NCBI RefSeq assembly: GCF_000315625.1
Contig: NW_005434552.1
Coordinates: forward strand, 1-45,775
Reading direction: 5' to 3'
DNA length: 45,775 nt
From: Guillardia theta CCMP2712
Taxonomy: Eukaryota; Protista; Cryptophyta
The notes beneath the pieces are model-generated. The model ran no database searches, was not told the origin of the DNA, and worked only from the letters and a program-made list of their open reading frames with translations. Shown here piece by piece: positions 1 through 45,775 of this stretch (position 1 is its first letter; each line of letters begins with the position of its first letter). Both the position numbers and the translations under genes were made by a program.

Positions 1-149
1 TGACTTTGTTGACGATCAAGGCTGAGCCTAGCCTTGAGTGCTGTCCCCTAGCTGGGGTAGGTCCAGTCTGAGGTGAGCTCGCTTTTACTAGGGCTCTGAT
101 AGGTATGAGAGCGATTTCTATGGCTGCAGCTTGTTGGCTCAGTCTGAGA

Positions 150-968
150 CTAGTCGATACCTAAACCTCTCAGATAATCCTTGACATCTGAGTTATAAGT
201 CAAAGTGAAGCAAGTTGAGCCGTGCTTGTCCTTCTCCCTCAGCAGCTCCTCCCCGCATGTCTCTGCAACATACCGCACTACCTCCAAGTGCCCTCCCTCA
301 CTCGCCAAGTGTGCACATGTCCTGCCGAACTTGGTCTTCTCCCTCAGCACCTCCTCCCCGCATGTCTCTGCAACATACCGCACTACCTCCAAGTGCCCTC
401 CCTCACTCGCCAAGTGCGCGCATGTCTTGCCGTCATTGGTCTTCTCCCTCAGCACCTCCTCCCCGCATGTCTCTACAGCATACAGCACTACCTCCAAGTG
501 CCCTCCCTCACTCGCCAAGCGCGCGCATGTCATACCGTCCTCGGTCTTCTCCCTCAGCAGCTCCTTCCCGCATGTCTCCCTAACATACCGCACTACCTCT
601 ATGTGCCCTTTCTCAATCGCCAAGTGCGCGCATGTCCTGCCGGAATTGGTCTTCTCCCTCAGCACCTCCTCCCCGCATGTCTCTACAGCATACCGCACTA
701 CCTCCAAGTGCCCAAAAGCACTCGCCCAGTGCGCGCATGAGTACCTGACAACGTCCTTCTCCCTCAGCAGCTCCTCCCCGCATGTCTCTGCAACATACCG
801 CACTACCTCCAAGTGCCCTCTCTCACTCGCCAAGTGCGCGCATGTCCTGCCGTCCTCGGTCTTCTCCCTCAGCAGCTCCTTCCCGCATGTCTCTGCAACA
901 TACCGCACTACCTCCAAGTCCCCTCCCTCACTCGCCCAGTGCACGCATGTCTTGCCGTTATTGTCCTC
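150..968 (-). pseudogene. Orphan 3' ankyrin-repeat cassette (7 repeats + C-cap), headless paralog of the ART-ankyrin genes
   Basis: Open frame of 105-bp/35-aa repeats ending in the same SDVKDYLRGLGID* and the same 3' flank (64-149 = 984-1069) as the full genes. No true start codon and no ART domain; begins directly after the 3' flank of gene 1070-4748. Confidence 0.8.
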
Positions 969-1069
969 TTCCTCTGAGGTGAGCAGTCTGAGGTGAGCTC
1001 GCTTTTACTAGGGCTCTGATAGGTATGAGAGCGATTTCTATGGCTGCAGCTTGTTGGCTCAGTCTGAGA

Positions 1070-4000
1070 CTAGTCGATACCTAAACCTCTAAGATAATCC
1101 TTGACATCTGAGTTATCAGCCAAAGTGAAGCAAGTCCTGCCGTTATCGTCCTTCTCCCTCAGCACCTCTTCCCCGCATGTCTCTACAACATACCGCACTA
1201 CCTCCAAGTTCCATCCCTGACTCGCCGCATGCGCGCATGTCCCGCCGTCATTGTCCTTCTCCCTCAGCACCTCCTCCCCGCATGTCCTCACGACGTTCTG
1301 CAGCACCTCCAACTGCCCTCCGTAACTCGCCAAGTGCGCGCATGTCATGCCGTCATTGGTCTTCTCCCTCAGCACCTCCTCCCCGCATGTCTTCTCAGAA
1401 TACCGCACTACCTCCAAGTACCCTCTCTGACTCGCCAAGTGCGCGCATGTGTAGCCGTTATTGGTCTTGTCCCTCAGCTCCACCCCGCATGTCTCTACAA
1501 CATACCGCACTACCTCTATGTGCCCTCCTGTACTCGCCAAGTGCGCGCATGTGTAGCCGTCATAGGTCTTCTCCCTCAGCACTTCCTTCCCGCATCTCTC
1601 CCCAACATACCGCACTACCCCCAAGTCCCCTCTCTCGCTCGCAAATTGCGCGCATGTCCAGCCGTCATTGTCCTTCTCCCTCAGCACCTCCTCCCCGCAT
1701 GTCTCTACAGCATACCGCACTACCTCCAACCGCCCTCCCTGACTCGCCGCATGCGCGCTTGTCCTGCCGTCATTGGTCTTCTCCCTCAGCACCTCCTCCC
1801 CGCATGTCTCTACAAGATACCTCACTACCTCTATGTGCCCTCCTACACTTGCCAAGTGCGAGCATGTCTGGCCGTTATTGTCCTTCTCCCTCAGCACTTC
1901 CTTCCCGCATGTCTCCCCAACATACCGCAGCATCTCCATGTGCCCTCCCATGCTCGCCAAGTGCGCGCATGTCCAGCCGTCATTGGTCTTCTCCCTCAGC
2001 GCCTCCTTCCCGCATGTCTCTACAGCATACCGCGCCACCTCCAAGTGCCCTCCTGCACTCGCCCAGTGCGCACATGTGTAGCCGTCATTGTCCTTCTCCC
2101 TCAGCACCTCCTCCCCGCATGTCCTCACGACGTTCTGCACTACCTCCAAGTGCCCTCTCTCACTCGCCAAGTGCGCGCATGTCCTGCCGTGCTTGTCCTT
2201 CTCCCTCAGCACCTCCTCCCCGCATGTCCTCACGACGTTCTGCAGCACCTTCAAGTGCCCTTCGTAACTCGCATAGTGCGCGCATTCCTTCCCATGCTTG
2301 TCCTTCTCCATCATCAAGGTCCTCAGAGTCTCTTTCCCGCATTGTTCCTCTACCGTCTTCAGCACCTCCACATGCCCATACTCTGCCGCCCAGTGCACCA
2401 TCGTCTTCCCTTCATCGTCCTTCCCTCCTACCTCTGCTCCTGCCTCTATCAGCTCCCTCACGCTCCCCGCCCTCCCCAGCATCCCCGCTACATGCAGCCC
2501 TGTCCTCCCGTCCTCCATCCGCTCGTCCAAGTTGTATCCGCCCGCCTTCAGCAGCCCGATCAGCTCCCCCTGTCCTCGTACCACCGCCGTCACTGTCGGC
2601 GGCTCCCCGTGCTGGCCCGACCTTGACATCGACAAGCCGTACATCCCGCACAGCCTCTTGCTCTGCTCTCTTCTGCCGTCATCGCCTGCTGGAGTCCGCG
2701 AGCTGATCTCGTACATCAGACCCGCCATCGTCTTCCAGTACACTGACTGCATCGGCTCGCCTGCAATGGCTCGACATTTTTCGTCTCCCTGAGTGTCTTC
2801 GATCCAGTGCCTGAGCTTGTTGATCGCCATGTCCTTCACTCGGTTCGACAGCTCGATCGCCTCCTTGTATCTTGACTCGTCGTTATACCAGCCCGACTGC
2901 CTCGCCCTGCTCGCCTCCACCAGCCCCCAGCACTCCTCCACGATCGACTTCAACAGATCCTGATGTGTCTTTTGAAAGGAGTCGAGAATTGCTGTCCTAA
3001 GCCGCTCCTGGATCCTCCCCTCCCACCCCCTCACGTCTCGCTCTACCTCCCTCGCCAGGTTCTCCATCAGCCCTACGTACAGCTGCTTCCTCTTCCCCAC
3101 AAAGTCCTCGATCGTCAAGCTCATCGTGTTCGCGTTGATCTTCAGCTCCAGCACCTTCACCCGCCTCCCCTCTACCTCCCTGTACCGCGGCGTCTTCACC
3201 ACCTCCAGGTACGACAGCGGCGGATACAGCATCTCCCCCTCCCCCGGATACTGAGACACAAACGTCAAGCTCGCCCCCCGGTCGATCGCCCCGCAGCTGA
3301 TCTCGAACACAATCGACTCTCCCTCCTCCCCGGCGTACTGCATCGCCGTCCTGACGTCCGTCGTCGTGCTCAGCAGCCCGTACTCGACTCCTCCGGACAC
3401 CCCGAGCTCGTCCTCGTTGAGGAAGCTCTCCGGCAGCCTCATCCCCTTCAGCCCCCTCCACACCCGCAGCCCCTCCGGCAGAGGCGTGTGACGAGACAGC
3501 TTGACGATGCCGCTGACGATGCAGTGGATGGTCGTCGTGTACTTGTTGGGGACCTTGTTGGAGTCTCGGAGGAGCTCGTTGGGAGCTCGAAGAACAGAGT
3601 TGTACTTGAAGTACATCGGCCCTGTCATAGCAAGCCTCTTGTCAGCCGTCTCACGCTCTCTTGCTTCTCTCTCTTCCCCCATCCTCCTTCTCCCTCTCTC
3701 GCTCTCTCTCTCTCTTACCTGTGTAGAGCTGCAGCGCGATCAGCTCCGCCTCCTGTAGCCCCGCCTTGATCGCCGTGTCCAGCGCCTTCAGCTCCTCCAT
3801 CCCTCGGATCACCCGCGTCCCGTCCGACAGCCTCCGCCTCCTCTCCGGGTCTGTCACGTTGAGCCACTCCTCCTTGGCTGTCGTCGTGATGTTGTAGTTG
3901 CTCGTCGTGAACGCTTCCTCCGCGTCCTTGCCCTTGCAGTGCTCCTCCTCTATCGCCTTCATCAGCTCCGTCTGAGGTAGCCCGATCCGCTCCATCAGCC

Positions 4001-4748
4001 CCCCGTAGTACTCCTCGATCTTCCCGTACACGGCCTCGCGTACCTCCGCAAACTTGCTGTTGTGCGACGTCGGACCGTCTCCTCCCGCCCGCCCTCCTGC
4101 CTCCGCCGGCCTCCTCAGCGCCTCCTCGAGCCTCCTCCCTATCGCCGTCTGCCATAGAGCCGATAGAGCGCTCTCCGTCATCCCCTGTAGCCCCGCAAGA
4201 GGACTCGCCGCGCTCCCGCCGGGGATGCACTCCGCCATGACTCGGAGGATGTTGAGGTCGCCGAGGCTGCTGGCCTTGCGCTCGAGCTCCCACTCTCTTG
4301 CGACTCTGACCTCGTAGTCGTCGTACGAGAGCTTGTCAGGGCTGAGGGCTGACGCGTCGACGCCGAGAGCCATGCGGAGGTTGTTGAGAATCGTTTTGTA
4401 ATCCTTTGAGTCTCGAGGGGTCTGAAAGAGCTTCTTGAGGTCAGAGCTGATGTCGTCGGGGATAGTCCAGCTGGTCGTTTGCTGGGCACTAGCTGGTGGA
4501 TCAGCCGTGGGATGGCTGATTTGAGATTTGATCTCGATGTCTGTCTTGTTTGACGGCTGAGTCGTAGGGCTGGAGATGCTTGACGGGACTCCTTGAGGAG
4601 CTGGGGGATCTTTGACAGTCTGCTTTCTCAGCTCGGCCTCGAGCTCTGAGATCCTTCTTGTCGCTTCTTCCAACCTCTGCTTGAGTAGCGAGTCATCATG
4701 ACCCTCCTCGGGTTTCACTTTGGACGAGAAGCAGGGGAAGCAACTCAT
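1070..4748 (-). CDS. Mono-ADP-ribosyltransferase (ARTC, R-S-ExE) + ankyrin-repeat protein, copy 1; exons 4748-3719 and 3621-1070 (~1193 aa)
   Basis: Splicing joins ORFs 3651-4748 and 1070-3682 into ...ALQLYTG|PMYFKYNSVLR. Catalytic motifs VWRG, LSTTTD and YPGEGEML; about 13 ankyrin repeats plus cap; N-terminus MSCFPCF followed by a coiled coil. Confidence 0.88.
3622..3718 (-). other. 97-nt spliceosomal intron (GA-rich)
   Basis: GTAAGA donor, CTGAC branch, GACAG acceptor; removal restores the LYTGPMY motif in frame; same position and length in copy 2. Confidence 0.9.
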
Positions 4749-6174
4749 GTCCCTTTCTCAGCCCAGGGAGAAACCTGCTACAGGAGCTTACATCAGCCGG
4801 CTTCAGATATCCTCTGTCCTCCACCACTCTCTCCCTCCCTCGTTTTACGTCTCTCTGTCTTGGATCTTCCTCTGTTTGTGGTTCGGTTTACACCACAACG
4901 ATCGGATTACAGAGCAGCTCAGCTTGTGTTGTACACCTGAGGCTTTCTGTCTATACACTCTGATCCTACTGCCTGCAAATGCAACTCCAAGAGCGTATCA
5001 GTCGCCTGCTTTTCAAGAGCTTATCAAGTATTCACCTCAACAAATGCCGTCTATTCTTGATAATAAGACCTATCACTCAATCTGACTTCCCCTCTCTTGG
5101 CTCACTTATCCATGCATGTCTTATTCTCTCTCGAAGCTCTGCCCTGCTTCCGACTCTGCCTCCTTCTCCCACGCCGTCTCCTTTCTCCCTTCCAGTGACT
5201 GACCGTAGAGAGAGAGAAAAAAGACAGCGAGGGAAGAAAAGACAAGGAGAAAGAAAGAAATAAGGAGATCAAGACAGAAAGCTTCTCTATCCTTCCTTGA
5301 CACAGCAAGAGAGGGATCAAGAGCGCCGAAAACACATCAATCAAGCAGACAGAGAAGGTTTCCTCTCTCCTCTTGGTATTCGTCATATTTCATCCCTTCC
5401 TTCAGCCGTTTCTTTGCCCTCCTCTCTTCTCCTCTCTTCTGTCTGTTGTCACGTCTCCTTCTCTCTGCAGCAGCTACAAGACATCTCTCACACTCTAGCG
5501 ACAAGACAAGCTTGTCGTCACCCTCCCTCAAGCTCCTTCCATCCTCTCTCCATCTCTCCTCCCGCTCTCCCCCTTCATCCTCCTGCCATATTTCCCGCCC
5601 GACCACCCCCTCTACATGGAGCCCTACCCTAGTCGTATATCACCCTCATATTCACATGGTTTCAGCCTATCAGGTACGGGTGAGCAACACCAGCCTACCC
5701 TACCTGTTGATGTATTTTGCACTGCCCTACCCCACCCCCAGAAGCCCCAGGTATCCGCTAGTCAGCGTAAGGGGTGGACGCTAATTGGAGCAACGGATCC
5801 GAGGCGGACTGCTGCCGATGAAAACCGTTGAGAGGATTGACTAACTTAGTCATCTACTGCGACTCGATCTCAGTGACCGGAGCCTCGGAGGCTGAAGATC
5901 GGGCCGTAAGACAACGTGACGGTACAGTGACTGCGGCTGAGCGGGCCCTGAGCCCAGGATGGGACGAATGAAACCAAATCGATCGAGTTTGTGAGAGCAG
6001 ATATGATAGTACCATCATCGACCAGCTGCCCGGCGCGGAACAAGACAGTTTTCCCACTCAGGGCTGAGTTGAATGCACACTAAACAGGGCTTAAGGAGCA
6101 CATGAGAGATAGACTGTATCAGGCTTGCATGTCGAGCTACTGTCTCCTTCAAACGATTTGATTCGGTTCAAACA

Positions 6175-6882
6175 GGCAAGACAATACAGGCTCTCTCTCT
6201 CATCCTGTCCAACGGTCCCGATCGCGCTCTCCGAGCTGACAAGGCTGGAAGTGGGTGCGAGCGAGCAAAGACGCTGATTGTCTGTCCGGTATGTGTCTTG
6301 ACCAGCTGGGAATCGCAGATCGAGAGGCGCATTGAGGATGGCAAGATGACCACGACGATACTCCACTCGAAATACCCGCAAAGAAGTTGCAACGTGTCCT
6401 CACGCAGTCTGTCTGATTACGATGTTGTTGTCACAAGCTATGAGACCTTGAGGAATCTCTATCAAAGATGGCTCTTGCATCGCAGTGCAACACGTGTCAA
6501 GAAGGACGGTGAGTTTGCATGTGGATCCTATCATCTTTCATCACTCTTGTGTTGTACAGGACGACGATCATCGAAACATCATCTTTCATCACTCTTGTGT
6601 TGTACAGGACGACGATCATCGAAACAAGACATCATCGGAGACGAGAGCATCGACATCTTCGACACGAGATGGTGGCGAGTGATCCTCGATGAAGCGCGTT
6701 GGATCAAGAACAGAAGAACGACAAGTCATCGAGCTTGTCGGCAACTGACGGCCATCAACCGCTGGTGTTTGGCAGCAACGCCATTGCAGAATGATGTGGA
6801 CGATATCCAGCCTCTCTTGCAGTTCCTTAGAGTAGAACCACTCGACAAGTATTCTACCTGGCTGACATATGTCAAGAAGTGA
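6175..6882 (+). pseudogene. SNF2-family (RAD5/RAD16-like) ATPase N-lobe fragment
   Basis: In-frame GKTIQALSLI (motif I), TLIVCP (Ia), YDVVVTSYETL, WWRVILDEAR (DEAH altered), RWCLAATPLQN (TGTP altered). No C-terminal helicase lobe seen; internal 48-bp duplication. Confidence 0.75.
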
Positions 6883-6884
6883 AA

Positions 6885-6949
6885 CCTCTCTCTTCCTCCT
6901 CCCTCCTCTCTCCTCCTGCTCCTGCTTCTCCTGCTCCTCCCTTTTCCTC

Positions 6950-6991
<42 letters not shown>

Positions 6992-7050
6992 TCTCCTGCA
7001 CCTTCTCCTCTTCCTCCTCCCCTTCCTCTCTCTCCCTCTCTCTCCTCCTG
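6885..7050 (+). repeat. Pyrimidine-rich low-complexity tract with (CTCCTG)n
   Basis: Directly visible CTCCTG/CCT iterations. Confidence 0.8.
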
Positions 7051-8239
7051 CTGGACTCCCTCGATGCCGGGGCTGTGCATGCGCTACTGTGAGCCGCTGG
7101 AAGGAGCAGCGGCGGCTGAAGAAGAACAAGAGGAGGTAGAGGTCGAGGTTGAGAGAGCAGCTGAGCGTGAGGAGTAGTAGGCGTGAGGAGCAGTAGGCTG
7201 GTAGAGGCTGGCAGACTCAGTCCTCGCTCCCTCAGCCTCTCTTGCTCGGCTTGTCTCCTGATAGATAAGGACGAGCAGATCAGAAATCAAGAGATGAATG
7301 TACGAGTGATCCAACGTGAAAGACTACAATCCGGAAGAAGAGTAAACAACTGCATTCACCAGGATGTTGATAGAGGAGCTACTTTGGGTCATGTAGTGAA
7401 TGTCATACTGTCGCATGATCCACCCTTGTCAGAGCACGCTCGTCGTGCAATGATTTCCTTTCCTACACTGATCCCTTTCCTTCCTACCTGCTTCTTGCTC
7501 CCTCCTTCTCTCTACTTGCTTCCTCTCTCTCCCTCGTTCTCTCGTCTCCTTCCCTCTTTAGTCTCCCACACTTGTACTTCTGCCATTCTCTCTCAAACTT
7601 CTCTCTCTCCCTCCCTCCCTCCTTCTCTCTTCTCCTTCTCTTCGTTGACTAGCTCTCATCCCGACCATGTTTGTATCACCCCGGATCTCCAGCTCCTCTT
7701 TCACCTTATGAGCCTCCACTCCTCCCTCCCCACCCCTCTGATTGTCCGTACCCACCCCTCTCTTCCCCTCGCGTCTGGATAACTTCTCCGCTACACCACC
7801 CCCTGCTCTGACTCTTTCTGATGACCCCTACCCTCCCCGTCTCATCTCTGTATTCCTGCCACATCACCCACCCCTCTCTTTCCCCTCGCGTCTGGTCAAC
7901 CTCCTTCCCCGGCCATCTCCTCGCGTCTGATGAGCTGGAGGGAGAGAGGAGGGGAGGGAGGAGGGAACGGGACAGGAGAGGAGGGAATGTAACTGCCAAA
8001 CTTGCTCAAGCTTCTCCCACATGATACAAGTCTCCTCCTCCCCTCCCTCCGTCATGCTCTCAAGCGCTTCGCATGCTGACCACTGCAAGTGCATCTTCAG
8101 AGGTACGAGAGCGATTTCAATCCCTTCAGTCGTCAGCTCAGTCTGAGAAGGACCAGTCTGAGGTGAGCTCGCTTTTACTAGGGCTCTGATAGGTATGAGA
8201 TCGACTTGTATGGCTGCAGCTTGTTGGCTCAGTCTGAGA

Positions 8240-11200
8240 CTAGTCGATACCTAAACCTCTAAGATAATCCTTGACATCTGACTTAAAAGCCAAAGTAAAA
8301 CAAGTCGCGCCGTTGTTGTCCTTCTCCCTCAGCAGCTCCTCCCCGCATGTCTCTACAACATACCGCAGCACCTCCATGTGCCCAGCGTCACTCGCCCAGT
8401 GCGCGCATGTCATGCCGTCATTGGCCTTCTCCCTCAGCACCTCCTCCCCGCATGTCTCTACAGCATACCGCACTACCTCCAAGTGACCTCCCATACACGC
8501 CATGTGTGCGCATGTCCAGCCGCCCTTGTCCTTCTCCCTCAGCAGCTCCTCCCCGCATGTCTCCCCAACATACCGCACCACCTCCAAGTGCCCTCTCTCA
8601 CTCGCATAGTGCGCGCATGTCCAGCCGCCCTTGTCCTTCTCCCTGATAAGCCCTTCCCCGCATGTCCCTACAGCATACCGCACTACCTCCATGTGCCCTC
8701 CCTCACTTGCCACATGCGCGCATGTCCTGCCGTCCTTGGCCTTCTCCCTCAGCACCTCCTCCCCGCATGTCTCTACAACATACCGCAGCACCTCCATGTG
8801 CCCTCCCTCACTCGCATAGTGCGCGCATGTCAAGCCGTCATTGTCCTTCTCCCTCAGCACCTCCTCCCCGCATGTCTCTATAGCATACCGCACTACCTCC
8901 ATGTGCCCTCCCTGACTCGCATAGTGCGCGCATGTCCTGCCGTCATTAGCCTTCTTCCTCAGCACCTCCTCCCCAACATACCGCAGCACCTCCAAGTGCC
9001 CTCCCGCACTCGCCAAGTGCGCGCATGTCTTGCCGTCATTGTCCTTCTCCATCATCATGGTCCTCAGAGTCTCTTTCCCGCATTGTTCCTCTACCGTCTT
9101 CAGCACCTCCATGTGCCCATACTCCCCCGCCCAGTGCACTATCGTCTTCCCTGCCTTGTCCTTCGCTCCTACCTCTGCTCCTGCCTCCATCAGCTCCCTC
9201 ACGCTCCCCGCCCTCCCCAGCATCCCCGCTACATGCAGCCCTGTCCTCCCGTCCTCCGTCCGCTCGTCCATGTCGTATCCGGCCGCCTTCAGCAGCCCGA
9301 TCAGCTCCCCCTGTCCTCGTACCACCGCCGTCACTGTCGGCGGCTCCCCGTGCTGGCCCGACCTTGACATCGACAAGCCGTACATCCCGCACAGCCTCTT
9401 GCTCTGCTCTCGTCTGCCGTCATCGCCTGCTGCAGTCCGCGAGCTGATCTCGTACATCAGACCCGCCATCGTCTTCCAGTACACTGACTGCATCGGCTCG
9501 CCCGCAAGGGCTACACATTTTTCATCTCCCAGAGTGTCTTCGATCCAGTGCCTGAGCTTGTTGATCGCCATGTCCTTGACTCGGTTCGACAGCTCGATCG
9601 CCTCCTTGTAGTTTGACTCGTCGTTGTACCAGCCCGACTCCCTCGCCCTGCTCGCCTCCACCAGCCCCCAGCACTCCTCCATGATCGATTGTACAAGACG
9701 GCGATGGTACGATAAAAAGGAGTCGAAGCGAGCTGTCCTGAGCCGCTCCTGGATCCTCCCCTCCCACCCCCTCACGTCTCGCTCTACCTCCCTCGCCAGG
9801 TTCTCCATCAGCCCTACGTACAGCTGCTTCCTCTTCCCCACAAAGTCCTCGATCGTCAAGCTCATCGTGTTCGCGTTGATCTTCAGCTCCAGCACCTTCA
9901 CCCGCCTCCCCTCTACCTCCCTGTACCGCGGCGTCTTCACCACCTCCAGGTACGACAGCGGCGGATACAACATCTCCCCCTCCCCCGGATACTGAGACAC
10001 AAACGTCAAGCTCGCCCCCCGGTCGATCGCCCCGCAGCTGATCTCGAACACGATCGACTCTCCCTCCTCCCCGGCGTACTGCATCGCCGTCCTGACGTCT
10101 GTCGTCGTGCTCAGCAGCCCGTACTCGACTCCTCCGGACACCCCGAGCTTGTCCTCGTTGAGGAATCTCTCCGGCAGCCTCATCCCCTTCAGCCCCCTCC
10201 ACACCCGCAGCCCCTCCGGCAGAGGCGTGTGACGAGACAGCTTGACGATGCCGCTGACGATGCAGTGGATGGTTGTCGTGTACTTGTTGGGGACCTTGTT
10301 GGAGTCTCGAAGGAGCTCGTTGGGAGCTCGAAGAACAGAGTTGTACTTGAAGTACATCGGCCCTGTCATAGCAAGCCTCTTGTCAGCCTTCTCACGCTCT
10401 CTTGCTCTTCTCTCCTCCCCCACGCTCCTTCTCCCTCTCTTGCTATCTCTCTCTCGTACCTGTGTAGAGCTGCAGCGCGATCAGCTCCGCCTCCTGTAGC
10501 CCCGCCTTGATTGCCGTGTCCAGCCCCTTCAGCTCCTCCATTCCTCGGATCACCCGCGTCCCGTCCGACAGCCTCCGCCTCCTCTCCGGGTCTGTGACGT
10601 TGAGCCACTCCTCCTTGGCTGTCGTCGTGATGTTGTAGTTGCTCGTCGTGAACCCTTCCTCCGCGTCCTTGCCCTTGCAGTGCTCCTCCTCTATCGCCTT
10701 CATCAGCTCCGTCTGAGGTAGCCCGATCCGCTCCATCAGCCCCCCGTAGTACTCCTCGATCTTCCCGTACACGGCCTCGCGTACCTCCGCAAACTTGCTG
10801 TTGTGCGACGTCGCACCGTCTCCTCCCGCCCGCCCTCCTGCCTCCGCCGGCCTCCTCAGCGCCTCCTCGAGCCTCCTCCCTATCGCCGTCTGCCATAGAG
10901 CCGATAGAGCGCTCTCCGTCATCCCCTGTAGCCCCGCAAGAGGACTCGCCGCGCTCCCGCCGGGGATGCACTCCGCCATGACTCGGAGGATGTTGAGGTC
11001 GCCGAGGCTGCTGGCCTTGCGCTCGAGCTCCCACTCTCTTGCGACTCTGACCTCGTAGTCGTCGTACGAGAGCTTGTCAGGGCTGAGGGCCGACGCGTCG
11101 ACGCCGAGAGCCATGCGGAGGTTGTTGAGAAACGGTTTGTATTCCTTTGAGTCTCGAGGGGTCTGAAAGAGCTTCTTGAGGTCAGAGCTGATGTCGTCGG

Positions 11201-11501
11201 GGATAGTCCAGCTGGTCGTCTGCTGGGCACTAGCTGGTGGATCAGCCGTGGGATGGCTGATTTGAGCTTTGATCTCGATGTCTGACTTGTTTGACGGCTG
11301 AGTCGTAGGGCTGGAGATGCTTGACGGGATGGTCTCTACGCCTCCTTGAGGAGCTGGGGCATCTTTGACAGTCTGCTTTCTCAGCTCGGCCTCCAGCTCT
11401 GAGATCCTTCTTGTCGCTTCTTCCAACCTCTGCTTGAGTAGCGAGTCATCACGACCCTCCTCGGGCTTCACTTTGGACGAGAAGCAGGGGAAGCAACTCA
11501 T
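8240..11501 (-). CDS. Mono-ADP-ribosyltransferase + ankyrin-repeat protein, copy 2; exons 11501-10460 and 10362-8240 (~1054 aa)
   Basis: Same architecture and catalytic motifs as copy 1; about 9 ankyrin repeats plus cap; intron 10363-10459 (GTACGA...CTGAC...GACAG). Confidence 0.88.
10363..10459 (-). other. 97-nt spliceosomal intron
   Basis: GT...AG with CTGAC branch; equivalent to 3622-3718. Confidence 0.9.
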
Positions 11502-13002
11502 GTCCCTTTCTCAGCCCAGGGAGAAACCTGCGTCAGGAGCTTGCATCAGCCGGCTTCAGATATCCTCTGTCCTCCACCACTCTCTCCTTCCCTCGTCTTA
11601 TGTCTCTCTATCTTGGATCTTCCTCTGTTTGTGGTTCGGTTTACAGCTCAACGATCGGATTACAGAGCAGCTCAGCTTTGTGTTGTACACCTGAGGCTTT
11701 CTGTCTATACACTCTGATCCTACTGCCTGCAACTGCAACACCAAGAGCGTATCAGTCGCCTGCTCTTTCAGAGCTTATCAAGTATTCACCTCAACAAATG
11801 CCGTCTATTCTTGATGATAAGACCCATGACTCATTCTGACTTCCCCTCTCTTGCTCACTTATCCATGCATGCCTTATTCTCTTTCGAAGTTCTGCCCTGC
11901 TTCCGACTCTGCCTCCTTCTCCCCCGCCGTCTCCTTTCTCCCTTTCAATGACTGTTCGTAGAGAGAGAGGAAAAACGACAGCGAGGGAAGAAAAGACAAG
12001 GAGAAAGAAAGAAATAAGACGATCAAGAGAGAAAGCTTCACTATCCTTTCTTGACAAAGAAAGAGAGGGACCAAGACCGCCGAAAAAAATTATCAAGCAC
12101 AGTGAAGGTTTCCTCTCTCCTTGGTATTCGTCATATTTCATCCCTTCCTTCAGCCGTTTCTTTTCCCTCCTCTCTTCTCCTTTCTTCTGTCTGTTGTCAC
12201 GTCTCCTTCTCTCTGCAGCAGCTACAAGACATCTCTCACACTAGCGACATGACAAGCTTGTCGTCATCCTCCCTCAAGCTCCTTCCATCCTCTCTCCCTC
12301 TCTCCTCCCGCTCTCCCCCTTCATCCTCCTGCCATGTTTCCCGCCCAACCACCCCTCTACATGGAGCCCTACCCTAGTCGCATACCACCCTGTATAATCC
12401 CATGGTTTTAGCCTATCAGGTACGGGTGAGCGACACCATCCTACCCTACCTGTTGATGTATTTTGCACTGCCCTACCCCACCCCCAGAAGCCCCAGGTTT
12501 CCGCTAGTCATCGTAAGGGGTGGACGCGCTAATTGGAGCAACGGATCCGAGGCGGACTGCTGCTAGGCTGATCGGACCGTACGGTAAAAGACATCGTGAC
12601 TCAGTGACGGTCACCGGGCCCGGGGTACAGTGACTGCGGCTGACTGTGCGGGCCCTGACTCAGCGGCCCTGGATGCCGACGAATGAAACCGAGTCGAAGC
12701 CTTCTCGCTGGGGGCCCGGAGGCTGAGCCTTGAAGCCCAGGATGATCGCTCTTAACGGGCTTGCGACTCGGATGAGCCGCACGGGCCGCGCCGGGCCCTC
12801 GCTCAAGAGGCTTCTGCTGACCTGACGCCCGGCCTGCGGAAGGCATCAAGGTCAAGACACGCGGCAGCTCTCAGTCTGAGCGAGGCTGCGAGAGCAGAGC
12901 TCCAGCTGGAGCACAGCAGCATCAAGCGAGCATCAGTGAGCGCAGAGGCATCAGAGCCTTGACTTGGACTCCAGCTGCCATCAAGTTGGCAACAATGGGA
13001 AA

Positions 13003-13102
13003 NNNNNNNNNNNNNNNNNNNNNNNNNNNNNNNNNNNNNNNNNNNNNNNNNNNNNNNNNNNNNNNNNNNNNNNNNNNNNNNNNNNNNNNNNNNNNNNNNN
13101 NN
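13003..13102. other. Assembly gap (100 N)
   Basis: Run of N. Confidence 0.99.
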
Positions 13103-13521
13103 TCCCTCCCTCCCCTCCCTCCCTCCCTCTCCTCACCGCACACACTCCCCTCCCCTCCTCTGCTGTTCCTCCTCCTCTCTCCTCCATCGCTCCTGCCGCT
13201 GTTGCCTCTGCCCCTCCTCCCCGTCGACCTTGTCCGTCAGAGCTCTGAGAGCGTCAGCTACTCTTCATCCGCGACCTCCGTCACCGCCGATTTCCATGTC
13301 AGCTCTCTCCCTCTCCTCGCATCTTTCTCTCCCTCATCAGACCTCCCAGCAGCACCCCAGCACAAGTCCTGGCTACCTCTCCAGCTGCTGGGCACATGCC
13401 TCCATCTCGCTCCTCTTTCTCACACCCTACCTCATGCTTGGATGGGTTGGAACCCCTCGCATGCCCACTATCATATCTTTTGAATGACAGAGAAAGAAAA
13501 GGCAAACTGGAGCAAACATGC

Positions 13522-14190
13522 AAGAGGAGGATAAACCCTACAAATCCGCCTCAACAAGACACCAGGAAACGGAGGAGGCAGCAATAACCGCTAATCCAAC
13601 CACGCAAGCGACGGCATGCACGGCAAGCAGGGGAACAAGGATCAGGACAAAGAGCAGTAGCGCAAGGCTCCTGTTTAGTTTTGAACTGTCAACCACTTGT
13701 TCCATCGATGCATTCATGCGGTTGCAATGCTATGCTGATTGGATGCGGATGCGAAGGTTGCGTTGCACTCATATGAGGTTCCAGCATCCGGCATATTGCA
13801 TTAGAGAGACTGCTGCAATATGCCTGATGCTGTGAATGCAGAACATCAACAACATGAAACGTACAGTATGAAATCTTCCTCACCGACGGCTGCTCATTTT
13901 GTGAGCATCGTGTCCTGGGTTTCGCGCCGTGCGTGCAAAATGCAACATGTCCTCGTTGAACACACAACAGGAAAGCTTTCAGGAACACAATCTTGTTGCC
14001 CAAGTGATTGTTCAACAATCGGAGGGTGAGCTCATGTGTGCAGGCTGGCATGAATCTATGCTGGCAGGATGATAGTTCATGTTATGTTGTCAACAAGGAA
14101 GAGGAGGATAAACCCTACAAACCCGCCTCAATAAAAACACCAGGAAACGGAGGAGGCAGCAAAACCGCTACTCCAACCACGCAAGCGACG
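13522..14190 (+). repeat. Pair of ~92-bp imperfect direct repeats (13522-13613, 14099-14190)
   Basis: AAGAGGAGGATAAACCCTACAAA...CCAACCACGCAAGCGACG occurs twice, 577 bp apart. Confidence 0.8.
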
Positions 14191-14618
14191 TATATAGTAG
14201 TAGTATCGGAGGACGTGGCCCTGCCATGGAAGTTTGTGGTTTGAAATATTGTGCAACAATAAAATTGACAAAAAACCAATGGAAAAGTATTGAACCTAAT
14301 TCGAATCCTACTTATTAAGATCCCATAGCACTGCTCACGTCGGCTTTTACCGGAGCAGTTTAAGTAAAACTTTAGTACCTACAACGTGCTGAGACCTGTA
14401 CACCGGAAGCCTGGGGGTGACCCGTCCTGCTGACCGTTACAGGGGTGGGAGGGCCAGGGGTAGTGAAAAAAAATACTAGTCCGTCTGGTAGCCCAGTCGG
14501 ACCGGTTCTTTGCAGCTACTCGGTACGGGTCCTCAGCCTTCCGCCGAACAGCCGACCAATTTTTTTAACAAGATAGCAATTCCGATGATCAGGGTGGGTG
14601 CCAGAGAGGCTGTACGCC

Positions 14619-14719
14619 ATGGCTGTTGGGCAGCAGGTTGTTGACGTTGCTTGCAAGGTTATGATGATGGAGATGATGATGGAGATGATGATTATGATGA
14701 TGATGGAGATGATGATGGA

Positions 14720-14768
<49 letters not shown>

Positions 14769-17700
14769 ATGATGATGATGGAAATTATGAAGGAGATATT
14801 GACATGATGATGATGGAGATGATGATCATGATGATGATGATGGTAAAGGCGTGTGTAACTGTTCGACAGGTGGTGGTGTTGATTCTCCTACTCATGAGCA
14901 CGGCTTCTCTCGCCGCTGTGTCCACTCTACATGGGATGAAGTACACAGTCGCTGAGACGGCTCAGCTGCACATGGAAGGAGGCATCACCGATCTGAAAGC
15001 GACCGACATGAAGATCTATTGGGGTTCTCTGGGAGCTTGGAGTGAAGGGAATGACATCCTGACATCCGACTCTGTCATCGAAGTCTACCTCCCGCGGTTT
15101 TCAGGTGGATCGAACCTGTTCGGTGCATACCGGTCTGGCGGTGCCGAAACGAATGTCCAGTGGATGAAGCAGAGTCAAGTCGTTACCATATCTGAAAGCC
15201 TATCCAAGACGTGGGCAACCGTTCCATCTCCTGTTTCCAACCAAGCCGCATCCGGAAACGGTCCTGGGGCCGGGGGATGCTTCGGAATAACACAAGACCT
15301 CTCGTCCAACGCGTTCGATCTCAAGCAGATACGTGCAGATTCCTTCTCCATGTGCCACTGGGACTCACAGAAAGAGACGCTCCGTCTGCTGGTGTCTTCG
15401 TCGCGTCGCATCACCGGTGTATACATCAGCAAGGTGTCGCTCTTTCAGAACTATGACGCTCATGGCAAGCAGAACGGTCTCGGTCCCTTGCCACCGATAG
15501 GAGGGATTGACGAGCAGTGGTATCAGTTGGCGCATGTTGCCATCTATCAAGCCTCTGGCTCTCTGAGAGGCTGCGCCGTCAGCTCTATCAGCGACTTCCC
15601 GTCGACGTCATGCGCAAGCGATCTCCTGGTGTATCAAGTTCCCTTCGATCAGTATCGATCTGTCAGGTTTGGGACGGACCTTCCTCCAATCCCCACACGA
15701 AAGGGAGCTGGAGGCGTCGGCACAGTAGCGCCTCCATCCTTCGTCTATGCCGCAGCGTCTGGAAACAACGATGGGCCGAATCAAGCCGTGTGTATCACCG
15801 TCACGTTAGTCAGCTCCTCCACCATCTACTCCGTCGCTGCCAACCCGACCATGATCTCCCTGACTGGCCTGACGGGAAGCTTGTCGCCAAGTCAGTACAT
15901 TCCGCTCTTCCAGAGCAAGTGTCAGTGCGAGGGGTCGAGCACAGCACAGGAGCTCATGCCTCCGAGGTTTCGAACCTCCACAAGCACGCAGGCTGTTGGT
16001 CAGGCAGAGTTCCATGCCGAGGGGACCTTGACGCTGCAGCTTATTCCGGGTCAGTACATTCAAGCGGGAGAGGTCGTGACTTTCTCCTTCAGTTTGAATA
16101 CTGGTGGGAACCCCCAGACCTCCCGGGACTTGAGAGTTTCATTGTCGGGTCAAAGCTGTTCGACGAACGACTTCTGCACGTCATCCAGCTCTGTATCGGT
16201 TACGATCCCTCCTAGGAAGTTTGACTCCTCTTCCAAGATCTTGGAGGTAGTTGGCAACAAGTTGAGAGTGTCCATGTTTCAGAGCTCCAGCGATCCTGGC
16301 TCTATGACCAATGTCTTTGTAACCTTGCAACCCAACTTCAACGTTGAGGTTGGGTCGGTGATAAGCTTTCAAGGAGTCTGCGGCACACAAACGAACACTG
16401 CTTACGTAGCTCTGATGAGCAACAGGCTAAATGGTGGAACCCCGTTGACTGACAAGTGCACTGGAAACCCCAAGGAAGTCGACCTGGCAGACTACTGGCC
16501 CAGTACAAGGCTAGATTGGAGCATAGGAGGGCCTCTAAAATTGACTCTAGAGCACAGCCTCGGCCTCAATGCTCGAGGGACCTATGCCCTGTCCTGGTCA
16601 TGGCAAAATGTCAACACGGCAAATTCGGCCTGCTCCCTAACGGTGACTGTGCACAAGGGAGGAAACGTCGTGAACGCTGAAGTAGTGGAGAACATCGGGA
16701 GTACGGTTGGCAACGTGGCTCCTCCTGGCTTCATCAAGTACAAGATAGGACAGACTACCACTCGCCCGGATACGACCAACTATATCTGTGTCACGCTCAG
16801 AANNNNNNNNNNNNNNNNNNNNNNNNNNNNNNNNNNNNNNNNNNNNNNNNNNNNNNNNNNNNNNNNNNNNNNNNNNNNNNNNNNNNNNNNNNNNNNNNNN
16901 NNCGAATCTCAACGCAGCCCATCTCACAAGGTCAGAACACTCTGGCTCAGATTACAATCTCAGGTCTGCATGGCTCCCAGACAGGCAAATCGCCAATCAT
17001 CAGCGCATGTCCGACCTTCGACTGGAACTTGTTCCAGCTGCGTCCTGTGGCTGATCCTCCAACTGCGCATTTCGTGGACAAGGTCGTAGGAGGGACGCTG
17101 CATCGGACCACAAGCTGGGCTTCGGGATCAGCTGTGTTGACTGTCAATCAGGATGATAAGGCTGGCAATGCTTACTTCTCCATCCCCCAGCAGCAGGATG
17201 TTGTGTTTGCGCTAGTCCTGAAGAACCCAAAGGGTCCCAACCCCTGCCAGTCAGTGTCCCTGAGCCTCTCAGCTCATGGACCAGGAAACACTCCGGTTAC
17301 GCAGACCGTTACAATGGTTCAAAACCCTCTTGATAGAGCCTTGGAGGATGGAGAGGTCGATGGGGATGTCTGTGTTCTCAAGACTTACGACTACAACTTC
17401 CCGACGAGAGTCATCGCGCAGTCGTCGCCTGTCGTACAGGAGAGCAACGTCATCACCATCACTCTGCGGTCTAACATGAACATGTTGAGTAGCTTCTACG
17501 GCTCTCAGATCACCATCTCTGGTCTGCAGGGTACAGACACTACGGGCACAAGCTTGTTGGCGACTGCGGTTTCAGACCAATACTTCCCGAACATTCAGAA
17601 GACAAGTTGGGATGCCAGTCAAGGCAAGCTAGTAGTCTATCTCGCCCAAGGGACCTGTCAGCTACCTGTCAAAGGCCAGCCCTCTTACTGTATCTATGCG

Positions 17701-20700
17701 GGCTGGACCTATGTATGGCGTTACACCTTCAAGAATGGAGCCGCAGAGCAAGCAAGCCCGGCTGTGTCCATCTCATCTCAGTTTGCTCAAGGGAGGATTA
17801 CCAACCCACAAGTCATGACTTCGCCGATGAGCTCCGACTTTCATGTCCTCTACATGACCAGAAACCTTCTCAACAAGTACAACATCGGACAGTTGAATCC
17901 TGCTCCTGGAGCTGTCAATCCTGTTTGCATCACCTTGAGAGCAAGCAAGACGATCACTGCCCCTACCACCTTCACCCTCACAGGGTTGAACATGTTCTCC
18001 TCCAGCACCAACGTTGCCTTGTACGACGAGTACGCGACTGCCCCGCTTGCCGGGGGGTTGTTCCAGACGGTCGGAGCAAACCCGCAGAGCAACTACGCGA
18101 CGTACGATCAATCAACGATCCGGTTCCAGCTGGGTCCATCGCAGTCTCTTCAAGAGAGTGTAAAGTACAAGTTTTGCTTCAGGCTCACTAACGCCGTCAC
18201 GGGTCATGCCACCTGTCCTCAGGTCTCGTTGATCGTCGATTCGCATTCTGCACCAGCGGCGTTCAAGGGGTCGCAGGCGTATCTGTGCAACAACGAGGCG
18301 AGCAGGAGGGTCACAGGCTACCCCTCCGAGCCCTCAGGGTGCGCTGGTTACGTCTCAGATCGCAAGTTCGTATCGTCAACCCTCCGGTCAGGGTCAAACG
18401 TGACTGCAAGTACTGCGTGGCTGACGATGGAGCTACAGCCCAACTATCCTCTCACCCCTGGCCACACAATCACCGTTGGCTCGTTCCTGAGCATGAAGAA
18501 CGCGGGGTCGTCGGACGTGCCATGTACGATAGTTCGCAATGGCCAGGTGGTCAACTCTGTCACCAATCAGCACAGTAACAAGGGAATCTTTGCTGCTGCT
18601 ACGTTCGAGAGTGTTTGCAAGTTCATCGACAACCAGATCAAGATTTCTTACACGGGGGGCCAAGGCTCGTCCTCCAGTCTGGTCTACGACCCATATTACG
18701 ACGTGACTGCTCGCCGATCGAGGGGTCTGTACAAGGTGGAGGTGATGGCCGGGGGCTCTCAGTATGGAGCTGCCAGCGTCATCATCTGTGACATCACGCC
18801 TGGCGAAGAGTTCTGGACCAAGACGACCTGCACAGATGCTGGAGTAGTGTTTGCTGCTGGCAGCTCAGCCAGGGCACAAGCGACCGTCTTGTCTGGCACT
18901 GTTGTCTCCATCAATCTCACGGCGTCGGGATCAGGCTACGCTGTCGCTCCCCGCGTGTTCATAGTCGACCCTACAGGGTCAGGCAGGGGTGCTCTAGCAA
19001 GAGCCTTTGTATACGACTTGTCCATCTACACGGTGCAGCTTCAGCTTGTCAATCAGAACACTCCTGCCCCTGCTGGAAGCTTCACGGTCTCGTCTCAGTC
19101 GTTTGTACCTGCCGCTTTAGACAGCGGGGATGGAGCTCTATCCAAGTCAAGCTTGAAGCTTCATGATCACAATAGCTCTCAGGTTGTCTTCACTGTCACT
19201 CCCCAACACAACCTCTACGAGGGTGACATGCTCCTCGTCAACCTGCCGGCATATGACGTCATCACTGGGCCGATCTTTGGAGTTACCTCCTCCCCCAACC
19301 CAGCCTTTACGACCTTCTCGACCCAGCTGGAGTGGGAGCTGAACTACCACGAGAAAGATCGGGCTCGAGCTTACGTCAGCAACGGCTGGGTAGCGGATGG
19401 CAACAGGCATCGCTCGGGAGACGGAGACGTTGACGGCTTGTTCGTGCTGTCGCCAGAGGATGATGGCTACAACAAGAACAAGGACCTGTGCTGGAGCCGA
19501 GTCTCCTGCCCTTGGGGCTTCCCGGACAGCGACATCACCTTCTCGAACCCATCCAGCACTTTGTCACTAGTCAAGGTACAGAGTACTTCTTCGTCTCTGG
19601 GCCACTCGCACGACATCTGTTACAAGAACAGCAGCTTCAACCTGCCCCATCCGTCAGACTACGTCGGTATGCAGCTCAAGTGCCGCAACAACCAGCACCA
19701 GGCGACCGACGGAGGTCAAGTCACCAGCGTGCGAGTGCGACATGGCGGGCTGACGGCCGTCAGCGGGAGGTACACAGAGACTTCAAGCATCTCCGCTGCA
19801 GCACCGACGTTTGTGGCAGCAGCAGCTGGTGCAACCAGTCAAGCTACCGGGTCGCTGATGTACCAGGTGGTTGGAGTTCAGTACATGTCAGGCAGCTCCT
19901 TGACAGATGGTGACGTCATTGTGTTTGACTCGACCTACCAAGTGTCGCCTGCCGCTGCCTCTGTCTCGTCCCTCTACAGCACCAGCCCAGCTGTGCATGT
20001 CGCGTCTCCCGGCTTGTACTCAGGCTTCCCGTACGCGACAGTCACTGGCAAGGACACGCAACTTCAAGTGCTGCTGAGCGTATCGAGCGCCAGCCTGTCC
20101 TCTCAAGGCAGCGGATACACTTCCATCCCAACCGTTACAACCTCCCTCAAGCCAAGTGTTGCTCTGCCTTCCGAAGTCCAGCAGCTGGAGCTTCCCGTGT
20201 TTGACGTGACGGTGACAAACGCTACCGGCACTGTCATCACCCAGTCTATCCTCGACTACAACCCAGCTAGACAATGCTTCGTGGTGGCGGAAGAGTTTCC
20301 GACTTCCTTCTTGAGCGACTGTCAGGTCGTGCCCAAGGAGCAGGTCGGTCGGTACACCGGCATGACAGCGATGATCGGGTCCAACGAGTACGTCATCAAG
20401 CAGGGAGCAGGTGGCGTCTACTGGGTGGCAGACCTCAAGGGCAACAAGCCCCGGAGCGTCGACCTGGCCAACAAGCCCTACACCATCTACACGCAGCTGC
20501 AGCTGCAGGTGGCGAAGGGCAAGTGGATCCGACAGGGCGAGAGCGTCAGCATCAGCATCCCCGGCTACCGGTTCAAGTCGGTCCCTAGCAACCCCAACGC
20601 GTTCGTCACTCCCTCTACGGATGACGCCTCCAAGACCATCCGAGAGAGGACGAGGTTTCAGTTCGCGACGCCCATCAGCGTTGGCAACGTTGGTATGGCA

Positions 20701-23700
20701 GGAGCGACGACGGCAAGGATGCTGATGTTTGGTGGGGCCATCTCAAGCAGCGACACCTGTACCATCCAGGGGAGCGACATAGAGGCCCCTCAGACCTCCG
20801 ACGGGGTGACGGTCAACCATGCTGAGACCATGACTAGTGTAGGAGCGAGCAAGCCAGTCTTCCTTCCTCCCTCGACGTGGGGCTCCGGATATCTCAAGCC
20901 CGCATGGTTCAAAGGTACCTGCGCCTCAAGCAGAGCCTTGCACGGTATCTTCATGCTTGATGGTCAAAGGACAGGCGTCGAATGGATCGAGGTCGTGACC
21001 CCCGGCACTAGTTGCAGCTCCAACGTCAACGTTATCATCTCCAGCCCTTCCAAGGATGCAGTAACCGACGCCTTGACAAACGATCCTGTCTGTCCCGACG
21101 ACTCCAGCCTGTGCACTCAGGCAACGGCTGTTGCGACGGTTAGCGGAGGCTCGATCACGGGCATTGCCCTGACAAACGGAGGGAGTGGATATTTCTTGGC
21201 GCCTACGGTGAGGCTGGTCAACTCAGACTCCAACACTCCTTGCGACGCCTTTGCCGTCGCTCATCTGTCTCATAACTTTACAGCTCGACTGCAAGTGTCG
21301 CCGAACTCAAACCTGATGATGTATCGGAGCGAAAGAGACCAGTACGACTCGCTCACTGGCTTGCACTCTGCTGTATTCTCCCCGGTATCTCTCCACAAGA
21401 AGCATGACGCAAGGAAGATAACCGCTGAGGTCGGCACAGGATACGTCGCTGCCATTGTCGTCACGTCGGTTCCCCCTGCCTCCTGTGCCGGCCCGATAGA
21501 AATCGAGGCTCCGCCTTCAGGCAGGACCGCAAGGGCTCAGGCAGCAGCAGCTGCAGGCTTGTCGTTCATTCAGGTGATCGATGGAGGCTACGGCTACGAG
21601 TATCCTCCCGCCGTCAGCTTTGCTTGCGGGCAAGGCGCTGCTCGCGCTATCCTAGGCTTCACTACCGCAGATGTTCACATGGCTGGAACCAGGGTCAACT
21701 CTTCTTACACGGGGCTACAACCTGCCCTGCTCTCAGCTGTCACGTCAGCACCAGCCTTTCAGACTACCGTGGACTCGCCGGTGGTGGTTGGCTTCAACAG
21801 CGTCTGCAGCAACGGGGCTACACTGACCTACTCCCGGGCCGGCAGCGGATGGAACAACTCGCGGGTGACTGGGATCAGCCTACCTGTCGGCATCAACCTC
21901 AACGGGTTTGCCTTCGGCTTCACGTCCGTTACCATCAGCCCTTCTCCTGTCAACGCCCACGGGCTGGTCGACCCTGCAGCAGACGCTCTCGCAGTTCCCA
22001 CCTGGTCCTTTCCTGCCTCAGGATCAGTGCTTGTCAACGGAGTGGAGGGGGTGGTGCAGTCGCTGCCTGGCACCGGGTCAGGCAAGGGCGTGAATTCAAT
22101 CATTCTGTACGATGGGCCGAGCTCCAAGGTTGAGCTGACAACCTGCGACAAGGCCGTTCTTGTCTTCAACCCTCCACAACGTCCAGGAGGGAAGACCTTG
22201 AAAGTTCAACTGCTTCAACCCGCTGGCTCCAGCCTTCCCATCTACGTGATCGTGCAGCAGGGGCAGGGGTACGCCAACATCCCGATAGTCGTTGACATTG
22301 ACTTCGACGTCGGAGGCTCCGCCAAGAGCTACTCCAAGGACTTTGCTGACCTCTCAAGCAGCCAGCAGGCTACCTGCAGGCCCTCCTACTTTGCCTTCAA
22401 CACAGCATACCAGGGCTACAACGTCTACTCGGCATTCGTCAGGTCCTCCAGCACTTCAGCACAGCCAACAGGCCTGACGCTAGATGGAGTGCTGATGACG
22501 CGGGAAGGGTACGGGTACGAGACTGCTCCTCCAGCCACCTTGAGCTGCAGCGGATGCTCCACCAGCCAGTGTGCTGATCAGTACGCGTCCTCCATCGCCA
22601 ATGACGTCTGCACGGCCTCTGCTCTCACCGTTGACGCTACGGTGAGCGGGGGATGCACGGGAGGCTGTCAACGGCAGGTGAATGTCAACGCTTTCTTCTC
22701 ACCCAACAACGGCAACGGAATGCAGATCTGCTCGCCTGCTGCTGGTGCCGGTGACTACCGTACACGCAAGACGCTCCAAATGCGCGTGTCCAACGGGCTA
22801 TCTGCCTTCTCAACCAACAACGTGTACACTGTTAGACGCAGCCAGGGCTTCCAAGGCGCGAAGGGCTCACTGATCTTCAAGATCACCGGCAACGGCGCCT
22901 TCTCCCTCTCGTCTCTCTGCGAGGTCCCACGAGTCATCGTGGAGCCTCCACCTAGCGGGGGGGTGCAGGCTCAGGTCAACCTTGACTACCTCGACACCTC
23001 TTACGACCCTTACACCAACAGACCGTCCGCAAGCTTGACAGCAGCCAGCAAGGGGTTTGCAGCTGAGAATGCAACGTACAGGTACCTGCTCAAGGTCGTC
23101 AATGCAGGATCAGGGTACCTCAAACCTCCGAGCATCAGCATAGTCTCACCGTCGGGTCTGTTGCCTACCTGCCCTCCTCCCATAGTTGGCGCCTTCCCGA
23201 GGAACGGGCTGGTTGCGTCCAGGGTGGAGCTCATTCGAAACATTTCTCTCCCCGAAGCCAACCAGGGAAGTACTAAGGTCCAGCCGACGTGCAGCAGCGG
23301 ATCGTTCGTCGTCAAGTCACTTTGCCCAGGCTCCAAGCAGTGTACGAGCTCTTACTCGCGAGCAGAGCTGAACCCGCTCCCTTCCTGCTCGACGTCATCG
23401 CAGTGCGCCGGTTGCAGTACCTTCCCTTGTTCGTCCCATGCATGCGGGCCTGACAATTGTCCTTCTTACCTCTCGACGGTACTCGACGCTTCTCTTTCTG
23501 ACGTGGTGCCAGACGAAGCGCTCGCTGTGATCGGATGGGATGCTCGGGCCCAGCAGCCAGTCCTGCTCAACCAGGGCTTCGGGTTTTCTCCCAGCTCGCC
23601 TAACCCGCTCCGACTTGAGTTCCCCTCCGACTCAGGGCAGGCGTATCCCTGCGCGGAGATTCTTCTCTACCTCTCAGCTGACTACAGCTCTGAGGCCCTT

Positions 23701-26700
23701 CAGCCAGGCCCTCTGCACTGGCCGGGCGACCTGTCCTACAACCAGAACGCTATCCGGAACTATGCTGGGGAGGTGACGGAGGTCGAATACTTGTTTCGAC
23801 CTGGCTTCATCAATGCAATCTACGGCTCGTTCAGCAACTTCCCTGTGACTACGCTCATCTCTCTTAGAGATCAGTCAGCCCGCAGACTTTTGCAGGCCTC
23901 CAGCTCAGCTCTGCTGGGGGTTGTGTCAGCAGGAGGGTTCAAGGTCGGAGATTACATCCGACTGGCTGACGAGGTCATGCTAGTCAACGCGGTCAGCCAG
24001 CAGCAGAACACGCTGTCGGTCACCCGAGGAGCATTGAACACCAGCGTTGCTTCCTCCTTCGCTCTAGGAACCGTAGTCCGCACTTTCAACCCCGGCTCGG
24101 TGCTGCTGCAAGACGTCGCAAGCGACGCGACGACCATTCAAGTATCGGAATCATCAGGGCTCAACTCGGACAGATACATCCAGGTAGAGCATGAGATCAT
24201 GTACATCACCAGCGTCGACGCCTCGTCCATGACCGTCCTGCGGGCTCAGGAAGGGACGCGTGCGAGCAGCCATGCCGCCTTCAAGCCAGTGGGCTACATC
24301 CGTCCTTCCCAGCAGTATCCTATCGTGCTGCTGGAGGCCGTCAGCGCCAGTCAGACGACTTTGTCCGTGTCTGACGGGAGTTTCTTCTATCCGGGCGCCT
24401 CCATCCAGGTGCTGAGCGAGACCATGGCGGTCACAGCTGTCTCAGGCGACACCCTGACTGTCCAGCGAGGTCAAGAGTCGACCTCACCTGCCGCGTATCC
24501 CAAGCAGGTGCTGGTGACGCTTGTGCAAGGCTCGGCAAGCGTTGTATCGGTTACCAGCAGCACGATACCTTCTATCAAAAGATCCTCCATGAATCTCCTG
24601 AGTTTAACTCAATCCACTGACGCCATTCTTAATGTGATGGACCCGGTGAAGAACACGTCATCGTCCGGCTTTCAACCTGGCGATTATGTGGGAATTTATA
24701 ATGACTTCTATATCTTGAAGGAAGTGATGTTAGTGTTGAGTACTGAGACAGCTAGAGTATCAGATTATCTTTATCAGAATCTGACTGTTGCAAGAGCACA
24801 GTTTCAGACGACGGCCAGCTTGTTTTCCCCAGGACTCCCACTAACTCTCGTCTCAAGTCCGCGCATTGTGGAACAGATGCTAAGCAAGACGGATACAATC
24901 CCTGTCTTCTCCACATCCACAGATCTGCAAGCTGGAGACCTCCTGCGAGTCAGCTCAGCTTCAAATGAATGGCAGATTGAAGTGATGGAGTATCAGTCTG
25001 ATGGGAGTGTACTTCGAGGATTGATCCCTGATTACTTTGGCAGGTCGCAGGCATCATCCATATCAGCAGGAGCTCTTGTCCAGACCATTGCACAGCCTGC
25101 TTACTTGAGTCCTCCTTACTGCACTTCTAAGAGTGGTTCAGATTTGAACATGACGAGTGTCTCTAGCTTCGCTGTCGGCGACATAGTGTCGGATGGCATT
25201 GCGGTTTACAACGTGACAGCTATCAATGTTGGGTCAAGTCAGATGACCGTTGAAAGCCTTTATGTCTCAGGTGCTACTCCATTATGCTCGACCAAATTTG
25301 GTGATCCTCCTTCATACGTAGTCAAGACAGAGGGCCTGAGGGTCTTGAGTTCTGCTGTGAAAGTCGATCAAGGAAACTTTTTACAAGAATATCCGTTCTT
25401 GTTTTCAATCAACTTGCAGACCGTGGTCTCTGATTTCTATGCACCTGGAGACTTTGTTTGGATTGCTGACAAGAGCACGTCTCGTTCTGGCATTTTTGTA
25501 GTTGAGGATGTTGGAAACTACTCCCTGAATGTCTCAGTTTTCTCATTGGATAAACAAGATGAACCTCAAATTAATTTTGGGATAGGCACAGCAGTTCTCT
25601 ACAAGTACGAACGCTTCGATGTGATCAACGGTACTGCTCTCTCCCCAGGAGACATCGTGCTCTTCTCGTGGTTATTTCAGGGCGGAACAGGTCAAATCAT
25701 TTCTGCCACTGAAAATGAAATTCGATTGAAAATCACTGGCGCAAGATATTATTTTCTCAAAACTCCTTCTAGATCATCTTTGTACTGGCGTATCAATGAT
25801 TTGTGTAAGACCTTCCAGCTCCTCCCGGTGTCAAAGACGAGCTACGCCAGGTCAAAGCTTGCTCTCGCTATCAACTCCGAGGTCAACACTATGACTCTCT
25901 TTGACGCGTCCGGGTTTAGAGTGGGGGACAGCTTCACCGTCGACCAAGAGGTCATGACCATAGACAACCTCAACGGCAACCTCATCCAGGTCAAGCGCGC
26001 TCAGCGAGGCACCTCCGCTGCTTCTCATGCGCTGGACGCGCTTGTAGAATGGACGGCGCCGCTATCCGCTGCCTCTCCTCAAGTCTCGTCCGTGACCCCT
26101 TTGCTCCGACGTGACCAGCACTTGCGATACATCTCTCAGGTCGGCCCCATCACCCTTCCCAGCTCAATCCAGCAGCTCTCGAGCTATCAGAATGTATGGG
26201 CAGAGCTCGACGAGGAGATCATCTTGATCCGACAGCCCGCCTCAGGCATCGTCAAGGCGTCTGATCGGGGGCTGAGAGGAACAGCAGCGGCGGCGCACGT
26301 GAGCAACACGACCTACAACGTCCCCAACGCGTTCTTCTCCTGGCTCTTCTCCTTCAAGTCAAGCCTGCCAGGTGCATCAGGCTTCTCAGCTCTGCCCGTA
26401 TACGACATGAACGCTGCTGGAGTCATCGCCTTGTCAGGGGTTCACGTGCTGTCGGGAGGTAGCAGGGTGACGAGCGAGCCGACTCTAGAACTCACTCTCA
26501 ACCGCTTCATTGAGAACGAGGCCCGAGGACAGTCAGTCGCAGGCCCTTCGTACTCATACCGCACCTTGATCCAGCAGACCTTCCTGCAGGTTGACCTGTC
26601 CGACAAGTTCACTGGGAGGCTCATAAGGCCGAGCCTCAACTACCCAGTTGCCTACCAACCTTGGAGGTTCCCAGCTGATCCTCTTTACTTCCAGGACAGG

Positions 26701-27369
26701 ATGGACGGCTTTGATCCTGCCTCCGACAGCTCCATCCTGTCTCCTTCCCACAACAGCTCCAACGCCATCAACGGGAGCTCAGCTGACCCCTTCGAGCCAG
26801 GCTCACCTGTCTTCGTGCTGGACTCCTTCGGTCACATGCTGGGGGATCAGGCGGTCCATCAGCAGAGCATCGTGGTATCGGATGGCGCTACTTACACCTA
26901 CTCCATCAGCAGCAGGCCGTCCGTCCTCGACTCGGTCTGGAGCAGCCCACCCTTGCTGATAGTCTCAACCTCCTCGCCTACATCCGTAGACCTGTTCCTC
27001 AATGACACGGTCGCTGGCGGGTACTCCAACGGACAGCACACTGCTTTGCTGTCCTCTAGCACGAGAATGTTTGTCTGGAAGACGGATCCTCGCAAGCTCG
27101 CGGTGCTTGCAGGACCAGCAAGCGCAGCAGCCTCTTCGGCGAGCTTCACATCCTCAACACCAGCACCTGGCGTCAACGTCGGCGCCATCGTCGGCGGCGT
27201 GATCGGTGGCATCGTCGGAGCTGCTGGGCTCGGCATGCTGGCTTACAAGCTTTTCGCTCATAAGAAAGTCGCCAAGTCAGCGGATGTAGAGATGGCGCCG
27301 GTGTACGAATCTCAGGCGATCGCCTATCTCGTGCAGTACACTACACCACCTATAGAGAGCAGAACTTGA
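14619..27369 (+). CDS. Giant (~4,100 aa) type-I membrane/cell-surface protein; short first exon, intron ending 14869, gap at 16803-16902
   Basis: ATG at 14619 plus a phase-0 intron gives signal peptide MAVGQQ(..)VVVLILLLMSTASLA. The same repeat type (ICVTLR/ITISGL) occurs on both sides of the gap, and the 3446-aa ORF is open back to the gap. C-terminal TM VGAIVGGVIGGIVGAAGLGMLAY-KLFAHKK with a short tail. Confidence 0.82.
14660..14842 (+). repeat. (GAT)n microsatellite, probably intronic
   Basis: Imperfect GAT array between the putative donor (CAG|GTTGTT or AAG|GTTATG) and acceptor CGACAG|GTG at 14869. Confidence 0.85.
16803..16902. other. Assembly gap (100 N)
   Basis: Run of N within the giant gene. 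Confidence 0.99.
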
Positions 27370-28098
27370 CTGGCGGGAGTCAAGAAGAGGTGATATGTTG
27401 TCATGATCCGGCAAGCTGTAGCTCCTGTAGTTTGCCTCTTTGACCTCGCCATGAGCGAGGAAGCTTTGAGTTGTTGAAATGAATTTATGATGTGTGAACA
27501 CACGATGAGAAGCAAGAAGGAGTGAAAAGGGAGGAAAAGGGAGGAGAGGAGAGGTGTTGTACACCGGACCAAAGACTCATACCGCACACCGTGCCCGGCA
27601 CGTTTAGGGAAATAGGTTTCATGTCGTAGACGACAGATGTAGTCTGTCGTGCCCGTTGTGTTCTAGTAACCGCAGCAGTGATTGCTGTGGTGCTCTCTCT
27701 TCTTCCCAAGGTTGTGTGTTCATCATGAGGAGAAGGACACGGCAGGGCAGGCAGGACAGGGTGAGGGAAGAGACGGAGGGGAGGAAGAGGATGCAAAGGT
27801 CAGAGGCGAATACAGCAGCGCAGGGTCAGGAAAAGAGACAAGCAAAAAAGGATGTAACACAGGTGTGTGAGAAAGGATAGGAGAAAACAGTTCCAGGCAA
27901 TGCAGTGGATATACTATCCTGCTCATCAGTTGGAACGTCTAATGTTGACCCTTCAGCTCACCCAGCCTGACTGAGAAAGCTTCAGCCCCCTGCTCGACGC
28001 TCGTCTCACCGCCAGCTCTTGCCCCTAGCAGCACGAACACGCTCTTCCCCTTCCCCGCCATCCCCGCCTCCCCGCCAGCTGCACCACGACCCTCCCCA

Positions 28099-28535
28099 TC
28101 ACTCGGCATCGCGTCGCTCGAGCACGGACCTGAGCCGTCGGCGCGCCTCCGCCATGCCCGCCGTCATGCTGCGCAAGGCCTTGCATCCGTCACGCTGTAT
28201 CCACCAGTCGTCCGGGTGTCTGGACATGGCGCTGACGACGGCCTCGATCGCTCCCGCCTCCCGCGCCCGCGCCTGGCTGTCAGCCATGCCCGCCGTCATG
28301 CTTTGAAGTGCTTGGCATGCTGACCATTGCAAGTATCTCTCGTCCGCGTGCGTGGACATGGCGCTGACGACGGCCTCGATCGCTCCCGCCTCCCGCGCCC
28401 GCGCCTGGCTCTCTTTGATGCGACTGACGGTATGTCTCAAGGCCCAGCACGCAGCCTGCTGTACGCCAGCGTCGTCCGCGTGCCTGGACATCGCCCTCAC
28501 TACCGCCTCGATCGCTCCCGCCTCGCGCGCCCGCG
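28099..28535 (-). pseudogene. 3' part (last ~3 ARM repeats and stop) of the interrupted U-box/kinase/ARM gene
   Basis: RAREAGAIEAVVxAMSxHADD 42-aa repeats nearly identical to those at 41348-42200, same strand. Confidence 0.88.
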
Positions 28536-29072
28536 GTTGAAGTAGGCCAGCGCCTCCACCTCCGTCTGCACCTCCTCGGTGAAGTGGATGTTGTGGAGGA
28601 ACGTCAGCCAGCAGCTGGTGTCCCCGAGGCTGTTCTGGTTGCACTCGACGATGTTCTCCTTGGCCCACCCCCAGTCCACGAAGGGGACGTCGATGCGCTT
28701 GGCCTTGAAGATCCGCTCGAACACCTCCCCGTGGCTGATCCCCTTCATGTTGCATATGATGAAGGCCGTGATCGAGGCGATGTGCTCGTAATCCACCCCG
28801 ATGTCCTTGCAGGTCTTGATGTACTGCCCCGTCACCCTGTTGCTGATGAACTTCCCGACCGCCTCCTGCGTGGGCTCGGTGGAGACGGGTATGTGCGCCC
28901 GCCTCGGGATGGACCCGCCTATCCCAACCTTGAGGAGCGCGTTGGGCTGCGGTTTCTTGCTGTTCCTGTCGATGAAGGAGAAGGAGCTGTGCTGTGACCC
29001 CACGACCTTCAGGTGCCTCATGTCCTTGAGCGCGTTGGTGTTGATGTTGTCTATGCCGCTGACGGTCGTCAT
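28536..29072 (-). CDS. Viral hypothetical protein, 3'-truncated at the left junction
   Basis: MTTVSGIDN...ALAYFNR, then runs out of frame into host ARM DNA; strong GC3 bias; TATATTTAC ~30 bp upstream. Confidence 0.7.
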
Positions 29073-29165
29073 TCTTGCTGTGTACGAGTTGGACACATTG
29101 TAAATATACAAGATTTCAATCGTAGCATATTTACGGTAATGTACATTGAGTAACGCGATTGGGCT

Positions 29166-29390
29166 ATGATATTTGCATTACTGGCTATAATATGCTGGTC
29201 AATTAGCATATTGCTATTGCTACATCATAAATGGAAGCATTCAAGGGAGGGTAAGGATTATATCCCTGACAATAATCTACAATGGTTTCAACCCGACGAT
29301 GTCTGCAACTCGCACTGTGCGCACGAGAAATGGATCGTGCTATTCGGTGTCATCGGTTTGGTCTTTCTTGTTCTGTCGCAGGTTGAATGA
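29166..29390 (+). CDS. Small two-TM viral membrane protein (74 aa)
   Basis: Two hydrophobic segments flanking WFQPDDVCN..HEKWI; TATTTAC upstream. Confidence 0.6.
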   Translation: MIFALLAIICWSISILLLLHHKWKHSREGKDYIPDNNLQWFQPDDVCNSHCAHEKWIVLFGVIGLVFLVLSQVE

Positions 29391-30099
29391 ATCTTACGGG
29401 TTCCTTCCTCTGCGTATCGATGTGCAGGACCCGGCAGAGGGTCCAAGGGTCGTGTCCCAGGTTGACGATGCACTCCACCTCGTGGGGGACGTTCTTGGTG
29501 AACCACTCGAAGTTCTTTGTCGCGCTCGCCTCGTGCCCTATCCATTGCAACGACACAAGCCCCTTGACATCCTTGAACATGCCCAGCAGTATCTGGTAGC
29601 GCTCCAGCGGGTCACTCGCCGCGACGCTCTCGCCCTTGTACATCGCGATGTCGTAGATCAACACCCTCGGCTCCATCCCTCTCTCCGTCCTGTCCTCTAC
29701 AAAGTGCGAGAGGATCATCGTGCACTCTGGCATGCGGTGACCCAGCATCGCGCACTCGGATGCGAAGAGTATGCGGCCCTTTATCCCCACATAGGTCCTC
29801 TTGCTGTCGTCGACGTAGAGCAGCACGGGGACCCTCTGCCTCGGCAGCCAGGTCGCCATCCTCACCTTCCCGCACTCGTCCGTGCACTCCCTCAGGTTCC
29901 GGCACCTCGGGTTGGTGCAGATGGGGTGTGTGCCCCGGTGGAACGCGTGGAGCTCCACCGCCGACTCCCTCGTCATCTCCGTCGGTATACCGAATACGTC
30001 GAAGGACTCGCATACGCAGAGGTGCACCACCGCCTTGGCCACCAGGGGGTCGCACTCCCATGAGGTCATGGGGGGCCAAGGCAGGGGTTGCCAAACCAT
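29350..30099 (-). CDS. Viral protein with a degenerate capping-enzyme/ATP-ligase-like nucleotidyltransferase segment
   Basis: VLIYDIAMYKGESV...PLERYQIL resembles motif IIIa and the following helix of guanylyltransferases/ligases; no KxDG; start uncertain. Confidence 0.5.
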   Translation of the reverse strand: MVWQPLPWPPMTSWECDPLVAKAVVHLCVCESFDVFGIPTEMTRESAVELHAFHRGTHPICTNPRCRNLRECTDECGKVRMATWLPRQRVPVLLYVDDSKRTYVGIKGRILFASECAMLGHRMPECTMILSHFVEDRTERGMEPRVLIYDIAMYKGESVAASDPLERYQILLGMFKDVKGLVSLQWIGHEASATKNFEWFTKNVPHEVECIVNLGHDPWTLCRVLHIDTQRKEPVRFIQPATEQERPNR

Positions 30100-30189
30100 A
30101 CCAAAAACACCCCGATCTACCCACTTCAACCCTTTTTATTTTGCATGGTGTTGTATTTAAACCGATTCTTTTGACTTCGAGGTGAGATC

Positions 30190-31431
30190 ATGAATACTTC
30201 CACATTCCTCCGTCTCTTGCCATACCTCCTACAATGGGGTTCGGTCTTCTTCCAGTACCGATATATGGAACACTTACTCACCGATGTCGCTGACGTCGCC
30301 GTCAGTGTCCACCTGTTTGTCTGCAACATGTGCACGGGCAACTACCTTGTATACGCCAACTTTGATAACCTCATGCTGGGTGTCTTGAGCATCTTCCTCT
30401 GGAGATGCACGATCCTCACCTTCCATTGGATGATCATCCCCAAAGAACCCACCAACGAGCTCTATGTGCCGCTGATGCTGCCCCTAGAGGCCATTTCCCT
30501 CTTCCGGATCATGATCATCCGCAAATATCTGCTGACAGCCAGCGTGAGCATCGAACTTATACCCCTGTTGATCCTCATGGGCCTGGAGCTTGTCTCCACT
30601 TACTTCACGACCAACGGCATCTGCCAGTGCCATTGGGAAAAATTGAACCTAAGCCTGGTAGTGGTGCCTACATTCTTCATGAAATTCTTCAACATGATGT
30701 ACTACCTGAACATCATTGGCATCTTCCATGTGATGTACGCGCTTCTATCGTTCATGAGCACTATGTATCTACTTATGGAGGCTGACACGTTGAATCTATA
30801 CAAACACACGGCCAGAATGGCCCAGTTGAAAAGAGATATAGTACTGCACGTCGAGACCGACCGCGGCATGGCGAGGAAAATCCTGGACGAGATAGACTCC
30901 GTGTCTATGTCCCTTGCAAAGAGCGATACCACCATCCGCGTGTTCATGGTCTTGTACATCTTATCGAGCTTGTTTTCGGTGCTCCCGAAATTTCACTTCT
31001 CGTACACCGACGTCGACAATTCAACCTGCATGCCGATATACGTAAAGGACAGCAAAGTCAACACAAAGATTCTCCACAAGAGGCTGCGTAATGCGTTCAG
31101 ACCCCTCTTCAAGCTTGCCATCGCATTCAATGCGATCGGATACGCCATCTGTGCCGTCATTATCGCGGTCTTCTATGTGGTCACCCAAAACTATGTTATC
31201 ACCATCTCATCTATCTGGGTATTATGGGTGCTCTCGTCGCTGCAAACAATGCACATTGGTGGTTTCTACCACTTTGTCAACCAGCTCAACAAGAGGAACC
31301 CTGACAAGAATAGGTACTTCGATATGATAACCGCCAATTCGATGAATAACGGCTGCTTCATCATCTATTGCCTGGCAATGTTGGTGATGTTCCCGACTTC
31401 ATACCGTACCATTGCCTATCTTTGTTGGTAG
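30190..31431 (+). CDS. Viral multi-pass membrane protein (413 aa)
   Basis: Long ORF with many hydrophobic segments; TATTTAA at 30154-30160. Confidence 0.75.
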   Translation: MNTSTFLRLLPYLLQWGSVFFQYRYMEHLLTDVADVAVSVHLFVCNMCTGNYLVYANFDNLMLGVLSIFLWRCTILTFHWMIIPKEPTNELYVPLMLPLEAISLFRIMIIRKYLLTASVSIELIPLLILMGLELVSTYFTTNGICQCHWEKLNLSLVVVPTFFMKFFNMMYYLNIIGIFHVMYALLSFMSTMYLLMEADTLNLYKHTARMAQLKRDIVLHVETDRGMARKILDEIDSVSMSLAKSDTTIRVFMVLYILSSLFSVLPKFHFSYTDVDNSTCMPIYVKDSKVNTKILHKRLRNAFRPLFKLAIAFNAIGYAICAVIIAVFYVVTQNYVITISSIWVLWVLSSLQTMHIGGFYHFVNQLNKRNPDKNRYFDMITANSMNNGCFIIYCLAMLVMFPTSYRTIAYLCW

Positions 31432-31544
31432 TCGATCCTAGAAATAAACGACACGTCCAACTGTGTGCATTGAGGCGCATGCGTGTATATATTCCCCTTC
31501 TCACCCTCCCTGACTTAGATACCCCCCGGCAGCCCGCCCCTACC

Positions 31545-31925
31545 ATGGCCGCGGTGCATGCGACGATGCCCTCAGACAACATCTTCTCGGGCATCAAGCC
31601 CGACGACAGGGTGGTGATCGAGAACGTGATCGCCGTGATGAAGACGCTGAGTCGCGACCTCTCCTTCTCGGATTTCGAGATCCGCAGCACCCAGAATGGC
31701 TTCGTGCTGATCGCCAAGACCTGCTCCCACGTGATGGTGGGGATGGCCGACCTGCAGGTGATCAAGGACTGCAACCCCGTGAGGATACAGAACGTAGCGG
31801 TGGCGTGGGGGGAGAACAACCGCCTTGCCGTGCATGTCAAGATCCTCAACAGCACGGCACCCGTGACCGTCACGGAGACCGACATCATACGCGTGAAGAG
31901 GAAGAGGCTGTGGGGGTTCCTATAA
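31545..31925 (+). CDS. Viral hypothetical protein with basic C-terminus (RVKRKR, NLS-like)
   Basis: ACCATGG start, GC3 bias, TATATATT upstream. Confidence 0.7.
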   Translation: MAAVHATMPSDNIFSGIKPDDRVVIENVIAVMKTLSRDLSFSDFEIRSTQNGFVLIAKTCSHVMVGMADLQVIKDCNPVRIQNVAVAWGENNRLAVHVKILNSTAPVTVTETDIIRVKRKRLWGFL

Positions 31926-31960
31926 ATGCCCTCCTTGTGCGCCAATCAGGAGGAGGGGAG

Positions 31961-32305
31961 ATGACCGAGGGCCATACGAGGGCTGGCAAGGAGGGCTACT
32001 TGCAGAAGATGGTATCGGAGCACATGTCTCTCCTGCAGGATCACATCGATTCATTGAAGGACCTAGGGGTAGATATCGAGGATGAGGCACAGCTGGAGCG
32101 GATACGCAGCTGCAGCAGCATGGCGGGGCTGCCCCCCCTCTACTCGCAGGTGATTCACCACATGGGGCATCCCTGCTACGACATACGGGTGACCGCCAAT
32201 GACTTCTGCGACGATGTCGACGTCGTCATCCGCTGCAACGCCGAGCTGCAGAGGATGCGGCTGCAGGCTCTACCCGATTTGGCGCCTCCCGCCTCTGGAT
32301 CTTGA
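31961..32305 (+). CDS. Viral hypothetical protein (114 aa)
   Basis: ATG ~35 bp downstream of TATAAAT at 31921. Confidence 0.6.
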   Translation: MTEGHTRAGKEGYLQKMVSEHMSLLQDHIDSLKDLGVDIEDEAQLERIRSCSSMAGLPPLYSQVIHHMGHPCYDIRVTANDFCDDVDVVIRCNAELQRMRLQALPDLAPPASGS

Positions 32306-32498
32306 GGAAGATCCGGTCCAGCAGCCGGGGCCTCGTGTTGAGGAAGGGGCAGGGGCACACCTCGCAGGGGCGTGTCGCCTTGGGGATGGGGCAGAAGATG
32401 CATTTCTTGGCCACAGGCATGATCCTTACCTTGAAGTAGCGCTGCATCCTGCCTGGCCTCTCCCTCGTTACTCTATGAGTTCCGATGGCAGTAAACAC
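32226..32498 (-). CDS. Small Cys-rich viral protein (CxxC...CxxC)
   Basis: CIFC...CEVCPC; fills the space between neighbours but overlaps the convergent ORF; start uncertain. Confidence 0.4.
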   Translation of the reverse strand: MFTAIGTHRVTRERPGRMQRYFKVRIMPVAKKCIFCPIPKATRPCEVCPCPFLNTRPRLLDRIFLKIQRREAPNRVEPAAASSAARRCSG

Positions 32499-32510
32499 TC
32501 TTTTTTCTCC

Positions 32511-33569
32511 TCACACCCTGTTGTCTGTCATCATGAATCCCATCTTGTCGAGATCCGTCACTGTCAGGCTCCTGATACACATCTTGATCAGGTTCTCCAC
32601 CTCGGTGATGCTCTTGCACTTCACGTTGAAGTAGGTCTTGAGGTGGGTCTCGATGGGCAGGAGCAGCTGTAGCTGTGGCATCTTGGGGAGCAGGATCACG
32701 TTGTGCATGAAGATCCCCATGCGCATGAGGTAGAGCGTGCCTATGATGAGCGTATTCTTCTTGATGGAGTTCATCGCCTGCCTGAACTTCTGGCTCAGCA
32801 TGTTCAGGAAGCGGCCGATGTAGTGAGTGCAGCGATCGGTCACGAACCTCCGGAGATCTTCCTGGAAGGTGATCGAGCAGACCCTGATCTTGTTGGTGGC
32901 GTGCAGGATCCGGGTGACGACGAGGCAGAGGTTGGGGATCTCGTTCCTGAGCTTGATCTCCCTCAGCGTCTTCCACATGAGGTGCTTGTGCTTCTGCTCC
33001 ATCCTCGACCTCTCCTGCAAGAAGCTGTTCCTCGCAACCTCAGACTGGAGTATCCAGTGGAGCCTGGACCTCACCTCGCTGCTCTCCACGTACACCTTGC
33101 ACTCGTCCCCGTGCCCGTGGAGATCCTCGATCACGATGTTGTCCATGAATTCATCCTTATTGAACCTCTTGGTGTGAACGCAGTTCCCCGTGATGGTACA
33201 GACCTGGCTGTCCTCCTCCTCGGACACGGGGCACACTCCCACCTCACACCGGTGGATCACCCCGCACTCCACACACCCCGCAAGGTCCATGTCGATGCAC
33301 TCCCATCGGCACCTGTGCCCCAGCAGCCCCTTGGGCAGCAGGAAGGGGGCGCTGATCCGGAGCCACAGCTGCGCCCTCTCGTCCTCGCATATCTTGCACC
33401 TCTTGCAGTTGGCACACCAGCTCACCCACTTCTGCACGCAGCGCCGGCATATCTTGCAGTCGTCGCATGCCCGCATCGAGGCCCTCGGGTGAAAGGAGGC
33501 CCCAGCCGTTGACCCAGTCTTGGACATTCTTTTTTTAATGGATTCAAATACCCTACCTCCTGTTACCAC
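32511..33569 (-). CDS. Cys-rich Zn-binding protein with herpesvirus UL92/ORF31-like motif (putative viral transcription factor)
   Basis: CVECGVIHRCEVGVCPVSEEEDSQVCTITGNCV matches the CxxCxxxHxC-x(n)-C-x(n)-VCxxTG signature of the UL92 family; real start possibly at MSKTG (~33527). Confidence 0.65.
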   Translation of the reverse strand: MVTGGRVFESIKKRMSKTGSTAGASFHPRASMRACDDCKICRRCVQKWVSWCANCKRCKICEDERAQLWLRISAPFLLPKGLLGHRCRWECIDMDLAGCVECGVIHRCEVGVCPVSEEEDSQVCTITGNCVHTKRFNKDEFMDNIVIEDLHGHGDECKVYVESSEVRSRLHWILQSEVARNSFLQERSRMEQKHKHLMWKTLREIKLRNEIPNLCLVVTRILHATNKIRVCSITFQEDLRRFVTDRCTHYIGRFLNMLSQKFRQAMNSIKKNTLIIGTLYLMRMGIFMHNVILLPKMPQLQLLLPIETHLKTYFNVKCKSITEVENLIKMCIRSLTVTDLDKMGFMMTDNRV

Positions 33570-35310
33570 CCCTGATCCTTGCCTCCAGCCTGTGCCTGTC
33601 GTAGGCCACGGCCGATCGGCAGAAGTCCTTGATGTCCACCACGAACCTCATGATATGCGCCGGAAGCGAGTGCTTGGAGCACACATAGATCTGCACGTTG
33701 GCGCCGATCTCCGTGTTCAGCAGCGTGTGCCACTCCAGGTTCGTCGTCTTCCCGCACCTCACGCAGCACCTCTTCTTCGAGTGGGCGACGGGCCGGGAGA
33801 CGGCGTGCCTGCAGTCCGTGCAGGTGAACTCGGTGCCCGTGAAGTTCCACCTCCGGCACTTGCCGCAGATGGGGCAGAGGTAGTAGCTCACGTTCTGGAT
33901 CATCAGTATCTTCCCAAGCATGTTCACGGATATGATCGTGGAGTCGAGGTTGCAGTTGGTGCATATCAGCCGCTTGGTCTTCATGCAGAGGCGGAGCTTC
34001 GAGTGGATCCACTCCCCGTTGCCCTTGTTGCAGCACCTGAGGCAGATGTGGACCCTCATGACGTTGTTGAACTGGGCGTAGTCGTCGCTGTACTTCTCCA
34101 GCAGCATCTGGCACTGGTAGGCGACGAGGTTCGAGGGGAGCGTGTAAACCCGGCACCGGGAGTGTATGTGCTCGATGATGTTGAACTCCTCCACGGTGAG
34201 CTCGGGGTAGATGTTCCGGTAGATGTTCCACAGCACCCCCGGGATGGTAGTGCAGCGCATCTCGCTCGCATAGTAGAACATGTCCACCTGATTGTCCGCG
34301 AGCCTCTTCCACTTGCCTCCCATGTCTCTCTGCACGGGGGCCCTCCCCATGCGGAACTTGCAGGTCCGGATGCATCGGTCGACGCTGACGGTGGCCGCGT
34401 TGTTCAGTGACTTCCAGTCCCACTCGCACGACTGCAGGTTCTCCTGCCTGAAGCCGTCGGCGATGTTCGGGAAGATATCCATGAACATCGTCATCCCGTG
34501 CACCTTGCTGATCGCCTCCCTCTCGGTCACGAGGTTCTGGTTGCACATGAACCATACGTATTCCATCATGGCCAGCTTCAGGAGGTTGAGGTTGTTGAAG
34601 AGGAAGCGGGCCTGCAGGCTCAGGCTCTGGGTCATCGCCTGCCTGAGCTCCCCGGCTACCCTCACCCTGCACCAGAAGGATGGCCTCTTGGCCGTGTTGG
34701 GGTAGAGGCCCATGAGGAGCCCGTGGAGGATGTTCAGGAGGACGGTGCAGTGGGGATGCTGGAACTCCTTCTCGTCCATGAAAGTCACCCGGTTGCGCTT
34801 CAGGCAGGGCATGCTGTTGCACACGACGTTGACGATGAGGTTTGACTTCCAGTTCCTCTCGACAAGGCTCTGCATGATGAACCTCCCTATGTCCGGCAGG
34901 TTCCGGTGGCTGTAGGCCGCAACGGGGTGCAGGATCAGGCCCTCGGTGGGTAGCCGGTGGTATAGCTCCGGGTGGTACTGGGCGAGCCAGCACAGGATCA
35001 GCCGGCTGTCGATCAGGTGCTGAGCCTTGGCATCCCCCGAGTTGATCCTCCGGTGCAGGACCTCTAGCTCCCTGTCTATCGTCGCGTTCTGCGGGCAGAA
35101 GCGCCCAGCGCCGGGCTCCGAGACGGTGTCACCCGCCCCTCTCTGGTCTGTATCACACTCTTCGAGCGGCTCGGGCAGGTCCGCCGCCGTAGCCTCCGAT
35201 ATCGGGTAGATATCCACGGGCTCCCTCTGGCATCTCACCAAGATGATGCTCTGGGCCTCCCGCGTTCGATCACCCATGTGATGCAGCGTCTCGAACCAGG
35301 AGGGGCTCAT
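33553..35310 (-). CDS. Viral protein (585 aa) with C-terminal multi-CxxC Zn ribbons
   Basis: ICLRC, ICTNC, LCPICG, CTDC, CVRCG, VCSKH; its start overlaps the stop of the upstream gene (ATGA). Confidence 0.78.
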   Translation of the reverse strand: MSPSWFETLHHMGDRTREAQSIILVRCQREPVDIYPISEATAADLPEPLEECDTDQRGAGDTVSEPGAGRFCPQNATIDRELEVLHRRINSGDAKAQHLIDSRLILCWLAQYHPELYHRLPTEGLILHPVAAYSHRNLPDIGRFIMQSLVERNWKSNLIVNVVCNSMPCLKRNRVTFMDEKEFQHPHCTVLLNILHGLLMGLYPNTAKRPSFWCRVRVAGELRQAMTQSLSLQARFLFNNLNLLKLAMMEYVWFMCNQNLVTEREAISKVHGMTMFMDIFPNIADGFRQENLQSCEWDWKSLNNAATVSVDRCIRTCKFRMGRAPVQRDMGGKWKRLADNQVDMFYYASEMRCTTIPGVLWNIYRNIYPELTVEEFNIIEHIHSRCRVYTLPSNLVAYQCQMLLEKYSDDYAQFNNVMRVHICLRCCNKGNGEWIHSKLRLCMKTKRLICTNCNLDSTIISVNMLGKILMIQNVSYYLCPICGKCRRWNFTGTEFTCTDCRHAVSRPVAHSKKRCCVRCGKTTNLEWHTLLNTEIGANVQIYVCSKHSLPAHIMRFVVDIKDFCRSAVAYDRHRLEARIRGGNRR

Positions 35311-36178
35311 TGAAAATCCTCCCAGGCGACGCGGTGCTGCTTCAGGTACTTCATCCCCATGTTATTCAGGCACACGCTGTAGCGGTTGCGCTGGTGTGCG
35401 ACGATGGGGAGGGGCATGCACTGCACGGGGCCCCCGACCGGGCAGGTGAGCATGACCTGCTTCGCGTACTCTCCGGGCTGGTCGCATATGTTCCCGTGGC
35501 TCTGTATGATGCCGTTGAACCGGCTCCCTCGGTAGGTGATGTCGTAGAACATGCTCTGTGTCAGCTTCCTGAGGCAGAGGACACACAGTTGCTGTATAGG
35601 ATAATGCGTCAGTGGCTTCCCTCCCTCCCTCTCCTCACCTGTTCCAGGGGCTGCGGGTCGTTGGGGAGGAGGAATTCGACGCATGTGAATGGCATGTTGG
35701 CATCGATGAACATACACTCGCAGTTGATGCCCATGGAGCAGGGCCTCTCGTGCTCCAATGGCTCCCTCATGTGCATCTCCTCCCATGCCTTGGTCACCAC
35801 CTTGACTGGAGGGACCTGGGGGAAGCAGCTCTCGTTGTAGGCCCCGAACAGGCTCTGCATCATCTTCACGTAGGGCTGCCTGGAGATGATGCTGTCCAGC
35901 GCCAGCGACTGCCCCTCCGAGGTCCCCGCCGAGCGGATGCAGCAGCGTATGTCGTTGTAGAGGCAGTCGTTCACTACGACCTTCTCCGAGTCGTCCGTCA
36001 CATCCGGGGTGACGCTCTCCGCCTTCTCACTGTCGGCCGACTCCGTCTCCTTGGGTGGGGGGTCGATCCGGTGCTTCTTCCTGTTCCTCTTGGGGTTGCT
36101 CCCTCCCTCGTTGGGGGTGGCAACGGTGGAGGAACCGGTGGCCCTCTTGGCCCCCACCCAATTCTCTGGTATGTTCAT
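35307..36178 (-). CDS. Two-exon viral Cys-rich protein (exons 36178-35639 and 35591-35307; ~274 aa)
   Basis: Removing the 47-nt intron joins REPLEHERPCSMGINCEC...EFLLPNDPQPLEQ to QLCVLCLRK...PGEY in frame; NLS-like PKRNRKKHR. Confidence 0.78.
35592..35638 (-). other. 47-nt spliceosomal intron inside a viral gene
   Basis: CAG|GTGAGG donor, CACTGAC branch, TATACAG| acceptor, phase 0; contains the stop codon of ORF 35609-36178. Confidence 0.8.
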
Positions 36179-36399
36179 GCCTGCCTAGATCGGAATGCCC
36201 AAGATGCCGAGCGTACAGATCAGCACCACAGATATGGACACTAAGAAGAGCGGGTAGCAGACCAGCAGAATCAACCCCCTGCGGTCGAAAACAAATGAAC
36301 CCCTGTGCAGCACAATACTCGAGAGATCCTCCAACTCTACGGGCATTCAGCTGCGGCGTGAGGCACGGGCAGGACATAGGATACACACAAATTTTTTTT

Positions 36400-37443
36400 T
36401 TATTTCATCATCGTCCTCATCGCAGTGGTGAGTATCTCGATCACCATGATCCACAGCATCACCACGATCACCGTGTCGTTGGCATGCAGGGTGTTGACGA
36501 CCTTCTGTATCATGCCGAGTATGATGTTGATGATGAGAAGCACGGAGAGCTCCGTGATCGCGCTGGAGCTGGGGAAGAAGGATGACACCGCCTTGAGGAT
36601 GAGGATCAGGAATCCCGAGACCACGATCATGGCCGTCTGATTGATATTCTGCAGCACCACCATGTTGTACACCTGAGACGCCCCCTGCCAGACGGCATAG
36701 TCCCGCATGGCCGAGAATTGCTCGTACACCATGGAGATGGCATCGAACAGCACCAACAGGCTCACGAGCTGCGTAAGCTGCGGGAAGCTGTCACTGGAAT
36801 GCACGTTCACCGTCCAGCTGGAGAGGATCATCATGTTGGTGAGGGAGAGCGTGAAGGCCTTCGAGAGCACCACGTTGATCTCACTCCATCTCCCTCCCTG
36901 GCTGTTGCTGAGGTTGTACATGACCACAAATCCCGCCATGCTGAGGAAGGGGAGCGTCCAGCCGAAGGAGACGCGCTGGATGATGAACTCCGTGTTGCTG
37001 GTAAACATGAAAAGCACGAGCCTCATGAACTGGGCGCCGTCCTCGGATTCCTTGAACGCACCGGGTAGAAGGGTAAGGAGTATCAGGACACACAGCGATA
37101 TGGACAGGCACTCGATCTGGGCCCTGGCATTGGCGGTCTCTAGATCCTGAGGCTGGAGCGATTGGATGATCGCCTGAGTGGAGATCAGGGTGGCGAACTT
37201 CTGGAATATCCTGGAGAGGTACTCTATGCTCTTCGAAGCGCTGGACTCGTAGGAACCACTCTTCAGTAGCATCCTGATGTTGTAGGCCATGAAGGCCACA
37301 AGGATGTTGAGATAAGCGATGACGCCCTTATCCAGCGACTTCCTCAGTAGCGCATAGAGGAAGCGCACGATCGTGTACATCAGCGCCCCCTCGATCCTCT
37401 GCGACATCTGGAGAACGTCACCGAACATTGTAGACTGCATCAT
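36400..37443 (-). CDS. Viral multi-pass membrane protein (347 aa)
   Basis: Roughly 9-10 hydrophobic segments; stop followed by an A-tract. Confidence 0.75.
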   Translation of the reverse strand: MMQSTMFGDVLQMSQRIEGALMYTIVRFLYALLRKSLDKGVIAYLNILVAFMAYNIRMLLKSGSYESSASKSIEYLSRIFQKFATLISTQAIIQSLQPQDLETANARAQIECLSISLCVLILLTLLPGAFKESEDGAQFMRLVLFMFTSNTEFIIQRVSFGWTLPFLSMAGFVVMYNLSNSQGGRWSEINVVLSKAFTLSLTNMMILSSWTVNVHSSDSFPQLTQLVSLLVLFDAISMVYEQFSAMRDYAVWQGASQVYNMVVLQNINQTAMIVVSGFLILILKAVSSFFPSSSAITELSVLLIINIILGMIQKVVNTLHANDTVIVVMLWIMVIEILTTAMRTMMK

Positions 37444-38260
37444 TGTATTTCAGGTAGCCCTTGCCTACGAAATCTTTAAATGTGCGAGTTCCTCTACCCG
37501 CATCCAGCCAGATATAGAGCGCCTCGTGCCTGTATTCTTCATCGCTCTGTAGCTTAAAGCAGAGCATGGTGACATCACCAGCAGGGTCTATCACCATCCC
37601 ATCATCCGAGGCAACGACCACACCGTCAGCCCTGATGCACTGGATGCGATCGACATTCAACATAAACTTCCAATCCGAAGTGAGCAGAAAATACATACCC
37701 CCGATATGAGAAAAGATCCGGTCCAAGACGGGATTCCTCTTGTAACGATCACTCCTCATGTAGAATTCGGTACAGATCTTGTTGCGTAATTCCGCATCCA
37801 TTTGGTTAATGCCGTCGTCTGGTTTAGGTAGGATGCTGAGGTTCTCAGGATGATCGACATTCATCACAAATATGATCATGTCCGAGGATGTCTCGGTGAA
37901 TGGCTTGCCCTTTGCGCCGTCGTATGCACGCTGGAATGCATCCGCGTCTGCAACGGATGAGAGCATGGTTGTGAGCATGTACAGCTTGGGTATGGCCTCC
38001 CACGGGCAGCAGTTCAAGACTATGTCGTGCTTGACGCGGTCTGTGATCGCGATGATCTCACCCGATACCCTGGCGTCCTCCGCTTCCTTGGCGGCCTGTA
38101 TTCTGGCTTTCTCTTCACTGGCGGCCTGCTCCCTGGCGGCCTGCTCCTTGGCGGCCCTGGCGGCCTGCTCCTTGGCAGCCCTGGCGGCCTCGGCCCTGGC
38201 GGACGACCTCTTGGGCGCTGCATTGGGTTCGTTATCCCCTTGCCTCTTCTTTGCAGGCAT
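37418..38260 (-). CDS. Viral hypothetical protein (280 aa) with basic N-terminus and AARAAKEQ repeats
   Basis: MPAKKRQ; 24-bp tandem repeat encoding a helical linker. Confidence 0.7.
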   Translation of the reverse strand: MPAKKRQGDNEPNAAPKRSSARAEAARAAKEQAARAAKEQAAREQAASEEKARIQAAKEAEDARVSGEIIAITDRVKHDIVLNCCPWEAIPKLYMLTTMLSSVADADAFQRAYDGAKGKPFTETSSDMIIFVMNVDHPENLSILPKPDDGINQMDAELRNKICTEFYMRSDRYKRNPVLDRIFSHIGGMYFLLTSDWKFMLNVDRIQCIRADGVVVASDDGMVIDPAGDVTMLCFKLQSDEEYRHEALYIWLDAGRGTRTFKDFVGKGYLKYNDAVYNVR

Positions 38261-38356
38261 CTCACAGTCGCACTTCGGGGTTAGTTTTATACCGCGACAA
38301 GCCGTTCCGCAACCATATATTTAAGTTCAAGAACAGGGGTGAGGGGCAGAGAGCGA

Positions 38357-39286
38357 ATGAACGGCCAAACCGGTCTTTCGCAGCAGGCCCTGGCCTCCAA
38401 CAACAACCAGAACGTCTTCAACAGCGATGTCTCACCCGAGGAGCTCTACTCCAACGCACCGATCACCATCCGCAGGAGGATCCACGTCAACATCTCCGGC
38501 ACCATGGCCAACTTCCAGAAGCAGGGGGAGCTGGCCGCCACCTGGAAGCCCCGTGAGGGTAAGCAGGCGTCCGTCTTCGGCCTCTACGATGCCTTTGACA
38601 ACTCCCTTGATCACCAGACCGCCACCAACGCGCTGAAGGGGGCGATGATCAAGAAGGCCACCGTGCTCGAGTACAAGAGCACCTTCCCCGTGCCGCTGGG
38701 CATCTCCGTCAGCTGCCTGAACCCGGATGAGGCCACCGACACCGGAGAGAGGTACGTGATGACCGCCCTCCCCATGACGACCAACACCAACCCGCTCGTC
38801 ATCCACGAGTCCGACAGCTCATCCAACGAGAGCATGGAGTGGAGGAGCAAGTACCCCGACTACAACGAGCAGAACCTCGAGACCGAGGGCGTCATCAACC
38901 TCGATAAGCGCTACTATATGTTTGTGCACCAGAACCACCCCGTGATCGAGATGCTCAGGTGCAACAAGGACATGCTCTCGGCCAACATCGACGAGCAGCC
39001 CCTGGTCGACGGCCAGTACTACAAGATCGCCAACACCGTGATGAGGGCCATGTGCAACGCGCTGAGGACCAAGGTGCTCTCCAAGGTATCCACCCGTGAC
39101 TTGAACAGCTTCCAGGTGCAGCTCCACCGCATGAATGGAAAGTCCTGGGACCGCATCGGCAAGGACGAGTTCGGGGATATCGTGGGGAAGAACGACCAGT
39201 CCTCCGTGGAGAAGATCAACGAGGCCCTCAATCAGCACTGCACCTTCACCTCCCGCGTGGAGTTGGAGTACGAGATCCAGACCTAG
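38357..39286 (+). CDS. Probable abundant virion protein (beta-rich; possibly the conserved mirusvirus jelly-roll protein)
   Basis: Extreme GC3 bias like the MCP; motifs KSTFPVPLG and HPVIEML; TATTTAA at 38318-38324; close to the MCP. Fold assignment is tentative. Confidence 0.55.
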   Translation: MNGQTGLSQQALASNNNQNVFNSDVSPEELYSNAPITIRRRIHVNISGTMANFQKQGELAATWKPREGKQASVFGLYDAFDNSLDHQTATNALKGAMIKKATVLEYKSTFPVPLGISVSCLNPDEATDTGERYVMTALPMTTNTNPLVIHESDSSSNESMEWRSKYPDYNEQNLETEGVINLDKRYYMFVHQNHPVIEMLRCNKDMLSANIDEQPLVDGQYYKIANTVMRAMCNALRTKVLSKVSTRDLNSFQVQLHRMNGKSWDRIGKDEFGDIVGKNDQSSVEKINEALNQHCTFTSRVELEYEIQT

Positions 39287-39309
39287 GTGAGTTGTTTTTT
39301 TTATTGAAT

Positions 39310-39636
39310 TCATTCTACCCGGTCTACCCTCAGGTTCAGCGTGCAGAACTTCCCGTAGGTGTAGCTCTGGCACACCAGCCCCGGTCCGCAATCCCTGTCA
39401 TCGAGGCAGGCGGAGAGGTGCTGCGGGTAGCCCCTGTCTCTGACGATCCTCCTGAATCTCACGTGCATCTGGTCGTCGAACTGTGCGGGATGGACGGGAC
39501 GCAGCTGCATGATCGCCATATAGCCGATGCTGGCATCGAGCAGCAGCAACAACAGCGCGAGCATGACGGTAATCCCTCCCATGCTCACATGCCAAGGCCG
39601 GATCACCCGGTTGTTATATATCGATGCAACACGCAT
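39310..39636 (-). CDS. Small membrane-anchored protein with C-terminal disulfide module
   Basis: TM ITVMLALLLLLLDASIGYMAI followed by CLDDRDCGPGLVC...C. Confidence 0.55.
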   Translation of the reverse strand: MRVASIYNNRVIRPWHVSMGGITVMLALLLLLLDASIGYMAIMQLRPVHPAQFDDQMHVRFRRIVRDRGYPQHLSACLDDRDCGPGLVCQSYTYGKFCTLNLRVDRVE

Positions 39637-39757
39637 TGCAAACCACGGCGCACCCTGTAATGGGAGAGCTAACTCGTACTCTGCAAGCTTGTCTTGATTT
39701 TTTGGATGTATATAAACTAGGGTAACCACGAGCACATCAAAACCCCCGCTCGTCGGT

Positions 39758-41347
39758 ATGGAGGGTAATACACAGGAGAGCCGTGGCTTCACCGATAATT
39801 TCATGCTGCCCAAGGGTGACATCGGTGTCAACCTCGCGGGCACCATGACAGCCAACAGCACCATGCCCACCATCCAGGACTATGAGAACATCTTTGGTCC
39901 CGCCGCGAGGCAGATCAAGTTCGACCCCCAGAGGCACAAGAGGCACCAGCGATGGCACCTCCCCGACGTCCTCCAGGGCTCCAACACCTTCCTCACCGAC
40001 CGCGTGGATGGTCTCATCACCGATGCCACCAACTCCCCCTTCACCAGCGTGATCCTCCCTTATGTCTACCTTGAGAACCCCGATCAGAAGCTCAAGTGGA
40101 ACATCTGGAGGTTTGACGAGGGTATGGCCACCCGCGTGCCCTACGAGTCTGCAGCCAGGGTGCTGACCCAGAGCAAGACCAGCCAGTCCGCCTACATCGT
40201 CAGGCAGGGTATGGCCCTCCGCATGGAGCACAACTTCATGATGTCCGCCGCGGGCAGGGAGAACTTCAAGCGGCAGCTGATGCAGCTCGTTGGGTCCATC
40301 CAGAAGACCAACGACCTCGATGTGCATCAGGCCCTGCTGCTGGCGCCGTCCTACGAGGCTCACCTCAGGGAGAAGTACCACACCACGGAGAAGACGACCC
40401 TCCAGCTCATCCGCCAGTACGTCGACAACTACGGGCTCATGCAGAAGCATCCGAACGCACTGGACATCATGATCGAGGATGCCAAGAACACGCTGAAGAC
40501 CTGGGGATCCCCACCGCCGTCCTTCATGATGTGCAACGGAGCCCTCACCATGCAGATGACGTTCAACCCGGAGAAGACACAGTACTACACCAACGGCATC
40601 AGCGGGCCCATGCTCCTGAAGCAGGGGCCGGAGCTGCCGAGCTACCGCGGCCTGAGCATCATCCACTCCCGCAAGTTCGAGATCAACCAGGGAGAGCAGC
40701 CCAGGGATGTCCTGAGGAGGAGGTCCAGGGTCGCCGAGCACTACAGGATCAACGGGTACGTCAGGGATCTCCACGACAAGCGCTTCCGCTTCTACGACCA
40801 GTCCAAGGACTCCAACTTCGACCTGACCTTCCCCGAGCTGATGGAGCTGTCGTGGCTGGATGGCCCGAACCCTAGTGGCTGGGACGCAAACGATGACAGC
40901 ACCCATGCAAGGACACATCAAAGAACGCAGGCGGGAGGCCATGAACAGGCCTCCTACGTCCGCCCTGGATTCGCGCTGAACTCCCACTTTGACATCTCTG
41001 AGAGCTTCCGCCCACTGGACATCGGGGTCCACCACCCAGGTGTGGTCTCGGAGAGTGCCAGGCGCTACGGAGAGACGGTGAGCTCCATGAAGCACAACAT
41101 CTACGACCTCAACGAGAACCGCCTTGAGCACAAGCCCGATGGCGCCCTCCAGATCTCCGCGGGGATGAACTGCATCTCCCCCTCCAACATCATGAGCACG
41201 GAGAGCGTCAACTCGATGATGACCAACAACCAGGGCCTCCTGCACTGGACCGCGCACCAGTTCCGATCGCTGCACTCGACGATCAAGGCCACGCCCGAGC
41301 GGATGGACATGGTGTGCAGGGAGGCTACGCTCCTCAAGCTCAAGAGG
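39758..41347 (+). CDS. Mirusvirus-type HK97-fold major capsid protein, 3'-truncated at the right junction
   Basis: SPFTSVILP..KWNIWRFDEGMATRVPYESAARVLT..RQGMALRMEHNF...GRENFKRQLMQLVGSIQKTNDLDVHQALL matches my recollection of Mirusviricota MCP N-terminal motifs. Strongest codon bias in the insert; TATATAAA at 39709. ORF residues past 41347 are antisense host ARM DNA. Confidence 0.75.
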
Positions 41348-43438
41348 ACCCCAGCGTCTTCCGCGTGTCTGGTCATGGCGCTGACGACGGCCTCGATCGC
41401 TCCCGCCTGCATGGCCGGGAGCTTGTTCTGCTCGTGGCTCTCGGCTATCGCTGTCATCACCTCGCATAGACCTTGCTGTATCTTCGCGTTGCTGTGGTGC
41501 CTGGTCATGGCGCTGACGACGGCCTCGATCGCTTTCGCATCTCTCGCTGTGCCCTGGTATCGGAAGTACTGCATTGTGTACTTCAGGGCCTCACAAGCAG
41601 CCTGCTGTACTTTCAAGTCGTTCGCATAACTTGACATGGCGCTGACGACGGCCTCGATCGCTCCCGCCTCTCGTGCCCGCGCCTGGCTCTCATCCCTGAA
41701 GCTGATAGTGTTCTTCAGAGCCTCGCACGCAGCCTGCTGTACCCCCACGTCGTCTGCGTGCCTGGTCATGGCGCTGACGACGGCCTCGATCGCTCCCGCC
41801 TCTCGTGCCCGCGCCTGGCTCTCTTTGATGACACTGATGGTATGTCTCAGGGCCCAGCACGCAGCCTGCTGTACCCCCGCGTCGACTGCGTGCCTGGACA
41901 AGGCGCTGACGACGGCCTCGATCGCTCCCGCCTCTCGCGCCTGCACCTGGCTCTCGTCCCTGAAGCTGACAGTGAAGCGCAAGGCTTCGCACGCAGCCTG
42001 CTGTACCCCCGCGTCGTCCGTGTGCGTGGTCATGGCGCTGACGACGGCCTCGATCGCTCCCGCCTCTCGCGCCTTGAGCTTGTCAGCCTCCCCGTGCTGA
42101 GCCATGCTGACCAAGGCTTCGCACGCAGCCTGCTGTACCTCCGCGAGAGCCTCGTACGTCCTCATCTCCTGCATCACCGCCTCTATGCTGTCGTCAGCTC
42201 CCGTCCTCAGCAGCCTCCATGCCTCCCTTGCCGGCTGCTCCATCCCGACCGGCAGCGCCTGAGCTCCCGTCCTCAGCGAGCTGAGAGCGTCGCTGCCCGT
42301 GGACTCCAAGGCGATGCAAGCTGACTCTTGCAGCTCCACGAGCTCTGCGTACTTGCGCTTCCTGACTCTCCTCGCCACCGCCTCGATCCCTCCCCCCGCT
42401 GCCTCTCCGATCCTTCTCCATGCAGCTTCTGCCATGCTGCGTATGCCTCGGCATAGCGACTGGTTGCCGGCCCCTGCCCGCTGCTGTCCAGGCGTCCTGT
42501 CTGACCATGTCCATGCAGCAGCCCCCTCATCCTCCTCGGCTCCGGCTCTTCCTACAGCTACCGCAAGCTCGGCGAACCTCGGGCGGTCCTCCTCCCTCGT
42601 CGCCCAGCAGCTCTCCAGCAGGGCCCACAACCCGTCCGGGCACCCTCCGAGGAGGTGCTCTCGAGGCAGCCTCCCACCCCCGCACACGTACCCGATCACA
42701 GTCGGGTCCGTCATGGGGTAGTAGGGGGTCATGCCCGAGGTCAGGATCTCCCAGCACGTGACCCCGTAGGCCCACACGTCGCTCTTCTCCGAGCACCGGC
42801 CTCTCTGCATGGACTCTGGGGGCATGTAGCGCACCGGCAGCGCTCGCCCCGCTACCCTCCCGTCACTCCCGTCCACCAGCTCCCCTGCCCGCCCGTACCC
42901 CGCCACCTTCACCGACGTCCTCCCCACGTCCTCCTTGTCGAAGCCCATGACCAGCACGTGCCGAGCCGCGAGGTCCCGGTGCACGACCCGCTGCTCAGCC
43001 AGGTGCTCCATGCCCTGCGCGATCTGCTCCATCATCGCCATCTGGTGCCCTCGCGTCACCTGCCCCGCCAGCCTCCCCAGCAGAGCCTCTCTCAGCGACC
43101 CCAGCTCGGCGAGCTCGGTCAGCAGCAGGGGACAGCCGTCGGCGTCGTGGCTCTGCCCCATGTAGCGTACAAGCCGAGGATGCGGCCCGAGTCTGAGCAT
43201 GACCGCGGCTTGTCTGCCGCCGTCGTCTTGCCTGAGCTTGAGCACGGCTACCTTGATCTTGCCGGGCCCTGCTCTCTTTCCTTGCACGCGGAGGTGACCT
43301 ATGTAGAGGGTCTGGGAGGAGCCTGCTGAGATAGGCTGCCCCTCCATCTCCACGTCGTGCCTGGGGACGAGCAGCGCGTGTCGCTCCTGCCACTCCTGGA
43401 TGGCGCTGCGGAGAGCGAGGTTGGGGACAAGGTGGTCG
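41348..43438 (-). pseudogene. Middle part of the host U-box / tyrosine-kinase-like (pseudo)kinase / ARM-repeat gene
   Basis: The frame upstream of 43353 reads DHLVPNLALRSAIQEWQE (U-box C-terminus); kinase motifs HRDLAARHVLV, PVRYMPPE, SEKSDVWAYGVTCWEI; 42-aa ARM repeats. Cut by the LTR at 43439 and by viral DNA at 41347. Confidence 0.88.
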
Positions 43439-44073
43439 TGTCACACCTCGAAGATTCTCGAGTGGACCTTCAAGCGCAGTTCAATAAGAACTCACGTTGG
43501 ATTTCTCTACTAAGAGGGAAAGCGGTGAAACAGAAGGAGATCTAACTCTCTTTTATTTCTTTCACACACACACACAAAACAAGACAAGACGATACACACA
43601 AAGACGTCTCAACAATCGTGGCACACACACGAAAGGGGAAGAGGACCACCTAGCTCTGACGAGTTTCATCCTTTTATAGCTTCGAGGAATGAGCCAGGGG
43701 TGCCGTCTCTTGGCTACAGAAAGGAGGGGTGTCCTGTTCTTGGAAGTTGACAAGCATCCCTTCTGACCTTCGAGAGGATACCATGCTCTCTCGCAGGGAA
43801 GAGAACCCCGTCCTTGCATGGCAGCAAGCTGCTTCCAACGGGTCGTACTGCACAAGACGCACCCCTTCTGTTTACCTTGTAAGTCCCCCACGGGTACACG
43901 GTTGCTGCAACAAAGGCCTCCACAGGGGTCCTTTCAGCAGCTTCACACTGGAGTAGAGTATCCTGGGTCATCCAGGAGAAGTCAGCTTCGAACACGAGTA
44001 CGAGACAGCCAACTGTCCTTTCATCCTGATAGGCCTTTGTCTGACTCGGGCTCGGTTCCTATGAGCTCTGACA
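43439..44073 (-). repeat. 3' LTR (~635 bp; inner boundary inferred)
   Basis: TGTCA...TGACA terminal inverted repeat, preceded on the minus strand by purine-rich AGAGAAGAGCG (PPT-like); appears identical to the second copy over ~487 bp. Confidence 0.72.
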
Positions 44074-44183
44074 CGCTCTTCTCTGCGCTTTCTTGGAGTG
44101 CTCAGGACTCAGAAAACTTCGCTTTCTCAGCTTGTCAAATCTGTTTTTCCTCTGACACGCTCCAGGCGCAGCACGTAAAATGC

Positions 44184-44924
44184 CTAATTGAGAGGCGCAC
44201 GACGCTGCCGCTGCCGCTGTCCATGAGAAGAAGCAGAAGCATCTTGACGCGTGCGATGCTGTTCATATTGCTGAAGCAACTGACGGAGCGCCGGTGTACG
44301 CGAGAGATGGGCAACAGGTTCCCAAGTGTCGTCGGCGGAGGAAAATCCCTTCCAACGAACCAGATATTGCTTCGCACCATTACGTTGACGATGATTGATG
44401 ATGCGAGCCACTTCGTAGAATCCAGGTACAGGTTGGGAAACCACAGGCTGCTGCAAATGATCTTTCCTGCGCACATGGGGGCGTAGGAACTTGGCATTAA
44501 AAACATCTTGATCCATGCGAGGGAAGCGCTGGCGAACATCAACTCGATAATTGTTGTTGTTGCAAACCTCGGTGATAGGGAAAGGACCAAGGTATCGATC
44601 TCGAAATTTGCGAATTTCAAACTGCTGATTGAATAAACGCGCGTCGATCCAGACCAAATCACCAACTTGCCATCGAAGCGGGCGGCGAGAAGGAAGTAGA
44701 CGCGTCTCTGCTCGATTGGCGATCGAGGCCAAGGTATCTCGCACAAGGTTTTCACCTGCACGTATGTTGTCGACAGTCGTGCGGGCTTGAGGAAGAACCT
44801 GATCAAGGGTCAAATCCATAACTGAGCGCGGATTCTTGCCGTATTCCACTTGAAAGGCAGATAACCCTGTTTCACGACGGGGGGCATGATTGAGGGCAAA
44901 CTCAATGAATGGAAGATGGACTGG
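44184..44924 (-). pseudogene. Integrase C-terminal part + GPY/F motif + chromodomain
   Basis: HLPFIEFALN..TGLSAF, YLGPFPI, YEVARIINHR..QYLVRWKGFSSADDTWEP. Confidence 0.9.
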
Positions 44925-45151
44925 CGCTCCCAAGCCTGGACCGCCTCAGAAGAAGCAGGAGCTTCGAGAGCGTTCAACCGCTGCTGAACCTCCAGCAGCG
45001 CGGCAGACATGTTTTGGAGCGACCGATCCTCGGTCGATTCGGGACGAAGATCGTCGTCAATGCCGGCAGCAGATTGCCAGTCATGTTCCAAAGTATCCGT
45101 AGCATTCTCGTCCAGCATGCGAGCTGCGAGTCGAGTATTGTATCCGGACAT
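44925..45151 (-). pseudogene. gag N-terminal stub
   Basis: ATG ~90 bp after the PBS, MSGYNTR... with a short coiled coil; joined out of frame to integrase. Confidence 0.6.
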
Positions 45152-45240
45152 CTACGCGACGTAAGCGTAGGAAGAAGCAGAAGAACAGTGGAGAAAGGGA
45201 GGGGAAGAGAGAAGACTCGATCTCTGTCACCGATCACAAC

Positions 45241-45250
45241 CTTGCTACCA
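45241..45250 (-). promoter_or_regulatory. Putative primer-binding site TGGTAGCAAG
   Basis: 6 nt downstream of the 5' LTR ...GTGACA end; TGGTAGCA is complementary to an initiator-Met-type tRNA 3' end. Confidence 0.55.
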
Positions 45251-45256
45251 ATTTTA

Positions 45257-45775
45257 TGTCACACCTCGAAGATTCTCGAGTGGACCTTCAAGCGCAGTTC
45301 AATAAGAACTCACGTTGGATTTCTCTACTAAGAGGGAAAGCGGTGAAACAGAAGGAGATCTAACTCTCTTTTATTTCTTTCACACACACACACAAAACAA
45401 GACAAGACGATACACACAAAGACGTCTCAACAATCGTGGCACACACACGAAAGGGGAAGAGGACCACCTAGCTCTGACGAGTTTCATCCTTTTATAGCTT
45501 CGAGGAATGAGCCAGGGGTGCCGTCTCTTGGCTACAGAAAGGAGGGGTGTCCTGTTCTTGGAAGTTGACAAGCATCCCTTCTGACCTTCGAGAGGATACC
45601 ATGCTCTCTCGCAGGGAAGAGAACCCCGTCCTTGCATGGCAGCAAGCTGCTTCCAACGGGTCGTACTGCACAAGACGCACCCCTTCTGTTTACCTTGTAA
45701 GTCCCCCACGGGTACACGGTTGCTGCAACAAAGGCCTCCACAGGGGGTGCTTTCAAGAAGCTTAAACCTGGAATA
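45257..45775 (-). repeat. 5' LTR (partial, truncated by the window end)
   Basis: Copy of 43439-43955; the last ~30 nt are noisy. Confidence 0.9.

What the first reader, a model, noticed from the sequence alone, without database searches (positions are those of the whole stretch)
28536..41347. Intact 12.8-kb mirusvirus-like genome fragment integrated inside a host ARM-repeat gene
Seen: about 15 densely packed ORFs with no evident stops or frameshifts, flanked on both sides by halves of the same minus-strand ARM array. Knowledge: the 39758 ORF resembles the HK97-fold MCP of Mirusviricota, the herpesvirus relatives that infect protists. Inference: a recent endogenisation that names this alga as host of a specific mirusvirus lineage and preserves a block of mostly unannotated structural and transcription genes.
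Basis: partly seen in the sequence, partly recalled or inferred. Interest (0 to 1): 0.92.

Follow-up and report, generated by a model that had tools for sequence, protein, structure and literature searches.

The report
Cut-off mirusvirus fragment in cryptophyte gene
A 12.8-kb, 13-gene piece of a herpes-related algal virus (likely a mirusvirus), cut mid-gene at both ends, sits inside a repeat gene of the alga Guillardia theta; it likely entered recently by DNA-break repair, and this alga was already published as a mirusvirus carrier.

Summary
The viral block is real; 'intact' and 'names a new host' are not. The capsid ORF is 100% identical to a Guillardia theta gene model, and this assembly is already listed as carrying mirusvirus capsid genes (PMC10827195). 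Window 28536-41347 holds 13 genes. All hit capsid-bearing metagenomic contigs, 11 of 13 in the same order in one close relative, L001 (capsid 93% identical). A compact capsid homolog folds like herpes/HK97 capsids (Z 9.8). Both ends cut through genes: the capsid keeps 530 of about 1230 residues, the left gene 179 of about 470. Contigs of one run bridge both junctions; a second study's contigs fall one base short of the bridging rule. Junctions are blunt, with 59 nt (mod 132) of ARM repeat missing and no target duplication. Not found in the papers searched: one apparent frameshift is a 47-nt GT-AG intron absent from 11 relatives; G. theta carries at least two more mirusvirus pieces; a full-length Hanusia phi capsid falls in the same clade. 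The block looks silent. Verdict: a recent, likely dead fragment of a cryptophyte-infecting mirusvirus.

The parts
28099..28535 (-). Host gene, C-terminal ARM repeats and stop (left flank); begins one base into an Ala codon at the junction
   Evidence: Pfam Arm E 3.5e-9; tandem period 132; junction phase
28536..41347 (.). Whole viral insert, 12,812 bp, 91% coding, 13 genes
   Evidence: junctions
28536..29072 (-). v01, viral gene of unknown function, cut at residue 179 of about 470 by the left junction
   Evidence: homologs P0347/P0348 of 479/465 aa; a second genomic copy runs on past 28536
29350..30099 (-). v02, possibly a capping-enzyme/ligase-type nucleotidyltransferase fold (weak lead)
   Evidence: homologs in 5 of 80 loci; profile search of PDB: 6 of 6 hits are capping enzymes or DNA ligase 4, but E 0.15-0.98
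30190..31431 (+). v03, hydrophobic (predicted multi-pass membrane) protein
   Evidence: C-terminal 100 aa 48% identical to the start of L001; no Pfam hit
31545..31925 (+). v04, conserved small protein of unknown function
   Evidence: 94% identical to L001, dN/dS 0.09
31961..32305 (+). v05, small variable protein
   Evidence: 59% identical to L001
32511..33527 (-). v06, Cys/His-rich herpes UL92-like protein, likely a late-transcription factor
   Evidence: Pfam PF03048 22.2 bits vs cut-off 21; 9 of 12 family members hit at E<=0.05; homologs in 16 of 80 loci
33553..35310 (-). v07, 585-aa protein with C-terminal CxxC pairs, unknown function
   Evidence: 86% identical to L001; 11 of 80 loci; no usable Atlas hit
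35307..36178 (-). v08/09, one two-exon gene (274 aa once the insert is left out)
   Evidence: single 282-aa ORF in L001 and unbroken match in 10 more loci; open frame without the insert
35592..35638 (-). 47-nt predicted spliceosomal intron: GTGAG donor, CTGAC branch motif, TACAG acceptor
   Evidence: exact 47-nt gap against L001; sequence; only such motif hit inside the block
36400..37443 (-). v10, hydrophobic (predicted multi-pass membrane) protein
   Evidence: 86% to L001; 51% to a paralog next to the second G. theta capsid gene
37418..38260 (-). v11, fast-evolving protein
   Evidence: 37% to L001, dN/dS 0.53
38357..39286 (+). v12, most conserved gene, often just upstream of the capsid gene; likely structural, unassigned
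   Evidence: 98% to L001; 29 of 80 loci; alignment; no significant PDB profile hit
39310..39582 (-). v13, about 90-aa protein with hydrophobic N-terminus and Cys-rich C-terminus
   Evidence: same frame and length in L001
39758..41347 (+). HK97-type major capsid protein gene, cut at residue 530 of about 1230; the ORF then runs 93 codons into antisense ARM DNA
   Evidence: equals gene model GUITHDRAFT_146309 over its first 433-aa model
41348..43438 (-). Host gene, N-terminal part: U-box remnant, tyrosine-kinase-like domain, ARM repeats; cut two bases into a Val codon at the junction
   Evidence: Pfam PK_Tyr_Ser-Thr E 1e-48 and Arm; 77% identical to P0147, which carries Pfam PF04564
43439..45556 (-). 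LTR retroelement remnant (chromodomain, Tf2-like SH3) inserted in the U-box of the same host gene
   Evidence: identical 300-nt direct repeats 43439-43738 and 45257-45556; Pfam Chromo and SH3_Tf2-1; paralogs continue differently at 43438

Best explanation
Window 28536-41347 is a 13-gene piece of viral DNA, cut through a gene at each end and joined bluntly to a U-box/kinase/ARM gene of Guillardia theta, and it is likely a recently captured, silent, non-functional fragment of a cryptophyte-infecting mirusvirus patched into a chromosome break by non-homologous end joining. Shown: viral gene content and order, both truncations, junction sequence, no target-site duplication, purifying selection on the path to L001, no visible decay. 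Inferred: the virus replicated in the nucleus (intron; likely order Styxvirales); broken viral DNA was ligated into a double-strand break in the ARM array with loss of 59 nt plus a whole number of 132-nt repeats; the cell survived; and the insertion was tolerated because the host gene belongs to a multicopy family and this copy is also broken by an LTR element.
For: Host: 100% match to a G. theta gene model. Viral origin: 14 of 14 ORF pieces hit capsid-bearing metagenomic loci; 12 of 14 lie colinear in L001 at 76-88% nucleotide identity. Fold: AlphaFold model of homolog P0003 (64% identical over 72% of the window ORF; mean pLDDT 67) has best match HHV-6B capsid, Z 9.8, rmsd 6.7, 410 aligned; 48 of 50 listed rows are titled as virus, phage or encapsulin shell structures. 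Junctions: run X2 contigs 39296-41398 and 28495-28667 bridge both with 51 and 41 host bases and 0 differences; X1 (another study, 2021) has an unbranched 6,940-nt contig 34438-41377 and one at 28506-28656, each with 30 host bases. No shared bases between viral and host sides at either joint, using L001 and the second genomic copy as stand-ins for the lost viral ends. Recency: dN/dS 0.02-0.19 in 8 of 10 pieces compared; 0 window-only changes at 232 near-invariant capsid columns; window-derived vs L001-derived amino-acid changes 8:7, 0:2, 10:7 in three genes; no stop in about 9 kb bounds neutral divergence at about 1%. Silence: RNA run X17 depth 0-0.04 over the block against 9.0 and 60.7 in flanking bins.
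Against: The empty site was not seen, so same-gene origin of the flanks and the size of the target deletion are inferred. X2 may be the data behind the assembly, and X1 is one base short of the tool's 31-base bridging rule; no long read spans the block. The model of the window's own truncated capsid was poor (pLDDT 49), and Foldseek gave no match at E<=0.001 for the homolog. No mirusvirus HMM was available, so phylum and order rest on fold, gene content and literature. v05 and v11 have dN/dS 0.30 and 0.53. Only about 6% of one RNA run, one condition, was read. Blunt ends fit break repair but do not exclude later trimming of a larger insert.
Confidence: 0.7

Rival explanations
1. A larger or whole provirus integrated here and was later trimmed on both sides by deletions or by recombination among ARM paralogs, leaving this remnant; the two flanks may come from different paralogs.
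For: Both ends cut mid-gene; ARM halves out of register; flanks are multicopy (contig depth 382-800 vs 61-98 in the block, a hint only); a second near copy at about 92-96% identity extends at least 3.5 kb beyond the left junction.
Against: Needs two further events within a time too short for one stop codon or window-only change at conserved sites; ARM-ARM recombination cannot itself make virus-ARM joints; N-terminal and C-terminal halves are in the orientation and order of one gene.
Confidence: 0.17
2. The host keeps the fragment because it is useful, for example as a source of antiviral small RNAs or a dominant-negative capsid stub, or as a domesticated gene block.
For: No decay; G. theta holds several related mirusvirus pieces; the neighbourhood is rich in immune-like repeat genes.
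Against: Almost no RNA in run X17; seven further same-species runs guessed to be RNA hold 0.00-0.02 of the words (no proof of absence); conservation is fully explained by selection in the virus before capture; codon use still matches L001 (GC3 0.84-0.92 in core genes).
Confidence: 0.07
3. Assembly chimera: a free or episomal virus in the culture was joined to host ARM repeats by the assembler.
For: Both ends fall in a repeat family; no single contig or long read spans the block.
Against: A free virus would continue past capsid codon 530, yet the X1 contig runs unbranched from 34438 through the joint into ARM DNA; the same joints stand in two studies ten years apart; joint contigs have depth like the interior (64.5 and 76.6 vs 61-98); virus and ARM share no sequence that could mislead an assembler.
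Confidence: 0.04

Closest known systems
Endogenous mirusvirus capsid clade E03 of cryptophytes (Zhao et al., PMC10827195; passages, results part, Table 1 and supplement rows seen)
   Same: Same host assembly listed; HK97-type capsid in a cryptophyte genome; judged a recent insertion.
   Different: The text seen gives no scaffold, junction, truncation, gene order or intron for G. theta; whether this locus or the full-length copy (GUITHDRAFT_118897) is among its 18 E03 sequences could not be told (figures not held).
Styxvirales (Medvedeva et al., PMC12768974; sections 7, 8, 10 and passages seen)
   Same: Marine and freshwater mirusviruses with GT-AG introns, CTGAC branch consensus and variable intron positions among close relatives; heliorhodopsin and RING genes, both present in L001; its four earlier genomes cite the lake study whose subclade 3 falls in E03.
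   Different: Order not tested with their models; the capsid gene here has no intron in the part kept; their database counts one chromosomal integrant and names no host for the order in the text seen.
AurliV-2, chromosomal mirusvirus integrant of Aurantiochytrium (PMC12606086; search listing only)
   Same: Mirusvirus DNA in a protist chromosome.
   Different: AurliV-2 is described as a genome-scale element with expressed genes; this is a 12.8-kb, doubly truncated, apparently silent piece.
Giant endogenous viral elements of nucleocytoviruses in algae (Moniruzzaman et al. 2020; seen only as cited in PMC12768974)
   Same: Large viral DNA blocks in algal chromosomes, often silent, sometimes with introns.
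   Different: Different viral realm (double jelly-roll capsid); there introns signal decay after integration, here the single intron sits in an undecayed fragment and more likely came with the virus.
Metagenomic contig L001
   Same: Closest relative found: 12 of 14 ORF pieces colinear, capsid 93% identical, dS about 0.3-0.7 in core genes.
   Different: Full 1230-aa capsid and 9 kb more viral genes; no intron in v08/09; extra heliorhodopsin between perfect 48-nt direct repeats; free or endogenous state unknown.

Membership tests
Mirusviricota | HK97-fold major capsid protein with herpes-like floor and inserted tower | tested here: met
   Met on homolog P0003 (64% identical over 72% of the window ORF): best match HHV-6B capsid Z 9.8, rmsd 6.7, 410 aligned; 48 of 50 rows virus/phage/encapsulin shells. 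The window's own truncated model was too poor to test; Foldseek E-values not significant.
Mirusviricota | Capsid groups with reference mirusvirus capsids (HMM or tree with named references) | not testable with these tools
   No mirusvirus HMM or named reference on hand; no Pfam or PHROGs hit. Indirect: the same assembly is listed as MCP-positive in PMC10827195; 520 environmental homologs at E<=0.001.
Mirusviricota | Terminase, portal, triplex 1/2, maturation protease | tested here: inconclusive
   None recognised among the 13 genes by Pfam, PHROGs or PDB profile; dedicated models not available; v12 is a candidate structural gene. PMC10827195 supplement marks the assembly positive for triplex 2 and maturation protease somewhere.
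Mirusviricota | Core accessory genes (heliorhodopsin, C3HC4 RING) | tested here: inconclusive
   Absent from the fragment; both present in the colinear relative L001 (PF18761 E 2.8e-12, PF13920 E 7e-11).
Mirusviricota | Unicellular eukaryotic host | tested here: met
   Joined to a G. theta kinase/ARM gene; carries a spliceosomal-type intron.
Styxvirales (putative order) | Placement in the MCP-terminase-portal tree; lack of replication and transcription genes; CTGAC-type introns | tested here: inconclusive
   One CTGAC intron; no polymerase seen in 12.8 kb or in 20 kb of L001, too little to count; six contig or host names searched in 9 of 10 held supplement files gave 0 hits and three large tables were unreadable.
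Endogenous viral element | Covalent host-virus junctions supported by sequencing data | tested here: met
   X2 contigs bridge both joints (51 and 41 host bases); X1 contigs reach 30 host bases past each. No long read.
Integrase-mediated provirus | Defined viral ends, target-site duplication, complete genome | tested here: not met
   Both ends fall inside coding sequence, no duplication, 59 nt mod 132 of target missing.
Nucleocytoviricota GEVE | Double jelly-roll major capsid protein | tested here: inconclusive
   No double jelly-roll structure among the 50 listed rows, whose top match is a herpes capsid; an unlisted family is not formally excluded.

The most novel reading that the evidence does not exclude
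G. theta CCMP2712 has been hit repeatedly and recently by one narrow mirusvirus lineage of Guillardia/Hanusia-type cryptophytes and may still carry a near-complete latent or episomal member of it. The 47-nt intron was gained by the virus from this host's splicing system before capture. If so, a standard, sequenced laboratory alga is the host in which a Styxvirales-type virus could first be induced or isolated, and the predicted nuclear, spliceosome-dependent, polymerase-free life cycle tested.
Probability: 0.15. Interest if true: 0.75.

Novelty: new member of a known kind. Interest (0 to 1): 0.4.

Why it matters
The headline (cryptophytes, and this assembly, carry mirusvirus capsid genes) is in print. 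What this locus adds is resolution. It ties a cultured alga to a virus lineage with a near-identical environmental member (93% capsid identity, same gene order) and to a Hanusia phi sequence, so it narrows the host of one clade. It shows at base level how a virus with no known integrase can leave DNA in a chromosome. It gives an intron present in one virus and absent in its sister, in a known host, which is the comparison PMC12768974 says is missing for tracing where mirusvirus introns come from. It is not a reactivatable provirus.

Tried and rejected
No whole genome is held for this window, so other viral blocks and the empty site could not be searched directly. Viral-contig scans with the capsid protein and its alignment found no relative. 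PHROGs: nothing meaningful for 14 ORFs. PDB sequence-profile searches: capsid alignment, one chance-level hit; v12, weak CARD hits E>=0.03; v06, nothing below E 1.5. Atlas: v12 resembles F-actin capping protein alpha at 0.91, a score shuffled proteins reach 4-10 times in 100, kept only as a lead; v07 no usable hit. The AlphaFold model of the truncated window capsid was low confidence and not searched. A homolog search with the host ARM part returned no G. theta paralog, so the intact architecture past the joint is unknown. The idea that the window lost a heliorhodopsin after integration was rejected: in L001 that gene lies between two identical 48-nt repeats that share L001-specific bases, pointing to a recent gain there. 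A 22-nt match between the intron's 5' end and host DNA at 13116-13137 is a purine-rich simple repeat and was not taken as a source. The Rhodomonas salina capsid P0331 does not group with this clade, so 'one clade for all cryptophytes' was rejected. The two large upstream ORFs (14645-27369) have no tblastn hit in the 80 viral loci, so no viral origin is claimed. Two look-ups of earlier scan findings returned nothing. Paper searches: 'Guillardia theta'+'mirusvirus' gave 2 papers; 'mirusvir'+'cryptophyt'+'host' gave 11, 9 listed; some searches were broader. None of the texts read describes this locus; the Current Biology version of Zhao et al., all figures, bioRxiv supplements and three large tables of PMC12768974 were not seen and may.


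Full report
Host and setting. The ORF at 39758 is 100% identical over 433 residues to gene model GUITHDRAFT_146309 of Guillardia theta CCMP2712, so the window is from this cryptophyte alga. No whole genome was held. The block lies in a repeat-rich region. On its right is the N-terminal part of a minus-strand gene with a U-box remnant, a tyrosine-kinase-like domain and ARM repeats (Pfam; 77% identical to P0147, which has the whole U-box). On its left are the last ARM repeats and the stop codon. An LTR element with identical 300-nt repeats cuts the same gene in its U-box at 43439.

Observation. The 132-nt ARM array ends at 28535 and resumes at 41348. Between them lie 13 genes covering 91% of 12,812 bp. 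All 14 ORF pieces tested hit at least one of 80 metagenomic loci fetched by the capsid (80 best of 534 confirmed; tblastn E<=1e-4). Twelve of the 14 pieces (11 of 13 genes) lie in the same order and orientation in contig L001, at 76-88% nucleotide identity.

It is not intact. L001's capsid is 1230 residues and relatives run 1249-1269; the window's stops matching at residue 530, exactly at 41347, and lacks the conserved C-terminal part. The left gene has 179 residues; its two best homologs have 479 and 465. A second copy in G. theta sequencing data matches 28536-28656 with 5 differences and then runs on for 3.5 kb in non-ARM sequence (X1 record of 3,693 nt, also in X5). Its loose end, read by hand, continues the viral frame and resembles the next residues of P0347. 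So both ends are cuts through coding sequence.

Capsid identity. Pfam, PHROGs and a PDB profile search gave nothing. The model of the truncated protein was poor (pLDDT 49). I therefore folded the compact homolog P0003 (678 aa, 64% identical over 72% of the window ORF; 109-sequence alignment; pLDDT 67). Foldseek gave no match at E<=0.001, though herpes and phage capsids fill the top ranks. The full structural search ranked the HHV-6B capsid first (Z 9.8, rmsd 6.7, 410 aligned), and 48 of 50 listed rows are titled as virus, phage or encapsulin shells. With a eukaryotic host, heliorhodopsin and RING genes in L001, and the published listing of this assembly, mirusvirus is the best reading. No mirusvirus HMM was available for a direct test.

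Junctions. Run X2 has contigs 39296-41398 and 28495-28667 that bridge both joints with 51 and 41 host bases and no differences. X2 may be the assembly's own data. The X1 contig is unbranched for 6.9 kb, so no copy of this capsid gene continuing past codon 530 is evident. No listed piece spans the whole block. The host gene is cut two bases into a Val codon and resumes one base into an Ala codon; against an intact repeat, 59 nt (mod 132) are missing. There is no target duplication and no shared base at either joint, taking L001 and the second copy as stand-ins for the lost viral ends. The empty site was not seen.

Age and activity. Against L001, dN/dS is 0.02-0.19 in 8 of 10 pieces and 0.30 and 0.53 in two variable genes, with dS about 0.3-0.7 in the core. 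The window has no private change at 232 near-invariant capsid columns (45 differ in both window and L001). Polarised amino-acid changes split 8:7, 0:2 and 10:7 between window and L001 in three genes, with 18, 4 and 31 unpolarised. No stop in about 9 kb of checkable coding DNA bounds neutral divergence since capture at about 1%, or 0.35% if indels are assumed at a tenth of substitutions. RNA run X17 (about 6% read) gave depth 0-0.04 across the block against 9.0 and 60.7 in flanking bins.

An intron. ORFs 35612-36178 and 35310-35786 are one gene: L001 has a single 282-aa ORF, and the window differs by an exact 47-nt insert at 35592-35638 with a GTGAG donor, CTGAC branch motif and TACAG acceptor. 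Leaving it out gives an open 274-codon frame. All 11 loci with this gene match in one unbroken frame. Splicing is predicted, not shown. PMC12768974 (section 8) reports GT-AG introns across mirusviruses, CTGAC as the Styxvirales branch consensus, and variable positions among close relatives. Given the lack of decay, the intron more likely came with the virus than arose after capture.

Lineage. On the N-terminal 372 residues, FastTree (238 sequences) and IQ-TREE (50 sequences: 17 chosen, 33 random) give a clade of window + L001, a second G. theta capsid (P0340, GUITHDRAFT_118897, full length, 69% identical) with its environmental relative P0223, and four 1258-1269-aa capsids including a Hanusia phi EukProt record (P0226). 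FastTree support is 0.999-1.0; IQ-TREE labels on these branches are 99.6/100 or higher. The trees are midpoint-rooted with no named references. A Rhodomonas salina capsid falls elsewhere. G. theta thus holds at least three mirusvirus pieces: this one, a 92-96% copy of its left part, and a more distant virus with a whole capsid gene. Whether the Hanusia record is genomic or transcribed was not determined.

Other genes. v06 passes the Pfam cut-off for herpes UL92; that UL92 serves late transcription in beta- and gammaherpesviruses is recalled. v02 has only weak hits, all to capping enzymes or a ligase. v12 is the most conserved gene and is present in 29 of 80 loci, often just upstream of the capsid; it is likely structural but unassigned.

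What is known. PMC10827195 (passages, results, Table 1, supplement rows) lists G. theta GCA_000315625.1 in clade E03 with two other cryptophyte assemblies. PMC11465185 (passages) places six lake mirusvirus genomes in E03 and proposes cryptophyte hosts. PMC12768974 (sections 7, 8, 10) predicts nuclear replication without a viral polymerase for Styxvirales; that this virus belongs there is my inference. PMC10132985 (passages) defines the phylum's hallmark genes. 10.1101/2025.04.19.649669 (passages) does not name Guillardia. No text read describes this locus, but figures and several supplements were not seen.

Verdict. A real, recent, doubly truncated and apparently silent mirusvirus fragment, most likely ligated into a break in a dispensable multicopy host gene (0.7 for that route; about 0.95 that it is a true insertion). 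The host link is published; the junction anatomy, the close environmental sister, the intron difference and the several copies are useful additions. Interest 0.4.

Noticed in passing
L001:759-2256: A heliorhodopsin gene (841-2109) sits between two identical 48-nt direct repeats of the upstream gene's 3' end, which points to a very recent gene gain by duplication-flanked insertion in the environmental virus.
   Followed up: partly
window 14645-27369 (+): Very long intron-free coding stretch (814-aa and 3351-aa ORFs around an N gap) with a hydrophobic N-terminus, repeated motifs and a C-terminal membrane segment; no Pfam hit, no hit in the viral loci, several copies by contig variants, and RNA reads at its 3' end. 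Unusual for an intron-rich genome (recalled).
   Followed up: partly
window 153-4757 and 8243-11510 (-): Tandem duplicated genes with a weak ADP-ribosyltransferase-like N-terminal domain (E 0.004, below cut-off) followed by 105-nt ankyrin repeats; immune-like architecture.
   Followed up: no
window 43439-45556: Short LTR retroelement with identical 300-nt or longer repeats, chromodomain and Tf2-like SH3 remnant; the first repeat region has strong RNA signal (depth 60.7).
   Followed up: partly
P0340 (GUITHDRAFT_118897): The 1742-aa G. theta gene model fuses a v10-like membrane gene and a full-length mirusvirus-type capsid gene; likely a mis-joined model over a second viral block on a 191-kb scaffold.
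   Followed up: partly
window 28599-28634 and 31644-31680: Contigs in G. theta runs match here with loose ends or clustered differences, signs of further diverged viral copies elsewhere in the genome.
   Followed up: no
window 6106-6879 (+): SNF2-related helicase fragment between the duplicated ankyrin genes (Pfam E 2e-37).
   Followed up: no
P0331: A Rhodomonas salina EukProt record is a 1089-aa capsid of a different mirusvirus-like clade, suggesting more than one lineage infects cryptophytes.
   Followed up: partly
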